A stretch of 64,000 nucleotides of DNA from Curvularia clavata (lineage: Eukaryota): NCBI GenBank assembly GCA_023920165.1, contig CP089274.1, positions 5,704,001-5,768,000 of the forward strand, given 5' to 3'. Positions 1-64,000 of the stretch are shown here, one piece after another. Below the pieces are notes generated by a model. It made no database searches and was not told the DNA's origin. It saw nothing but the letters and a program-made list of their open reading frames with translations. The translations under genes and the position numbers were made by a program. How positions within the stretch are numbered: position 1 is the stretch's first letter; the number at the start of each line of letters is the position of its first letter.

Positions 1-1707
1 CATCACCAACGAAACAATTACTGAGCATGGTCAGAGCGTTGGTTCCGTACAATCGCTTGGGATTGGTTGCGTCCTTTCTACCTGGTGACGTTTTGACCCT
101 TGCGTACTCTGACATCGTTAAAGTTGCCCCAAACCCTTAGCTGTGGCTGTATCATCGAGCATCTGGGAACCCATCTGCACATCGTATTCGGTACTCACTG
201 TTTGATGCTCAACCGAGGTTATCAAGATACTCGCGTCAAGTCAGGTATGTCTTGCACCATTCGCATTGCTCATACATATGCTTAGATACTCGCTTAGCCA
301 GAACGCGCCGGTTTAATCTAAGCAGCTGCATCTGCAGCGTGAATGCACCGAAATCGAATCATTTACCCTCGTAACGGCAAGGATGATTCATCTCAGTAGA
401 CGTACACTGCTTCAAACGCTGTGACACGGCGAATGTGTACTTTTCCCCGGATTCCCTCGCTATCCTGGGGTACGGGCCATCTGGCATTCCCCTGCATATC
501 ACGACGCAACTTACCAAAATGGAGTCTGTCCGGCCAGTCAAGCCAGGATCCACTTGAGGAGCTGAGGTCTAGACTTTGCTGGCACCTATCTACCTTTTTC
601 TTCTGGAATGACTGGGCATTGGGATCTGGAGCGCTCCCAAGCCTCGTTCAAATCTAAAGATTGGCCACCTTTCACAAGAATCAAGGAATCCGGCATATGA
701 CATGTTTACCAAGGCCATCTTGCATTACAAGCGGAAGAGCGATCCCTTTTCATGGCCCAATAGTAGATGAAAGGCAACACGCTCTCTTGTTATTCGTGAT
801 CTGCAGAGGCAACCCTGCATACCAGCTGCCTGATGCCGGATACACAGATTGAGGTGTGGATTGGGCAAATACCGAGCTGAAGTATTGGGAGCTAGTGCAC
901 CGATGCAATCGCGGAGCACCAGCAAGCGCCCACCCCGAGAGGTACACTCTGTTGTACAAATCAATCCACGGCGTTTCGCTAGGACTCAACAGTGCTGCAC
1001 CCATTCTTCCTGCTGATAAGGTTAATGAGTGCTTGATTCCACAACCACACTTCATGAGTTCTGTGAATCAGGGTAAAACACGGAGTTGCGAATGGGCCTG
1101 CATTGCAGAACAAGACTCTGAGAGAGGCAAGAGTCTAGAAGAATATCTTACGAGGCCCGGCGTGCTTACAACAATACATCACAAGCATAGATCGGAACCC
1201 ATTCAGCTCGCGAACTTTCACCCGCACGAGCCAATGGCCTCTTCCGGAACAGCGGATCACTTTCGTTGTGCGCCAAAGCGTTTTCGCGCCCAACAGGTGT
1301 ATCTGTCAAACTCTGGCTGAACAGGTCCCCGTCTGCGAGCGGCACTAGCCCAAACACGGGTGAACTACATACTTTACCCAGATTACAGACATCCCGTATC
1401 AACAGCCTCGAACATACCAATCACCTTACCTGCCCCACCGGGCTAAGTATACCCTGCGCCAAAACGAAGGATGCTGGAAGTTTGGTTCAAATGCTGTGCA
1501 TAGATTGCTTCCGATGTTACCATGCTGTGATCACTCGCCATCCGCTAGGGTCTAGCTGGCGTGTATATATATACCAAGTATACAACGCTGATTATATTCC
1601 TCTTTGCAAGCAGGCAATTATACCAGTACAGTTTTGGTCGTCACTATTTGATCTAGCCCAGAACCCCGCGAGAAACGATAGAGACAAGTAAGAAAGAGAC
1701 AGGAAAG

Positions 1708-2363
1708 ATGCAGTACCGACTGGTTTCTGTCCTTGCCGCAGGCGTGTTGGTCGCCACCACCAGCGCCGCACCCGTCCCGTCGTCCGAGGTAATTACCATC
1801 CTAACTTCGAAGCTTCGTTATCTCGCCTTCAATACTAACTCCAACAGACTATCAGCGCTCCAGCTGACACCATCTCGCTCGGCAACCCCACGTCAGTCGT
1901 CACCTGGGGTAAACGAACCGACGGCACCACCAACCCGGACGATATCCAGGTCACAGAACCCTCGAGCGAGATCATCTGGAGCCGCGACGACACTACCACC
2001 AACCCGGACGACATCCAAGTGACTCAGCCCGGCAGCGAAATCATCTGGGGCAAGAAAGCACGCACCGCTGACGTGTCATTTGAAAAGCCAAAGGACAGCT
2101 TCACCATTGGCAAGCCCAGCTCTGTCGTCACATGGGGCAAGCGCGACACAATTACTAACCCCGACACCATTGAGCTGGGCAACACAGACAGCGAGGTCAC
2201 GTGGGGAAAGCGCGATGGCGCAACGCCTCAGCCCGCAGATAGCATTGAGCTGGGTAACGCCAACTCGGTGGTTACTTGGGGTAAGAAGAGGAGGGGTGAG
2301 GCGAGTAAGCCGAAGGATAGCTTTAACCTTGGTAACGTGGAGACTGAGGTGACGTGGTCTTGA
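1708..2363 (+). CDS. Secreted Kex2-processed repeat protein (KEP) / peptide precursor, 198 aa; exons 1708-1788 and 1848-2363
   Basis: Signal peptide MQYRLVSVLAAGVLVATTSAAP. Intron 1789-1847 (GTAATT...CTAAC...CAG) joins two ORFs in frame. Seven repeats of consensus PxDxIxLGxxxSxVTW(G/S) are followed by KR/R/KK/KKRR. Confidence 0.85.
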
Positions 2364-2847
2364 AGGAAGGTGAGGGGTTGGAGTGTTGGTTGGTATGTGT
2401 GTAAGTGGTAGGGTGGGCAAGGGTACAGAGGAACATGGTGATGGGTATTTTCTAGCAAAAGAGAATGTATTTATTAGGTTATGCATTTTGTTGTTCTTGA
2501 ACACGACGATGAGTGATGCTTCATGTTTGTTGAGAGAAGTGTGTCTGTGCAACAAAAAACAAACTGCATCCTGGAAAACTTGAACACTCTCTTGTTGCCA
2601 AAATCTGTGTTGGCTCTCGATTCAGTTTACTCGTTGTGACTTTCGACTCGCATATGCGCGTGTCGTTGGTGGATAGCCCGACTTTTATTAAACTCCAAAC
2701 TCCAAACACAAATGCCCCCATCACCTATCCGTGCACCAAGGAGTATCAGCTAGTTCTTACACTATACCTCACGACCTCCACAGAACTTCAGCAATTTATT
2801 ATGCGTGACACAGCTCATTTTTGTAGAAATTATACCCCATCGCAGAA

Positions 2848-3927
2848 CTAGCCTTTACGGTACCAGTTCTCTTCGGGGTCTCCCAGACACTCGCCCATTG
2901 TGACTGCTTTGAGGCCCTTACTGTAGATGTAATCAAGCATATACTTGGTCAAGTCTTGAGCGGAGGTCTTATGGATATCATGGGCAATGGCTAGTCTCTT
3001 GCCTGAATCGATGCCCTTTTTGAATTTGTTCTTTGCAGTTTGGATCTTACTGGCTGCGAGGTTGTTGTAGTCTGAAAGATGTTAGATGTTGTACTCTGAG
3101 AACTGGGTCATTGAAGTTGTGGTTTCTTGTGTTCGGTGATTGAGGTAGCTTTCAAAGGAAACAAACATACCGTCGGTGTCAACGTCAAAATACGCAATAA
3201 CGTAACCCAGGTCCGCCATGACGCGCTCACACTGGCTGTCGCAGGAAGAATATGGTGGACGCATGTATGTGGGGAAACGACCAAGGATGTTTCGAATAGC
3301 CATTTCGTTCCTTACCATGTCGTCGTAAATCTCTGCTTTGGTGCTTTCGGAGAGATCTGGGTGGCTCCATGAATGCGATGCTACCTGATGGCCTTTATCG
3401 TACATCCTCTTCACGACACTGGCCCATTTCTTGTCTATGGCGCCCCTGCCGAGGTTGTTTCCGGTAACGAAGAAAGTGGCGCGGCCTCCCTTGGCTTCAA
3501 ACTGATTCATGATGCCTTCAGTGTATGTGTACGGTCCGTCGTCGTATGTGATGGCGACCATGCCGGGTTTCGTACAGGCGTAGACACCTGCGCCGCCGTA
3601 GGGTATCTTGCCAAGCTGGGGTCGGCGGATGTTTCGCGTGCTCTTGCCGGACGGGGTAGTGTTGGCATCGCATGCAGGTCCAAATCTGAATTGGCAGTCA
3701 GGTGCCTTGCAGTGATCCTTTGTAGTTCCACAGTATCCAGTTGACGAGCAGCATTCGTTCTTTCCGCAGACTTGATTGCCGTGATTGGGGCCGCAACGTT
3801 CGTTTGCCCCCCTGGAGCTTATGGTAGCAAAGGGATCGCGAGCTCGAAGTTGGCTTGGTGTGTCTGCTCCATAAGCGGCGGCGAGCGGAGCCAGCAGTGA
3901 GATGGCAATGACTTTTGAGAAATGCAT
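2848..3927 (-). CDS. Secreted chitin deacetylase (CE4 NodB domain) with N-terminal hevein-type CBM18; intron 3072-3170
   Basis: Signal peptide; CGxxxCCSxxGYCG chitin-binding motif; CE4 motifs TYDDGP, HSWSHP, RPPY. Exon 2 supplies IAHDIH and ends ...GECLGDPEENWYRKG*. Confidence 0.93.
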
Positions 3928-4728
3928 TTTCAGGGACCACGTAGTCAAACACGAGTTTCTGTTCTTTGTTCTTGTATGAGCCAGAACTGAAGTTAAGAAC
4001 GCGAAGGTGGAGACCAATATGCTTTTATAGAAAACTACAGAGGAGGCTAGAAGACAAACAACCAGGTTTTACGCTAGGAAACAACAGGGCAAAGCAATTG
4101 ATGAACTCAAAGAGAACATGGTCCAAGGCGCTTCTACCACTGAGGTTCATCAGTGCTGATCAAGGGGCGGACTCTGGTCCAACCACTCAGAGCGAAGTAC
4201 TCTTTAGATTGAAAGATCTGGGTTAGTTTTGATTTGTGGTGGTTGAAGCAAAAAAGTATGAAAGTAGATTGGGAATTGTTAATAATCTCGACTTGATTTC
4301 AGTGACGCATTCCTGGAGTTATCTTGAATCCTTTATGTATGAAGAAAAGAGGTGGTGGTGTTTTGTTGAGGGGACATGTCCAAGGCGTGAACCGCAGTTG
4401 GATGCCAAGGTGGCTGCTCGTGGGCATTGTCCATGTGATCGACTCGGGATGCTGGCCCCGGTTTGACGATCGATTTTCCCGTCACTGCTGTATGATGGTC
4501 TCGATTCTACAGTGAGCGGGAAGAGAAAAGTAAGAAAAAATGGGGGTTCTCCAGACGCACCCGGTAGGCTAGTGGTGGAATGTTATAGTCTAGATGTACA
4601 AGTGGAATCTAATGGTTTTCAGAGGAGCATATTGGAAGAGACACGTAGAAGCACTCTCAAGTAATTGTGTTGCTAATTCAAGTATACGATTAGTATCTGC
4701 TGCGCTACAGAGATTTGTAGCCGTCATG

Positions 4729-4750
4729 GTTATTGTTGTTGTTGTTGTTG
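4729..4750. repeat. Short imperfect (GTT)n microsatellite
   Basis: gttattgttgttgttgttgttg. Confidence 0.7.
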
Positions 4751-6073
4751 CGGTCTTTGTCGTTGTGAGAGGGATCGACTAGCACGCGCCGTTTGGCCGT
4801 GCTCGAGGACGTCATTGGCTCGGCGCCTCCCGCACGTGCATTACCCACTTGGGCATAGAGACAGTGAGAGACGGCTTACTCGACTACCTTCCATCTCACC
4901 CGGACTTGTATCTATTCATCTATTCATCTATCCAAGGACGTAAATCGCAGAAAGTGCTCATTCCGCAGCCATCCAGGCGCCGGCAAGGGGCTTGTCTGGA
5001 GAAATATTGATCAGGGGATACAAAGGCTATTTTGGGCCCAGAGCTGCATTGGCGTGCCAGAGCCGGGTGGGGCGCAGGGGCTGCGGGTGAGTGTTTGTGG
5101 CTGGTGAGGCCCCAAGTGGCCCTGGTTCGATAATTCTTGTTTTACCACGCCAGGCCCTTTGACTCGCTGAATCCGTGGAAACGTTTTACAGTGTGCTGGG
5201 AGCACAGGACGCACTGGCATCGGACCACTTGTTGCCGTCATGGGCGCTCTTCCTGGCCTCAGCTCCCCGTTATGAGGTCTACGTCTCAACCAGACAAGCT
5301 CATGTCCATAAACAAACATGCCCCCAGAATCAACAGGAGGCCTGGCCAGGGATGAAGACAAGAAGCATTTCTTCCAAGACCCGAGCGATGCGCTGAAACG
5401 CGCCCGTCGTCTAAATAAACCCACGCACCAGGCGTCGCCAAAAGAGGGCTAAGTCCGGGAACCCCTCATCTGATCCCATACGATTCGAATCAATACCGGC
5501 CCCCGGCAAGCCGCTACCATCCGGATACATACGAGTCGGGTCACAATGTGGCTAAGTGCAGGAGAAGGAGCAGAAGGGCGAGGAGCAAGACAGGGCGTTG
5601 CCTGCTGCATGTACAAGAAAGGGGTTTGAGATATCGTCACCTGCCCATGTCGCGCATCCTGTTCTCGTGGTTACACGGGTAGGCTAGGTAGTGGATTGAA
5701 TTGCCAACTGCGCCTCACCCGACTGCTGTGTTTGGCCAGCAAAAGCACAAACAGTAGCCGCGTCTGGACTGGTGTGGCGCTTGCGGGGGCTTGACGGCCA
5801 CGCTCCACCCCATCTACGCCTTCGTATAATATACCCTGGCACCCCAGCGTCACTGGTTACCTCGCGCATCCTTTGCGTCGTCAAGGGCTCCGTGTACCAA
5901 TATTTCCTGGATTGTCATTCTTCACTTCTTTCATTGACCTTGATTGAACAATCTTCTTGTATACCAATACTGGACTAATCATCACCCGTCTGTTCCGTTT
6001 CTACATACCCTATTTTTCTACTTTTACCTTTCTGTGCAAGAACACGCAGAAACAGTCCTCCTCTCTGTTCAAC

Positions 6074-7219
6074 ATGTCCCGCCTCCCACCGCTCGGAGCT
6101 CTGCTCCTCCCTCTAGCCACGCTGCTCATTCCCTCCGTTCACGCCACAAGCCCCTACACCAGCACCATGAGCGAAACACCAAAAGACAACAACGCAGACT
6201 GCGACTGCTATGTCGTCCAATCCGGATCCGAAGCCCCAGAGTACTTCCAATTCTACCGCTTCTATGACTTCCGCAGTCTCCCTAATCCCCTCGACACCTC
6301 ACCACCACCCATCAACGAGTCACAAAATGCCGGCCAACTACCCGTCTGGCAGCCCGACCTATTCAACAGTGATGCCTGGAACTTTGACTGGGGCATTCAA
6401 AACTGGAGCAAGCCCGCTACCGAGGACTTCCCTGTGCCCATGGCCAACTCGCCCGCAAACATCTATCTCGGCTCCCAAGACTCAGACACCTCGTACCTAG
6501 CCCTGCGCACCTCGCGCCTATCCTCGTACCAAAACGCCGGCGAAATCGAGAACCAGCAAAAGAACGTCATGCACGCCTCGCTCCGCATGTCCGGCCGCGT
6601 TCAAGGTGCATCAGGCGCCGTAGCCGGCTTCTTCACCTTCTTTGACGACACCAACGAATCCGACATTGAGATTCTGACCCAAGACCCCAAGGACAAGATC
6701 CGGTACACGAACCAGCCTGCCGTGGACAAAGGCGGCAACGAAATCGCCGCTGCATCGCTGGACCCGACCAACCTGCCCCACTGGGACGACTGGCAAACGC
6801 ACCGCATCGACTGGCTGCCCAAGAAAAGCTTCTGGTTCCTCAATGGCGACCAGGTGGCGCAGAACACGTACTCTGTGCCCCGCGAGCCCTCGTTCCTCGT
6901 GCTCAACATGTGGAGCGACGGGGGTGAGTGGAGCGGCAACATGACCCGTGGCGATGCAGCAGAGTTTCACATCCAGTGGATTGAAATGACGTTTAATACC
7001 TCTGGTCCGTATGAGGGGAAGAGCCAGGACAGAAATGACAAAGCCAAGGTCAAGAGGAAGGCGGACAAGGGGTGCAAGACGGTATGCAGGATTGACGGGG
7101 TCAAGCAGGTGGGATTTCCCGAGGTGGCGCACAAGGGTGGTGCTATTGCGAATGCAGGCGTTTCATGGGTGGTTGTGCTTGGAGTTGTGGGTGCTGTGTC
7201 CGTTCTTACGGGCATGTGA
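6074..7219 (+). CDS. GH16 family glycoside hydrolase/transglycosylase, secreted, probable GPI or C-terminal membrane anchor
   Basis: Signal peptide; ExDxE catalytic motif (NESDIEIL); WQTHRIDW and LNMWSDGGEWSG motifs; hydrophobic C-terminus. Confidence 0.88.
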   Translation: MSRLPPLGALLLPLATLLIPSVHATSPYTSTMSETPKDNNADCDCYVVQSGSEAPEYFQFYRFYDFRSLPNPLDTSPPPINESQNAGQLPVWQPDLFNSDAWNFDWGIQNWSKPATEDFPVPMANSPANIYLGSQDSDTSYLALRTSRLSSYQNAGEIENQQKNVMHASLRMSGRVQGASGAVAGFFTFFDDTNESDIEILTQDPKDKIRYTNQPAVDKGGNEIAAASLDPTNLPHWDDWQTHRIDWLPKKSFWFLNGDQVAQNTYSVPREPSFLVLNMWSDGGEWSGNMTRGDAAEFHIQWIEMTFNTSGPYEGKSQDRNDKAKVKRKADKGCKTVCRIDGVKQVGFPEVAHKGGAIANAGVSWVVVLGVVGAVSVLTGM

Positions 7220-7723
7220 ATAGCCCGATCAACAGAATGAAAAAAAAAAGAGAGAACGGCCGCTTACTGCATTGCATCTTTGAATCGATACCATGTAACT
7301 ATTAAGATACCCATGCCTCACTTCTTTGTTGAACACGAATAAAAAAAACATTTGCGTATCATTTGTCCAACCAACTCCCTTCCCCTCCCCCCTTACCCTG
7401 AAAATACAATCATCAATGTCGACTATCGTACAGTTACAAGGTCATGACCAACGTCACATTCGCAAGTCATTTCCTCATCCAACCAATTCTCTGCAGCTCC
7501 CCGGGGTATTCAACATCTCCTCCTTCTTCATTCGTCATTTCAGCTAAAACGAAAAGCAGGGAGCCGGAATGTAAGTAACAATATATACACACATTCTTTT
7601 TCTTGTCACTTTCACGCCCCCCTTGGTGTCCGGCTCATGTCACTTCGTTGTCATCGTCTATTGGTAGTTGCGATGCAGTCATTTTTCTTCTATAGGAATC
7701 CCACTTCTTGCTTTGACTTTTTT

Positions 7724-9155
7724 TTACAAAAAGTACTCGCCGCGGCCTCCACGGCCTGCGGGGACGGCACGCTTATGATCGGGGACGGCAGAAAAGATTT
7801 GGAACTCCGGTTTCAGGTCCTCGCCAAGGTTCATGATGGAGGCGACGTTGCCGCATCGATAGCAGTAGTTGGGTGCTGACCAGACGGTTACCACATCCTT
7901 GTCTTTGAAGTGGTATTTGTAGCCTTCGTTGACTAGTTGATGAGCCCGTGCAATCAGCTGTAGGCCATTGACATGGTTGAACTATATAGTGGTTAGCTTT
8001 GATTAGGCTGATAAGTCAGACAGACAAACATACCTCGGAAGAGACCTTGTCTCCAAACAACCATCCCGCGCCTCGAGGAGATACCGCCCATGTGTCGACG
8101 TCTTCGGGGTCACTCCACACGAGATCGCAAAAGGCACCCTCATGGGGAATTTCCTGGGCTCGGGCAACGACGCGGATCTGGTCCAATGTGCGGATCTCCG
8201 GGCTCAGTCCGCCGTGGACACAAAGAACCTTTCCGTCAACTATGGCGGCTAGGGCGAGGAAGTCGAAGACCTGACAGCAGGCCTTCCATACCGAGGCGTT
8301 GCCGTACTTGGTCTGGCACTCCTCATAGAAACCATAGACCTGGGTGATTTGTCTCGACTCGTGGTTCCCACGGACAAGTGTGACACGGTCTGGGAATCTG
8401 TACGTGGTCAGCACGCCCACGCTCGTATGCTGGGTGACAGGGCAGGCTTACTTTGCCTTGAGGCACATGAGAAGGGTGAAGGTTTCTAAGCTAAAGTAGC
8501 CGCGGTCCACAAAGTCACCGAGGAAAATAAAGTTCTGTTGGCCGTTTCCTCCGACCGTATTCTTGTTGGAGCCAGCATCTGATGCTGAGCCAAAGCTGCG
8601 CCTGTCGTTGACGCTCCGGGTGCGGCCCCGCTCTTCCTCGTCATCGTCATCACCCTCTTCGTCGCCGTCGCCACCTGGAGGGCTCGCAGGCCCCGTGTAG
8701 TTGGGGTCGCGCTGGAACCTCCGCTTCATTTTGCGCTTGACCTTTGGGTCTGTGATGCTTGTAGGGGGCTCGAGATCGGCAGGATTGATTGTGCTGGGTA
8801 TTGTGACTGGCTGTGTAAGGGGTGCGGTTGGGGTATCGCTGGGCATGCCGCCAGCGACACGGAAGAGCTCGAGCAGGTCGTAGAACTGGCCGTGGATGTC
8901 GCCGCACACGGTGACCGGGGTGCGTACGGGCTGGATGTTTGACTCTGGGGGAGCGTGTTAGCGCCGTGTTGCAAGAAGCGCGACGACAGCGTCTTCACCT
9001 TCCATCAAACACTCCTTGACAATCTCGCAGAGGCGCTTCATGTCGCCCTCGGGCAGGTACTTGCACTGCTTGGCCTGCTCGAGCCATTCGTCGGGCCCGG
9101 CGCCCTTTGCCAGGCGGGCAGGCCCTGGCTGGGGAACGTCATGATCTTTGCCCAT
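7724..9155 (-). CDS. PPG1: PP2A-related Ser/Thr phosphatase catalytic subunit (Ppg1/PP2Ac1 type), about 3 introns (8945-8998, about 8398-8451, about 7983-8034)
   Basis: PPP motifs GDIHG, GDFVDRG, RGNHE, HGGLSP, WSAPNY; C-terminal EYFL*; long insertion after GDIHG. Confidence 0.88.
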
Positions 9156-9787
9156 AGTCGTCGTCGTCGCTGTAGTTGTCGTGTGCGAGCGAAGGTGGGG
9201 GTGGGCGAGGGGGAGGGAGGAGGATGGGGGCCAGGCGGGAAAAACAAAAGTCCGGGGCCCGGTGACCGTAAGCGTAAGCGTAGGTGGGCGTATATGTAGG
9301 CGTGTATAGGCGGAGGAGAGAGGTGGTGGTGGTGGTTGTAGTGGGGCGATTACACACCTGGAGCGACCATGGGGGAAGGCGCAGGGCGGCTCTGATGCAA
9401 GGCCCTCGGCGCTTGCCGGCGCACCTCGTCCGCTCTTTCTTGCTGAAGACGCGCCCACTGCGCCCATCGCTCCTGCCGTTGCTGGTGTGCGTCATTGCCA
9501 TTTCCACCGTTGTTGTTTGTTATTGTCGCACTTGTTGTACAGCCATTGTCGCTGCCCACCACGCCTTCGCCCTCTCTCTCTCATCCACGCCCACAAACCC
9601 AATGTTCCCTCGTACCCAACACCCCTCTCCCCTCGACCACCTCGCTCTCTCACTGCGACTCTCGCCTTAAGCACTCCGCGTACGGTACTCGCCACGCGGC
9701 AAATACAGCCCGCCACTGAGCCACAGGACTGCCCTGCCCACGAGGCTGCTCCCCGCACATACAAGGCCGACAATTGCTGTGCCCGCC

Positions 9788-11707
9788 ATGGCCCCTCCAC
9801 CAGGCCCCAACGGCGGCGTCCTGCCCGTCGCGCTGCTTCAGAAGAACACCCCAGCCCAGACCCCCCGCGGCCCAAAGCCCCCGCAGCCCCGCCTCAAGCT
9901 CATCTGTCGCCGCCTGCCCCCAGGCCTCACAAAGACCGAGTTTGTCCAGGCCCTGGGCGACGAGTGGAAGCTGGGCGCCGGCAAGATTGACTGGATCAAC
10001 TACAGGAAGGGCAAGATATCCACAGAGTACCTTCCCCCACACCACTCCGACCACTTCCTTCAACCATGTTAACATGATCCCAGCGCCGCCAAACCCTCCA
10101 AGCCAGCCCGCGCCTACCTGCACGTCACCAAGCAGGACCATGTACGCGCTCTCGGCGACCATGTCCGCACCCTCACGTTCCACGACGCCGCAAAGTCATG
10201 GCAGGATCCCGTCCTTGTCGGTCCCCCAACGCTTGAATACGCCCCTTACCCTAAGATGCCTGGTGGCCGGCGTAGGAACGACAACCGCCAGGGCACCATC
10301 GACCAGGACCAAGAGTTCAAGGACTTTTTAGAGAGCCTCACCAACCCCATCACTAAGCCTGTTGCGACTGAAAACGAAGCTCCCAAGGACAAGGTCAAGA
10401 CTACGCCATTGATTGAGGCCCTTCGCGAGAAAAAGGCCAACAGGGACAAGCCCAATTCAAAGGCCAACCGACAGGCTCGCGGAGAGGCCAAGGACGACAC
10501 TGCCGAGCGTGGAGAGAAGAAGATTCTGACAAAGTCCGCAAAGGAGAATGCTGCTAATTCCAACGAAAAGAGCCGCCGTTCCAACAAGGCTGACAAGGCT
10601 CAAGCCACCAAGGATGCTGTCAAGATTCTCAACAAGGAAGCCTCTTCTGCCAAAGCCTCTGCCGCTGCAAACTCGACTGACAAAGCCTCTGCAAGTCCAG
10701 CGCCGGAACGTAAGCGTGGAAACGTCGCCCTCGCAAAATCAATGCTGCAACGCGATCTAGGAGTGGCACCGGCTCCCAACCGTCGTCGTGGCACCAAGCG
10801 TGAGGTCAGCTCAGCCACTGCCGACACTGCTACTCAAGCAAAAGAGGCCAAGGTGACCGAGGAAAAGCCCAAGGACGTACCTGCCCCGCCACCAGCTGCA
10901 TCCTCTACTCCGGACAAGTCCACGCAGGCCAACAGGAAAGAACGGCCAACACGTGCCGAACGACGTGCGTTCAAGGCGAACCAGGCGGACAAAAACAATG
11001 ACAAGGCGACGACGAGTGATGTGAAATCGCAGACACCACTAAAGACGCCGGCTCCCCAGATACTTAAAAAGCCCCAGTCGGCTCAGACTTCAAACCCACC
11101 AAAAGGTCCAGGCGCCTCGAGAGCTCCGCCATCACAGCCTGCTGCTGCTACTAATGCTAAGAACACCCCTGCTCCAGCACAATCCCAGGCTACTCCCACA
11201 AAAACGGAAAATACCCAAACTCCGGCGGCCAATAACACACCAAAAACGGCGTCGACACCCTCTGCACCGGCACCTACTAGCAAGCAAGCCTTCCTCAAAC
11301 ATGCCAATCCTAGCCAGGGAATCACCGAGCCTCTCATCGAAGAAGCCATGAAGCTCTTTGGCGGTATTGACAAGGTCGAGATTGACAAGCGCAAGGGTTT
11401 CGCCTATGTCGACTTCACCGAGCCCCAGGGTCTTCAAAAGGCCATGGCTGCCAGCCCCATCAAGATTGCCCAGGGCGCTGTCCAGGTACTCGAGCGAAAG
11501 GAAAAGGCTGCTAGAAACCCCCGCTACGGGCCTACCCCACCTGGCCCTGCTCGCGGTGGAGGTCGTGGCAACTTTGCAACTCGTGGAGGACGGGGCGGAC
11601 GTAACGCTGGGAGAGGCGGAGGCCAGGCTGGCGCCAGTCCAGCAGCTGGTGCTAGTGATTCTGCTCCTGCTGTTGCTTCACCCGCTCCTGCATCAGTCGC
11701 CACGTGA
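9788..11707 (+). CDS. UPF3: Smg-4/UPF3 family nonsense-mediated decay factor with C-terminal RRM and RGG tail; intron 10027-10083
   Basis: N-terminal RLKLICRRLPPGLT...KPARAYL...EYAPYPK...GTIDQDQEFKDFLESL is typical of UPF3; RNP1-like KGFAYVDF near the C-terminus. Confidence 0.85.
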
Positions 11708-12638
11708 ATGGGGACATTTGCTTCTTGTATTGGAAGAGATCACCAGCGCTGGATATCACAGCGAGTTTACGGGAATTTCACTTGGCCAACCGCAATGCTT
11801 GTGAAAGATCTTTACCGCCGCAGCAATGAGCATCGCTCTACGACTATCCCGCATGCCCATCCATCATCGATACAACGTGAACAGACTTGACTCGAACAAG
11901 CACATTCCCAGGCAGTCTCAGACATTGTCATGGATCACATGTATATACCGAGTATGCATATCAACCACTAGCATCGGTTTTGGAAGCACAAGAGAGTGGA
12001 AGAAAAGAAGGAAGAGGAGATGTGGGCTATGTAGCGGTTACACAGGCATGAATTGACAGCAAAATCGTTTCTTCCCATTCTTCTCTTTCAAGAGGATGAG
12101 AAAGGAGTCTAGGCAAGCATTTTTCACGGTTCCACGTGTATTTATATATGTAGGAAGTAGTGTAATGGAGTCCTGTCGAGATGCCTGCTACATGTCCGCT
12201 TGTAGATCATAGTGACGCCTTGCAATCCTTTTCTTGCTGAAAGAATACCTGAAGAAACGACTTGATCCGAAGATTATGTGAACTGTAATGATTGAGAGTA
12301 ATTTTATATTACATCATATAGCATCATGTCAATCACACAGCACCCAAAATACAGCATAGATGATTTAGCCTTTTCTATACGATATGCAGCGTACGCTAAC
12401 TAGCTCATCAAACATTCCAACGAAGAAAAGGCTCTGCCCGATCGAGCCATGTATGTATTCGACATGAAAGCGCGCAAGAAAAAAAAAACGTAAACATGCT
12501 CAGGTCTTGCGCCAATTAGTTAAAAAAAAAGATCATGTGGTCGCACCTGATGTATATGTATGCTTTGAGAAAACACGTAGTTTAGGGCTCTTTTTTTTCT
12601 CCCGCCCTACAGCACCGTCATGATAATCCACTACTCTC

Positions 12639-13881
12639 TCATATCCCCAGATAATACTTTCCCCTCTCGTACGCATAAAAGCTTACAGCGACCATGGGCA
12701 CAACTTTGACATAGCCGATTGTCAAGCCGACGAAAAAACCCTTGTATCCTCTCTCGAGGTATATTCTGCGCGCCACTTCGGGAATGCTGAGTCGGTGTCC
12801 GTCGCCAACGACGCCGCCGACTTGCATGCGCCGTCGTATCACTTCGAGCGGGTACGAGACGGTTTGCGATACGAAACCTGCGATGCCGCCTGTGGTGAGT
12901 TCGGCCCAGTAGCGCAGCTGCGCGGGCTTGTGTGTCGAAGTGCTGGTTTCTTCGCGCGAGGTATTGGGTAATGTCGTGTATGGGGCCAGAGCAGGGAGAC
13001 GCATCAAGTCGGACATGAGGTCGTGGGCTAGAAATGATGCGCCGGCATATGGTATCATGCCGAGTAGCGTGGGTGTGAAGCCGCGGAAGAAGTTTGGCAG
13101 ACCCGAACGTGGGGTAACGGTATCGACTACTTGCGTGGCGGTTGCTGCGATTGGGTTGCTCGGTTGGTGTACACGAGGTGCTTGCTCCGAGTAGATTTTG
13201 CGCACAATACTGCTGAGACTGCTGCGTGCGTGTTGGTTCGTCTCAAACGCTAGACGCACGCGGATCACTTCCAGTGGGTAGGTGAAGAAAACGCTCATCA
13301 TGCCGGCTAAGCTTCCTGAGACGAATCGTCGGACGGGTGTTTCTTGTGCTTTGTTTTTGATCACGCGAGCCCGAATTTGCTCGTAGGCGAGGAACTTGAC
13401 GCCTGCATAGGGGAAGATACGGAGAAGTGTTGCCGAGTGGCCCTTGAACAGACCACGCACACCCGCAGTGGCGTAGATGTCGCGGATGGCCGAAGGGAAG
13501 CCGGCCCATGAGCCTGTATATTTTGCAAACTCGGGGTTGCGGGTTTGGAAGAGGATTTTGACGCGGTCGAGGGGGCCTACAACGGTTTTGGCCTGTGATG
13601 TACAGATTAGCAAACAAGTGGTTTCTCAGATTCTAAAAGGCTCAACCTACAGCGCATCCAGCGAAGCCACCTGCCAGCCCGCTCTTAATCACATACTCCG
13701 GGCTCTTCTTATCCGTCTTCTTTTTCTTCTCGGGTACCATGTCTCTGCTGTGCTCTTCCCTTCTACCAGGAGGATCCGCTTCATAGCTGGAGACTATATT
13801 GCTTGCGCGGGGCGTTTGCGCGGCAGTCGTTGTCATGATATTTGTTGTGTTTCCGTCATAGCGGAGGAGACCTGTGGACAT
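12639..13881 (-). CDS. LEU5: Mitochondrial carrier, coenzyme A transporter (Leu5/SLC25A42-like); intron 13593-13650; start may be 13836
   Basis: Three PxD/ExxK/R carrier signatures (PLDRVK, PLEVIR, PLEVIRRR); GHSATLLRIFPYAG motif typical of the Leu5 clade. Confidence 0.85.
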
Positions 13882-14446
13882 TCCAAACTGGCGTAAATGA
13901 GGCTACCGCGACATGGGTTTTAGGGTATCGTGCGGGGATGATGGACAGGCGAGAGGTGAAGCGGCAGAGTTTGGAGGAGTCAGAAGACCGTGTGCGTAGC
14001 GTAGACGAGGGCGTGGGTGTAGGGGTATGTGGATTAGAAAGCGGCAGTTGGTGTGTGGTTGATGGTTTGGCCACGGCCGGCCATGACGTTGCCGAGGCTT
14101 CAACCTCCGGCCGCCCACGCTTCGCTTCCCACGCCCCAAATCCGACCCGACGCTACCCACCGGATATGTTATCCACAACACCACGCAGCCATCACGAGTC
14201 ACTATCGACATCTATCGCAAGTGCGGCAGACACACATCAGAGCAGCTGTAACTTGTGCGCCTGAGCAGTTAATCACATCAGTAAAACAGTTCGGTTCAAA
14301 GACGACCGCTGTGACGTAAACGCTATCTGGAGTATAGCGACCGGTAGGAGAACTTTTTCTTCATGTCTGTTCGCTATTTCGCCTTTCGTACGCATGTCCA
14401 GCATCTCGTCTCAGTCTCCATATTGTGAACATTGTGTTGAGCAACC

Positions 14447-15925
14447 ATGACTCCCTCAAATCCCATCATCTACCAGAACGCGACAGCAGACATTACATTA
14501 ATCGATATACCGACATCTATTGTGGCGGCTCGAGGTGACCGCTCGGATATACTTTTATCAACCGCGCCACTGGAAGCGCCTCTCCAGCCCAAGGAGGATT
14601 ATCAACCCAAGACGCAGAAAGCAAAAGCGAAAGCGAAAGCGGCCAAAACCCAAGCTGTCGACAAAGTACAGCAGAATAGTTTCAGTCTTCCAATTCATGC
14701 CAGTAAGCAAGCGACAGACCCAGCAAGTCACAATTTCCAGTCCCGCGATCTCGATGATACGCGGTACAAAGTCCTCGTTGAACATGCACTGGCCCAGATT
14801 CGCACACAGGTCTCGGGACCATGGTGCACACGGCGCAAACTCATGACCCAAAGGCTAGGGTCTGGGGAAGAGGGCATGATGGATGTGGACAGTCCCACAG
14901 AAAAGGACGTGGAGGCACGCATGCGAGAGTGGGTTTCATGGAACCAAATCAAAGAAGACGACCCAGCATTCAACCTTCAGCAACTGATGGCTTCGCTCAG
15001 CGCAGCATCAGAGGCTGCAGGACCAGCCACAGACACGAATAAATGGACATTGTCGTACCGTCCTGCACGCGAGGCTGAAAGTAGCACACAGGCCGCCGAA
15101 ACGGACACGCAAGAGACACAGACGGAGCCATGGACCTGTACCTTCCACAATCCACACGCTCACTCTCTCGAAGCCACAATTACCGAGCAGATGTCGCCAT
15201 CTGCTCCGTCGGGTCAAGCCTATCGTTTCACAATCCCACCTCGGGCCAGCCTCTTTCTCAGCGATACCACGGCGTCGGATGCCTTTCGCACGTCTTTTCG
15301 TCAACTTACAGATGAGCATTCTCTTCCGCGGCACTTTGACCTCGTGCTGCTGGACCCACCGTGGCCCAACCGCTCTGCTAAGCGTAAAGGCGCCTACGAG
15401 CAGGTCGGAGGCGTTCCGTACCTCAAGAAGATGCTGCTGAACATGGATATCGACACGTACCTAGAGCACAACGCACTGGTGGGCGTCTGGATCACCAATA
15501 AGACGTCGCTGAGAGACCATGTGCTCGGTCCCGGCGGTCTGTTTGAGACGTGGAACGTGGGCTTGATAGAAGAGTGGATTTGGGTCAAGACGACGACCAA
15601 AGGCGAGCCCATGTTTGACATTGACAATGCTATGCGCAAGCCATATGAAATTCTGCTGCTTGGTCGTGCAGCCCCGAATTCGTGGACAACAATGGTACAT
15701 GCGCCGGTTGTCAAGCGGAGGGTTGTTGCCGCTGTGCCGGACGTACACTCGCGCAAGCCCTGTCTCAAGACGTTACTCGAACCCTTCTTGGTGGATCCGA
15801 CGGACTACAGTGCACTCGAAGTGTTTTCCCGCTACCTGGTGAGTGGTTGGACGTCGTGGGGTAACGAGGTCCTCAAGTACAACTGGGAAGGGTATTGGGC
15901 CCCGGCTGAAGGCACTGAGACGTAA
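14447..15925 (+). CDS. MT-A70 family N6-adenine methyltransferase (METTL4-like)
   Basis: LLDPPWPNRS catalytic motif, VWITN, EEWIWVK, RKPYE, HSRKP, GWTSWGNE. Confidence 0.9.
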   Translation: MTPSNPIIYQNATADITLIDIPTSIVAARGDRSDILLSTAPLEAPLQPKEDYQPKTQKAKAKAKAAKTQAVDKVQQNSFSLPIHASKQATDPASHNFQSRDLDDTRYKVLVEHALAQIRTQVSGPWCTRRKLMTQRLGSGEEGMMDVDSPTEKDVEARMREWVSWNQIKEDDPAFNLQQLMASLSAASEAAGPATDTNKWTLSYRPAREAESSTQAAETDTQETQTEPWTCTFHNPHAHSLEATITEQMSPSAPSGQAYRFTIPPRASLFLSDTTASDAFRTSFRQLTDEHSLPRHFDLVLLDPPWPNRSAKRKGAYEQVGGVPYLKKMLLNMDIDTYLEHNALVGVWITNKTSLRDHVLGPGGLFETWNVGLIEEWIWVKTTTKGEPMFDIDNAMRKPYEILLLGRAAPNSWTTMVHAPVVKRRVVAAVPDVHSRKPCLKTLLEPFLVDPTDYSALEVFSRYLVSGWTSWGNEVLKYNWEGYWAPAEGTET

Positions 15926-18900
15926 AGAGAAGACATGGGTTTGTTTGCGTGTACATGCAGATGTGTTCGCAGAAACCACAGCCTTCGTCGACCAGTAAAG
16001 GTTCGACACAGCCCAGCGTATCGAGGCATCTACTACGCAATCGTAGCTACAGAAATTAGTTAGCAGCCTTGAAGAAAATTCTGGACTACTATAGCGAGCT
16101 CTTTCCGCAATGCTACTCGCATCCGTGACGTTTGTGTCGTCATGTCACAACCATTCATTACCATAATGAGAGAAAGATTCCTTTCCCTGCCCTGCCTGCC
16201 ATGTCGACATCGGAGCACACAAGCTCTCTCCACAGACGCACCCCAAACTCCGCAATGACGAAACGCCCGTTATCGGGTGGAGCCTCTCTCCATGTCGTGC
16301 TTTCGGGGTCTTGGCGCGATCAGTGCTCGAACGCGGTGTTCCCCTCTCCCCCATCCGTGATGATGCAGACAAACTTTTTTTTTCGCCGCTGATCTGAGAT
16401 AAGGAAGCACAGGTAAAAGGGAAAAGGAAAAGACGTCATAGCGGAGACTTGGCGGGGGAGATTGACTCGGTGGGTTTTTTTTGCGTGACGTGGTGTGGTG
16501 AAAAGGACCGACGAGCAAGACATGAGACGGAACCACGAAAAAAAAGACCGGGGAAAAAAAGATGGGCGAGAGCGCGGGCAGGGATTGTCGAGAGAAAGAA
16601 GGAAAGGAGATGGAAGACACATGTGCGAGAAGAGAAAAAGAAAGAGATGAGAGTTTCGAGCGGAGAGGGTGGTTTTGAGTAAAGTAGAGTCAAGGGCTAG
16701 TTTACCCGATACAGCTATTAGCATTCACCTGTGTAGAATATTCGGTAGACGGGGAGTACCGCGGAGTAGAGTAGGTGTAGGAGCATAGGTTCATCATGAC
16801 GTCAATGCGTATCGTATCGATCTGCAGTATGGTAGATCGTATCTTGAATTCAGGCGAGCGGGATCGGGACGAGACGAGACGAGAAGAAAGGGAATAAGTC
16901 AAAGGAAAGTATCTGACCTACATGACATCACATGAACTCTTCGAGTAATCCGAGCAGAGGAACCCTGGTCTGCCCCCCTTCTATCTTCCCCGGTCGCCAA
17001 GCACAACCATCCGATGTTCCCCGCCGCCACTGCTCAATGCCCAGAGATTGCCTGTGCATATGGGCGTGTAGTTTTGTGGCGTACGGGCGTATGTATAGGC
17101 GGTATCCGTAGCGAGGGGGGTGCAGAGAGAGGGCGCCACAGGGGGAATAATAAGCGATGAGGACTGTGAGGATGCGAAAGCGGATGTAAAGTCGATGTGA
17201 AACACAATACTTGCAGACACGATGTAGAAAAAAAGCAGACAGCGGAGCTAGTAGGTGTAGTTGTGGTTTCATCTGGGGTTGCCACGATTGACGAGGAGGA
17301 AAAGAAAGAAAGGAAAAGAAAACAGTTGCATACACAACTGCATGCACTATGTGGTGGGTAAATGCGAACATGCCTCCCAGAAGCTGCATATCGTAAAATG
17401 CCTTTTTGAGCTTGCAGGCTTGCATGCGCGCGACGCTGACAACAAAGAAGAAAGCAAAAGACTGCTGCGATGACTCCTCGTTCTTTCCCTCCTTGCCGTG
17501 AGCATACTTTTCACATGCACGCTTCACTTACTCGTCTCGCTTTCCTTGCATACGTAGTCGTTGGCATGTTGGCTGTGACACATCATACCGACTCAACAAC
17601 AACAATGCACCACGATCGGAAAATCGTGCCAGACATCTGATTTGTTTGTGCGTGGTGAAGCGCCACAAGCGGGAGTGCTGCAGGGCACTTGCTGTTGCCG
17701 CCGACTACTGTCCTATAGAACTGCAGGCTGCATGCCTTGCATTTGGTGATAACAGAGAAAAAACATGGCGGTGAGTCACCGCTCCGGCATGCTGCCGCCG
17801 TGGGCTATATCGAACATTTTCTTTTACTTAGTTCCTTGTTTTTTTGCGATCTCGAGTTTATTCTTTCGTATCAGGCATGCATGGATACGATAGCTCCATC
17901 GGTCAAGGGAGATGAAGGCGTTTGGCGTTGTTGCTGCTTTTCTTCACAAGCCGATGCCGCGTTGCATACACTGTTGTTTTTCGTGGGGACGGGATGGCGC
18001 CGTGCGGTTGCTAGAGAGCTGCAAGGCAGATGGTGTGTTCTGCTGACATGGGCTTGTGGTGAGGGTTGAGCGGGGTGGGGGTTTGCTGACAATGCATGTG
18101 ATGCAGTGCTTTTGACATGTGGTGGTGCAAGACAGAGAATAGCCCGCTATGCGTGCCAACCGCGGCAAGCAGAGAGTCAAGGTGCGATATCGCAGGTGAA
18201 CGAAGTGTTGAGTGGGGGGTTCAAGTGCGGAGAAGAGACATGCTACCCGTTGGTTGATCGTCTTGGCGATAAGTGTTTCAGCTTTGCGTCTCCCACACAG
18301 ACAGACGTGTCCCCACGATGCGAATTCTCCGTATACTGCCACCGGATGAATTTCTCCTACTCTCTCTATACTCCTTCCTCGTCTATAACGGAAGAATTGC
18401 AGCCGTGCAAACAAACAGCACGGGTAGGAAAGGCCAGACTGGCGTTCTGGCTGCTCGCTGTGCCGCCAAACGCAGGGCAGCAACGGCCGTATACTGATGG
18501 TGCCGGCCGGCTGGGCCGAAAAGGCTATCCAAACCTACTGGGTGTATTCTACCAACCCAATCGCCCGGCGGATGTACTTCCCAAGACGGAAAGTACAAAT
18601 ATGCCGCACGGGTTTACCGATTCTGGCAACTGATAGGGACAAGGAACAGGCTGGGGTTGGATTGAATCCCCGGATGCTGATTCCTTTTGGCGCATTGAGA
18701 AAAAAAAAATTCCTCCGTCCTTGAAGGAAATTTTTGAAATGAATTATGGTGCCCAAAACCAGCCGTAAGCGAGCATGTTTATTGAAACATGTCTCCACCT
18801 GCACGGTGTGGATGCGGCACTCTGCTGTGTGTATGCTGTGCATGAACTGAGGCTTGCAACCACTGCTCCACAGCCACAGTACCCGGCCGGTTTTCGCCAG

Positions 18901-21579
18901 GCATCGAGGGCCAATCAGGGCTGCGGCGCATGAGTCGTTAGATGGGCCAACGAAAACGCATCGGAAGCGTCTCTCCACATCGGAGGCCGAGTTTTTCCCA
19001 GCCGCCAGGCCAAGGGTCCTTCCGCGGCTCCACTTGGGAGGCCTTCGATGAAAAGCTTCTAGGGGCGGTCCATTTTGATTGCGCTATGCTCCACCCACGT
19101 GCGCTACACAATGTCTCTTTGTTGACCGCGTTGTGGAGAGACGGCAGAAACTTCACGACACGGACTGCATGTTGCGTGCAGGGCGGAGCTATGTCGGTGC
19201 CATTGCGACACGGGCGGCGACGTCATTGCAGTAGGGGAGGGGGTGGGAAAAGGAAGCCGGATTTGGAACAGGACTAGGGGCTACGGCAAAGTTTCTCTGC
19301 CGGCGTGTTTGAGGGCGCAAAAAGAAGAGCAAAAGACGCTTTGGGACGGGGTTTCAGAAGTTGCTGGGTGCAGCAGACCCTGCATTGGTCGTCACGTCGT
19401 CACGTCTGTTTCTGCATGCGGCTCTCTCGAAACGGAGCCATTGTTCCGGGGGGTGGCAGAAGGTTTGCCCTTGGGACCGACGCTTTCTTACATTGCGTGC
19501 AGCAGAGGCACGCCGTGTTGCGGCAACGTGGCAGCAGGACATTCTAGCTCTGGCACTATGGCGAGTTTCTTTGGTTTCAGGGCCAGACGGGCGCCCGCTA
19601 GATTGCGTAGACAAAAGTTAGGTTGGGGGGTGCTCGAGTCGAGGGCACGCCCGTCGTTCTAGCGGCGGTTCCATGGAAGAATGGAAGCGGAGCAACTCTG
19701 GAAGGGCAGCACAATCCCCAGATCCGCGGGCGAGCACGCACCACCCGTCGCCCCCAGATGCCACGCGCCCGCATGCAGGCAAAAAACGGTTATAGTGGCC
19801 GGTAGTAATGGCAGCATGTGCGTGCAAGTCAAACACGGAGGGCAGAGGCCGGCGGTTTGCACGTCGGGCATGCGTTGCAGGCTGAATATAGCAGCAGAGA
19901 GCTGACGGCAGCCCTGAAAATATCGCCAGAGTATTGAGCAGACAAGTTGGGTAAGTGGTGCGGATGACGCAAGGTTGGAGGAAAGGGGGCATGTCCTTCT
20001 CAGCCCGTATTGCTGCAGGTCAGCCGTCGCCAGGTCAGCATCGAGTTGCACAGGATGATTGTCTGGTGCCCGCCGGCGCACGTTCCGGATTTGCATCAGC
20101 AGCATGGCTACGGAAGGTTCATGGGTGGATGGATGGCGTACATGTGTAGCGTGGACAGAAAAGGTCCATGTCGGGCCGGGAAGTATTCTTCCACCGCAGC
20201 GCAGTGGCGAGGTACTTGTATGGAGCAGACGACTGGACCCTCTGATCGGCTGTGAGGATGCATGTGATAGCAGCACTAGAGCGACAAGCGTCGATGCGAG
20301 GGCACCAGGGTCCAATGTGGTTTGCCCTTGGTCCGCACAGGATGGAGCAGCTTTGTCGAGTCGGATTTGGGCAACATGGTTTCGACGTGGGTGGCTAAGG
20401 GATAGCCAAACCGCCCGAGTCACAGACACTGAGGGCCAGCGAGGCAGCCCAAGCATGAGTCACCAGGGCACAGTATCGACTGGCGCGGGCTGCATGCCTT
20501 GGGCAGCAGCATGCAGCAAAAAAAACCCCGGCACATTGCCGTCGTTTTGTTTTCACAAGCCGGCCGGAGAGGCGGACAGGCCGCCCGGGGGTTGTGCGTT
20601 TGTGCTTCCTTTTGCGGATGGCACAAGCCGGCGGGTGAAGGCGTGGGGAGACTAGATAGAATAGATTTGCATCTGGCAAAAGGGTCTCCCTTCAGCCTTG
20701 GTGATCAGCTTACTGCATCCGGCAGCACAGCAAATCTTATCCGCAGGCGCCCCCTCGCGAGGAGGCGGGCGTGGCGTGCAGCGAGTCGTAGGCAGTGTTT
20801 CCGCTGTCAGTGTCACACCCACAGGCAGCGAAAAAGCACGTAGCAAATGTATGCATAGTCAGTGCTCGTGGCACACGAAGCAATAAGGGGGCGTGCAATG
20901 GGTGGCCCATGTGCGCCCGGGACAGAACGGGGGCGGCGGTACGGTAGGCCGCATTAGGCAGTCTGCCAAAGGGGCGGTCTGAGCTGCTCCAACTCCACCA
21001 ACCAGCGCCGCCGCCTTGCAAAGAGCGGTCGCTCACCGACTCACGCCCCCCCGAGCCCAAATCACAAAGGCGTTGTGTGTGTCTGACGCCTCGTTCCGGA
21101 CCGCAGGCACACACGCGCACACAGACTCTCAAAAGGATATATGGAACCTGCGTTCCGCTTCCCCCACGGCCTGGCCTCCATCTGATCTTCGCTCCGAGAC
21201 ACCTGAAATTGCTGGGCCTGACTCGAACGCCTGACGTGCTCTGCAACCATCGTGTATATAACAACAAGCACCAGTCCCACCCGCACCCGCTCAACAACCC
21301 TCGGCCCCAGCTCGCCACATCGCACACTTCCCTTTTTGCTCTCCGATACAGACCCGCCGCTACCGAGCTAGGCCCGCCAACCCTGCTTTTCCCTACCCAC
21401 ATCGGCGTCATACATCATCAGCCCGCTTCCAAGCTTCCGCGCCCTCGGTCCAGTTGCCGGCACTCGTATCCTGACGAAAAAATCACGAAAACCATAGTCA
21501 ACCCTCAGTGCCGAAAGTGCCCGCAACTCGTGTATACATATACTTACACAAGACCCACCCCCTACACTACACACCAACC

Positions 21580-22020
21580 ATGCACTTTGATCCATCACCA
21601 GCCTCGTCGCCCTCCAAGTCGCTGCCCATCACCATCTCGCCCAGAGCAAACATGTCGTCGCCCACCAGCTCTCTCTACAGCAACCACTCGACAGAGTCCT
21701 TTTCCTCCCGTGGCTCTTCCTGTGCCTACCCATCCTGGCCCACCGGGCCTTCTCTTGACCACCGCAGCCCACCGTCGTCCTACATCAGCGATGCCGACCT
21801 GTTTGGCGAGGACTTTGACGACGACTTCTCCTGCCCACTCCTCGAGGAGGCTCCAGCACCGCCCCGCGTGCCCCCAATGGCCCAGGCTTTTCCTGTCCTG
21901 CCACCACTCTACGCCCAGAAGAAGCCCAAGAGTGAGCGTCGCCGCAGCAGCGGTCGCAAGCAGCGCCGCACTTCCAAGCCCATGACTCCCATCGCGGAGT
22001 CACCCGAGCAGGTCGAATGA
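21580..22020 (+). CDS. Small Ser/Pro-rich disordered protein, 146 aa, unknown function
   Basis: ATG in good context (CAACCATG), C-ending codon bias, CAYPSWP and SSYISDADLF blocks, basic NLS-like stretch, C-terminal MTPIAESPE. Confidence 0.7.
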   Translation: MHFDPSPASSPSKSLPITISPRANMSSPTSSLYSNHSTESFSSRGSSCAYPSWPTGPSLDHRSPPSSYISDADLFGEDFDDDFSCPLLEEAPAPPRVPPMAQAFPVLPPLYAQKKPKSERRRSSGRKQRRTSKPMTPIAESPEQVE

Positions 22021-22021
22021 G

Positions 22022-22052
22022 CCACCACCACCATCACCATCATCACCACCAC
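22022..22052. repeat. (CAC/CAT)n low-complexity tract immediately after the stop codon of the small ORF
   Basis: ccaccaccaccatcaccatcatcaccaccac. Confidence 0.7.
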
Positions 22053-25000
22053 GCTCATCATGACTTGCCATGAGATAATCCCTCAAATTATCTCAAGTCA
22101 TCATGACTGCTATCCAACCGCGTTGCACTATTCATGTTTATCAGTCTTGAACTGAACAAACATCGACGTCACATTTGCACGCGCACTCGGACACACGCAC
22201 GCGCGCGCGTGGCCACTGCGCCACCCAGCTGCGCCGGGTCCAGTCACATGAGCAGCCATCACGTGCAGCCCCATCACCCTCGGCTGCCACATCATGTGCC
22301 GTCCAGAGCGCTCTGGGCGGTACCTCAGCCTCACCTTGCCCCCCACCCTGTCGCCGACAGATATTTGTCACAGGCGCGGCAGTGCTCATGTCCGCCTCGC
22401 AACCATGGTTGCACCAATCGCCCGGTCCATGGCATCCACACACGTCCAGACCGGCGATTGACTGGTCGCCATGCCAGTCTAGGCTTGTCGAATCAACTCA
22501 GACACAGCCGGAACAACACTTCCACCCGCCGCCGCACTTTCATGCCATGTGCGGTATGGCCGGTCGCATCTTTGATTTTTCTACCATCATTGGAGGATAG
22601 TACCCAAGACGGCGGATAGCATAGCGCAGGAATTTGGGCATTTACATCTGGCGTCTCTTGTTTTTTGCTACTTTGGAGGTGTTTGTCACAAACACCTCGC
22701 TTCTGGATACCCCCCCTACACCATCACTGTTCCCCCTTGCGAGACGGGACCTACGAGGGTTTTTCAATATTTTAGACACTCGTGTGGCTTAGAGTTCGCT
22801 TCGCTTTTTTGATACCCCGCATACACCCTCGCATACACGCACGGCATGCACGTTTATATAGCTTTATTTAGATACCCCCTCCCTAGTTGGACTCTACTTC
22901 TTCGAATGAGAATCATTAGTTAGCCTTACAAATGTTTTACCAATATGCCTTGTACCGCGACTGCCGTGCTCTTTATGCGATAGATTGTGATAAAGGCCGA
23001 GCCGAGATGTGATGTGATGTGACGAGGTGCCATGGCGTAAATGAAAAACAGTCAATGGCTTAATTCTCCGCCCCAGACCAAGGCATCAAATCAAGAGCGC
23101 ACAAGGCCTTCTCAACATCTGATTCCTCCCCCTCTGCGATGCCCCCATCTCGACGACTTGCAGGCACCGTGACCGACGCATTAAAAATACTTCTTGATAT
23201 GGTAAGCGAGCAACAAGTACTGACTACCGCATCTGTTTGGTCGTTAGGCGTGCGGAGCGGGGGGGGGTCCTGGTCCCGTGTATGTAGGTGCTCAAGTGTG
23301 AAGAAGGATGCATAATCGACTACGCGAGGACAAGGCAGGAGAGTAAGAGACGAGAGTAGTAAAAAAGAGCTAGCTAGCCCTATGTATGTCCGTGTAGGTG
23401 CCATGCTCCGAGGTTTATGGGCCGATTGCACCAATTTACCCAGCTGAACGGTGTGAAGAAGAAAACAATAGTGAGGCGGGGGGATTGTTTCTTGTCCAAC
23501 GGATCACGATGACCGTTTTTTTTGCCTCTCTTCTTCACTTCTCTAGGTGCTTACACTCCAACGCATGGCTGCTGCATGGTCTTCACTGCAGTGCGCGGGT
23601 CGGGGAAGCATGTCGAGCAGCCGCGTGTCAGATTAACGAGACTACATGGCTGCCGAACAGTCGCTGGGGAACTGCATCGTGGATGGTCGCACAAACACCC
23701 GTCTTGTCATGTATCTGGGTGTATCTACATGCCGCTCGTGTGTAGAGCCATGTATGTGTCCATGTGGGGGTGGATATCAAAGTCGGACAGCAAACGCCCT
23801 GCAACACGTTACCTATGCTTCCTCCGCAATGTACCAGTCGCCGGGCTCGGAAGGACCGTGGCCATGGGTAACGCTGGTTGCGGTGTCGACTGTATGTACG
23901 ACCATGTGTCGCTCTATATGTCCATGTATAATATGTATATACTGCCATGTACGAGCATGTACAGACCCAGGACGTGCAGGGCCACGGTTCAGGCACGGTG
24001 CCACCACCGCACATAGCCGTTCCCGAGCATGGGCGGGGAGGGGATCGGTGCAGTAGCTTGGGCGCTCGCGTACCCTCTGCCACTACCTTCGGTCTTGTAC
24101 ATGCGAACAGGTTGGGCCGCTGTCGACCGCAAAAAAAAGGCACATGGACAGCAGAAATGGTCCGGCCTGGCGCTACCGTCACCGCATCTTCAGAGTCATG
24201 GCCGTATTGAGAGCAGCGAAAGAGGGTCGTTATATGCGGCTGGTGGAGGCGGTTTGCAGATTGGAGCATGTAGGGATGATCCTTCACGTGGGGGCATGCC
24301 GTACGTGCAATGATTGGGTCGTGGTGAGCGCGAAAGTGTGATGGTGGTGCGGTAGGCACATGGGCTGCCATGGCGTCCGGCCCTGTGAGAGGCTGCCCGT
24401 CTAGTCCGCACAGGCACGCCGGCGCCAACCTAACCACTAACGTGAGCCATCACCACCTTGGCTCCCAGGATCACAATGTCGTCCTTTCACAGCCACGGGC
24501 GAATGAGGCTCCTCTGGCCCAGCTCCTTTTACGCCTTTTGCTCCCGCCCCGGCTGCTCGTTGGCTGCCTCCCGTCCAACCCATCAACGCCCGTACTATTT
24601 CGAGCACAACAATCACTCGGCCCTGGTCCCTCGACTCCTAAGCGCCGTTACTGATAGCCGGCCCTCTCCTCGCATCAACCTCTCTTGTGCACACACACAC
24701 ACATTGCTCTGTTCTGCTCTGCGCTTCCTGTCGCTTCCTCCGTCTCTCTGCTTGCTGTGTCTCACACCCACCTCTTCAGCTGCTTATTTGGGTTTTGGTC
24801 CAACTTTGATCTCTCCAAGACACTCTTCTCTAGCCGCCTCAGCTCGTATATCCTGGTACCAAGACCGGGGCGGGGCCAAACGGTACCCTCCTCCAGACGC
24901 CGTGGAGCTGTTTAGCGCAATCGCTGTCTAGCGCGCTCTTGCTCTTTGCAGTCAGTTTGCCAATTCTTTCCCCCCTCCTTCTTTCTTCTCCCTGCTGCAA

Positions 25001-25145
25001 GCTCCCCCAAATTCTACGTCTTGCAAAATTACCCAGAAAACTCCTTGAGAATCCGTCGTGGGAGCGTTATGCGCTTCGTGGGCCCGTGGCGGAAAACAGA
25101 CCCGACTGACGAGCATTCCACTTCCGCACAGATCCAGCCTCCACC

Positions 25146-28100
25146 ATGTCGACTGGATTGAGGCAGCGCGCCAATTCAAACGCCATCAAAAGTAATTCTG
25201 TTCGCTCCACCGACGTCAAACTCAAGCCCCCGACACCCGGCCAGGATGAGTTTGCTTTCGAGCCCTGTGCGGCTACCGGCTCCTTCTTGCTCTATGCTCA
25301 GCGCAACGTTATATTGTGCCTCCACCACGACACCTTGGCCGTAGAAAGACGTTTTGAGAGACACCGAGAAGATGTCTCGTGGATCTCGGTGGATACTACG
25401 AGCGAGAGAGGTGCAGGACGTTTAGTGGTGTCGTACGATGCCGGGTCAACCGCTATTGTGTGGGACCTGTTTACCGGCGACGAAGTGGCTCGCTTTGCGT
25501 CATACGAGCAAATCAGGGTCGCAACCTGGATGAGAAACGGGAACGTAGCTTTTGGTGAGTCTGGGGTGCAGTAGTCGCTGTTGTTGCGGTCCGGCTGCTG
25601 ACTAGTCAACCAGGAAATGCCCAGGGCAACATCATCCTATTCGAGCCCTCGACGTCGGAACACCTCTCAGCCAGAACCATTTTCGACCCTATTACAGCAC
25701 TTGCACCCGCTGCAGACTGCAGAACATTTGCTATTGGGTATGTTGTAGAGTGCAATGCGCCCATTCCCGGAGCTCCTTTTCGCTGACTTGTTCCCTATAG
25801 CTATCTCAATGGCTCCATACTAATTGCTACACTGCAACCTTCCTTCACCATTCTCCACACTCTTACCACTCCCAGACAGCCTTCGCCCGTCGCGGGATTA
25901 GCCTGGCATGGCTCCTCGTCCAAGCAAAAGTCGGAGATGTTGGCAGCTCAGACGGCGGACGGCGACCTCCGCGTATGGAGCGTCCCCAAAGCACCCCATG
26001 CAGGTGACTCTCCGTGTGTGATTCGTGTTCTCAACCAAAAAGAGCAGCGAGAACCCGGTCCCTGCTGGTTTGCTTGGTCTAAGAATGGTCGTATTGTCCA
26101 GTACACTGAAGGGTACGTAACATACTGATAGCTTTCACCGCCTTGAGCTGACACGTGATACCACAGCCAAACCTGCGCTTGGGATGTCCGAACAAAAAGA
26201 GTATCCTATGAGACTGTACCGACTATTGAAGGCGTTGCAGCCATTTGTAACTACGGCCCCACTGCTACACTCTTCACCATCGGACGTAACTCTAGCATCC
26301 AGCAATACGATCTCAATCCCAGCAATGGACCAGCAACCATGGTAGCTAATGTACAGCATGCACCCGCCAACACTCCTCCGTCTCCACCAATCTCCCTGGA
26401 CGAGCAGAAGAAGCAGATGGAAACCCCACTCACCGCCCTTCCAGCAAAGTCTTTGCCCATAGTGCTAGCCGAGTCCGAAAGCAGCGCCGATGAGGGCGTC
26501 GTCATGTCGCCGCTACAGAAGATTGCTCAAGAGATGGATCAGTTGGAAGAGGAGCGCCGCGATCGTGTTGGCCCCCTGAGCCCTGTTTCTAGTCGAGGTT
26601 CTCAGAGCTCACGATCATCTGGGAGTGGCCGTGCTCCACGTTACCGCTATGATAGGCCTTCCAACAGCTCGCAACGCTCCACACGCTCAAAGAGCTCGGG
26701 CGGTTCGGGTACCATCTTTTCCTCGGGTACCTCTTCGCTCATGGGCACGTCTACACGCGAGAGTGTCTCTATACGGTCACTTTCGTCAACTGCATCATCT
26801 TCTCGCTACGTCACCTCCAATCTACGCAAGGAAGTTCTCCGAAGCCCTCAAGAGACGCAAAAGAATGAACACATGGATCTCTTTCCCTTTACCAAAGCCC
26901 GGCTTAGCGATGTACCCTTCCGACCTTCCGACCTTGGACCAGAACGCACCCCAGACGATCTTCGACTTAACATGCTCAAGGTCGTCTTTGGCTGGGACAA
27001 TGACATTGACGAACTGGTACAGGACGAACGTAAGTTTTCTTTGGTCTCTTTTATCCTCTGTAAGCTAATATCCTCTTAAGTTGCACGCCACCCACCTGGT
27101 TCAGCTGCTGCTGTCTTGCTTTCTAAATGGCTAGGTGATCTCGGCGCTGACCTGATGGCATCCATGGTTGGATCCGAGTCAATGACTTCTTCCGACTGGA
27201 TGTTGTTGGCTCTGAGCAATATGGGTCAAGGCTCACAGAAGAAGGTCGGTGAGGCCTTTGTCCAGCGTCTACTTGAAAAGGGCGACATCCATCCTGCCGT
27301 TGCCATCTTCCTTGGACTGGGCGAACACAACGACGCCATCGAAGTTTATGTATCCCGCAAGTATTACATGGAGGCAATTTTGCTCACGTGCTTGACCTTC
27401 CCAACTGACTGGCAGAGACAATCACACTTGGTCCGAAAATGGGGTGAGTATGCCGTCGCACACGGCAAAGCAGAGTTGGCAGTACGATGCTTCTCATGCA
27501 TGGGCCTAGAAACTACCGAGCCCTGGTTCTCGCCTCGTGCTCAGGACGCTGTCTTCTCCGCGCAGAAGCAAGCTCTGCTTGGCTCGCAGATGAGTCCACC
27601 ACTGTCACCACCAAGCGTCGGCAGCAGCCGAGTGGCAGCCAGGATGGCTTCGCTCAAGCTCGTCACAGACTTTACCCGTGGTCCCCAACCCCAGCAGATT
27701 GTACGTGAGGAAGACGACAGGACTCCGATGAACGCAGGCGTCACGCCTATCGCGGAGTCTGCTATTAGCCCAGCTGTTGGCAACCACAATTGGCTCGGAC
27801 GCGCTGCTCGTGATGCCTCTCGTGAACCTTCTTCAGCACGCACTGCTACTCCGGGATCCTATGGCAGGAAGCGCTTCCCTTCACGATCCGATGCCAGCAG
27901 GACTACAACAAACAATGAGGCTCTTGCGTCGCTGGCCATTCCTGACCGCGGCCAACGCGGTGAGTCTCATCCCAGGACTGCTGTTGACAACATTGGACGT
28001 GAGGCAGAAACCCTGCCATTCTCTACGAGACGAGCCACGAGCGGATCTAAGGACTTTGTTCTTTCTGCGACAACCTTCAACCCCGAAAAGTCGAGCGATC

Positions 28101-30403
28101 ATCTGCCCTCTCCAGCAGTAGGTGTGTTCGACGCACTCAAGGACAAAACCAGCGATTCGCGCGCCAGCTCCAGGAGCCGAAACATTCAGGATCTTCATCT
28201 CGACATGAAGGAGACCATCGTCATCGAACAAGGCCCAGAAACCGGCTACACAAACAGACTCAGTCCTCCCTTGACTGGCGCCAGTATCAAGAGTGCCAAG
28301 GCCCGAAGCATCGATCAATACATCAGCAGTCTCGAGGAGGCCAATCATTACGCCCAGAACCGCGCCAACTCGAGAAATGAAGACAGACCAGCTTCGCGTA
28401 CTGCTCGCACACGCAGCCGCAATCGTGACGACTCGCAAAGCCGTGGACGTTCTGGTGTGCGCTACATCCACCCTGCAAAGCGCTCTCCTTCCTCGCCTGT
28501 GCCAATGTCTCCTGAAGATGCTGGTATCTATTCTTCCACCAAGAAGGAGGCCAGTACCAACACGGAAAACTTTGATGACGAGAGGTTCTACAAGATGAAC
28601 CTTGCTTCTCCTGCAGTTACGGAATCCGTTGCCAGCACTCGCACTGCCAGGAGCCGGGCACGCCATGGAGTAAGCAAGACCAGATCCTCTTCCAAGACAG
28701 CAGCACGCCGTGCAGAATCGCCTGAAGGAGCTGCGCGTGCTCGTAGCAAAGGTGCCAGCCGAGCCTCAAGCCGTCGCCCCGCAGAGTACCGTGGAAGAAG
28801 CGCTACTCGTGGAGAGAACTCGCCTGTGTCGCCTCAGCCTATGAACCGAGATGAACCCGAGTACTTCATTGACCAAGAAGTTGCCCGCCCACGCCAGCGA
28901 AGCAGCAGTCGTCGCCATGCAGATGGAACAGCAAGCACCCGTCGTGAAGCTTCTTCTGAACGCCATGGCACACGCGACCGGTCCATGAGCCGAAGGCCCA
29001 CGCCCGCACTGAGAGAGTCTAGTCGCAACCGAACTCACACACGTGAGCACTCTCCTGAGTCCCTGACTTCAGGACGTTCGGGTGCTTCACGTATGCGCCC
29101 CGGTGCCTTGTCAAAGAAGGCTCTGGCTGCTCGAGAGCTTGAAGAACGCAGACTTTCTCTGGCTCGACGACCTTCGGCTCCAATTATTCCCCACCCGGGT
29201 GAGCTCGCTTTCCGACCAGTCTCACACGAGCGCTCAAACACCGACGACATGTTGAGCTCAATGTCCATCTACAGAGATCCCATCCAGAGAAGCCACACAG
29301 CAGACCCAGAGATCACCAAGAGGTACTCACCTACTAACCGCATGATTCCTGGTCCAACTTCAACGCCTTCTGTGCCCATTGGCCTTCCGGCAAATCCACG
29401 TGCTATGCGTCATCCTCGCTACATGACTGCTGATCCCAACGAAGACGACATCCCTGCTGTGCCTAGTATCCCTAATGAGATGCAGTACAACCAAGGACCT
29501 TCACAAGCACAGGAAGATGACATTGGTCCCCTTCTCCCTGCAACAACCTTTGGACAGCCTATCTCGCCTCAGCGATCAATGTCGGCACCTCCTCAGGACA
29601 TCCAGCTGCCTTCTAGCACCTACAACTCTCCCACTTACCCTACAATCGGTCGACGCCCTTCTTTGGGTGGATCTCGTGGCCACTCTCGACAGAACACCAT
29701 GCCCGAAGTTCTGCCTCAGACCAACTACAAGCGTCACAGCCCACCTCCGATTACTGCCAGCATTGATGAGACAATCCACGAAAGTCAAGTCGTGGTTCTG
29801 GAACAGGACGACAGCGCACCCCCTCTGCTGTCTCAGCTTCAGCACTTGGCCACTCCACCACCACCGCCTCCACCACCGCTAAACATTGGAGGCAATGGTG
29901 TTGGCATGATCAACATTGCCATTGAGGGCAACAGCCCAGGCGAGAAGCCCATGGAAATGTCACCCACGAATCCATCCGCCTCGAGCTCCCCACATACCCA
30001 CCGCCGGGGCCGCGGTAGTGTGAGCGAGAATCTCGGTATGACTTTCAAGCGTGTCACTGAACGCATGCGTAGCACTAGTCGTGGGCCTCAGCGCGCAAAG
30101 TCGCCACCAATTACCCGCGCTGAAGTTTCTCCTTACGAGAGCATGCCCGAGTTCTCTTTTCCCCGAGGCCCTGCTGCGCGCTCTCCCCCTGCCGACAGCG
30201 TGCACTCTGATTCATACATGAATCAGATTCCACCGCCTCCGCCTCCGCCACCAATGCACCCGCAGCCCATGGAGCAGGTGATCCCTCCTTCATCGGAAAA
30301 CAGTCAACCTTTCTACCGGAATCCCAAGGAGCTTCGCGCCAACATGCCACCTGACACACTACAAGCTGGTGTGTACCAGGGGGGTGAGACTCCTATGATC
30401 TAA
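25146..30403 (+). CDS. Large WD40-repeat protein with helical region and long Ser/Arg/Pro-rich disordered tail (Gemin5-like architecture); introns 25555-25613, 25738-25800, 26113-26166, 27030-27080
   Basis: WD-ending repeats (AIVWDL, LRVWSV, CAWDV, IQQYDL). All four introns are GT-AG with branch sites and keep the frame into the 1095-aa ORF. Confidence 0.8.
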
Positions 30404-31484
30404 TCTAGTTTTCTGGATTAGATCAGGGGAGTATCTCTCCACTTCTGATGAATACTTTTTTTTCTCTCTCTTTCCTCTTTTTTCTGCATCTCAATTGTAC
30501 AACTGAAACGACGACATGACCACAAATTTTTTCCCAAATTTGCATTCTTGGTACCATCCATCATTTAGCAACTTGGCCACTTGGCTTACACTCTCTATAT
30601 ACAAGTACAAGTTTGTGTATATGGAGTGTAGGCCTGGGCGTTGTGTTTGTTGAGCGCATAGCATATTTTGTTTTTTTGTTCTTTCTTCAACTGTTCTACA
30701 CCTTCTTCTTCCTCATCAAACCACGACGAGCGAAGCAGGGGTTTGTATGACAGTTGGGGGGACTAGGGAGATTTTTATCTGTTCTTTCTTTCGTTCTTCC
30801 TTCGCTGTATCCATGTTTTTTTTAAACCTTCTTTTTCTCCCTTCCCCCCGCTTTTGACACCCTTTTTTTTCCCTTTAGTTCTCGTTCCTGAGAGTATGCA
30901 AAAAAAAGAAGAACTATTTACGCTTCGCGGCGGGGATTCTCTGTGTTTTGTTTCTCTCTCTTTTTTTTTCAGTGTGTCGATTTGATACCCTTTTTTTGCC
31001 CTGGCTTCTAACCTCTGTTCGATGTAAGTCTTTGTTTGGAGGAGAAAGGCTTGGTGGTTTAGTTTAGTGTAGTGGAGATGGATGGAACGCGGTTAGTAGA
31101 GGGAGAAAATTCTATGTTATACGTTTCTTTTTTAAAAACTTGCCTCTTGTGCTTTTGGAAATGATGTGTGCTATGCGTGACACGAGTGAATTGTAATATT
31201 TCAGAAAAACATATGATGAGATATGAGGATATGGAGACGGAGAAGTTTTCCACCAGCAAAAGAGCATCGTATCTCCAATCCTGACCCAGTGATCGCTTTC
31301 TCATATTGTTTTTATTGGCCCCCCACTAGTATAGGCGCAGGCTCACGTAAATACTCTCTAAGAGCTCGACATATTATCTTCTCACAATATACAGCTATGC
31401 GTTCACAGGCTTGAAAAGTCGTTTTTCAACACTCAACGTCAGAAGAAGAAAGAATTCCCCTTCCTTCTTAAAGTTGTAATTGAA

Positions 31485-34270
31485 CTACTTCATAGTATCC
31501 GCCAGCTCACGATACATCCTCTTCAGTTCTCTCACATCGGCCTCGAGCTCCTCCACCCTCTCCGTCTTCTCTCCCAGCATTTCTAGTGCTGTCAACTCTC
31601 TGTTCTCCATGTCAGCCAACCTCTTTTCAAGGTCTTCCACCTTCTCCCCCTGTTTCTTAGCTTCATCGACTTCACGCATGAGTTTAACTACTTCGTTGCG
31701 GGCTTCGTCGCGCTGTGCGGTTAGACGAGCAACTTCTTCTTTATGCGTTGCTTTTTCTGATTCGAGACGGCGGACGGCGGCGCTCATACGTTCGACAAGT
31801 TGGACAGACGGACCTGCAGCCATGGTGGAGACGCTGAGCATATCGGCGATAGTGCGGTGGGGCGAGGACGCAGTGTCAAATGCTTCCATGTTTTCAGGGT
31901 CGAGTGTATGGATTGAAGGCGTTTCAAGGGGCGGTGGTGCTGTTAAGCCGTTGAGACTGGCCATGCTATAGGGTATCGAGTCTTGCCGCTGAGGCGTCCC
32001 AGTTTCCGGAGTGCGCACTTTTGAGGTGGATTTGGCCTGGCGCGAGCTGGAGGGTCTGCGCAAGCTGTCGTCAAACATGCGGTCTATCGGTGAGAAAGCT
32101 GAGTCCATACCACTGGATGTGGTTCGGGGATTGGCTCTTCGAGTGTGTATTCCTAATGGGTCGGGCGAATGTCTTCGTTGTGCTATCGAAGGCGAGTCTG
32201 TTCGTAAGTAGAGACCATCTCCGGCCAAAGATGGCGTTTGTGACTCTACTTTCCATTTGCTCTTTTCCTCGTCGAGTCTCTGTTGGAGCTCGGCTTCCCA
32301 TATCTTCTTCTCTTTGTCCAAGTCAGCTCTTGCGTCTTGTGCAGCAGTCTCTGCCTGCGCAAGCTTAGCCTGCAACTTTTGAGCTGCAGTGCGCTGCTCA
32401 TTCAAATCGTTTTCAAGAGTACGGGCGCGCTCGTTGATGCTCTCTAGCTCGTCCTCCAATCGGCGTGCTTTTGAGTTGGCTTCCCTCGCTTTGCGTCTGA
32501 CTTCAGACTCACGCTTCGCAGTCTCATCACGATCTTTCTCAAGAGCAGCAACACGTGAAGTCAGCGTTGTTTCGATTCCTTGCCAGTTCTCAGAAGCAAG
32601 CGAGTACTGTGTCTGCAGGGTCTCGATCTGCCGGAGAAGTTTCGCCTGAGAGTCACCTGTTGCGGACGAAGAAGCCTCCTCAGTCCGGGTTCGGAGAAGT
32701 TCCAGCTTGGATTCAAGGTTCTGAACACGTCAGTATGCATTCGAACGCGGCTGTCCATTTAACTTACTGCAATCTCGCCGCGCAGCTCCAGCTCAGCCAC
32801 CTTTGCCTTTTCCTGTTGGTTTCTAGCTTCATCCCTGGCTGCTTGGAGCTCCTTTTTGGCACGATCTTCCGCAAGCTTCTTCTCTATCCGCAGATTTTCA
32901 ATATCCTCCTGCAGTGATGCTGTAGCCCTTTTTTCCGCTTCCAAGGCTCCAGATTGCACTCTCTTTTCAGCATCCTCAGCGCGTGAAAGCGCCTCATTCA
33001 ACTGCTTTCGAAGTTCAGATATTGTCAACCCTGCTTCCTCACGTTCTGCTCTGATGGTCTCAATGTCCTTTTCGATCTTGCTAACAATCTTTAGCTTCTC
33101 CTGCGAAGTCTTCTCAGCAGCTTCCGCGCGCCGTGCCCTCTCCGACTGCTCTGTGATGCTTTTCTCAGCTTTCGCTAGGCGCTGTTTGAGCATCGTGATC
33201 TCCTTGTCCTGCTCCTGGGTCTTGGAGCGCAACTTTTTTATGGTAGTCATGTGCTTCATTTCTGTCTTGGACAGCTTCTGGCCCTCTTCCATGAGCGCAG
33301 CAATCTGCGCATCTTTCTCCGCCAATTTCTTATCCATAGGTGTCGCTTCCGCGTCTGACGAAGCGGCTTTCGCGGATGCAGCAAGCTGCTCTGAAAGGTA
33401 CGTGAGCTTTGATTGCAGTGCATCAATTCGTTCGAGATGCGAATTGAGCTCTTCGCGGTTCTCGCGTACTGTTTCCTCGTACGTCGTTTCGAGTAAAGAC
33501 AGCTCGGCTTGCAATTCTTCTGGGTCTTTAGACATGTTGGTTAGCGTTGGGACAAGGGCATCAACCGAGGGCCGTGATGCGATGCTGTCGAAAGACTGCC
33601 GAGGAGACGACGTTTGTGGAGTAACATTCGATGGTATGGACGGCATTGACATTGTGGGAACGGGGGTTGAGGTGGGTTGTTCTACTATCACTGATGGGAC
33701 TGGCGGTATCGTCGTCTCTACAGGGGACTTCGTGGGGGCAGCAGTGTTTCCAGCGGGTTGTGGTGGGTTGTCAACCTTTGTCTCTTCTGCCTTGGTGCCC
33801 TCATCTTGCTTTGCAGACGTGACTTCCGCAGTCGGCTCAGACGCCTTGGAGTCTATACTAGTCCTCGATGTATCCGCGGCTATGGCTGGACTGCGCAGCG
33901 CTGGACTTTCTGGCCGCGACCCAAGATCTGACGAGGCCCGTGACTCGGACCGTTCACTGCCTTTATTCACAGCTTTCGCTAGGCGATCCTGTAACCGGGA
34001 GTTTGGCCGACTTCGTGACTGATTCCGCGAGGCTTCTGTGGCGTTAGCATCCACCCAGCTTACTGCTACCATACACTTCTCAGGCTACCCACCAGGTTCG
34101 ACCGCCAACTTCTTGTCTGTCGCCGCCGCCGCTTTGTCTGTGCTGTCGGGCTTTGCTGCAGTATCTGCCACCGCTGGTTTTGCACCTGCAGAGCCATCTT
34201 CAGCCAGAATGGTGTCAAGTCGCGACTCCAGACCAGAGAGAGCGTTGTTCCACCAGCCTTTCCCACTCAT
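31485..34270 (-). CDS. Golgin / TATA element modulatory factor homologue (TMF1/Sgm1-like coiled-coil); introns 34036-34092 and about 32722-32767
   Basis: N-terminal WW...LESRLDTIL; LMEEGQKLSKTE block; C-terminal AGPSVQLVERMSAAVRRLESE...ALEMLGEKTERVEELEADV (TMF_TATA_bd). Confidence 0.85.
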
Positions 34271-34895
34271 ATTGCCGATTTCTTCTTTTTCTGCACAAGT
34301 GTTCAAAGCAGTTGTTGTCTAAGAAGCTTCGCTAGCCTTCGCCGCGCATGTGTCCCTCGCTCGTATATGTGCGCATCGCTCAATTGCGCAAAGAGGCCAG
34401 GCTGGTCGGATCTTGGTGGTACGCGGAAAGCCCAGGTGTGGCGGGGAGTCGCGGGCTTACGACAGCTAAGGCATGGGCTGATATGGCGTTCCGAGGGAGT
34501 ACTGGCGGGAATCCTTAGTCCTGAATCCACCGGGATTCTCGTGTATTACATAGAGAGCAAAGCGTTCGTCCTCGTCGTGATTCGTGTCGTTAGCAGTTAT
34601 GGGTCGTCATGCTGCAGCCCAGGCGGCCAATCAGACGCCGATTGGCCCGCCTTCCGCAACGCGGCGCTGACGCAGCAGCCGTCTCCTCTTCCAACGCTAC
34701 ACGATTGAGCTCACTCTGCAACACTCATGTTTATTGATCTTGCATTCTGTTTTAATTGTCCACTTCTTCAATTTTGATCTCCGCTTGCTAGTTTTCACTT
34801 CCAATCAAGACTTCTGTGACTAAGATCCACTTACCATTACGCTCATTCCGCAGCTTGCAAAGGCCGAGAATCAAGCTTTGGTAGTCGGGGGCCTG

Positions 34896-37800
34896 TTAGT
34901 AGGAATCTTTGCAATACATGGGAGGAATCTCGGCCAGCAGACTTTTTGCATACGCAGCTGCTGTGGCTGCCGCGTAGTTTTGCCAGCCCTTGTTCTTATG
35001 CGAGTCTGCATAGTCACAAATCCCGCGGATAACCATGCATGGATATTCTCCCATAACCCCAGCTGCTTCCATCTCGAAGCAAAGGACTTCGTGTTCTTGC
35101 TGCAACCTCTTTCGCTCCGCAACTGAGATCTGAAGTTGGTTGCTGGATGCAATAGTGCCAAAATGTACAAAAGGAGAGTCAGGCAATCGAAAAGCGGCTT
35201 TACCCCGTTTGGCGCGCGAGATAACTTTCTCTCTGTCACAACAGTCCTTGCAGTCGTCAGATCGAGTGCCTTGATGCTCGTATGTGTCTGCGAAGAGACT
35301 ATCATGTGCGGTCCCCGGATCGTCGTATTGGTTCTTGCGCCTCTCATCAAGCTTGAGACGCATTTGTTGCAAGACTTGGGTAATGTTCTGGAAACAACCT
35401 TTCGCACGGAAGCTGTTGATAGCAGCCATCAGGTTGTGATGAATACCGTTGGTATGCCCATGAAATTCGAGGCGCCCTGAATCTTTCCATGCGCCTTCGT
35501 CATACTGAATAACCCCTCCATGCTTGCGTCGTGGATAGCTGACAACCACGTCCCCCAGCACAATCTCGCCAGTTCCATAATGTGGTACACCACCGGCAAC
35601 ACCGACTACGAGAAAGTATTTGATATTAGGAAATCCAGCACTCATCTTGGCGGCAAGAATTGCAGTATTGCTAAGCCCCATTTTTGTTGGGACTCCGATG
35701 ACAACGTTATGCTTCCCAATTCGACCACCTAGATAATAAACATTGTCATATTGAACATCATCTTGGGGATACTCTTCGTCCATGACAAGTCTCGCAGCCT
35801 CTTTTTCCAGAGGAAGAGGAGATATCCACCCAATTGTAAACCGATGGTTCCTCATTTTGGGGTTTGTTGATTCATTTCGTTGTTGAGGTGGCAAGTCCTT
35901 CTTTGCAGTCTTACACGAGTCGGTTTCCGTCAAAACCGTTAGCTTTTCGCGGCTGAACTTGTTCTCCAGATCTCCCGCAGCTGACAAATACTCCCCTTGC
36001 GCATGGCCCTAAAGGTTGTCAAGACTCGTTTCCTCCTGAATACTAGACTACTTACTGTCATAGAAGTACTGGAAGAATGCTTTCTGTTGGATGTGGCTGA
36101 CGTATCGGAAACAGCTTCGAACTGGCTATCGATCGGCGCCGCGGATAACGAGACCAAGCTGGACCCTAACCCGCTGTCGGAGCAAGTCAGGTTGGCGCTT
36201 TGGTAGGAAGATGTTGACCGAGACCTTCTGAGACTACCAAGTCTCTCAAGATTCTGAGAACTATGACCAAAAATCACAGCACCACCAGGTGCAAGTAAAC
36301 CAGGGTGTTGAAGAGCCGTATCGTTGATCCCGAGTTTGCCCTTAGGAATAAGCAACTGAATTCGATCAGAATGCCCTTCTGCGTTCTCGCTTACACACAA
36401 ACATGATTCGAAAATATGATCAGGTTTGTGCCAGTAAATGTTGTCGACTAATCTTAAAAGACCGCCTTTGGTACTCCCTTCTCTTTGTTGAATTCTCATG
36501 ATATCAGAGACGCTGACAGCCAGATGATTTTCCCCTTTTGGGACTTTGTTCCAGATTGAGCACGCGGTCTGGTTATCGGTAGGCCTGATCAGTTCGCCAA
36601 AGCCGCTGCCAAACAGGTTCATGGCATGAATGGCTTTAGTAAAGTCAACCCAGCCTCTGCCTCTTGCGGGGAGCTCAGTGATGCGGGGCTTGATGCGTTC
36701 CTCAACCATTGCTATAGCGTTGAAGTCAAAACCTTCAAGCTGCTGAGGGGGTATATCACTCCCCTCTGCTTTATCTTGGTAGCTCGAAACTTGCTCCAAA
36801 ATATGCAAGATGTCTTCAACTCTGTCTTTGAGACACTCCGTTGATTCATACAACTTGATTCTTTTGTTAGTTTCATTCGTGAGAACCCAAATAGCAGCCG
36901 CTTTGCCGACTCTAGTTGCAGGTGCTTCTTCCAATTCATGTGGTTTGAAGAGGAGTTGGTCGGAGAAGTCGTCCTGCTGGCTAAACCTCAATGATGCTCG
37001 GACCAGATGTAATAATGAGCTTGCGCCATCAAACATCCAGGCTCGATCATCTTCGACGTCAAACAACAAAATAAACTTCCCAGCAATCCACATGAGTCGT
37101 TTGACGTATTGATCTCCCACATGACGGGTTGGTATGTCCTTGAGGCCAAGAGTGAAACTTCCGGAGCTAGCAATAGTGTTTTTGCTTCTTATGGTTTTCC
37201 TCAAGAGACGGTCACCGTCATACGGTGTCTCGAGCCCAGACCAACCAATGTCGTAATCAGCTTCCGCAGCCCCTAAAAAGTGTTTCTTTTAGCGAACATC
37301 ATACTCGTCATATTGGAGAGCGATTCTTACCCGCATAGCTTCTTGCAGACGCACACCAGCCAACGATATGACGAGATGTTTCGACGTCGAAAATACGGAT
37401 AATATCGTCTGAATCATTTCTAGCGATGCTTTGCGCTCGAGGATCTGCGTAAGATATATGACTTCCATCCTCATTGGCGAGCACATGCCATGTCACAACA
37501 TGTTCTTCATGCTTCGTGCACACCAGCATGGTACAGAATCCCTTGATGAACGGCTTGCCATCGAATATAGTAACGGTTCGTGCTTGGCATAAAGCCACCA
37601 TCAGAGAAATCGGGATCTCTAGGCCAGTGTTCTTCTGAGGCCTCCTCGGTATTGGATAGCCAGTGACAACAACCGGGTTCCTGAACAGGTGTCTCCAGCA
37701 TTGTCCAATCGCGTTGTCTGTCTGCTCTTTATCTTCGTCGAATATATATTCGATAGTAAACGAAACAAGAGAGTGTTTTGTTGTTCTGTAACCTGGGGGG

Positions 37801-40800
37801 GAATAGTCGTTTTCGAAGAAAGACGGTATGCAATAAGCGACCCCGGATTCAGATGGAGAGGAGCGAAGGGCCGCACCGAGCCATGCAAATTGTTCACCAA
37901 CTTCAGCAATTGAAACAGCTGTTCCGAAGGCTTCAACCAGGAATTGAGATCCTTGAATCCATGCGATGAGTTTAGTACCATTGGGTAGTTCACCTGTTGA
38001 GACACCATTAGAGTCACAATAATCGCAAAACCAGAAGAGGAATCTTACATTCATGTCGGTGCTCGGGACCACTACCGAGCACATTCTTCAACAGGAGGAT
38101 TATGTCTTTTCCAGTGTACGGCCAGGTCTGAGATAAATATTCAGCACAAGTCTGTGCTTGAACATTTTGAGCAGATCCAGTTAAGACGATGACTTTCTCA
38201 ACCACGTCTTGAGGCTTTCCTTGGTACAATTGCTCTGCAAAAAACTTTAAAGGATCCCAGAGTATCAAGAGACGTAAGGTATGAGCTTTCGCTGGAGTGT
38301 TTTCACTGATGATTTTGCATGCTGGGAGAAGCTCCAGAATGCTTTGTCTGATCGCCATTATGTGATTGAGCTCTGATGAAACCAGGACGAGCTCTCTTAG
38401 TAATCTTGTGACAAGATGTTCAAAGACCGGATTTCCAGCGACGATATCACTGCAAATCGGTACCGTAATCATGCGGTTGCTCTCTTCATCTTCTGTTGAC
38501 TCCTTATCCGAAATCGGGGTTGTAGTTGTGTTGAAAGCTGTATGAAAGTTGTCATGACCCGCCCGGCCCTTTAGAGATGTTTCATCACATCTCAAGTCAG
38601 CCTCCAGTTTTGCATCCTTTGATTCGTCCTTTTCCCTGTTCCAGCGGCTAATCTTTTCTTGAAATGACATAGTATCATCGATATTGTTCTGGCTTGGGCA
38701 GTGTCTTTCAGACCAAACGTTCATGAAATGTTCAGCAATACTTCTACAAGATGTAAGTCAGTACCTCGAACATGATAGAAACTCAGATCCCAAGTTTGAG
38801 AGTACCGACCTTCGATTTCTGTGGACAAACGCCATTGCGTCTCGATGTTCTTGACTCTCCGAAACATGCAGAAGTTCCAGAGCACAATTATGAAGTATTT
38901 CAGGAAACGCTTCATGGATTCTTGCCATATCGGAGGTATCGGCTCTCTCAGGAAATATTTGACCAAACAAATAGTCAGCTGTTTGAGAAACCTGGATGTT
39001 AATTTCGGCGATCCTTCTCGAGAGCAGTGGCATTATCCATGGTTCGTGTTTAGACGGAATTTGTCCGTTCTTGTACAGCATTTCAACATCGCCGTCGATC
39101 TTGCGTGTATCGACTAGCATCTGAATCACTGATCGATGTCCTTTCTTCACTGCCAGAGTTAACGATGTTTCTCCATTATGGTCCTTGGAGGTAACATCGA
39201 CTCGGCCAGTCTCAAGCAGCATCTTGACCACGGCCTCATGTCCTCCTTGTGCCGCGAACATTAATGGCGTTCGACCTGAACAATCCACTGTATTGACATC
39301 AGTGGCATCGTTCTTGAGCAGGAATGCGACTATGCCCTTGAACCCAAACTCCGCCGAATATGAAAGTACATCCCTATCTTGCAAGAATCGGAACTGGGGC
39401 CCAATCTCCGATTGTTTGAATTCCGCGGGGTAATCGTTGGCGTTGCCCTTGAGGATTGCTTTTAGGGCCTCTTCGTTTCCAGTAGCCATAGCAGCGAACA
39501 CGGGGCATCCGTAACGCTCCCTTACAATCTCCAGACCTGACGGAGATTTTGGGTATGCCCTGATAAGCTCTGGCATGTTGTATTCCACAAGCAAGTATAA
39601 AAGGCTCACGTTTTCGGAATACCTCCGTACCTCAGATCTTTCGAAAAGGTTGTGTAGCTTCACCCAATTTGTGAGTGGAAATGTTTCAAGGAATCGTCTT
39701 TGGGAGACACCACCTAATTCCGCTGCATTTGAATGGAAAAGCAAATTGCTGACCGAATATTCTAAGAACGGGGATTTTGCAGAAACGGCGTGAGTTTCAA
39801 TTTTTTCAAGACAGCACCGCTTCAGCCACTCATGACACTGACCCTTCTGGTCTTCTCTTTGATCAGGTCCAATAGATTTGAAAGAGAGATGGCCCATAAG
39901 GAATTGCCGCACCGATTCGTGGATGAATCGGACTTGTCGAAACCCATCGTTGGTGACATGAATCAATCCCTGGGATGTTTCGCTGATAAAATGCTCCCCC
40001 ATATCCATGTATGTGTCCTCTATGGCCCAGCTCGATACATGTCTCTCTTCACGGGTGGCGGAATACAACTCCCCAGGACTCAGTGGGCGCTTGGCGAAAA
40101 GCACTAGCTGAAAATAATGCTTCTCGCCTGGTCGGATTGGCAATAAATCTTGGAATAGTTTGTGCAGGTTAGCTGGAATCTCCAGTAATCTCTGCCAGAC
40201 AGATTCAATACCGCTTCGATCAAACTTCCTGTTTAGAACACGTATGACCAGAACAACCCATAGGAAGACTCTTGGCGAAATTTCTTGCAGTTTGGTTCTG
40301 ATCTGATCTGCTAGTTTGTTGCTTCCAATCTTTAAGTTATCGTTTATGTAATTCGAAATCGCGTGAGCGTGTCCTTGCTTGGCTTCTAGCAACATCTCGA
40401 GTTCATCTTTGATAGAGATCCGAGAGAGATTTCTGCTCGATAAGCAAACTTGGAAATTCGTGCCGCACGACCCAGCAACAGCGTGAATGTGCTCAAAGAA
40501 CTTGATCATATCTCTTGCCTGGTCTTTTGGACATTCGTCTACTGCGTCGATGAAACAAAGTATTGGGCCACATCTCCGTACAATTTGTTCTATCAGTAGT
40601 TCGAGAGCTTCAATTGTCCATTGGCTGTCTTGCTCGCCATTTGGCTTCGAGATGTTGAGCTTATCGAAAACGTCCTGGAGAGCGAGATTTCCTTCAAGCA
40701 GTTGCACTGATAGTGACCTGTATGCTCCAGTAATTGAGCTTTCAAGATCATTGGTCGGTGGCGTAAAGAAGAAAGAAATTGTTTTGATTCCCTTGGCCCA

Positions 40801-41865
40801 TTCTTGAGCGTGGCTGAGAACAAATTTCATGAGCGTAGATTTCCCCGCCCCTAGATTTCCCTTGATGTGTAGGATCCAGTATTTTTCATTTTCCGGCGTT
40901 GTGTCGAGCCACTTAACGTATTCAGGCGTGTGCAAGAGCCATTCGCACGTATGAGGGTGTGCATTTTTTACAATCCTTTTGCCTACATCCATGTCATCGA
41001 ATCGTAATGAGTCCATCCATTCCTGCTTTCGTTTATTGCTGAGGAATGAAGTGCAAAGTTCTGAGGATGATCCAAGTGGCATATTAGTCACTTCTGTCAT
41101 ATTCTGATCGAACTCTATACGGTAGTTTACCGCTTCTCTCCGTGCTTGCTGGCTCGAGTGGTTTCCCAATTCCCTGTACTGGTCTTGCTGGGAACGTGTG
41201 AGATGAATGTCTTCCGCCCATGTACCAGTTGAAGCAAGTTTCCAGGTGTCCATGAATGGTAAATGTTGTCCAAACTGTTTAGGCGTTTTCTGCGACGGAA
41301 TCATGTCACCAAAAGGGTTAGCATTCTCAAGTGCATCTCTCATCTCTTCGAGAGTTTGCGCCATGGATGTTTGGTTGCCAAGATACGTTCCCTCACAGGA
41401 AAAGAATTCGATTGATGCGAGTGCGAGCAGTTCTGGTCGGTTCAAAATATAGCCGAACCATTTGCTGTTTCTCAAGTCTGAATTCGATCTCGTTGAGCCT
41501 GAGTAATGTTGATCTGAAGGGTTGCGTGAAACGTCAGATAGGTATACGTAGCATTTCTCCGCATTCTGGTGCCAGCGGAACATCGATTCCATCGCATGTT
41601 GTAACTCCGTTCTGTTGGAAGTGTCTATACAGCAGGTATCTATCCAGCAAAATTCGAGGCGGTCTCTTGCGGCTTGTTCCATGCAAAAGCGAATCTTCTG
41701 ATAACCTGGCTTGTTTTTTCCCTTGCCGTCCATTGCATCTTGAAAAGTATACTCATTTTCCTTTACCTCCCATGAATGTGAAAGAATCGCATATCGTGGA
41801 ATGTCTTCTTCTTCGCGTTCGACAAGGCTGAATTCGTGATCATTGTTCCGTTGTAAGAATCGCAT
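34896..41865 (-). CDS. NLR-like fusion protein of about 2247 aa: HET - NACHT - ankyrin - uncharacterised domain - PNP_UDP; exons 41865-38810, 38743-38049, 37993-37331, 37272-36056, 36008-34896
   Basis: HET motifs YAILSHSW and WIDTCCID; Walker A GNLGAGKST and Walker B CFIDAVDEC; ankyrin GRTPLMFAAQGGH and GETSLTLAVKKGH; PNP motifs GVAGG, FEMEAAG, IRGICDYADSHKNK. Four 47-66 nt GT-AG introns each preserve the frame; the spliced length of 6744 nt is divisible by 3. Confidence 0.8.
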
Positions 41866-42319
41866 TGAGGGGGAATGCGCGTCTGAAACAGGAGGTTGAC
41901 TTAGAAAGCAATCAGCTAATATGCGCCGAGTATCTGGGAAACTGTGCTCTTCAGATAGTTTGTGGACAAGAGTTTGTATGTGCCAATTGACATCAGGCTG
42001 AATGTAGTAGATGAACAACGATGTAGTATCACGTGCATAAATCGCCTTGTGTCACACATAGCTTGATATTTAATTAGGCAACACTCTTGCATCTTCTTAC
42101 GCTATCTCCAAGGCGATTGAAATGACAACAGGGATTCCTGCAAGTAACCATGTGACTGTGTGGTATCACGTGACTAGTTCGGCTCAGGTATGCACTACTT
42201 CTGCTATCTCTGACGACGCCAAGACCATCCTTTTGCTTTTCTCTGTGCTCATTTAATAGACCGGTTTCGCCTCCTGCTTGCACACTGTAGCTGGAGAGTC
42301 CATGTTCAAGTCTCTCAAA

Positions 42320-43300
42320 ATGACTCGCGCAGTATGTCGCCGTCGCCTTCCATGTTCTTCACCGCACCGTTCGTTTACGAAGTACTGATACTTCCGCAGG
42401 CAGTTGGCCAAATGCGCTCCACAGCGTCCATGGCTTCAAACCTAACTCAAGCCCAATCCCTCTGCCGCAAAGCTCACGAAGCAGGCGCAAAAGCTCTCTT
42501 TCTGCCAGAAGTCAATCCGCCTACATCGCACTCATCTCCGGTCACATGACTAACCCACCTTCCTCCAGGCGGCAGACTACATCACCACCTCTGGAGGCCT
42601 CAAACTTTGCAAACCTGTCACAAGCTCTGAATTTGTGCTCGGCCTGCAAACATCAGCCAAGCAATACAACCTTGCCATTTCCGTCGGCATCCACGAGCCG
42701 ACAGCTGATGCGCAGAAAGTAAAAAACACGCTCATCTGGATCACGCCCGAGGGCGAAATCGCGCACCGCTACCAAAAGCTGCACCTATTCGATATGGACG
42801 TCAAGGACGGTCCGCAGATGAAGGAGTCGGACGGCGTCGAACGTGGTATTCATCTCGGGGATCCTTTTGATAGCCCTGTTGGCAGAATAGGCATGCAGAT
42901 ATGCTTTGACCTACGGTTCCCTGAACCCGGGCTTGCGTTGAGAAGACGGGGTGCTCAGGTGCTGTTGTATCCTGCGGCTTTTACCACGCCTACTGGTAAA
43001 GCGGGGCATTGGGAGATTTTACTACGTGCCCGGGCGATTGAAACGCAAAGTTATGTTATTGCTGCTGCGCAGGTGGGTATTCATGATGACGAAGGCAAGA
43101 GGCGGAGTTATGGACACAGCATGATTGTAGATCCGTGGGGACGAATTGTCGCTGAGCTTGGAGGCGACGAAGGCAAGGATGAAAAATGGGAAGGCGAAGG
43201 CGAGATTGCAGTCGCAGACTTGGATCTTGAGTACGTAGAAAATCTCAGAAAGGATGTTCCCATGACACGGAGAACCGACGTTTATGCGGATATTTCCTAG
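42320..43300 (+). CDS. Carbon-nitrogen hydrolase / nitrilase family (Nit1-type deaminated glutathione amidase); introns 42332-42399, 42511-42568
   Basis: E-K-C triad motifs LFLPE, YQKLHLFD, ICFDLRFPE; RARAIETQSYV; SYGHSMIVDPWG. Confidence 0.9.
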
Positions 43301-44227
43301 GTTAGTCTAGATAGAGTTTAAAATAAACATGTGAGTATTAGGAATTAGTAACAGGTTCGCATTTTTCTATTCTAGCCTGTTGTAGTAATTTGCACTCACT
43401 CTTTCTTTTTCTTTTCAATTGCGGCCGTAAATCTTCAAGTTCGATCCCTGCCACCTTGCTGCAGAAAGCGCTGCGGCACACTACGATTAGAGTGTTAGTA
43501 TAAACAACTTCGCTTCTTCACTTTCCCCTTCTCCCCCGCATGCTCACCTTTTCGACCCTCATATTCCGCCATCTTCTTTATAAATACATTGGTCTCCAAG
43601 TCACTGTAGACAGCTATGACTACTACTGTAGCCTAGCTGTAATAATGTCTACAGCAATCACATTGCGCCAACCATTGAATGTTCTGACTCCTCGATGCGT
43701 GAACCATGGTTAAGCTCGCGACAAACCACCAAATGAAATTTGCACAGTCAGCGCACACTGTCAAGAGGCTATTGCCTATACTCGCTGCCAGCGCATATTA
43801 CCGTGAGAGGCTCTCTCACATTTGGTGAAACCAGAAACCGGTTTACAAAATCACCCCCTCGATTGATACTTTTAAAAGCAGCTGTAGTTGCCGCAACTAC
43901 TTATAACTTAATATACTCTTAGAAAGTTTAACTCAACTTTCAGAAGTCACTGTAGTTGTCGCAGTCATTCTTGTGTTGACAGCCATCATGGTACCCAATA
44001 TCCATCACGGTCTTCACCAGGCCCTCATGTGACTCAGTATCTATGTGACACATGCTCTATCCACGGTTCAAAACACCCAAGAACATTCTTGAATTCTGCA
44101 CTGCCTCTTCTATCCGTATATAAACCACAGTTCCCCACCCAGCTAGTCCACACTACAGTTGATCTCTACTTCCACACGATTCACGTATACTACGAAACGA
44201 CACACTTTTCTCTCCGACGCTTTCACC

Positions 44228-45187
44228 ATGGCTACCATGTCCGATCCATCAACTTACTTCAAAGTCCTTGTCTCACCCCAAATACCTTCAGAACTGGTCC
44301 TGCACACCATCCAGTACCTTCCTTTCAACAAGGGCGCGCTCATATCCGCTCTCCGCAGTGCGCATCCAAGACTTCGCGCGCTCATCAGCACCTATGAGCA
44401 ATCACTTACAGGCCATTTCATGCTAAAGGAGCTTCGCCACGCTGCAACAGATTTTCCATGCAAGTGCGGTCGCAATTTTGACTGGCTCGCTGACTGCGTT
44501 CGGAGCTACGACGTCCTAGATGACATTCTGGACTCTCTTTGCTCCGAGTACAACTTCTGGGCTATTTCGCCACATAACGCCTCCCTCGCGAATGCGGGGC
44601 TCCTGCTCCTGTTTCGCATATCTTCGCTTGAAAAGCATAAAGACAAGCTTTCATATATCAGTTCTCTGCAAAGAGATCCCCTCATTGCTATTTATCTTGT
44701 CTTGCACCACGCAACGCTCTCAGCGCGATATAACGGCGAAGGATGGATCAGTCAGGACACATACGGGCAATTCATGGACGGAGATCAACTCGAGTTACGC
44801 AATGAGCTTGAATTCTGCTTTGCCGAAGCAGCGCTCAGTATTGGACCCAGTTTCATCTCAGATACCTTGCTGCACTATGATGGGCCGGAATCCGAGACAA
44901 CCCTCCTGAACTTTTATCATGAACATGGGACTCATGATTGGGAGTGGCCGCAGGAGCACGGAAAGGGAGAGTTTGAACCACCAAGGACCCAGGGGCCGCG
45001 AAGGAACGAGTCGGAAATGGAGAGAAGCTTGTTCACAGTGCTCCTTGAGCACCTGGCAGAACTTATGCAGTGCGAGTTGAGGGATGTGAGGGCACGAGTA
45101 GAGCAGGATCTTGAGAGTGCTCATCATCCTTTGGCGTATCTGAGCCTTGGTGGCAAGGAACGGCTGTTGGAGGGGAAGAATTTGTAG
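44228..45187 (+). CDS. Uncharacterised fungal protein with possible N-terminal F-box-like motif
   Basis: Uninterrupted ORF of about 319 aa from a good-context ATG; IPSELVLHTIQYLP resembles the F-box consensus (weak). Confidence 0.6.
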   Translation: MATMSDPSTYFKVLVSPQIPSELVLHTIQYLPFNKGALISALRSAHPRLRALISTYEQSLTGHFMLKELRHAATDFPCKCGRNFDWLADCVRSYDVLDDILDSLCSEYNFWAISPHNASLANAGLLLLFRISSLEKHKDKLSYISSLQRDPLIAIYLVLHHATLSARYNGEGWISQDTYGQFMDGDQLELRNELEFCFAEAALSIGPSFISDTLLHYDGPESETTLLNFYHEHGTHDWEWPQEHGKGEFEPPRTQGPRRNESEMERSLFTVLLEHLAELMQCELRDVRARVEQDLESAHHPLAYLSLGGKERLLEGKNL

Positions 45188-45295
45188 CTTGCTAAATTGT
45201 ATTATTAGAGAAAATCAATGAATTGCACTGTGACCCTGGGTATCGTGTAAACTCCGCAAATGAGATGCTGTATCTGCCACAAGATACCAATCCGA

Positions 45296-46065
45296 CTAAA
45301 CAAGATCTATACCCTCTCTCTCTGCCGCCTGTAGAATATAACTCCTCGTCTTGGCATCTGGCGCTAGCTCCAACGGCAGGTGGCCATCGTTGTCCTTCTT
45401 GTCGAACTCAGCACCTAGGGTCAAGAGTAGCATTGCTGCATCCCCGTGTCCCTCGCTTATGGCATGATGGAGTGCCGTCATGCCGTCCATATCTGTTGCG
45501 TTCAAAGGGCTCTTCGCATCTATCAACGCCTTCATCATAGGCACGCTACCCACTGCTGCTGCACGATGCAGTGGCAACTGTCCCCTTTTGTCTTTGACTC
45601 GCGCCGACGCTGGCGGCTTTTGTGCAAGTAGCGTACGAGCGATATCGAGGTTGATTTTTGAGGCGCAGAAATGCAGAGCCGTCTGGCCGTTGTTGTTCTT
45701 CGCATTCACGTCGGCATCCTTGGAGAGCAGCAAGTCTACAATTTGCTCGGAGTCTTTCCGCGAGCATGCCATCATCAGCGGGGTCCAGCCTGAGCCATCT
45801 GTGGCGTCGGGATCAAACGACTTTGCTTGTACAAGCGATTGTACGATCGGGAGGTGGTTGTAGGAAACGGCCCAGTGTATTGGGAGGCGATCGTCGGGGT
45901 CGCGGAGGTTCGCAAGCTTGGGGTTGGCGGCAAGCAGAGAGTCGACGCGGGATGCTGGCATGGGTTAGAAGAGGATCACTCAGGTGGGGGAGGATAGTAG
46001 TTTGACGGACCTTGGCCTTCTCGACAGGCCTCGTGAATAGCATACTTGGCCTTGTATTCTTCCAT
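45296..46065 (-). CDS. NAS6: Ankyrin-repeat 26S proteasome assembly chaperone (Nas6/gankyrin); intron 45955-46010
   Basis: About 6-7 ankyrin repeats (RLPIHWA, GWTPLMMA, GQTALHF, GQLPLHRAAAVG, GMTALHHAISEGH); size of about 237 aa. Confidence 0.82.
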
Positions 46066-46363
46066 GATAGCGGCTGTGGAAATACACTTTGATGGGAGCT
46101 GTCAAATGTCGCCTAGGTGCTGAAGCAACGCTACCAAAGATGGTTCCGCAATGACCGAGGCAGGAATACTGCCAGGCGGTGAGATACTGGAGCCAATAAG
46201 ACTGACTATTCTGTCTTAGCGTCACAGACATTTTAGGAAGAGCTTGGCAAATCTAGCTCGCTAACCTGTGGGGTACGTTAGTCAACTTTAAGTAGAAATG
46301 CAAAGACTACTCCCTGCTTATAAAAAGTGAGCTCTAGTTAATACTATGGGCTTTTGATCTAAA

Positions 46364-47846
46364 CTATTCCCTATGGAACCAAGCGTCCTGAACAACAGCT
46401 TCAGCCGGTGCCCTGGCGGAAGGCTCCATTCGTAACATACTTCTGATCAGCATGCCAACCTGCGCAATATCTTCCCGAGTCATATCCTCGCGCCTCTCCC
46501 CATCAAAATACATTTCCTCTAGCCATTCTTGAAGTGAACAAGCAGAATTGTTGCCAGACGATGTTCCTTTCATTGTATCCCAGTCTCTTTTCCAACGGTC
46601 TGGCAAGCCATCGTTAACTGTCTCAAGCATTTGGCTGACAAGGATTGCAGGTGTTGTCATGGAGCTGTCGAACAGCGGTTGTCCGACAATGAGCTCGAAT
46701 AACTAGACAAATTATCAGCCTGCTATCGATACATGCCAAGGCACTGTATTCAAGGAGCTGGACTAACTAGACAGGCCATACTCCAAAGATCTACGCGATA
46801 ATCGATTTTGTCATTAAAGATGATTTCGGGGGCGCGAACAGGAAGTGGAGTGTTGAGAGTGCTAGGGTATTCGTCGTTTAAGAAAGACTGACCAAAATCT
46901 ACGATCTTAATCGATCTGAATGACGACTTAATATCTAGAGGGTAGAAAGTAGATTTCACAAGGTATCGGGGAACACCAGGCCCTATTGGATGGCCGTCTT
47001 TTCTTTGAACAGTTCCTGTCTCGGGTTTTCCAAGTTTCTGGAGGAATTCCTCTTCTCGCAAGGCTTGCACCATAGGGATCTCGAATGCTAGATTGCGGGT
47101 ATGTAGATCTGAGAATGGTTGGCAAGGATCAAACGAATGCTGACATTATATTATACCTGCATGCGCAATTTTGTGCTCGTGAAGGAAGCACAAACCAAGC
47201 AGAGTCTGTTTTGCAATAGTTTTCGCAAGCGTTCCGGAAAGCCTTTCAGTACTGGGATGCGCGTCGAGTAGATCAGCGACGCTTGGCCCTAACAATTCCA
47301 ATACGAAGCATTTATGAGTTCCATTTGGACCACTAATCTGGAAAGGATCTTGCATTTTTATCAGGTGCTGGTAACCAGGCTGGTCTGAATCTTTCGCCGC
47401 TATTGTGCGCAAGACCGTAGTCTCTCGATTGTGATAGTTTGGCTCAGAAACTGCGATTTTTACAGCAACGTAGGTTTGATCTCTAGTAGTATGTCAGCTA
47501 TAATCGCGTCAATTTATTGCAGAAAGCAAGACCTGGTATCGCGCGCTGCCCAGACGGTTGAGTATCCACCCCAGCCCAACTTATGTAGAATCTTGTATCG
47601 ACCATTGCTCAAACAGTCCCCCAAATGAACGGGATGATATCCACCCCTGTGATAACGATGCAAAGGCTCAGCATCAATGTCACATATATGTGTAGACCAA
47701 TCCGTTGGCAGATCGAGCTGGGAAGGTTGTGCAAGCATAGAGGAAAGTGAACGCGCAGGGACGAGTACGGATAAAGACAATTTACATGACAGCGCTTTCT
47801 GGACTGATGTTCTGCAAGGTCGAGCGACTATCCTAGTCACGCTCAT
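46364..47846 (-). CDS. SRPK-like (CMGC) protein kinase of the expanded fungal family; introns 47483-47532, 47109-47156, 46703-46767
   Basis: YHRGGYHPVHLGD, LGWGGYSTVWAA, VAVKI, HADLHTRN, IVDFGQ, RAPE, VDLWSM; splicing restores one reading frame. Confidence 0.82.
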
Positions 47847-49183
47847 GCTTTTCTCTTATACACGAGTAGAGCTGTGAGAGATGACGGGGTATTCAAAGTG
47901 AGTAGCAAGAAGATCAATATTGTAAGATGTAACATCAAGATAATTAGCGCGATCTTAGCGCTGAACCCAGTGGCTGCATGCAGCGGGACCAATGAAAATG
48001 CTCGCTGCCGTTTACATCTGGAAAGACGTATCAAAGGGTGCGCTTACACAAGCTTCTCAAGTAGTACAGAACAGGCGGTATGTGTATAAGTAGAGTCATT
48101 TGTACATTTATGGCGGGCATCCAGGTCCCGCCATGAAGGATACTGTCAGGCGGTGAGATTTTAGCGCCAATAAGACTATTCCATCTTCACTACACTATCT
48201 ACTCTACTCGATAGATTATGGACTAAGCCAAGTTGGGCGAATCATTTACCCCGATTTAAGGCCGGGAACAACTCTCCAACACGTGGGGCCAATCTCACCA
48301 GCCATGCCAAACACAGGAATATCTCACGTCAATCTTTCAATGTTGCGTCTCGTACCGCCCTTAACCGCTCGTCGTCTACTCTGTACATCTCAATGCACCC
48401 AAGACAAAATCTAGATAAAAAAAGTAGCGCATATTCTTCGCATCCGTTCTCAGCCGCACATCATTTTTCAGCCGCACCAGATCTTGTTGCCTTAGCGGCT
48501 CTTCAGCTTATTTCTCCTTCCGCAGCCAGACAGCCTTCTTTCTTTCAATCCTCATAGTTCTGCCATTGACTTTTGCAGCCAAATGCCCAGGCTTCGAAAC
48601 TGCAAAACAAATTCCCTTTTGAGCTGATGTTATACCCTCAACCCTCCGCCCATGCCTTTGCGTCCTCCAAGCTAGCTAGCCAGACCGTTGCCATCAAAAC
48701 CTATAATGGAGCCTGAAGAAATCAACTGGGCTGGCCATATAGCCGAGCGCTTCGGCGATCGCGGTCTTCAGCTCTGGAAGAGTCCTGCTAGAGACCTCAT
48801 CAGTGCGATCTATACGATATTGAGCTCACTGGACATCAGTAGGACGGAGTACAATTCATTTCGGGCTCTGCAAAACATCTTTCCCCCAAGCAATGGAACA
48901 ACAGGAAGCCATTATCATGATTCGGCCGATATTCCGACGTTGCGAGATGCTATCCTGTATATACAGCCACCTGGGAACTACAATTACCAGGTAATCGGGA
49001 AGGGTCTATACTCCCAAATAGAATGTAAGCTCACTGCCTTACCCTCGTAGATGAAAGCTCAAACCAGGTGAATGCAGTCCGTACGTTCAAAAAAAGAGTA
49101 AATGGTATGTAGAATATCATTCCCTTCTATGGTCCGCGAAGGTGGTTCCAACATTCAAAATAGGGCTCGTAACGTCGCTACAA

Positions 49184-51391
49184 ATGGCACGAATGGAAGC
49201 CACAACGATCCGAAAATCCATTGTAATAGAAACCATTCCGAACGCCTCTCTTGAGCAGACTGGGTTTGCAAAATCCCTCCTTTCCAGAGCGATGTTCGCT
49301 GATTCACTTTACTTTTCGCCTTCGCCGTATACTCCGCTCCCTGACAATTCCTGGTTTCGTTTGGTAGTTCTGCTTCCTGGGGAATTTGAAGATGACATAT
49401 TCTGCCACCTTGTGCCTATTCAAAAGGCACATGCCCAACATATGTACGAAGCACTGTCTTATACTTGGTCCCCTCTTGGTCTCGATGATATGAGAGAGGA
49501 GGAAACCATCACATGCAATGGACACTTGATAACAGTGGAGGAAAATCTTGGGCTGGCCCTTCGGTGGTTACGTTCTATCTCAGAACCTAGAATCATTTGG
49601 GCAGATCAGCTTTCGATCAACCAAAGCGATAAGAGAGAACAGAGTGAGCAAGTGCAAGACATGAGTTCTGTTTACGCTCAGGCCAAAGATACTATTATAT
49701 GGCTTGGAAGCGATGAACGCAACAATGCCTGCGAAGCATTCAAGGCTGTATGTCGACTAGTGAACTCTTGGGACGCAGCAGAACACGCCACATACCAAAT
49801 CTGGAATGAAAATACGAAGACTTACGACCATCAGAAGCCTAGCGGACGATTCTCGGAAAGCGATAGATCGGCATCGTTCGACCTTGGAGTCTTGTATGGT
49901 AGCACTTGGTTCGAGCGCCGATGGGTCATTCAAGAAGCAGCTCTCTCCAATTCAGCAACCGTATGTTGGGGTAGAGAAAGGGTTTCATGGCGGCATGTTG
50001 GACTGGCAGCTGCGATTCTGAGGATGCAGCACCTCAATTTAATACAAAAATGGTCCCGTTCCGGAATGGATCACTGGGTCTCCGGGGTATATCACGCATA
50101 CTTGATCTTTCGGCTTTCAAAGCAAAAGGCCCTTCCCTCAATGGAGCTATCTTTTCTCAACTTACTCCGACTTACACAAGCTTTTCATACGACAAAGTCC
50201 CACGACATTGTTTATGCGCTATTAGGCATCACTACTACCGACAACAACCCTAACAGCGAGCAGTTCCTGGATGTCGACTACACAATCCCCGAGCATGATC
50301 TTTGGCTGAAAGTAGCTGAGAAGATGTTGAAGACTAATTCTCTTGCGTTCCTTTGCAATGCAGGACTGGAGAAGCGCAGCAACGAAGTTGGAGAGCAAGC
50401 TTCGGCTCCTAATGTCCCAACATGGGTTCCGACGTGGGAACGCAATACTACTGGCATGATGGCACCTTGGACTATTGGCTCTAGCTACAATCCTTCCAAG
50501 GGCTTTTCATTTAGGAGATGGAAGACTGACTGTGCAGCACATCTCGCGGTCGACGGCATCCAGGTCGGCACCGTGCTGTGGACAAGCCAGATGATTAAGG
50601 ACGGAGTTGCCACGAACGCTGACGAGCTTCGCCGGCTGGTTCGCCTACCAGCTTTCCAATCGTCTCCCCGCAATTCTACGGCCCCAAAGTTCTTGGGGCT
50701 GATCAAAGGGCAAGCTTCAAATCTCTTTTCAACCCGTAAAATTGCTGCTAGCAAAGAAACCCTCCAACGGGTTGCGAGAGCCCTGTCCGCGGGTAGAGAT
50801 GCGTACGGAGCACTTGACGACGGCCGTTCATCTCTCACAAGCGACTTTGCCGCATTTCTCGCCCAAACTGAGTATTTGGAGAAAGCAAGACCTCCCTGGC
50901 GTCCCGTGGTGGATGAACGTGTAATAAGTGAGCAGGACAAATATCGTCTCCTAGTTGAAAAAACAATGCACAAAAAAGACGTGCAACGGTTTCTTAAAGT
51001 CGTAGACATGATCTGTGCCCGACGCAGACTCTTCGTTACATCAAGTGGTCATCTCGGATACGGTCCTGAACATACCAGACCCGGGGACGTAGTGGTCATT
51101 CTTGGAGGAGCAAATATGCCACTTATGCTCCGGAAGAAGGAAGCGCTATACCAATTGCTCGGCGAATGCTTCATCGATGAGATTATGTCGGGCGAGGCAG
51201 TTCAGGCTATGCAGAAGGGAGAGCCCCTGCGAGGTCATTTCGATGTCGAAAATCTGGTGAAAGGCTTGTTCAGCTTTGAAGGGCTTGAGAATGCGGACGC
51301 GGATTTGCTGCAATCGGAACTTGGCAGGATTATGGATTATCTAGAGAAGGAATACCAGGTACTCAAAGTGAGACGATTCGACCTCTGTTAG
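49184..51391 (+). CDS. HET-domain protein of the HET-6 type; 5' end uncertain
   Basis: FRLVVLLPG, YEALSYTW, WADQLSINQSD, WFERRWVIQE, DIVYALLG, PTWVP, RRLFVTSSGHLGYGP...GDVVVILGG...LLGECFI. Confidence 0.88.
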   Translation: MARMEATTIRKSIVIETIPNASLEQTGFAKSLLSRAMFADSLYFSPSPYTPLPDNSWFRLVVLLPGEFEDDIFCHLVPIQKAHAQHMYEALSYTWSPLGLDDMREEETITCNGHLITVEENLGLALRWLRSISEPRIIWADQLSINQSDKREQSEQVQDMSSVYAQAKDTIIWLGSDERNNACEAFKAVCRLVNSWDAAEHATYQIWNENTKTYDHQKPSGRFSESDRSASFDLGVLYGSTWFERRWVIQEAALSNSATVCWGRERVSWRHVGLAAAILRMQHLNLIQKWSRSGMDHWVSGVYHAYLIFRLSKQKALPSMELSFLNLLRLTQAFHTTKSHDIVYALLGITTTDNNPNSEQFLDVDYTIPEHDLWLKVAEKMLKTNSLAFLCNAGLEKRSNEVGEQASAPNVPTWVPTWERNTTGMMAPWTIGSSYNPSKGFSFRRWKTDCAAHLAVDGIQVGTVLWTSQMIKDGVATNADELRRLVRLPAFQSSPRNSTAPKFLGLIKGQASNLFSTRKIAASKETLQRVARALSAGRDAYGALDDGRSSLTSDFAAFLAQTEYLEKARPPWRPVVDERVISEQDKYRLLVEKTMHKKDVQRFLKVVDMICARRRLFVTSSGHLGYGPEHTRPGDVVVILGGANMPLMLRKKEALYQLLGECFIDEIMSGEAVQAMQKGEPLRGHFDVENLVKGLFSFEGLENADADLLQSELGRIMDYLEKEYQVLKVRRFDLC

Positions 51392-51770
51392 TAGATTGCT
51401 AGTACGTTTCTTATTTTAGTAGTATTATCAAGCTATTTATAAAGAAATTAATTAAAATATAAAACTAAATTGAGTGGACAAGACATTACCTATAGTTGAG
51501 TATTTCATCCTTATCCCTAAGCATGCGTATCGGCAAATGGCCTCTTTGATTCCTTGAATCATGAAAAATTAGCTATTGACGAACCAACCGTGTTTTATGA
51601 CATGGCCTTGTCAAGTAACTATCATTACATCTGACTAGTGAGATTGGCTTTTCTTGGATTCGTACCATTCTTTACCGCCTCCATTCCAAGGGTATGTTTT
51701 CAACAGCAGATATGTTGCTCCAAGCCAAGACTTTGATGTTGGTGGCGGGTGAACAGGCTCGAAAGGTCCT

Positions 51771-53559
51771 TCAACTAGTCTCCCCCATACGTACAACCGA
51801 CACAACAAGACGTTGAGTTTGAATCTGTCCCCACACTGAAGTTATATGATCCACCTTTGTACCAAAACTCAGCCAGAAAAACCCATTTTTGGTCTTGACC
51901 GTGAGTTCATTGCGTAGTGGCCATTTTTTTGTTTTATCATACCCAATGACGTCCCATGGCACACCAGACTCTTGGTATCTGTCTGCGTATATGAGATGAG
52001 ATTGATTGAATGGACATCCATCATCAAGGACCCCTAGATCGAAGCCAAGGAATGGTTTCCTGCGGTAGCAAAGTAATTTTACTGGGATATAGTCGGTCTT
52101 CACAAGTATTTCGAGTTCTAGTAGCAGAGCGATGTTTGACAAATCAAGAGAGTAGCCATTATCCAAGAACATGTTGCCAGTATGGTCCCAATACGCTGTT
52201 GGAAAAGCTGATATGATGTTGACTTTTTCGGATGGCTGAACGCTCAGTGTCATTTTGCGGCAAGATGCAAATGCCTTCGATAGAGCAACACGGGAGTCCA
52301 TGACAATATGAGAGTTGCGAATATCTTGACGACCATATGTACGTCTTAATATCTCCAAATTGTTTTCAGCAAGTCGACAATAGAAATGCGGGGCCAGCTT
52401 GCGCAGAAATATTCCGTGCATCAGGCTACGGCCAGTAGGATCTATTCCCAAGGGCATAAAATAAACTGTTCGAAGAGATCCACCGGTACGTTGGATATTC
52501 ACAAGTTGTAGAGAAACTTTGGTAGATAGGGATAGTCCTTTGTTTGTCGTGGAAAATTCTCCAAGTGAATTAGAAGAAGCAACCACATTGTGTTTGTCGG
52601 CAAAATTTGCAGGGCTTGGAGCGAAGCACCCGATAAATTTCTGGTATGAGTCCTGCAAGCAGCGCCAGAAAAGAATGGTAAAGTCATTGTCACGTTTTAC
52701 GATTTCCTCTTGTAAGCGGCGAAAGGCTTTTCGCCCTTCGCCATAGATCAGGGGCATGTTGACATCGAAAATCCCTAGCAGACAGTATGCTACGTCCTCT
52801 TGTCGCTTAGTTTGGCGGCCGGCCGCCCAAGCCATTCTTTGTGCGATGCAGAATGAGGACAGCTCGCGCGCACCTAGAAGCGCTCTCTCATGGATTTTGG
52901 TAAAACGTGAAATAGACCGAGCATAATCAGCTTTGGTACCTATAAAATCCCAACTCTTGTTAAAAAATTTGAGTACAGGTGGCGCAATCAGCTCTTGCAG
53001 TGTCCAGCCGCGCGAGAACCAGCGACAGTTTTGCATCATGTCCTCGGGCTCATGTCCAGGAATCAGGTCTTCCAGAAAGGCATAACAGACTTGGGCTGAT
53101 TTGTACCATTGGAACATGGAGTTGATGGACTCTGTCAGCTCGGCGCTGCTCGACTTGTCAACTAAAATAGGCGTAGATAGCGTTAGCTTCTTTTCACGAA
53201 CGCTCATACTCTACGCCTTCTGAGCCCATGCGAGACAATCATGGAAAGGAGAGGAACGACTCACTTGTACATCACACGTTAGCAAAGCTGTTTTCTCTAC
53301 CTTTGGTAAGTGCAACTTACCTGCAACATGTATCGACCCAAAAATACGTGAGACCATCTGCTGCCGTTTGCCTGGCACAAGCACGTATTTTATCAAACCC
53401 TAACTTTCTTTGGCCGGTCCCTTGTACCATATCTTGATACGTGACCTCTTGATTGTCTGGACCCCAGGTGTGTGAGAGAATGGCGTAGGGTGGGATCTCT
53501 TGCCCCGTGAACTCAACAAGGCTGAAGCTGCCATCATCCTGTATATGTAGGAGACGCAT
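51771..53559 (-). CDS. HET-domain protein (HET-E-type N-terminal domain, no NACHT), 542 aa; exons 53559-53322 and 53161-51771
   Basis: MRLL...PPYAILSHTWG...FWVDTCC|IDKSSSAELTESINSMFQWY...WFSRGWTLQELIAP...EDVAYCLLGIFDVNMPLIYGEG. Confidence 0.88.
53162..53321 (-). other. Putative [D1,2] stwintron: internal intron 53320-53264 nested in the donor of an external intron (G at 53321 + 53263-53162)
   Basis: Minus strand reads TGC A|G-[GTAAGT...GCTAAC-14nt-AAG]-TGAGT...GCTAAC...TTTAG|TT GAC AAG. It has two branch sites, and two-step removal gives CC-IDKS. Confidence 0.75.
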
Positions 53560-53904
53560 AGGGCTTATTTTGAATTTATCGTAGATGCAGAAAACAAAAA
53601 GAGTGAGTTAGAATGTTGATGCGAGTTTACGCTGGCTTTCTTGGAATATGATGTTGTGATAGATAAGAGGAAGTGAAATGTAGAGAGGGCAAGACAAGGC
53701 GGGGCTGAAGGTGTAGCAGGCAGAAGCCACCAACACGTGCCTACGAGGCTTTAGCGACATGCCCAAGTCAGCCTTGCGCCGTCTTTAAACAGGTTTTGCG
53801 GAAAGACAGATTCCTTTTCTTTCAAGCATTGTTAACGAATTCAACACAGAAAATAGAAAACTGTGCCATTTGACTCTACATAACCCCTCGTATCCCCGAG
53901 CTCA

Positions 53905-54792
53905 TCAAAGCTCACTCTTCCACGAAAGATCCTCCGGCACGCCCATTTGTCTCTGCTGAAAGTTCAGTATACGCTGCAGGAAGATGGGCTTGATGCTCAA
54001 AATGCCAATGAAGCTCAACAAAATCATGAGCACGACACCGAGGCCCACACCCAACGCTACAGCATCCAGCTGCCTCCTCACTTTCCTCAACCAGGCCTTT
54101 GTGTCTTCAACAGCAATGTTCTCATCGTATGCGCGTCGTGCGCTCATCAAACCCGGAAGGTCGTCCAGAGAACGATGGTTGAACTGCTTTTGGTAGTCGC
54201 CAAGTTCCCTCTTCTCCATCATCTTGCGAGCCCAGTCCTCCATGGTATCCGGGTGCTTGGAACTATGCTCTTCATGAGTGTCATGCTCGTGGTTTGCATA
54301 AGTGATGGCGTCGCCTGCGGCTTCCGTGCCGTCAGTCGTTCCGTTGGTGATTTGTGGCACCTGGAAGCCGCAGCTCGTCTGCACTTTTTGGATTTTAAGT
54401 ACAATGACTGCTCTCACACCGGCAATATCAACATCATCGCCGTTTTCGGTCGACATCTTGGCGCGGATTTGGCTAAAGTACTGATCCCACTTTTCGACTA
54501 CTTTTCCCTTGCAGAACAGTCGCATAATCTTTGGCTTGGGGCCGAACGAGGAAAACAAGAGAGTAACACGCCCATTTTCGTAAATGTGTGAGATGGTCTC
54601 GCAGCCACTTCCTGTAGCGTCGAGGTAGGCAACTGTGTTGGGTCCTAGGACGGCAAAGGTCTTCGAAGGGTGGCCCTTAGGCGAGATGTTGATGTGATCA
54701 CCGGCCCACGGTGCGCTGGCGACAAAGAAGATAGGTTGCCTCGTGATAAAGTCGATGTGATCTTGGGTAAGGGAAGGATAGAATTTGACCAT
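53905..54792 (-). CDS. Pyridoxamine 5'-phosphate oxidase-like FMN-binding protein with C-terminal TM helix
   Basis: FFVASAP, HINISPKG, YLDATGSGCETISH, ENGRVTLLF, VQTSCGF motifs (YLR456W-like family). Confidence 0.85.
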   Translation of the reverse strand: MVKFYPSLTQDHIDFITRQPIFFVASAPWAGDHINISPKGHPSKTFAVLGPNTVAYLDATGSGCETISHIYENGRVTLLFSSFGPKPKIMRLFCKGKVVEKWDQYFSQIRAKMSTENGDDVDIAGVRAVIVLKIQKVQTSCGFQVPQITNGTTDGTEAAGDAITYANHEHDTHEEHSSKHPDTMEDWARKMMEKRELGDYQKQFNHRSLDDLPGLMSARRAYDENIAVEDTKAWLRKVRRQLDAVALGVGLGVVLMILLSFIGILSIKPIFLQRILNFQQRQMGVPEDLSWKSEL

Positions 54793-55291
54793 GATGAAGG
54801 CGGTAACCAAAAGGCGGTAAGTGCTTAAGGATTCAGTTATTATTGAAGTTGAGTCCAAGAAATTGGCGTGAGTTCTGGTTAAAAACGCAGGTGATGCGCG
54901 CAGAAAAGGTCCTGTGGAATGCCAGTAGTCCTGTGCGGATTGCCCGGGATGGTACCCTGAAAGGGGTGTATGTGGAAGATAAGATGGTAAAGGCTGAAGA
55001 ATTCAAACACCAATTGTCGACGTGTCGGACGCGGAAACGTGGGATCAGAGACCTGAATGGATTTGGGAGATGACAATCGAGCGTGCTGTCTTCCTAATGG
55101 CGTACAAATTCTAAGAGGAAGCTTTATATCGCGAGAATCTGGCGCAAGAAAGATTGAGTCGTCTCAATGCACGGTAGCGGCCCCATACCTTTTAAGTACT
55201 AGGCTGCTAGCTACAAGTGGGGGCGGGGCGCATCAACTATGAATCGCGAAGCCGTAACATCACACGCATAATACACAGCTCTACAGTCAAC

Positions 55292-55890
55292 ATGGTGCTC
55301 GCACTAGCATTAAAAGCAGAACTCAACGGGTTAGTTTACCGTGAAGCTTTCATGTCATCCTTTGTACTGATTTCCCTTACCTAGAGTGACGGACCTCCGC
55401 CCCAACGACACCGAAGATGCGCCTTTCTTCTACACTTTCAAAGTGCAATGCACATCATGTCGCGAGATACACCCAAACTACGTCACGGTGAACCGGTTCG
55501 AGATGAACGAGCAAAGCGGCAGTAAAGGCGAGGCCAACTTTGTATGGAAGTGCAAGAACTGCAAGGTTATTCTGCCCATGCGCTCTTTCACTACTCCTAC
55601 CAAATTGCTAACACACTCAATAGAGGGAGCATTCGGCGAACGTCAAATCCGCGCCCGCATCATATCCGCAGAGCGACCCACCAAAGAAGATCAACATACT
55701 CGAGTTTGACTGCAGAGGGCTGGAGTTTACGGAGTTCAAGGCTGAGGGCGAGTTCCTGGCCACAGGAATTGAATCTGGCACCAAATTCTCGGGCATTGAG
55801 CTGCCCGATGGTGAATGGTTCGATTACGACGAGAAAGCTGGCGAGGAAGTCAGCATCACAAATGTTGAGTGGGAGATTCGCCGCGCATAG
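55292..55890 (+). CDS. DUF866 / UPF0587 (CZIB, C1orf123-like) zinc-binding protein; introns 55330-55384, 55566-55623
   Basis: CTSC and CKNC pairs, GSKGEANFVWKC, FDCRGLE, WFDYDEKAGEEVSI. Confidence 0.9.
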
Positions 55891-56325
55891 AGGCAATTCT
55901 TGGGAACTGTTGGGCGAATACCGCATGTGCTTAGAGCACATTTTGTCGCTAGGAGGCTCTGATGGCGGCTATCCAGTACGTAGTCAGCTATGATAACATT
56001 GGTAGACAATACTGCTATCAGTTGAGGTGTGTTAAAAACGAGGGAGACACAGACGTAATAATCAGAGATACTCAAGTCCAGAGCACGGCTTTACGTGGAT
56101 TACCTACTTTCATAACCTGTGTACGGCTTCATTTTGGAATATTTTGTCTCTGGACACTGCAAGAACCGTAAAGACATAATCGACGGAGGTAGTATAGAAA
56201 AAAAGTGGGTATCATTTATCGTCTAGTTACATGAATCTTAATAGCAATCAGGAAGGAAAGCATAGACGCTCGTTGTAGTTAGCGAAATTGCCCCCCTAAG
56301 GAGCATAGATTGTGTAAACAGCGCC

Positions 56326-58497
56326 TTATTTCTTCAACGTTCTTAGCAAGGGAGCGATCCTTGCTCGTTTGCTCAAGCCCACGCGGTACGGTACTTTGCC
56401 TTTAGTCATTGGCGAAGCAGTTGTAGATTTTGCTAATTTCTCTGGCGTATCCGATGCTGTAGCTGGCAAGGGTTTCGAGGGAAGGTCGGGTTCATTTGTG
56501 TGCTCAGAGCTCACTGGTTCCACTGGTTCTATCGGTTCCACTGGCTCGGCTTTCTCAAGCACAACTTCTGAGTCTAGGTCCACCTTCTCCGTGGCCAAGT
56601 TTGACTCGATAGTTTTTGGGAGTTCGCTAGGCTGCTCCGCCTTGGCGTCCTGCTCCGAAGTTTTGATGGGCTCGAGGGTCTCATTGGTTTTGGCCGTCTT
56701 CTTAGGGCGGCCTCGACCCCTCTTCTTCTCGGTGACAACCTCTGGAGCTTTGGCGGTCGTTTGAGACGATTCCGCCCCAGGCTGGTCCGATGCGGTCTTC
56801 TGGCGTTTTGTCTTCTTACTCGACGCGCTGGTGGCGTCGTCCACCTTTTTAGCAGCAGGCTTGGGTGACTTTTTCGGTATTACCACTTGCACCTTGGTAG
56901 GGCTCACATTTTGGGCTGATTCTGAGGGTAGGTCTAACTCCGAAGTTGTTGTGATGGGCTGGACTGTAATACTATCCGTGTCCGGCACGACTGATCGAGC
57001 ACTTTGCGCAATCTTATCGTCGTCTCGGTGGTACTCGTTCAAGCCACGCATTATGTCCTGCACAGCCTGAGCATCGACCGCAGGGAGCTCATTCCCTTTT
57101 CTTTGTTTGGGCATCGGTCTTGGTGGACTTTGCGGTGCCAGCTCGTCATGGCCGATATTGTTAGTAACCAGCCAATCCACAGTCTGGATGACGTCACCGT
57201 TGTTCCTTTTCAAAGCCCCAGCAGTGGTCGAAGGCGTGAAGCCCATGTCGCAGATTTGCCGCACTTTCTCGGGCGTCGTGATAGAATTTGCAGCCCGCAT
57301 CTCAGCCGTCGTTCTTCGACGTTTACTGACCTTCATGGCTTTTTCAGGGCGGATAGAATAGTCGATTGGCTCTTCTGTGTCGACCTTTAGTGATCTTGAG
57401 CGGCTAGGTCTTGGCTTATATTGCTCCTCCGGAAGTCCGATCGCCGTAAGTTCGTCATCGGAGCTAGGGGGCGGTTGGCTGTGCTGCCGAAAAGACGATG
57501 CTTTGGCTCCCATCTGTTCATTACTATGACACTCTGACCGTGCAGCCAATGATGCTTTCGACATTGTCTGAGGATCATTCTTGGAAGCTACTGGCTCACT
57601 GTCCACATGATCGCGCTCTGTATGATCCCAGTTGTTCTTGAGTGGACTTCTCTCGAGGTGAAGTGAGGACGCAGGCAGCCCAAGATCCTTCTGCATAGTC
57701 AAGAGAGGTGTGCCCGATGATGTGCCAGGTGGTGGTTCACGAGCTGATGATTCGGCCTGCTCATTTGTCCCTGCTGGTGTGAACTTCATTAGGTCTGACC
57801 AAGGTGGTGATGGGTCAGGTGGGGGTTGATAGCAAGGCCCTCCGGTTCCCGACTCCTGACCCAGCATTATCGGGGCCTTCACAACTTCCAAAACGCGCTG
57901 CTGGGTCATGGTGGCGTTTGGAACGGTACTGGAGGGCTCGCCAAACATGGACGGATCATGTTGGGCGTAGTCGTTGCGCATTGTGCCTTCCAAGTTCCAG
58001 GGTACTTCAGGCAAACTCACGAGATCGTAGCCGGCAGCAATTTCAACAGGAGGGAAATGTGCCAAAGAGTTGTGCATTGAAGGACTATTGTGATTAAAAC
58101 CTGCGCTGTTTCCATAGGCAGCAGAGTCGTCCCCTTTGGCGGATATGCCAAGTAGGGGTTGGCCGGGGCTCAAGTGAGGTTCTGTCTTCCTTCTCTTATT
58201 TGGATGTTCAGATTCAGGTAAAGAGACCGAGGACTGTAGCTCATTCTGACTGGGCCGAGGCTGTAGATGAACACTGTACCCTTCATCACTTGGTCTGCTT
58301 AACGGATCTGGAGCAACGGTTAGTGTCACAGCGGAAGATGGTTGCAAGAACATGTCAGTCCTACCAATGCCACCCGTGCTCTGTGGATTATGACAACCAG
58401 GCCGCTGACTGGACGCGCGTGGCTGTTGTGATATTGGCAGTTCGGCTTCAAGGTCTTCGTCGAGCTCATCGTCTGAATCCTGAACGATGCGTGCCAT
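56326..58497 (-). CDS. Disordered nuclear protein with UBA domain and AT-hook
   Basis: UBA: VRQICDMGFTPSTTAGALKRNNGDVIQTVDWL; AT-hook KKRGRGRPKK; conserved-looking C-terminus YRVGLSKRARIAPLL; IGLPEEQYKPRPSRSRS block. Confidence 0.8.
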   Translation of the reverse strand: MARIVQDSDDELDEDLEAELPISQQPRASSQRPGCHNPQSTGGIGRTDMFLQPSSAVTLTVAPDPLSRPSDEGYSVHLQPRPSQNELQSSVSLPESEHPNKRRKTEPHLSPGQPLLGISAKGDDSAAYGNSAGFNHNSPSMHNSLAHFPPVEIAAGYDLVSLPEVPWNLEGTMRNDYAQHDPSMFGEPSSTVPNATMTQQRVLEVVKAPIMLGQESGTGGPCYQPPPDPSPPWSDLMKFTPAGTNEQAESSAREPPPGTSSGTPLLTMQKDLGLPASSLHLERSPLKNNWDHTERDHVDSEPVASKNDPQTMSKASLAARSECHSNEQMGAKASSFRQHSQPPPSSDDELTAIGLPEEQYKPRPSRSRSLKVDTEEPIDYSIRPEKAMKVSKRRRTTAEMRAANSITTPEKVRQICDMGFTPSTTAGALKRNNGDVIQTVDWLVTNNIGHDELAPQSPPRPMPKQRKGNELPAVDAQAVQDIMRGLNEYHRDDDKIAQSARSVVPDTDSITVQPITTTSELDLPSESAQNVSPTKVQVVIPKKSPKPAAKKVDDATSASSKKTKRQKTASDQPGAESSQTTAKAPEVVTEKKRGRGRPKKTAKTNETLEPIKTSEQDAKAEQPSELPKTIESNLATEKVDLDSEVVLEKAEPVEPIEPVEPVSSEHTNEPDLPSKPLPATASDTPEKLAKSTTASPMTKGKVPYRVGLSKRARIAPLLRTLKK

Positions 58498-58708
58498 TTT
58501 TAATCATTTCCTGGCTGTTGCAGTACGTTGGCGGCGCCGTGGGAAAGTCACCTGGAGTCGTGTTGGGGCTGCCGCGTCGGATACGCGCTATCACGGGCGC
58601 GACGAGGCGCTAGTGCTGCGGACTTGCTGTTTTGGGCAGATGCCGTCAACTTTGTGGCACCCGCTTCCTACATCTAGACTTTCTCACTACCAACATTGTT
58701 CTACAGCC

Positions 58709-59930
58709 ATGGATCGATTCGCTTCGAGCTCGGGCGACCCTAGCGATGCCTCGAATAACTCGCGCTTTACCTCGCAAGCCGCCACCGCCGAAGATTTGCT
58801 CAAGGCGCAAACCGTCGGTCTCGTAAACCTGAATGATTACCGCAAGCGACGCGCAGAAGCACTGGACAGAAAAGAACGGGGCGACTCGGGGCTTGACTCT
58901 GGAGCCAGCACACCGTTGGATGGGTAAGGATAAACGCCTTATTTTTGGTCTATTTGCTAATTTGCAAAGTACAGGGCATCGACACCAAAGCCAGTCTTTA
59001 AGAAAAAGCGCAAGATAGCCGCCAAAGGCAAGCTCTCGTTCGGCACAGAGGAAGAGGATGACACCGACTCTACGGTTTCCAAGACAGTCAGTCCACGCCA
59101 AAGCACGCCCAGCGACCCTTCGGCCGACAATACTGCAGCAGAAGGCAATGTGGTCAAGAAGAAGTTGGGTGCAAATGCGAGCGTTGGACTGAAGCCTCGT
59201 GTCATGACCAAGACGGCTCTGCAGCGCGAGGCACAGCAGGCAGAGCTTGCACGACAGGATTTTGTCAAGATGCGCGACGCCGTCAAGGCGACCGAAGTTG
59301 TGATACCATTCGTCTTCTACGACGGCACCAACATCCCAGGCGGACGATGCAGACTGAAGAAGGGGGAGCAGATCTGGCTGTTCTTAGACAAAGCAAGGAA
59401 GCTCGGGGCAGAGCTGGGTGTAGGTGGGGATAGAAGCCGGAGGGACTGGGCGAGAGTCAGTGTAGACGACTTGATGCTTGTCAGGGGAGAGATCATCATA
59501 CCACACGTAGGTTGCACGTGAGCATGGGTTCGCATTTCTTTGCTGACATTGGAGGTAGCATTACGAGATCTACCACTTCCTATTCAATAGGGTGAGTGGC
59601 CCTGACGGCCCCATCTTTGACTACTCGGCCCAGCCGACCAAGGCTACCCCAAACGCCACGGACGCCGGCGACGAGGCCGAGGCCGATGCAGCCACGTACG
59701 ACCCACTGGCGCAGCCGCTCAAGAAGAAGAGCAAGGAGTCGAGCATACCAGACGAAGAGCTCGAGGGATTTGGAGAAGACGCGGCGCTGACAAAAGTGGT
59801 TGATAGACGGTGGTACGAACGCAATAAACACATCTTCCCGGCGAGCACATGGACAGAGTACGCACCGGACAAGGACCTGTCCCAGATGCAGCGCAAGGAC
59901 GCACAAGGGAACGCTTTCTTCTTCTCGTGA
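58709..59930 (+). CDS. XAP5/FAM50 family nuclear protein; introns 58924-58974, 59507-59558
   Basis: [60 protein letters not shown]. Confidence 0.9.
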
Positions 59931-61109
59931 AACCAGTCGAGGGCTCACATGACAAGGCCCCTGGCCGCGAGCACGGATCCGTGGGCTGGCTGGGAAAAAG
60001 GGTCCAGTCGCCCAGGCACTACCCAGCCAAGTGGTGGTGGGCCGCTGCTAGACGACTCGGAAGGGGTCCGCGTGCATGATTTACGGGCCAACTGCGGGGA
60101 GCGCATGTAAAAACCATCAATACAACCCCCTTCGTTCCCCACCACCGTCGTGTCCGAAGCCATGTGATTGCGCCTGAACCGCCCGTTGCCACCACCTGCA
60201 ACTTGCTTGTCTACGTATATGCCATGCATTGCATACCGCTACATACAGCAGCTTGTCGCGTGCCCACCTGCTGTTGCGGGAACGGCCATGGGGCTCCCCT
60301 CGGACGCCACCAGTACGACGATTGATAACAACATGCTGTGCGAAACAACAAAGCCAATCCAGTCTCACCAAGCAGCCAGACGTCCCAGGCCGCGGCGCCA
60401 GGGTTCACGCATCTAGTCGGTTAAGATGCCCATTGTGAGCTGACAAACATACTTACACCGCCGTGATCCGCCGACGCAGCCTGCACTGATGCAGTATGAT
60501 GCGACGGGGCGCCTTTCAAGCTCTGACCGTATGCTCGGCTTGCAATAGTACATATAAATGGCAACAAGAACCTTTCTGCCGCGTGCGAGTGAAGAGATAA
60601 AGCAACCCTCGTCGCTCACACGTCATCGGGCGAGACCCTGACGACGCACAAACCACAATCCTCTCGCTGCTCCCCAGCTCCACTACTCTTCACATTCTTT
60701 TGTACTTGTACATGCCTCTTTGCACACGCCCATCACACTGACCAGCGATCCCACCGCTACAGTGTACTTCCCCTTGCCCCCCATCTGCGGCGTTCCCTAC
60801 TTTTGACAGACCGTTTAACCATGCTGCAGGCGCGATTTGATCGGGCCCCGTCTCCTCCAATGAGAATGGTCGCCTCGAGCACACCCTAGAGAATCCGCCA
60901 TTAACGCGTTGACTGCGCCGGTTGCTTAGAACTCACGCTTTGATATCCGTCCTGTCGATCTTTCCATTGCTGCCAGTATATTTCTCTCCTCTTTTGACAC
61001 TTTCAACTGCGCAAAGCAAAACCACCAGACGCTCTAGGGCTGCTTCGGGTGCCCGCTATCAACTCTTGTTGAGCGGTGCGTCTTCACCGACCATCCTTCC
61101 ACTGCCAAG

Positions 61110-64000
61110 ATGAAGTTCGGACACAATCTGCCCCGGAACCAGGTTCCAGAATGGGCAACCTCGTACATCAACTACAAGGGCCTCAAGAAGCTCATCAAAA
61201 ATGCTGCTGAAGCTTCAAAGAACGGCTCCGATCCAGATCTCACAGGTCAGTCTGAACCTTCCAAAGCCCACGTCCTAGCCAATCCCATGCATATTCAACA
61301 GCGATCCATGCACGCATGGGTCATATGGCTGACAGCAACTTACAGAGTTCTTCTTCTCTCTCGATCGTAACCTCGAAGATGTGGACAACTTCTACAACCG
61401 AAAATACGCAGAATTTTCTCGTCGACTTCGGATTCTACATGGCCGCTATGGGCGTGCCGCGCAGTTACCCGAAGGAATCGATAAAGATGAGGCACAAGAC
61501 CTTATGGGCGCATTGCTCGAGCTCCGAGGTTCCATGCGGAAGCTCCAATGGTATGGAGAAGTCAATCGGAGGGGCTTCATCAAAATTACCAAAAAGCTGG
61601 ATAAAAAGATCAAGACAGCGTGTTTGCAAGAGCCGTACCTGGCATCCAAGGTCAACCCAAAGCCTTTTGCTCACAACCTGCCACTCAACCAAGACATGAA
61701 GGCTGTTAATGAATGGCTATCAGGACTCGGCGATATCAAGACTTTTGATGATACAGGTTCCACACATTCTGCAGGCTCTCTTGGCCGGGTCCCAGGTCGC
61801 TCGCTCCATCTGCCCTCAGGCCTTCTTGATGCAGTAGATTTGGCTATCCGCAACGACCAGGCCGAGGACCTGGGTGTACAGATTGCTGAGGCTGCCGCGA
61901 ACAACGGCATAACCAGTTCGTCCATGCAGCAGGTCCTGCTGAACTTCTTGCAGCGTTCCATTTCATGTCGATCCAAAGAATGCATCAAGAGATTACTGCA
62001 GGATATCATCTCTCTAGACGAAGAAGACGACATAAACAAGCGTAACTGTATTCACCGCCTTGTCATCAACATTGGCCGTTCCAAGAGCGGTGACACATTC
62101 GGTGTCGATGGAACGCTCCTGCCCAGTTCAGGCGAAAACGGGAACTTCATAGTGCCAGCTACCGACCCCAATCGCCAACCTCGCCCTTGCACTACTACCG
62201 AGGAAGAATCGACACAACTGCTTAGTGAGAACGACGAGTCTGTCCGCTTGCTCATCTTTCTGCTTGACGAGCTGCGTGCCGAGCAGCGTAATGCGCTTCA
62301 ATCTCGTGACTCCTACGGAAGACTCCCACTTCATTACGCGGCACAATATGGCTTCGTGATCATCTGCCAGGTTGTCATAAAGCATATGCAAGATTGGGGC
62401 CAGTTTGATGTGTCACGAGGCATTGACTCCCCCCACTGGCAGGATGCCGATGGCAACGCGCCTTTGCACCTCAGTGTCATGGGTGGGCATGTCCTAACTA
62501 CCAAAACGCTCCTGGAGGCAGAGAACTGGCGGGGTACTAACAAAGAAAGACGCGCCTCCAGAATATCCACTGCCCGCTCAGGAGCAGTTCTGGCTCTGGC
62601 GACTCGATCAAACTTTGTTGATATTGTCAAACTCTTAGTTGAAGCTGATGTCGACGTCAACTACCAGGACGAGGGTGGCGAAACCGCTCTACACATGGCA
62701 GCGCGCTACGGATATGATCAGTGTGCCAAGGTTTTGCTGGAGGGCTCTAATACGAACAAAGCGGAGGTCGATATTCCTGAAAAGACGTTTGCCTGGACGC
62801 CACTATTCATTGCTTGTGTCGATGATCATCTCTCAATCGTGGAACTCTTGGCCGCTGCTGGAGCTGATCTGCACCGATGCGACAATTCCGGCTGGACAGC
62901 AAAAGAGCACGCAGCACTTCGTGGTCATATGCAGATTGCAGAAAGACTATGCGAACTTGCTCCCACATCAGTCTCGCCAAGCGTGGCACCCACGGATGCA
63001 CGGATTTCTCGAAGTGGTTCACCTCCCCAGAATTCTCTTGACGAGCGACGATCCAAGAATCTGAACCGAGACACAAACGTTTCCATACAGAAACCGCCAG
63101 AACCTGTAAAAACCTTTGGTCACCGCTACCTAACAAACGAAACCATGGTTTTGGTCAGTTTGGGGTCTATGGATGTCCGAAAAGACATACCGGCAGTCAA
63201 ACTCGACGACATTCCGCTTGCCGATGCACATGCAACGCAGCTAGATACTGCTCTATCTCTAGTCGTTCAGGCATCGGGAGCCAAAGGGGACCCCACAATC
63301 ATCGATTTACCCATTCAGGACAACATTGCCACAGAGCCTATTACATTCATGACCAGCGATATCACCAAAGTCAAGCTTTTGTTTGATCTTGTTCCTACCT
63401 ATGCAGGAACACATGAGCGGTCAATGGGGCGAGCCGTTGCTTTGCTCTCCACCATAAAGACCAGTGTCGGATCGAAGCGAATTCCCCTCCAAGGAGATAT
63501 GAAAGTCCCCATTGTGGCGGCCTCAACGCTGGACGTTATTGGATCGGTCAACTTCAACTTTCTGATTATCACACCCTTTCATCATCCAAACATGTCGATT
63601 ACTGAGCAACACACTTACTGGAAGAAGATGGCTGCAACAACGATGGTCATCGGCCACCGTGGTCTCGGAAAGAACACGGCGTCTCGCACATCGCTGCAGC
63701 TCGGCGAGAACACCATACAGTCATTTATCTCGGCCGCTAATCTGGGCGCTGAGTATGTCGAATTCGATGTGCAGCTGACAAAAGACCATGTCCCGGTCAT
63801 CTATCACGACTTCCTTGTCAGCGAGACCGGTATTGATGCGCCTGTACACACTCTTACCCTAGACCAATTCCTACATATTGGCGAGGGATCAAATCCTCGT
63901 TATGCTCGAACAGGGTCTCCAGACAGAACGCCCAATCTCAACGGCACCGAAGAAGACCGTCCCAGCGTGCGAAGGCCAAGGTCTTACTCTGTGGACAATT
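61110..64000 (+). CDS. GDE1: Glycerophosphocholine phosphodiesterase Gde1 (SPX-ankyrin-GDPD), runs off the window end; intron 61246-61345
   Basis: SPX start MKFG...YINYKGLKK and NRRGFIKITKKLDKK; ankyrin repeats; GDPD motifs VIGHRGLG, GENTIQSF, VEFDVQLTKD, IYHD. Confidence 0.92.

Follow-up and report, generated by a model that had tools for sequence, protein, structure and literature searches.

A short gene near the left end of the DNA analyzed here (64,000 nucleotides of Curvularia clavata contig CP089274.1, hereafter the window) appears to encode a secreted chain of seven related peptides set between basic residues. This raises the questions of whether the gene is real, whether the chain is cut, and what its pieces might be for. 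Kex2-processed repeat proteins (KEPs) are defined in PMC6339444 and PMC7329392 by an ER signal peptide and at least three repeats of 8–100 aa between KR, KK, RK or RR. By layout the gene encodes a protein of this class, with cleavage predicted at five dibasic sites and one single Arg between its seven repeats. The class is well populated, with 838 types already catalogued; most of these have a narrow range and change quickly, and few have a known function.

Gene Structure and Transcription

The gene model proposed in the first-pass annotation, with an intron at 1789–1847 and a 198-aa product, stands exactly as written (Table 1). Contigs from all four public runs used (four studies; 4 of the 24 runs listed, one being RNA on record and three RNA by guess) were missing 59 nt with GT..AG ends at this position, and the splice joint in these contigs rules out the unspliced 104-aa reading as well as the alternative GT..AG pairs. 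The peptide gene is a real, spliced and transcribed fungal gene. At the intron position of 15 related loci, GT was found at the same codon boundary in 11, and the other four continue without the intron, as in spliced sequence. Contig ends cannot define an RNA end for this gene, and the starts of two of the four contigs at 1610 and 1621 are a weak hint as to use of the TATA-like element.

Table 1. Features of the peptide gene (window coordinates) and its long-form paralogue.
Feature	Position	Strand	Remarks
TATA-like element	1564..1570	+	~140 nt 5' of the ATG; putative function
ATG start	1708	+	frame of the spliced 198-aa product
Exon 1	1708..1788	+	predicted signal peptide and start of first segment; N-terminus also in relatives
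Predicted signal peptide, aa 1–20	1708–1767	+	putative cleavage point
Intron, 59 nt	1789..1847	+	GT..AG, TACTAAC branch site; absent from contigs, 4/4 runs
Exon 2	1848..2363	+	seven repeats; stop immediately 3' of final Trp-Ser
Predicted peptide 1, 28 aa	1768..1910	+	intron inside; KR at 1911–1916, putative cleavage
Predicted peptide 2, 22 aa	1917..1982	+	NPDDIQ..EIIW subtype; single R (I-x-x-R) at 1983–1985
Predicted peptide 3, 22 aa	1986..2051	+	NPDDIQ..EIIW subtype; KKAR at 2052–2063
Predicted peptide 4, 25 aa	2064..2138	+	KPKDSF subtype; KR at 2139–2144
Predicted peptide 5, 21 aa	2145..2207	+	KR at 2208–2213
Predicted peptide 6, 23 aa	2214..2282	+	KKRR at 2283–2294
Predicted peptide 7, 22 aa	2295..2360	+	KPKDSF subtype; stop codon as end
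Stop codon	2361–2363	+	
Probable 3' UTR	2364..2483	+	three contig ends at 2463, 2465, 2483; fourth at 2551
Long-form paralogue in this genome	G000:C8:1409121-1410231 (= L006:1387-2497)	-	found by sequence

When exon 2 was used as a query against the genome, its own locus was the sole match, and a DNA pattern for WGKR was unusable as a locator (334 matches genome-wide against 246 for the control). The contigs of two runs carrying the spliced gene (X2 and X3) extend past 1400 by ~1,370 letters, which would take them to ~25–35, and over window 1–1700 (+) they may reflect either an extended 5' part of the transcript or read-through coming in on the side of a PPR-like gene. No Rfam match and no long frame was recognized in 1–1700 (+), and an Rfam search of window positions 1–8000 returned nothing.

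The Precursor and Its Predicted Peptides

The seven repeats share a 14-residue core, D-x-I-x-L-G-x-P-S-[TS]-x-[VI]-T-W, with a basic residue after six of the seven, and shuffling the mature region 100,000 times never gave six W[GS][KR] junctions. The signal peptide was predicted by eye and from hydropathy (9-residue mean of 2.8 at the hydrophobic N-terminus), and this N-terminus is conserved in relatives. The peptides would have net charges of 0 to −5 and would end in Trp-Gly or Trp-Ser, which corrects the earlier description of them as Trp-terminated. Among the separators first proposed, the single R after repeat 2 was kept, and for the KK after repeat 3 the reading KKAR is preferable, so that the fourth peptide has 25 aa; the expected length of about 21–27 aa covers six of the predicted peptides, the first being longer at 28 aa. 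As had been remarked at the outset, the cores contain no Tyr, and none was found anywhere in the mature region. The peptides have no run of Ste13-type spacers, with one single XA/XP dipeptide among six. The single Arg after repeat 2 is the weakest cut site of the precursor; LxxR-type and single-Arg cuts are on record for Kex2-type processing in the systems described in PMC9769878 and PMC8528282.

At the DNA level the cores are 38–76% identical in all pairs, with the highest value between repeats 2 and 3. Tandem Repeats Finder reported no array inside the gene because the repeats are too diverged. No Pfam family reached the cut-off for the window protein or its relatives. The best PDB sequence match (E 0.17, to an Ig-domain G-x-P-x-x-x-V-x-W stretch) was taken as chance, and the top ESM Atlas matches (0.90 and 0.85, with low recognition) serve as leads only. 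AlphaFold gave no confident fold for the precursor (pLDDT 37), with low-confidence strands flanking the Pro, and a two-repeat model showed no secondary structure (pTM 0.15). A beta-hairpin register (3:14, 5:12) was rejected, there being no covariation support for it and no long-range covariation at all, and complex prediction for four copies of the two-repeat piece, made with the alignment unused, scored 0.01, which weighs neither for nor against assembly.

Short-Form Relatives

A protein search for relatives gave 19 matches among 582 candidates, a profile search 30 among 8,000, and the 50% library 26, at least three of these being unrelated repeats. Named short forms come from Alternaria, Bipolaris, Stemphylium, Parastagonospora, Ascochyta and Boeremia, with Patellaria more distant. 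A metagenome scan added 43 confirmed related loci out of 121 pattern matches. The statistics below concern 57 distinct precursors (67 examined) with 384 repeats, 281 distinct cores and 275 peptides; as the metagenome pattern demanded one W[GS]K[RE] and the loci are related, not independent, the site counts lean upward.

The core reads D62-T45-I64-E32-L67-G80-K49-P91-S58-T72-[EV]-V59-T71-W in percent of the 281 distinct cores, the Trp being fixed by the counting rule, and positions 3, 5, 12 and 14 are 89–100% hydrophobic with polar ones between. The Kex2-type layout read from the single sequence recurs in the homologs, where a basic site follows 319 of 327 internal repeats (a count that leans upward through pattern selection): KR or RR within 8 aa in 293, a single R in 19, KK or KxR in 7, and none in 8, of which three are spurious, their Trp lying in signal or intron sequence. 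An acidic residue stands behind the cut in 210/275 peptides. EA/DA spacer runs of Ste13 type follow KR in some relatives; two or more XA/XP dipeptides occur in 31/275 peptides, where shuffling gave 20.5 on average (7 of 1000 shuffles), and there is no enrichment for at least one such dipeptide (66 observed, 80 shuffled). The peptides of the family are acidic overall (median net charge −3), carry a central Pro in 91% of cases and contain 11 Tyr in 6,131 residues.

The last repeat ends at a stop codon no more than four residues from its Trp in 51 of the 57 precursors. W-G-K-R had been likened in the first reading to an amidation signal, which is unlikely because the Gly is not fixed (Gly after Trp in 255/327 internal repeats, with WG-stop in 4/57 last repeats against WS-stop in 24/57) and PAM is missing throughout fungi according to the review PMC6529398. 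Our own search with PF03712 gave no match in the genome, the control likewise being without a match.

The two or three subtypes distinguished at first sight proved to be ordered, since an NPDD..EIIW repeat came second and a KPKD[ST]F-like repeat third in all six Pleosporaceae proteins scored. The short-form cores are under purifying selection, with pN below pS in 8/8 locus pairs (42 codons each). The core, the genomic place and the order of subtypes are all conserved across several Pleosporales families. One short-form precursor with 17 repeats has at its end a small 8-Cys domain with no Pfam match (L034:1350-1547, +), and its repeats may serve as a pro-region for this domain.

A Longer Form and the C8 Paralogue

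Longer proteins with the same motif were also found (35 matches among 7,999 candidates) in Periconia, Byssothecium, Melanomma, Delitschia, Lophiotrema, Neocucurbitaria and others; compared as profiles, the long and short forms gave a match of 99.5%. Among the 158 motif copies of 23 long-form proteins, 63 lack a basic site behind them, usually those in the first two to five positions. These uncut copies retain the motif pattern and are embedded in a Pro/Ser/Thr-rich chain. Later copies are followed by KR and then by Gln in 53/93, and 22 of the 23 proteins have at least eight Cys in their last 200 residues.

The C. clavata genome holds one such gene, on C8 (Table 1), with a signal peptide, a predicted early intron and seven motif copies counted by eye. 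Its first three copies have no basic residue behind them, the chain is rich in Pro and Thr with a WNP tri-repeat, and there is no Cys tail. In a tree of 25 rows, resting on a poorly filled repeat alignment and used for the coarse short/long split alone, the C8 paralogue grouped with the Neocucurbitaria long form (100/97) and the window protein with the short forms (99/99). The core motif would be deployed both free, in the short form, and tethered, in the C8 long form. The C8 gene lies tail-to-tail with a DUF1989 gene, and the Pseudopithomyces long form is likewise beside a DUF1989 gene. The Pseudopithomyces record P0088 fuses the two, probably an annotation error because both genes are separate and opposed in the C. 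clavata genome.

Genomic Neighborhood

Beyond the window on the 5' side lie a PPR-like gene and an RTP1 gene. Among 19 related loci of at least 2 kb (some of them duplicates), 15 have the PPR-like gene beside the peptide gene, and three of the other four contain RTP1, a phosphatase or UPF3. The phosphatase gene, at window 7700–9200 (−), encodes a Ser/Thr protein phosphatase (Metallophos). Its first large exon carries a long acidic insertion, and the gene is conserved as the downstream neighbor in two related loci (L036 and L037). In four others (L014, L026, L027 and L030) the PPR-like or RTP1 neighbor is retained in inverted orientation or on the opposite side. Because these housekeeping neighbors are conserved across related loci, the peptide gene is placed by gene order inside a conserved housekeeping block and not in a biosynthetic cluster.

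Of 19 UstYa candidates in the genome, 17 were matches; the closest one on the same contig lies 2.75 Mb off. A Kex2-like gene is present as well. A UstYa profile built from the genome's own matches, which recovered 12/12 held-out loci in a control, was run against 5,874 frames taken from the 43 related loci, the window and the 20 kb to its left, and no frame reached E 1. The suggested inspection of the left flank for DUF3328 genes was thereby carried out and found none in those 20 kb, and the initial preference for linear products over UstYa-cyclized ones is strengthened. No tyrosinase was recognized by inspection among the listed open reading frames. Elsewhere in the genome, at G000:C2:293738-296930, two UstYa matches on opposite strands lie 2 kb apart in what is likely a dikaritin-type cluster.

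Comparison with Known Systems

The window protein shares with KEPs a predicted signal peptide, repeats separated by basic sites and the lack of a folded domain. What sets its family apart is the additional long form, in which some copies stay uncut and a Cys-rich tail is common. Dikaritin precursors (ustiloxin, phomopsin, asperipin-2a) likewise have a signal peptide and Kex2-flanked cores, but there is no UstYa/DUF3328 gene near the window gene or at the loci of its relatives, and its cores have neither Tyr nor an EDYxI motif. By the linked-gene test (DUF3328/UstYa within ~15 genes) the window protein is not a dikaritin precursor. The absence of Tyr is not decisive alone; victorin cores are not known to contain it.

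With alpha-pheromone precursors (MFalpha) the family shares the Kex2/Kex1 layout and, in some relatives, Ste13-type EA/DA spacers, but it has no MF_alpha Pfam match and its peptides are longer and unlike one another. Rep1 of Ustilago maydis is also a secreted precursor cut by Kex2 into related linear peptides, as described in PMC3133707; no sequence likeness was found between it and the present family, whose peptides are shorter, acidic and Pro-centered. KEP 490115 of Coprinopsis, with its -AADW peptides (PMC9769878), is similar in its linear peptides, a Trp at or next to the C-terminus, Ste13 spacers and an N-terminal Gln after KR (here in the long form), but in that account it has cores of 6–11 aa with other motifs that are absent here, and it belongs to another phylum.

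The expectation that the peptides would match no characterized family has been borne out so far. Besides the blank Pfam result, none of nine orthologue accessions (B. victoriae and B. maydis C5 excluded) occurs in the 7,878 KEP entries of Table S2 of Umemura 2020 (PMC7329392), a comparison made by accession, not sequence, although their strains are included there. The family fits no conserved motif that Le Marquer 2019 (PMC6339444) names in its main text. Table S2 of that study, an outside web page, may list the family, because 536 of the study's entries are absent from Umemura's table. Full-text literature searched by motif, tag or accession, and topic gave no paper on the family, most subscription journals being outside the coverage. 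This is apparently an uncatalogued family of a well-known class, spread across plant-associated Pleosporales, and the largest KEP catalogue would have missed a widespread family with divergent repeats.

Expression of the P. nodorum Orthologue

Three loci of P. nodorum, putatively its main effector genes, were used for comparison. In the data of PMC6828707, SNOG_06690, the P. nodorum orthologue, is a two-exon gene with wild-type normalized values of 8.86 in planta and 6.86 in broth (a comparison of means), and in the pf2 mutant the values are 8.83 and 8.21. A neighboring housekeeping gene was also up in planta, by 1.3 units. Counts per kb in planta in the same data were ~1,400 for SNOG_06690, 770 for the neighbor and 9,900–30,000 for the three comparison loci, placing SNOG_06690 7 to 22 times below these highly expressed secreted-protein genes (PMC6828707). 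On these figures, SNOG_06690 is moderately expressed and its in planta level is independent of PnPf2. With a named orthologue in a tractable model for which expression data are public, the role of linear KEP peptides becomes directly testable against defined masses.

Proposed Processing and Function

Secretion, processing by Kex2 and Kex1, and release of up to seven linear, unmodified peptides are very probable. The signal peptide would bring the precursor into the secretory path, Kex2 would cut after KR or RR and probably also at IxxR and KxR sites, and Kex1 would remove the trailing basic residues, leaving mostly acidic peptides of 21–28 aa to be secreted. The basis for such processing is given in PMC9769878 and PMC8528282, as far as those systems go. 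The best argument from sequence is the stop codon, which falls where Kex2 and Kex1 would end an internal repeat.

Given this processing, the chance that the peptides are carriers of an extracellular binding motif is, in our estimate, a little below even. Each peptide would present one conserved 14-residue motif (I-x-L and [VI]-x-W around G-x-P), which might dock outside the hypha on a fungal wall component or on a host or competitor protein, and the C8 paralogue, with several copies on an uncut Pro/Thr-rich stalk, would add tethered to free deployment. The motif could then act as a shield, decoy or wall-binding ligand at moderate abundance. Since long forms keep the motif without a free end, a binding motif fits better than a hormone message; the uncut copies could also be relics and not functional. 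Processed linear peptides with a binding motif acting free and tethered are offered tentatively as the best explanation overall. A fuller version is speculative and on balance unlikely. In it, a Pleosporales two-gene system would free the motif from a short precursor as ordered subtypes and present it from a long one whose mucin-like stalk stays uncut and often bears a Cys-rich tail, and both forms, the first soluble and the second anchored, would act on the same partner at the hypha–plant interface. If this is true, well-studied plant-associated fungi would possess a conserved pair of peptide ligand and scaffold that has been overlooked and is not described for KEPs in the literature cited here.

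The main rival, and a strong one even if we consider it rather less likely, is that the peptides are diffusible non-mating signals for a fungal receptor in the manner of alpha-factor. The alpha-factor-like processing layout with Ste13-type spacers in some relatives, the fixed C-terminal end, the one syntenic copy and the moderate, condition-dependent expression of the P. nodorum orthologue all agree with signaling. Trp-ended KEP peptides have been detected in mushrooms (PMC9769878), and language-model features rank alpha-factor precursors fourth (0.84), which is a lead only. Against this, the motif is retained in uncut copies that cannot have a free end, repeats inside one precursor differ widely, and the Pleosporales alpha-pheromone motif PYG[LM]P[IV]G occurs in 0/107 proteins collected and is absent from the window protein too.

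It is improbable that the peptides self-assemble into a surface coat like the Rep1 repellents, with the long form as anchor or nucleator. The alternation of hydrophobic and polar core positions, the low-confidence AlphaFold strands on either side of the Pro and the existence of free and tethered forms would suit a coat, but the peptides measure 21–28 aa against 34–53 aa in Rep1 (PMC3133707), and their net negative charge and central Pro speak against it. The in planta counts of SNOG_06690 given above (PMC6828707) are low for a bulk coat under the conditions sampled, which did not extend to aerial hyphae and spores. Secretion of the precursor largely uncut, as a multivalent O-glycosylated repeat protein, has a slightly smaller probability still. 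The 47 Ser/Thr among 198 aa, the motif copies without sites in long forms, the single Arg at one window site and the few relatives that miss a site behind one repeat are compatible with an uncut protein, for which the regular KR/RR sites, the acidic residues behind them and the occasional Ste13-type spacers would be needless. Least probable is a RiPP precursor whose cores are amidated at Trp-Gly or else cyclized by a UstYa-type oxidase encoded at an unlinked site. Although it would share the KEP layout of dikaritin precursors, the genome encodes UstYa matches and Gly commonly follows the Trp, the distance to the nearest match on the contig, the blank profile search, the housekeeping neighbors, the mostly Trp-Ser ends of last repeats and the reported lack of fungal PAM (PMC6529398) all oppose it.

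Other Features of the Window

Two further genes of the window lie beside the peptide gene. The first, at window 3082–3927 (−), encodes a secreted chitin deacetylase (PF01522) that also carries a chitin-binding domain (PF00187), and the second, at 6074–7219 (+), a GH16 glycoside hydrolase with a hydrophobic tail, probably of GPI type. A functional link between these genes and the peptide gene was considered and rejected, both being absent from 19/19 related loci of at least 2 kb. Further along, the region at 34900–53200 has a lower GC content and contains nucleoside-phosphorylase-like, HET-like and NACHT-plus-ankyrin-like frames recognized by eye, and it is probably an incompatibility/NLR region.

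Follow-up and report, generated by a model that had tools for sequence, protein, structure and literature searches.

A Curvularia clavata gene in which a HET-NACHT-ankyrin NLR continues in frame into an X-PNP_UDP module

Five minus-strand open reading frames located in a 64,000-nt stretch of the Curvularia clavata genome (contig CP089274.1, positions 5,704,001 to 5,768,000; hereafter the window) are confirmed to form one spliced, expressed gene encoding a protein of 2247 aa. In Pfam analyses, its domains occur in the order HET, NACHT, ca. 4 ankyrin repeats, a long module designated here as X, and PNP_UDP. The product displays the two features that define NLR/STAND proteins, namely a central NACHT-type P-loop NTPase and C-terminal repeats, but departs from the canonical tripartite plan, in which repeats come last and the effector is N-terminal only, with ca. 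1300 residues that follow the repeats in one frame. Fungal NLRs are catalogued as effector, NOD and repeats and, as far as our searches reach, no description in print of an NLR joined to X-PNP was found.

Once four GT..AG introns are removed, the five frames read as an uninterrupted 6744-nt CDS, which comprises 2247 codons and a terminal stop (Table 1). The introns and the junctions HRNR/RSIAEHF, HRHE/CELPNG, SYA/GAAEADY and SMT/GHAQGEY put forward in the original prediction proved exact, and the single gene of about 2247 aa that it had drawn from them is supported by the spliced frame, by joints in assembled run contigs, by the deposited model USP74567.1 and by the order of the Pfam domains.

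Table 1. Features of the gene, with positions in the window and all on the minus strand (aa, residues of the 2247-aa product).
Feature	Position	Strand	Basis or remark
Frame 1	38758-42051	-	ORF list
Frame 2	38014-38757	-	ORF list
Frame 3	37308-38087	-	ORF list
Frame 4	35939-37288	-	ORF list
Frame 5	34896-36008	-	ORF list
Exon 1, ATG at 41865, phase-2 end	38810..41865	-	HET, NACHT, ankyrin repeats and first ~60 aa of X
HET domain, aa 25-124, motifs YAILSHSW and WIDTCCID	41494..41793	-	Pfam PF06985, E 1.9e-8
NACHT/NPHP3_N NTPase, aa 306-478	40432..40950	-	Pfam PF24883, 6e-28
Walker A GNLGAGKST	40834-40860	-	motif, intact
Walker B LCFIDAVDEC	40531-40560	-	motif, intact
~4 ankyrin repeats, aa ~783-927	39085..39519	-	count by eye; Ank_2 match aa 834-924, 2.7e-17
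N-terminal start of X inside exon 1, aa 957-1018	38812..38997	-	phmmer; 27 proteins match
Intron 1, 66 nt, GTCGGT..TAG	38744..38809	-	skipped in X1 and X12 contigs
Exon 2, variable N-terminal X	38049..38743	-	
Intron 2, 55 nt, GTAAGA..CAG	37994..38048	-	skipped in X1 and X5 contigs
Exon 3, core of X with the highest conservation	37331..37993	-	
X core GQCW, Cys1349, aa 1347-1350	37695-37706	-	family-invariant, exon 3
X core IKGF, Lys1401, aa 1400-1403	exon 3	-	family-conserved
X core TWHV, His1420, aa 1418-1421	37482-37493	-	family-invariant, exon 3
Intron 3, 58 nt, GTAAGA..TAG	37273..37330	-	skipped in X1, X5 and X12 contigs
Exon 4, C-terminal X (conserved to ~aa 1800, nt 36287), then Ser-rich linker	36056..37272	-	
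Intron 4, 47 nt, GTAAGT..TAG	36009..36055	-	skipped in X12; in X1 and X5 as 47 net
Exon 5, linker and PNP_UDP domain; stop codon 34896-34898	34896..36008	-	
PNP_UDP domain, exon 5	~34920-35852	-	Pfam PF01048 (PNP_UDP_1), 1.5e-11
FEMEAAG motif	35058-35078	-	PNP_UDP
IRGICDYAD motif	35004-35030	-	PNP_UDP

The intron segments are absent from contigs of runs belonging to three studies (4/4 in X1, 3/4 in X5 and 3/4 in X12). The kind of these runs was guessed ("RNA?") and contigs cannot show transcript ends, so that weight was put on the joints alone. A single X1 contig of 10,047 nt spans positions 34400-41995 in gap-free pieces that are ca. 2% different, with the four segments skipped; at intron 4, the X1 and X5 contigs lack 49 nt with two other letters in between. 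Since the same X1 contig extends into an unrelated neighbouring gene, its continuity alone is little proof. The window and the run contigs are nevertheless collinear, which removes the assembly chimera that had been feared. As for USP74567.1, it has the same start and the same four introns, and its first 2232 aa are identical.

That the locus consists instead of an NLR gene stopping at 38758 and of a second, independently promoted X-PNP gene, the join being a product of read-through or assembly, can practically be dismissed, even though the closest relative, from Phaeosphaeriaceae sp. PMI808, is annotated as two models and the X1 contig merges its unrelated neighbour as well. Homology to X starts at aa 957, ca. 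60 aa ahead of intron 1, which itself lies inside X, so that the NLR/X junction (ca. aa 930-957) falls within a continuous open frame, which excludes two genes. The stretch from aa 957 to 1018 is matched for instance by residues 4-57 of the standalone protein P0002, the blastp coverage of which is aa 966-2245 of the window product. Furthermore, the intron-1 joint was found in contigs of two studies (X1 and X12), where it takes the stop out in frame, and there is no space for a promoter because exon 2 starts 14 nt past the stop. The site of intron 1 is also ancestral to X: as compared across metagenome X loci, this is an old, conserved intron within X, with a break and a GT donor at the same site in 4 of the 15 covering loci (L004, L006, L007, L023), the corresponding counts being 10/32 for intron 2 and 24/39 for intron 3. 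The idea of an NLR that has fused to a downstream Pfs-type gene thus holds in that X-PNP stands alone elsewhere, but the join is to be placed in exon 1, at ca. aa 930-957, and not at intron 1.

In the NLR half, the match to HET, a TIR-like death domain, scores 35.2 bits (cut-off 22.5) and covers profile positions 1-101 of 146, that is two thirds only; 59 of the 82 conserved HET positions are kept. The NACHT region is also matched by PF05729 (8.8e-4), under the cut-off of that model, and the ankyrin repeats, few in number as anticipated, retain 23/25 conserved positions. Exon 1 has 1967 relatives at E<=1e-3, the best of them with 40-46% identity. Overall, 122 of 371 family-conserved positions (33%) are missing from the NLR half, compared to 8-58 in four relatives, and the end branch of the window NOD measures 1.2 versus a median of 0.15 in a NOD tree for which 45 of 127 rows were used (P0254 and P0256 were left out). 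This odd divergence suggests that the NLR half may be relaxed or functionally altered.

The segment that follows had been taken for some 900 aa of uncharacterised domain. On the basis of precomputed annotation of the window's own database entry and of most relatives, X is PF28131, a Pfam-delimited module of ca. 850 aa that belongs to a large family with many other partners and is not an orphan. Using exon 4 as query, at least 1547 cluster representatives (50% identity) were detected at E<=1e-3, and the window product keeps 64 of the 66 positions conserved at >=90%. The core motif (GQCW...WH) has its Cys, Trp and His in 103/103 aligned members and the Lys in 102/103, with an acidic residue 14 positions past the His in 84/102. 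Among 271 X proteins, 47 are X-PNP alone, 37 are X-PNP with something in front and 55 are X only. The commonest successor of X is a C-terminal PNP_UDP, sometimes a subtilase (S8) or a TatD DNase, while heads found before X elsewhere include kinase, caspase, LRR, WD40 and DNA-binding domains. X-PNP is, by its distribution, a conserved stand-alone unit in many Pezizomycotina, proteins of ca. 1200-1300 aa being common.

Other searches with X returned little. A Pfam search of exons 2-4 gave no match, and X was still without one at E up to 5, the local Pfam copy being one that lacks the PF28131 model. PADLOC gave only a weak SduA match (E 0.016, on P0005) and NCBIfam only rad18 (E 0.014, exon 2), judged to be due to chance; profile searches of the PDB with the whole module and with the exon-3 core gave no match and nothing was found in the ESM Atlas. 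Even at lax thresholds, no protease, transglutaminase or ZU5-UPA family match was obtained for X in Pfam, PADLOC, NCBIfam or the PDB. Of 98 candidate stretches for prokaryotic relatives of X none was confirmed, which, with the limited method used, is weak evidence of absence.

The C-terminal nucleoside phosphorylase domain is intact, as originally proposed, with a PNP_UDP_1 match of 44.6 bits for a cut-off of 25.1. Its FEMEAAG and IRGICDYAD motifs correspond in the alignment to EMEG and SD, two motifs of MTA/SAH nucleosidases with solved structures (PDB, profile), and the EME and IRGICDYAD motifs are retained in the Curvularia protein as well as in 10 of the 11 other forms fused to an NLR. The tail keeps catalytic-type motifs and looks like an active, putative nucleosidase. 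In PADLOC it is matched by PDC-M60C (1.3e-12) and by a CBASS effector model (1.4e-10); in a tree without Cap17, the window PNP and the N-terminal PNPs of NLRs group on long branches. Compared to run X1, the PNP core has 7 synonymous changes and 1 non-synonymous change. One study showed that the PNP domain of a fungal NLR has ATP nucleosidase activity and is toxic when present in E. coli (10.1101/2023.01.24.525353).

A NACHT or NB-ARC domain was found upstream of X in 18 of 96 X-bearing proteins scanned, 10 of which also end in PNP_UDP. These NLR-X(-PNP) proteins are found in Dothideomycetes, Sordariomycetes and Geoglossomycetes, with cases at the DNA level (L008/L030 and L028), and some have no PNP (P0248, P0256, P0024, P0041 and P0225). 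The joined forms vary, with HET, PNP or no domain as head and with NACHT-ANK or NB-ARC-TPR as NOD type. In Fusarium P0030, NACHT occupies residues 277-430 and X starts from 722; no repeat families were detected between NOD and X, even at E 0.5. A single clade for the 11 NLR-fused rows was rejected in the X tree (AU p 3.9e-78) and the sequences show that X-PNP units became attached behind NLRs in several independent events. The architecture, first regarded as undescribed, remains so in print to the extent stated above, but it is not unique. No HET was found in other NLR-X proteins (0/106 family matches) and, among 25 matches to the window, only its own entry has one; the HET head is probably special to the Curvularia protein and its PMI808 counterpart.

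The search for the same architecture or for split orthologues, proposed at the outset, thus uncovered recurrent NLR-X-PNP forms and also the PMI808 gene pair. The latter is composed of KAH8688669.1 (HET-NACHT-ANK, flagged partial) and KAH8688668.1 (X-PNP), which have consecutive accessions on one 21,748-nt contig and which align to aa 50-949 and aa 966-2245, respectively, so that the pair tiles the Curvularia protein. Identity is 39% for the NLR, 58-64% for X and 74% for PNP. A clade uniting the window NOD with P0373, as expected from orthology with the PMI808 NLR half, was neither supported nor rejected (AU p 0.129). The linkage of NLR and X-PNP is probably older than the split of the two Pleosporales families.

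Among known systems, the HET-NACHT-ANK and HET-NACHT-WD40 NLRs of fungi (HET-E, HET-D and HET-R of Podospora anserina) share with the Curvularia protein an N-terminal HET, a NACHT with Walker A/B and superstructure-forming repeats (PMC12881547, PMC4986451); the former of these sources reports that Podospora HET domains induce cell death (PMC12881547). Unlike them, the Curvularia protein runs ca. 1300 aa past the repeats into X-PNP, and its NLR half is far more diverged. With PNP_UDP(Pfs)-NACHT/NB-ARC NLRs and the bacterial ATP nucleosidases Cap17 and Detocs DtcC (10.1101/2023.01.24.525353), it has the PNP_UDP superfamily in common, and its tail matches the CBASS effector model. Their enzyme is N-terminal, whereas the putative enzyme of the Curvularia protein is C-terminal, behind X; in a published table of Sordariales NLRs, all 349 PNP_UDP_1 annotations are placed on the N-terminal side of whatever NB domain the same row lists, and 0/349 are C-terminal. 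Standalone X-PNP proteins (PF28131 + PF01048), such as KAH8688668.1 and P0004 of Xylogone sp., begin at X, while the X of Curvularia is preceded in frame by a complete NLR; introns are common to the Curvularia gene and the family loci, and KAH8688668.1, collinear over its aligned range with 58% identity, is its sister in the X tree (support 100). The order NOD, (repeats), X, PNP is shared with proteins of Fusarium (P0013/P0030), Monosporascus (P0249/P0251) and Microdochium (P0254) and with P0186, but these NACHT-(ANK)-X-PNP and PNP-NOD-repeat-X-PNP proteins have other heads (none recognised or PNP) and result from independent joins. In mammals, NLRP1 and CARD8 have a FIIND followed by a C-terminal CARD. 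The analogy, of layout only, lies in a further domain behind repeats, in the executing domain coming last (NLRP1) and in the existence of a standalone counterpart; X is ca. 3 times longer than FIIND and no sequence relation was found.

These data lead us to regard as reasonably probable that the gene encodes an NLR controlling an ATP-nucleosidase module, with HET, NACHT, ANK, X and PNP_UDP all in one gene. The resting protein would be inactive until a cue is sensed by the ankyrin repeats and/or X, the latter occurring in Fusarium relatives directly behind the NOD, at the usual place of sensor repeats. The cue would permit NACHT-driven oligomerisation, and clustering would switch on both ends, HET and the C-terminal PNP acting as a Cap17-type ATP/dATP nucleosidase, with cell death or arrest as outcome. 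The Curvularia gene would then unite in a single protein an NLR and its X-PNP executor, partners that other fungi may encode separately. Since 55/271 proteins are X only and some NLR-X forms end at X, X itself, rather than the enzyme, may be what the NLRs acquired.

Other readings can be envisaged for the same layout. X-PNP might be an attacked immune component copied behind the NLR repeats as decoy or sensor, by analogy with plant NLR-IDs, in which case HET would be the sole executor and the tail would report tampering. Its repeated and independent integration at NLR C-termini with differing heads and NOD types, together with NLR-X forms devoid of PNP, would fit such a bait, and published candidate integrated domains of fungi (Pkinase, SPRY, zinc fingers) are also found behind repeats (PMC12258605). 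This reading is however rather unlikely given that catalytic-type motifs persist in the window and in nearly all other fused forms, that the PNP core looks constrained and that X in Fusarium substitutes for repeats rather than following them. We also know of no attackers of X-PNP, which counts against it. As a very unlikely alternative built on analogy, X could be a Cys-His enzyme or self-processing domain that restrains the C-terminal enzyme and frees or activates it on trigger, the NLR being an added regulator. The invariant Cys, Trp and His and the near-invariant Lys of the core, the placement of X, always immediately before enzymes of toxic type (PNP, subtilase S8, TatD DNase), and the coexistence of standalone and NLR-fused forms, as with CARD8 and NLRP1, are consistent with such a switch, but X has none of the protease, transglutaminase or ZU5-UPA matches looked for, X-only proteins have no enzyme behind X, and GQCW bears at best a presumed likeness to the sites of transglutaminases or papain.

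It could also be that a HET-NACHT-ANK gene ran into an X-PNP neighbour and that X-PNP alone works while the NLR half drifts. The conserved positions lost from the NLR half and its very long branch, set against an X that keeps nearly all of its own, and the identity to the PMI808 pair that rises from NLR to PNP, would suit a decaying or neutral fusion. We consider this highly improbable, as ca. 955 codons before X are still open, the X1 contig is gap-free across the gene and ca. 2% different, Walker A and B are intact, the ankyrin part is well conserved and the linkage probably predates the split of the two families. Broader, and distinctly unlikely, is the proposition that X is a NOD-independent switch in a second class of fungal immune proteins, made of a sensor or targeting head, X and a toxic enzyme (PNP, subtilase or DNase), in which the Cys-His core would restrain the enzyme and free it on trigger; NLRs would have captured this module repeatedly, and the addition of HET in Curvularia would have resulted in two executors. 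If true, fungi would have their own counterpart of the NLRP1/CARD8 layout.

The layout in which repeats are followed by X and PNP_UDP originated repeatedly, and in no fewer than three classes of Pezizomycotina, which suggests that NLRs and the very large X family are functionally connected. By Rosetta-stone logic, the join makes X-PNP proteins candidates for executors linked to NLRs or for targets that NLRs guard, and the Curvularia gene offers a concrete, expressed and testable example.

Finally, the deposited model contains a fifth intron that merges the gene with a TMF-like neighbour. This intron was not retained here: X1, X5 and X12 contigs cross its donor near 34943 without a break, and the stop is preserved in them. 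Such an over-merged model in Curvularia and split models in PMI808 represent a systematic annotation problem that would hide these architectures from NLR surveys. Within X, retention of intron 1 brings the frame to the stop at 38758 and, because the GTCGGT donor is weak, some transcripts may keep this intron and encode a product of 1035 aa.

In silico splicing joins five minus-strand reading frames through four introns of 66, 55, 58 and 47 nt, all of which start with GT, end with AG and contain a fungal-looking branch site. The resulting CDS of 6744 nt runs from the first in-frame ATG, at position 41865, to the stop codon at 34896-34898 and encodes 2247 residues with zero internal stops. The original prediction of one spliced HET-NACHT-ANK-X-PNP_UDP gene is thus reproduced with all four of its introns, and the junction peptides read from the spliced CDS are exactly those it had named. 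Exons 2-4 gave no Pfam match; the domains found elsewhere are listed in the table. The single gene is well supported as real. It is more AT-rich than its flanks (GC 0.43-0.49 over 35500-42000 vs 0.50-0.56), with a uniform GC3 of 0.44-0.48 over the five exons.

Features of the locus (nucleotide positions refer to the window, aa positions to the spliced product)
Feature	Position	Strand	Evidence
Stop-to-stop frame 1	38758-42051	-	
Stop-to-stop frame 2	38014-38757	-	
Stop-to-stop frame 3	37308-38087	-	
Stop-to-stop frame 4	35939-37288	-	
Stop-to-stop frame 5	34896-36008	-	
HET	aa 25-124		Pfam
NPHP3_N/NACHT	aa 306-478		Pfam
Ankyrin repeats	aa 834-925		Pfam
PNP_UDP_1	exon 5		Pfam
Neighbouring ankyrin protein	45299-45964	-	
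Neighbouring HET-domain protein	49055-51388	+	PF06985, 1.8e-26
Neighbouring HET-like stretch	52881-53559	-	tblastn only

Contigs from sequencing runs of three studies (X1, X5 and X12) were aligned to the window; none of the runs is recorded as RNA, their kinds are guesses, and the evidence taken from them is that of the joints in the contigs. One 10,047-nt contig of X1, which is ca. 2% divergent from the window, spans 34400-41995 in six pieces with no gaps, and its joints match all four predicted introns, the fourth being displaced by a substitution at the exon edge. X5 contigs contain three of the intron joints, as do those of the near-identical X12, in which the joint 38743/38810 eliminates the stop at 38758. 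Contigs are blind to transcript ends and, as that of X1 reaches 2728 nt into the next gene, its continuity by itself is no proof of one transcript. X1 and X5 contigs, which share an organism code, also skip 51 nt (34779-34829) ca. 67 nt 3' of the stop. On the gene strand the skipped segment has TG..AG rather than GT..AG ends, and an X12 contig spans 34787-34829 unskipped; a deletion in the strain, or a 3'-UTR intron moved by local differences, could explain the skip.

Exon 1 is 100% identical to a deposited Curvularia clavata "hypothetical protein yc1106_01841" of 3131 aa (USP74567.1, A0A9Q8Z2J4), which is identical to the spliced model over its first 2232 residues and therefore uses the same four introns. 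Its fifth intron, which starts near 34943 and leads into a TMF-like neighbour (TMF_DNA_bd), was rejected because contigs of X1, X5 and X12 cross the donor unbroken and keep the stop at 34896. USP74567.1 is accordingly read as over-merged, with a true product of 2247 aa; the merger concerns 34300-34950 and 32762-34084.

The join between the NLR half (HET-NACHT-ankyrin) and the downstream part had been placed at intron 1, a position that has to be corrected as X, the ca. 850-aa module preceding PNP_UDP, already begins ca. 60 residues upstream. Indeed, X in 27 proteins starts with a stretch homologous to aa 957-1018, at the end of exon 1, and these residues have their counterpart at the extreme N-terminus of standalone proteins, such as residues 4-57 of P0002, which is collinear with aa 966-2245 across the intron-1 junction. 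Intron sites were compared in 53 related metagenome loci. At the intron-1 site, an alignment break, a frame change and a GT donor in the same codon phase coincide in 4 of the 15 covering loci (CGGAG/GTGAGT in locus L004 vs CGAAG/GTCGGT in the window), while 10/32 and 24/39 loci share the positions of introns 2 and 3, respectively. This recurrence indicates that introns 1-3 are old X-family introns and, together with the X homology in exon 1, places the NLR/X boundary at about aa 930-957, within exon 1, where the reading frame runs on without a break. A two-gene alternative was rejected on that ground alone.

X had been described as uncharacterised, which holds for the Pfam search of exons 2-4 but not for the family, since X corresponds to PF28131, with which many relatives are annotated. 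This entry postdates the Pfam copy used, and membership was taken from precomputed annotation; a full-text literature search found no paper with the accession. Exon 3 had 106 matches in a search of longer proteins, mostly PF28131 and very often with PF01048 alongside, those named being all from Pezizomycotina. Exon 4 recovered 1547 cluster representatives at E<=1e-3 (448 at E<=1e-30) in an exhaustive HMMER search. Among prokaryote genomes, a limited scan yielded 98 candidate relatives, of which none was confirmed. When slices of the window protein were compared with 271 proteins, 47 had X-PNP with no recognised front part and 55 had X only, other front parts forming smaller groups. PNP flanks X on both sides in eight of the 271 (e.g. 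P0064) and lies upstream of X, in reversed order, in L004 (9971-14691).

Pfam was further run on 96 X-bearing proteins, 15 hand-picked and 81 comprising every protein in which X is preceded by 330 aa or more, or followed by 150 aa or more without PNP. C-terminal of X, the majority had PNP_UDP_1, and Peptidase_S8 (P0051, P0057) and TatD DNase (P0085) also occurred. Ahead of X were found a NACHT or NB-ARC domain (NOD) in 18 proteins, protein kinase in five, caspase C14 in two, LRR, WD40, DUF7580 and DUF6590, as well as the DNA-binding or chromatin heads TEA, Myb, Zn_clus, C2H2, PHD, PAH and Clr5, which may denote genuine nuclear proteins with X or the merging of gene models. The TEA, Myb, Zn_clus, Clr5 and PAH heads belong to P0009, P0011, P0046, P0062, P0132, P0137, P0184, P0190 and P0221.

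A C-terminal PNP_UDP is present in ten of the 18 NOD-X proteins, among them NACHT-X-PNP in Fusarium (P0013, P0018, P0019, P0026, P0030, P0033), NACHT-ANK-X-PNP in Monosporascus (P0249, P0251), PNP-NACHT-ANK-X-PNP in Microdochium (P0254, 2612 aa) and PNP-NB-ARC-TPR-X-PNP (P0186, 2511 aa). Counting Glutinoglossum (P0248) and the window, NOD-X proteins span three classes, and a NOD also lies upstream of X in the DNA of two distinct metagenome loci (L008/L030 and L028). No repeat family was detected between NOD and X in the Fusarium proteins, even at E 0.5, so that X occupies the usual place of the sensor repeats. HET together with X was found only in the window's own entry (0/106 exon 3 matches, 1/25 in a second search). 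The NLR-linked rows are dispersed over a tree of 143 X domains. In a 63-row IQ-TREE (11 NLR rows and 52 sampled across clades, with the long-branched P0248 dropped and near-identical Fusarium rows thinned), the distribution of the NLR label takes 7 changes to explain, and monophyly of the NLR rows is rejected (AU p 3.9e-78, log-likelihood difference 883), the NLR group being Pfam-defined but named post hoc, after the first tree. In L017 (11302-15267) and L027, a HET frame (PF06985, 3e-12) follows the X gene stop by ca. 560 nt on the same strand, and in L025 NB-ARC lies downstream of X; X again adjoins NLR-type parts.

The C-terminal PNP_UDP domain is, as predicted, intact. In an alignment with solved MTA/SAH nucleosidases, which match the PNP part only of the family profile (best 4bmx_A, E 7.6e-12), its FEMEAAG and IRGICDYAD fall on the EMEG and SD motifs of these enzymes. 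Both window motifs recur in 10 of 11 further X-PNP proteins fused to an NLR, the exception being truncated. Two PADLOC models match the domain, PDC-M60C (1.3e-12) and a CBASS effector (1.4e-10). When the window is compared with X1, 17 of the 30 differences listed in 34908-36686, out of 202 in all, are synonymous, with 7 synonymous vs 1 non-synonymous among those in the PNP core. Judged by its sequence, this PNP looks like an active enzyme. Rousset et al. (10.1101/2023.01.24.525353) demonstrated ATP cleavage by a fungal NLR's N-terminal PNP domain, together with its toxicity in E. coli. In a 111-domain tree, the PNPs of the window (34920-35852) and P0002, 74% identical, grouped with support with 12/12 N-terminal-type PNPs, apart from the bulk of X-linked C-terminal PNPs, a placement that is unsure given the flagged long branches.

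These data show a single gene, in which a complete NLR is followed by the conserved X-PNP unit with its active-looking enzyme, and joins of NLRs to X-PNP that arose repeatedly. In the favoured model, a cue sensed by the ankyrin repeats and/or X would drive NACHT-dependent oligomerisation, clustering and activating HET and PNP, which would deplete ATP and lead to cell death or arrest. That the architecture instead houses an integrated bait is rather unlikely. The X domain is the key question of the architecture, with no match in Pfam, PADLOC, NCBIfam or PDB profile searches. An alignment of 103 family members shows a Cys, a Trp, two Gly and a Trp-His pair to be present throughout, with a Lys in 102/103 and an acidic residue 14 positions past the His in 84/102; the window has GQCW (Cys1349), IKGF and TWHV (His1420) and retains 64/66 positions conserved at >=90%. 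The GQCW...H pattern may resemble transglutaminase or papain sites. A release switch located in X seems improbable.

A decaying fusion, the least probable of these alternatives, bears on the divergence of the NLR half. P0002 (KAH8688668.1, Phaeosphaeriaceae sp. PMI808), sister of the window X with full support, lies on one 21,748-nt contig with P0373 (KAH8688669.1), a HET-NACHT-ANK protein flagged "partial". The former aligns with aa 966-2245 and the latter with aa 50-949, and this tiling indicates that the NLR/X-PNP linkage very probably exists in a second Pleosporales family, whether as a fusion that annotation has divided or as two genuinely adjacent genes. Identity to this pair is 39% for the NLR half, 58-64% for X and 74% for PNP. 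The end branch of the window NOD is 1.21-1.25 vs a median of 0.15-0.16, and the NLR half lacks 122 of 371 positions conserved at >=80% in 120 relatives, four relatives lacking 8-58. The NLR half retains intact Walker A and B motifs in an open frame, and no gaps interrupt the X1 contig; its divergence possibly reflects fast adaptive change or relaxed constraint.

Full-text searches on NLR, PNP_UDP, C-terminal and integrated domains returned known catalogues only and no such architecture. PNP_UDP is described solely as an N-terminal domain in the available parts of PMC4986451, PMC9815663, PMC12258605, PMC10197012 and PMC12881547, and none of the 349 PNP_UDP_1 annotations in table S3 of PMC12258605 is C-terminal of an NB domain; the eukaryotic PNP architecture table of Rousset et al. 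may list X-PNP. The claim of an undescribed immune architecture thus stands as regards the C-terminal PNP_UDP, not found in the NLR literature searched, but not as regards uniqueness: with ten other NOD-X-PNP proteins, it is a recurrent variant of the NLR plan. Finally, further death-domain or repeat genes, encoding an ankyrin protein, a HET protein and a HET-like stretch, are found nearby in the window.

Follow-up and report, generated by a model that had tools for sequence, protein, structure and literature searches.

The minus strand of the window, by which we mean the whole 64-kb stretch of DNA that was analysed, carries a two-exon HET-domain gene that becomes a single open frame of 542 aa once fully spliced. 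The coordinates of its parts, and of the features found in the 160-nt interval between the exons, are collected in Table 1. Exon 1 encodes 79 aa plus one base and ends in ...WVDTCC (letters ...TGT TGC A), and its N-terminus, MRLL..., agrees with that of the homologues. Exon 1 alone is recognised by the Pfam HET profile (PF06985), with residues 25-79 matching profile positions 1-56 of 146 at a score of 24.6 bits, above the gathering cut-off of 22.5; at E <= 0.01 Pfam gave no match for exon 2 alone or for the longer ORF from 53210. Full-length homologues carry both PF06985 and PF26640, and homologues of 540-550 aa align with the window protein along their entire length. The motif W[VI]DTCC-I-DKSS is near-invariant among them, and it is within this motif that the coding sequence is interrupted.

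Table 1. Features of the HET-domain gene and of the interval that interrupts it (window positions)
Feature	Position	Strand	Details
Exon 1, coding part	53322..53559	-	ATG 53559-53557 to first base (A) of the Ile codon at 53322
Whole [D1,2] stwintron	53162..53321	-	160 nt, phase 1, GG..AG ends; GGTAAGT at start, TTTTAG at end
G1 of split external donor	53321..53321	-	G present in the unspliced X14 contig
Internal intron	53264..53320	-	57 nt; GTAAGT 53320-53315, GCTAAC 53283-53278, 11 nt, AAG 53266-53264
External intron remainder	53162..53263	-	102 nt; 103 nt counting G53321
Alternative internal acceptor AG	53209..53210	-	112-nt internal + 48-nt external unit, donor GTATGA; less likely
Predicted 5' hairpin GGTAAGT-TGC-ACTTACC	53305..53321	-	7 bp, 3-nt loop; would pair G1 and internal donor
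Predicted 9-bp perfect stem	53169..53218	-	53218-53210 with 53177-53169; encloses external branch element; repeat pair I2
Exon 2, coding part	51771..53161	-	TT of the Ile codon, then DKSSSAEL...; stop codon 51773-51771

A sequence-only reading of this locus had pointed out that splicing from the obvious donor, GTAAGT at 53320, to the acceptor at 53162 brings in a stop (AGT TGA). On the minus strand this is what we found: the missplice reads TGC AGT TGA and stops at residue 81, that is, after 80 residues. When all 160 nt are removed the junction becomes TGC ATT GAC AAG and the family motif WVDTCC-I-DKSS is restored, as had also been proposed, and only removal of the 160 nt restores it. The interval starts with a hybrid motif, GGTAAGT (53321-53315), in which G1 stands directly before a complete U2 donor for the internal unit. 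That unit satisfies the published rules, having its own branch element, a HAG-type acceptor (AAG) and a length of 57 nt. Its acceptor is directly followed by TGAGT (53263-53259; AAG/TGAGT), which together with G53321 makes the external donor GTGAGT once the internal unit is gone, and the external unit has its own branch element GCTAAC (53187-53182), 17 nt and the acceptor TAG (53164-53162). Given the G at 53320, a second canonical step needs a first unit with its first base at 53320 and a T directly after its last, and this is the [D1,2] arrangement. The two GCTAAC sites, the 57-nt removal that creates GTGAGT and the 103-nt intron that follows had all been described in the sequence-only reading, and each was confirmed in the sequence.

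To search for the [D1,2] design we took the pattern called Model A from section 5 of PMC9024468, the part of that paper that calls for a DYTRAY branch element 4-20 nt before a HAG acceptor and an internal unit of at least 42 nt, and in which the strict model allows 24 donors. Across both strands of the 64-kb window Model A matched once, at 53321. Dinucleotide shuffles of the window gave a mean of 0.12 matches, with at least one match in 11 of 100 shuffles, and when the ends of the interval were fixed and its interior shuffled Model A still fitted in 5 of 5000. The nested pattern thus exceeds chance. Enumerating the decompositions of the interval left 57 + 103 nt as the sole split where both units satisfy the published donor, branch-point and acceptor rules. 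The nearest competitor is a stwintron with a 112-nt internal unit that reaches to AG 53209, leaving 48 nt for the external unit. Its donor, GTATGA, is among the 24 published ones, a GCTAAC and a TAG are both present within the 48-nt unit, and a patch of the window near AG 53209 (~53214-53188) can be aligned to the internal/external junction region in one related locus (L001). However, its acceptor, GAG, is barred by Model A, and there is no branch element 4-20 nt upstream of it, the nearest GCTAAC being ~68 nt off with earlier AGs in between; we regard this split as very improbable.

The mature junction is present in contigs from RNA libraries of two studies, which join 53322 to 53161 exactly, with a skip of 160, a 'both' value of 0 and zero mismatches. 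These are the 160-nt gap starting with GG and the mature junction that had been suggested earlier as an RNA check. The contig of the first (X1, a metatranscriptome) is 151 nt long, of which 129 nt lie on 53033-53161 and 22 nt on 53322-53343, while that of the second (X3, RNA by guess) places 26 nt on 53136-53161 and another 124 nt on 53322-53445. Their short sides of 22 and 26 nt are under the 31-nt threshold for a bridging record; the two contigs come from different studies, are anchored on opposite sides of the junction and agree with each other. RNA libraries can contain DNA, and with X3 being RNA only by guess, the joined contigs might be DNA of an intronless allele or retro-copy. With that said, the record of X1 describes it as a metatranscriptome, the two contigs match the window exons at 100% identity and neither X1 nor X3 has cover inside the interval, and we give this explanation next to no credence. 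The start of exon 2 with T at 53161 rules out an alternatively spliced [D1,2]/[A2,3] stwintron.

Single canonical introns that keep the frame by using another acceptor or donor were also considered. Three candidates are open in frame: GT53320..AG53209 (adding 16 aa), GT53320..AG53203 (adding 14 aa) and a 163-nt GC-AG intron giving WVDTC-F-DKSS. In each of the two RNA junction contigs the skip is exactly 160 nt, and a family HMM built from 62 homologues gave the fully spliced form 589.4 bits and the two in-frame canonical rivals 567.0 and 565.4 bits, that is, 22-24 bits lower. Nor is there such an in-frame acceptor ahead of the real one in two of the related loci described below (L006 and L008). 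A single intron of this kind is barely credible as the main form, though such forms could occur as rare isoforms.

A contig from a third run (X14) spans 53313-53496 without gap or mismatch, and the GG is present in this unspliced form. It bears on the possibility that an extra G in the assembly disguises an ordinary 159-nt GTAAGT..TAG intron, for which the mature RNA would look identical. The X14 contig makes such an error unlikely, although it is not fully independent on its own because it could come from the window's own sample; separate metagenome assemblies, including the four related loci with an interval at this site, likewise read A-GGT at that codon. We consider an assembly error very unlikely indeed. 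Among the four runs, which were available as contigs only and so with rare forms dropped, there was no joint skipping 53264-53320 alone and none for the 159-nt missplice, and the interior of the interval had no contig cover in any of them (zero in bins 53218-53283). An apparent 81-nt 'skip' from 53021 to 53103 in X14, with 5 mismatches and one side of 24 nt, was set aside as most likely coming from another organism.

For comparison we used 70 related metagenome loci, in which the split between stwintron, no intron and ordinary intron at this site was counted by hand as 4, 66 and 0. In the four (L001, L002, L006 and L008, from three lineages) that codon is split by a GG..AG interval of 131 nt whose sequence has diverged; a look for the structure in orthologues had been suggested earlier. 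Each 131-nt interval has exactly one valid decomposition, 49 + 82 nt, and the regenerated external donors are GTGAGT, GTAAGC and GTACGT. Between L006 and L008 the branch element and the regenerated donor differ while the nesting is valid in both, and the 17-nt gap from branch element to acceptor in the external unit is identical in L001, L006 and L008. GTTCGA and GTTGGT, which stand as internal donors in the relatives, are outside the 24 donors of the strict published model. The nested design is kept at one codon in three diverged lineages while the sequence drifted, and a single grouping of the stwintron-bearing genes is weakly supported (SH-aLRT 76). A conserved in-frame ATG inside the external intron was considered as the possible start of a truncated isoform; by our reading of the sequence its frame is open in the window and L001 and closed by a stop in L006.

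The conservation of the design also bears on one-step, non-canonical splicing, in which GG at 53321 would serve as 5' splice site together with AG 53162 and the internal motifs would be incidental. That the contigs hold the mature junction alone, with no intermediate, fits with this reading. GG is not known to be an accepted U2 donor, and a branch element, a HAG and a T-plus-donor remainder are rightly spaced in 4/4 intervals from three diverged lineages. Anchored Model A fits all four intervals, with interior shuffles fitting in 5, 3, 1 and 3 of 5000, so at most 5/5000. For published stwintrons of like design, moreover, PMC5639578 and PMC12403724 describe proven intermediates. One-step splicing from GG is highly unlikely on these grounds.

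The RNA junction, the motif model, the three lineages and the HMM all support a [D1,2] stwintron that has to be removed in full for the HET protein to be expressed. We put at roughly 0.87 the probability that a genuine [D1,2] stwintron interrupts this two-exon HET-domain gene, whose host is a Pleosporaceae-like fungus (Dothideomycetes). As the intermediate was not seen among contigs, which drop rare forms, we infer the order of the two reactions, and likewise that the internal unit is the one of 57 nt and what becomes of misspliced RNA. On this [D1,2] route a U2-type spliceosome acting by intron definition would first take out the 57-nt unit through its GTAAGT, GCTAAC and AAG, leaving an intermediate with exon 1 directly before GTGAGTCG. 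G53321 would then be brought against TGAGT to form the new donor GTGAGT, and an ordinary second reaction could excise the 103-nt external intron using the distal GCTAAC and TAG. Joining exon 1 (...TGC A) to exon 2 (TT GAC...) would give C-I-D and the 542-aa protein with its HET motif unbroken. If the internal donor were instead paired with the distal acceptor, one G would be retained and translation would be expected to end at the early stop noted above.

[D1,2] stwintrons, some of them in HET genes, are already catalogued, and the present case is a new, position-conserved one. In Hypoxylon sp. CO27-5, PMC9024468 lists 81 position-conserved, sequence-unrelated [D1,2] stwintrons, of which no-22 lies in a HET-domain gene. 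Like these Hypoxylaceae stwintrons, the window interval has a G plus a full donor at its 5' end, a HAG directly followed by T and a donor remainder, two branch elements and a fit to Model A, and it holds its place in the gene across diverged relatives despite sequence drift. It differs in its host, which is Pleosporaceae-like (Dothideomycetes) and not of the Xylariales. It also differs from no-22, being in phase 1 between WVDTCC and IDKSS as opposed to phase two, in another exon context, and 160 nt long as opposed to 202 nt.

The lipS [D1,2] stwintron that PMC5639578 describes in Aspergillus nidulans and A. niger is similar in several ways: the A. niger copy is in phase 1, the lipS internal unit is 52-53 nt long, the regenerated donor is GUGAGU, and the structure is conserved over wide taxa and lost in some lineages. 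According to the same paper the lipS intermediate was cloned by RT-PCR, unlike here, where it is a predicted species, and early-diverging classes have an ordinary intron at the lipS site, whereas an ordinary intron is found in 0/70 related loci here. PMC12403724 describes proliferating 'sister' [D1,2] stwintrons of the Xylariales with complementary near-terminal inverted repeats (NTIRE-10) by which the two terminal G's are brought together, several of them in HET-domain genes. The window interval is of the same stwintron type and shares the missplicing hazard in which one retained G shifts the frame. Unlike the sisters, it has no complementarity between its 5' and 3' terminal regions, and without complementary near-terminal inverted repeats in the interval its placement in the sister/NTIRE-10 class is not supported. 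Within the 64-kb window and the 70 loci there was no sequence-similar copy.

Regenerated 5' splice sites are also known from recursive splicing in animals, where very long introns are subdivided at ratchet points. In both cases the first reaction makes the 5' splice site for the second, but the nesting in the present gene involves two short fungal introns and lies at the donor, with the intron itself supplying the first G.

A repeat search in the interval gave no pair linking the 5' end to the 3' end, and in the minimum free energy (MFE) structure predicted for the whole interval (-47.5 kcal/mol, z = -2.54) the 5' end pairs with itself. The 5' hairpin of Table 1 is repeat pair I4 and lies within this structure; it is not conserved in L006. 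An Rfam search of 53000-53700 on both strands (E <= 1) returned 0 matches, and there is therefore no sign of a small RNA carried by the intron. A promoter and terminator scan found nothing, and is uninformative since its patterns are bacterial consensus sequences and the host is a fungus.

The sequence-only reading had gone further and proposed that obligatory two-step splicing throttles a toxic cell-death gene. We found no support for this idea, since the 66 of 70 related loci without an intron at the site are joined by the neighbouring HET gene, which has no intron at the corresponding site either. We see only a slim chance that the stwintron has been retained in the core of the HET motif in one gene lineage because its splicing gates the output of a potentially lethal protein. 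On that reading a slow two-step route would be productive, a fast one-step route would retain the G and yield a dead, frame-shifted message of 80 residues, and local RNA structure, in the form of the 7-bp hairpin that covers G1 and the internal donor, would govern the balance of the two routes. Most likely the structure has no function beyond that of an inherited intron.

The main bearing of these results is on annotation and intron evolution, and the known workings of stwintrons are unchanged by the present case. It adds a [D1,2] stwintron from beyond the much-studied Xylariales that is backed by RNA at the mature junction, and since 'stwintron' and 'no intron' are the only states of the site in our sample, it bears on the origin and loss of such structures. 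As for annotation, the catalogued protein of the window (P0001) begins at a Met inside the interval and is missing the HET N-terminus, and an Alternaria alternata model of a homologue skips most of exon 1. The earlier expectation that gene predictors would mis-model the gene therefore stands insofar as both of these models are faulty, but not as an attribution to any prediction program. With at least one deposited homologue model garbled at this place, HET and allorecognition genes may be miscounted or misclassified in Pleosporales wherever the structure occurs. The model of the Exserohilum turcica homologue has an oddity of its own, reading CC-SF-DKSS.

We conclude that the interval separating the two exons of the HET-domain gene at 51771-53559 is a real [D1,2] stwintron, with an RNA-supported mature junction and a design conserved in relatives. 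The gene starts with an ATG at 53559 on the minus strand and stays open as far as TGG GTC GAT ACA TGT TGC A, ending at 53322; continued unspliced, this frame meets a stop in AGG TAA. On the same strand and downstream, 479 codons are open between 53210 and the stop at 51773-51771. Candidate messages were constructed by script from the window sequence. Splicing GT 53320 to AG 53162 gives TGC AGT TGA and ends the frame after 80 residues, taking out 53320..53264 alone likewise leads to a stop, and removing all 160 nt gives TGC ATT GAC AAG and a single frame of 542 residues, with exon 2 beginning with T (53161). The sequence-only reading was correct in all its coordinates and letters, and the messages reproduce both its stop from the obvious donor and its recovery of frame and HET motif on full removal.

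Since the removed stretch begins with G-G, its excision in one GT-AG or GC-AG reaction is impossible. For G53321 to be the first base of a second canonical reaction, the first must remove 53320 up to a T, an arrangement that defines the [D1,2] stwintron (PMC12403724, in part). Each AG followed by T within the interval was enumerated and scored by published rules, namely a donor from a list of 24, DYTRAY 4-20 nt before the acceptor, a HAG acceptor, and units of at least 42 nt (PMC9024468, in part). A single split, 57 + 103 nt, satisfies these rules in both units. The alternative of 112 + 48 nt is weaker, as its acceptor would be GAG and a branch element was not found near that acceptor. Model A, the published [D1,2] search pattern (PMC9024468), matches once on both strands of the window, at 53321; dinucleotide shuffles average 0.12 matches, with at least one match in 11 of 100.

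Coordinates and elements of the stwintron, its relatives and neighbouring genes
Feature	Position	Strand	Description
Interval between gene halves	53321..53162	minus	160 nt; 5′ GGTAAGT, 3′ TTTTAG
Internal unit	53320..53264	minus	57 nt: GTAAGT, GCTAAC, 11 nt, AAG
External unit	G53321 + remainder to 53162	minus	103 nt: GTGAGT, GCTAAC, 17 nt, TAG
Hairpin, perfect 7 bp	53305-53321	minus	GGTAAGT/ACTTACC; covers G1 and internal donor
Stem, perfect 9 bp	53169-53218	minus	brackets external branch element
Metagenome locus L001			internal donor GTTCGA; internal branch element ACTAAC; regenerated external donor GTGAGT
Metagenome locus L006			internal donor GTTGGT; internal branch element GCTAAC; regenerated external donor GTAAGC
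Metagenome locus L008			internal donor GTTGGT; internal branch element GCTGAT; regenerated external donor GTACGT
HET gene	49055-51391	plus	uninterrupted 778-codon frame, full HET match
HET gene, NLR-type	38761-42051	minus	HET + NPHP3_N (NACHT-like) + ankyrin repeats
CXXC zinc-binding protein gene (PF05907)	55371-55890	plus	two frames, profile positions 10-69 and 70-155
Upstream neighbour	53905-55002	minus	pyridoxamine 5′-phosphate oxidase-like domain (PF01243), then hydrophobic C-terminal stretch

A search of sequencing runs returned 14, each with a small share of the sampled words, and four were aligned to the window. In X1, a run recorded as a metatranscriptome, a 151-nt contig places 129 nt on 53033-53161 and 22 nt on 53322-53343; in X3, a run from another study that is RNA by guess only, a 151-nt contig places 26 nt on 53136-53161 and 124 nt on 53322-53445. 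Neither contig shows a mismatch, and each has a skip of 160 with a 'both' value of 0, so the joint is fixed and cannot slide. They are anchored on opposite sides of the junction and are mutually consistent, with short sides (22 and 26 nt) below the 31 nt asked of a bridging record. The 160-nt RNA gap proposed as a check on the stwintron is present as an exact skip in one contig from each of two studies. Skips of 159 nt or 57 nt and the rival junctions were seen in none of the contigs, an absence that carries no weight, since contigs drop rare forms and the interior of the interval is without cover in any run. An ordinary GTAAGT..TAG intron would yield identical RNA if a surplus G had entered the window sequence. 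Two results argue against this: a contig of X14 (run kind unknown) spans 53313-53496 gapless and mismatch-free and therefore contains the GG, and A-GGT also stands at that codon in contigs of other metagenome assemblies.

JGI metagenome contigs were scanned with the first 200 exon 2 residues, giving 70 loci in which exon 1 and exon 2 homologues were located. Four (L001, L002, L006 and L008) have a GG..AG interval of 131 nt at precisely the same codon as the window, those of L001 and L002 being identical; in 66 the codons for Cys, Ile/Val and Asp follow one another without a break, and an ordinary intron at the site was found in 0 of the 70; this division is a hand count from printed rows, with 17 of the 66 judged by printed flanks. 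For every 131-nt interval, 49 + 82 nt is the only split that is valid. The external branch element lies 17 nt before the TAG in all of them, as in the window. The relatives' internal donors read G-T-N-N-G-N, but they are not among the 24 published donors. With the first seven and last three bases held fixed, the anchored model was fitted by 5 (window), 3 (L001), 1 (L006) and 3 (L008) of 5000 interior shuffles each. L006 and L008 are closely related; the sites at which they differ include the internal branch element and the regenerated donor, and either version is valid.

A quick maximum-likelihood tree was built from the window and 54 of the 70 loci, leaving out 16 with short matches or no nearby exon 1 match. 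One branch separates the five stwintron-bearing rows from the others, so that a single change explains the pattern; all of 500 label shuffles required more changes. The branch itself is weak (SH-aLRT 76), and a single origin at this site is therefore only consistent with the tree and not proven; the group is nested in an 18-row group with support of 91. Five other loci (L011, L043, L048, L049 and L050) have no exon 1 homologue within 1500 nt upstream of the match. Just upstream, L048 reads TAG followed by TC TGC ATT and the other four CAG followed by TC TGC AT[CT]/GTT, which suggests that an intron lies within the Cys codons, a few bases upstream, and that the first exon is distant or different.

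With its residues 25-79, exon 1 covers positions 1-56 of the 146 in the Pfam HET profile and scores slightly over the curated cut-off (24.6 bits against 22.5), and exon 2 by itself has no Pfam match at E <= 0.01. Used as a query, exon 2 retrieved 7808 proteins at E <= 0.001 among 8000 candidates scored, and our statements on homologues rest on the best 120 of these. Most full-length matches among the 120 are 530-560 aa with PF06985 and PF26640, and W[VI]DTCC-I-DKSS[SA]EL is nearly invariant in that set. Against a family HMM built from 62 of the 120 (520-600 aa, motif present and within the first 110 residues), the fully spliced form scores 589.4 bits, and the canonical in-frame alternatives GT53320..AG53203 (+14 aa) and GT53320..AG53209 (+16 aa) score 567.0 and 565.4 bits.

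By reading, 17 of the best 120 proteins have a short unrelated start running into ...V-DKSS, as expected when an intron's last bases (AG followed by TT GAC) are read in frame. These proteins show that an intron is present at the site, not its type; most are of metagenome origin, where gene calling probably takes no account of introns. The 17 include P0001, the protein catalogued for the window itself, which has 478 aa, starts with MSVREKK at 53207 and lacks the HET part, and P0002 (74% identical), whose start mirrors the 3′ end of the window's intron. Among deposited models, P0027 (Alternaria alternata) jumps from mid-exon 1 into the intron's 3′ part and skips most of exon 1, P0003 (Exserohilum turcica) reads CC-SF-DKSS, and P0040 and P0078 (Alternaria) start at a downstream Met without the HET part. 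Predictors stumbling on a non-canonical interval would fit the A. alternata and E. turcica models, and this nested structure may occur widely in Pleosporaceae and be mis-annotated there. The window interval cannot be aligned to those of its relatives save for a short patch, AGTATGA..TTCGT.AAAAGA, common to the external introns of the window (53207, minus) and L001 (about 2420-2500). In both, the patch contains an ATG in the reading frame of exon 2, and this explains why ORF callers place protein starts at it (P0001 and P0054-like predictions); in L006, by reading, a stop closes the frame. The patch may reflect residual homology, or it may provide a HET-less isoform with an alternative start.

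HET domains can trigger cell death, and the sequence-only reading had offered two-step splicing as a throttle on the gene, a speculation we consider highly improbable. We saw no evidence of a regulatory role: the family can do without an intron at this site, as 66 of the 70 loci lack one, and the neighbouring HET gene (49055-51391) is intronless across its frame. The interval folds at -47.5 kcal/mol versus -38.4 kcal/mol in shuffles (z = -2.54, 1 of 200 as good), and its 7-bp hairpin is not kept in L006. In the part of PMC9024468 consulted, no conserved secondary structure is reported for nine older position-conserved stwintrons tested, and selection is argued to act on correct excision only.

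In line with the sequence-only reading, good documentation of [D1,2] stwintrons exists for Pezizomycotina, with more than 100 reported in one Hypoxylon genome, most at family-conserved positions with little sequence similarity (PMC9024468, in part), and 288 sequence-similar ones in 14 Xylariales (PMC12403724, in part). Excerpts of the latter give the field's acceptance standard as correctly joined RNA reads, ideally with intermediate reads, and document missplicing that keeps one G. For the Aspergillus lipS stwintron, intermediates are proven, the internal unit is 52-53 nt and the regenerated donor is GUGAGU (PMC5639578, in part). 'Stwintron' and 'heterokaryon incompatibility' were not found together in any main text of the searched literature. 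HET-domain hosts do appear in the supplementary tables, as far as consulted: PMC9024468 Table S1 has no-22 (202 nt, phase two), and Table S1 of PMC12403724 mentions such hosts five times, so a stwintron in a HET gene is not new. In one host listed in PMC12403724, a member of the same HET subfamily as the window gene, the stwintron sits at another place and the IDTCC-I-DK codons are uninterrupted. What does appear new is the site together with the host lineage. The stwintron adds to an already known kind and is of modest interest, its main uses being gene-model correction and a data point for intron evolution. The window interval lacks terminal inverted repeats, and a similar copy was not found in the 64-kb window or the 70 loci; as far as testable, it would not be of the proliferating 'sister' kind. 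A [D1,2]/[A2,3] dual stwintron is ruled out because exon 2 begins with T.

The glycerophosphodiesterase gene at 61333-63999 shares 93% identity with its Bipolaris zeicola counterpart, 85% with that of Alternaria and 84% with that of Pyrenophora, placing the window in a Pleosporaceae fungus near Bipolaris (Dothideomycetes). Three HET-domain genes lie within 15 kb, and the stwintron gene is convergent with its plus-strand HET neighbour. The division of the PF05907 gene into two frames points to an ordinary intron between them.
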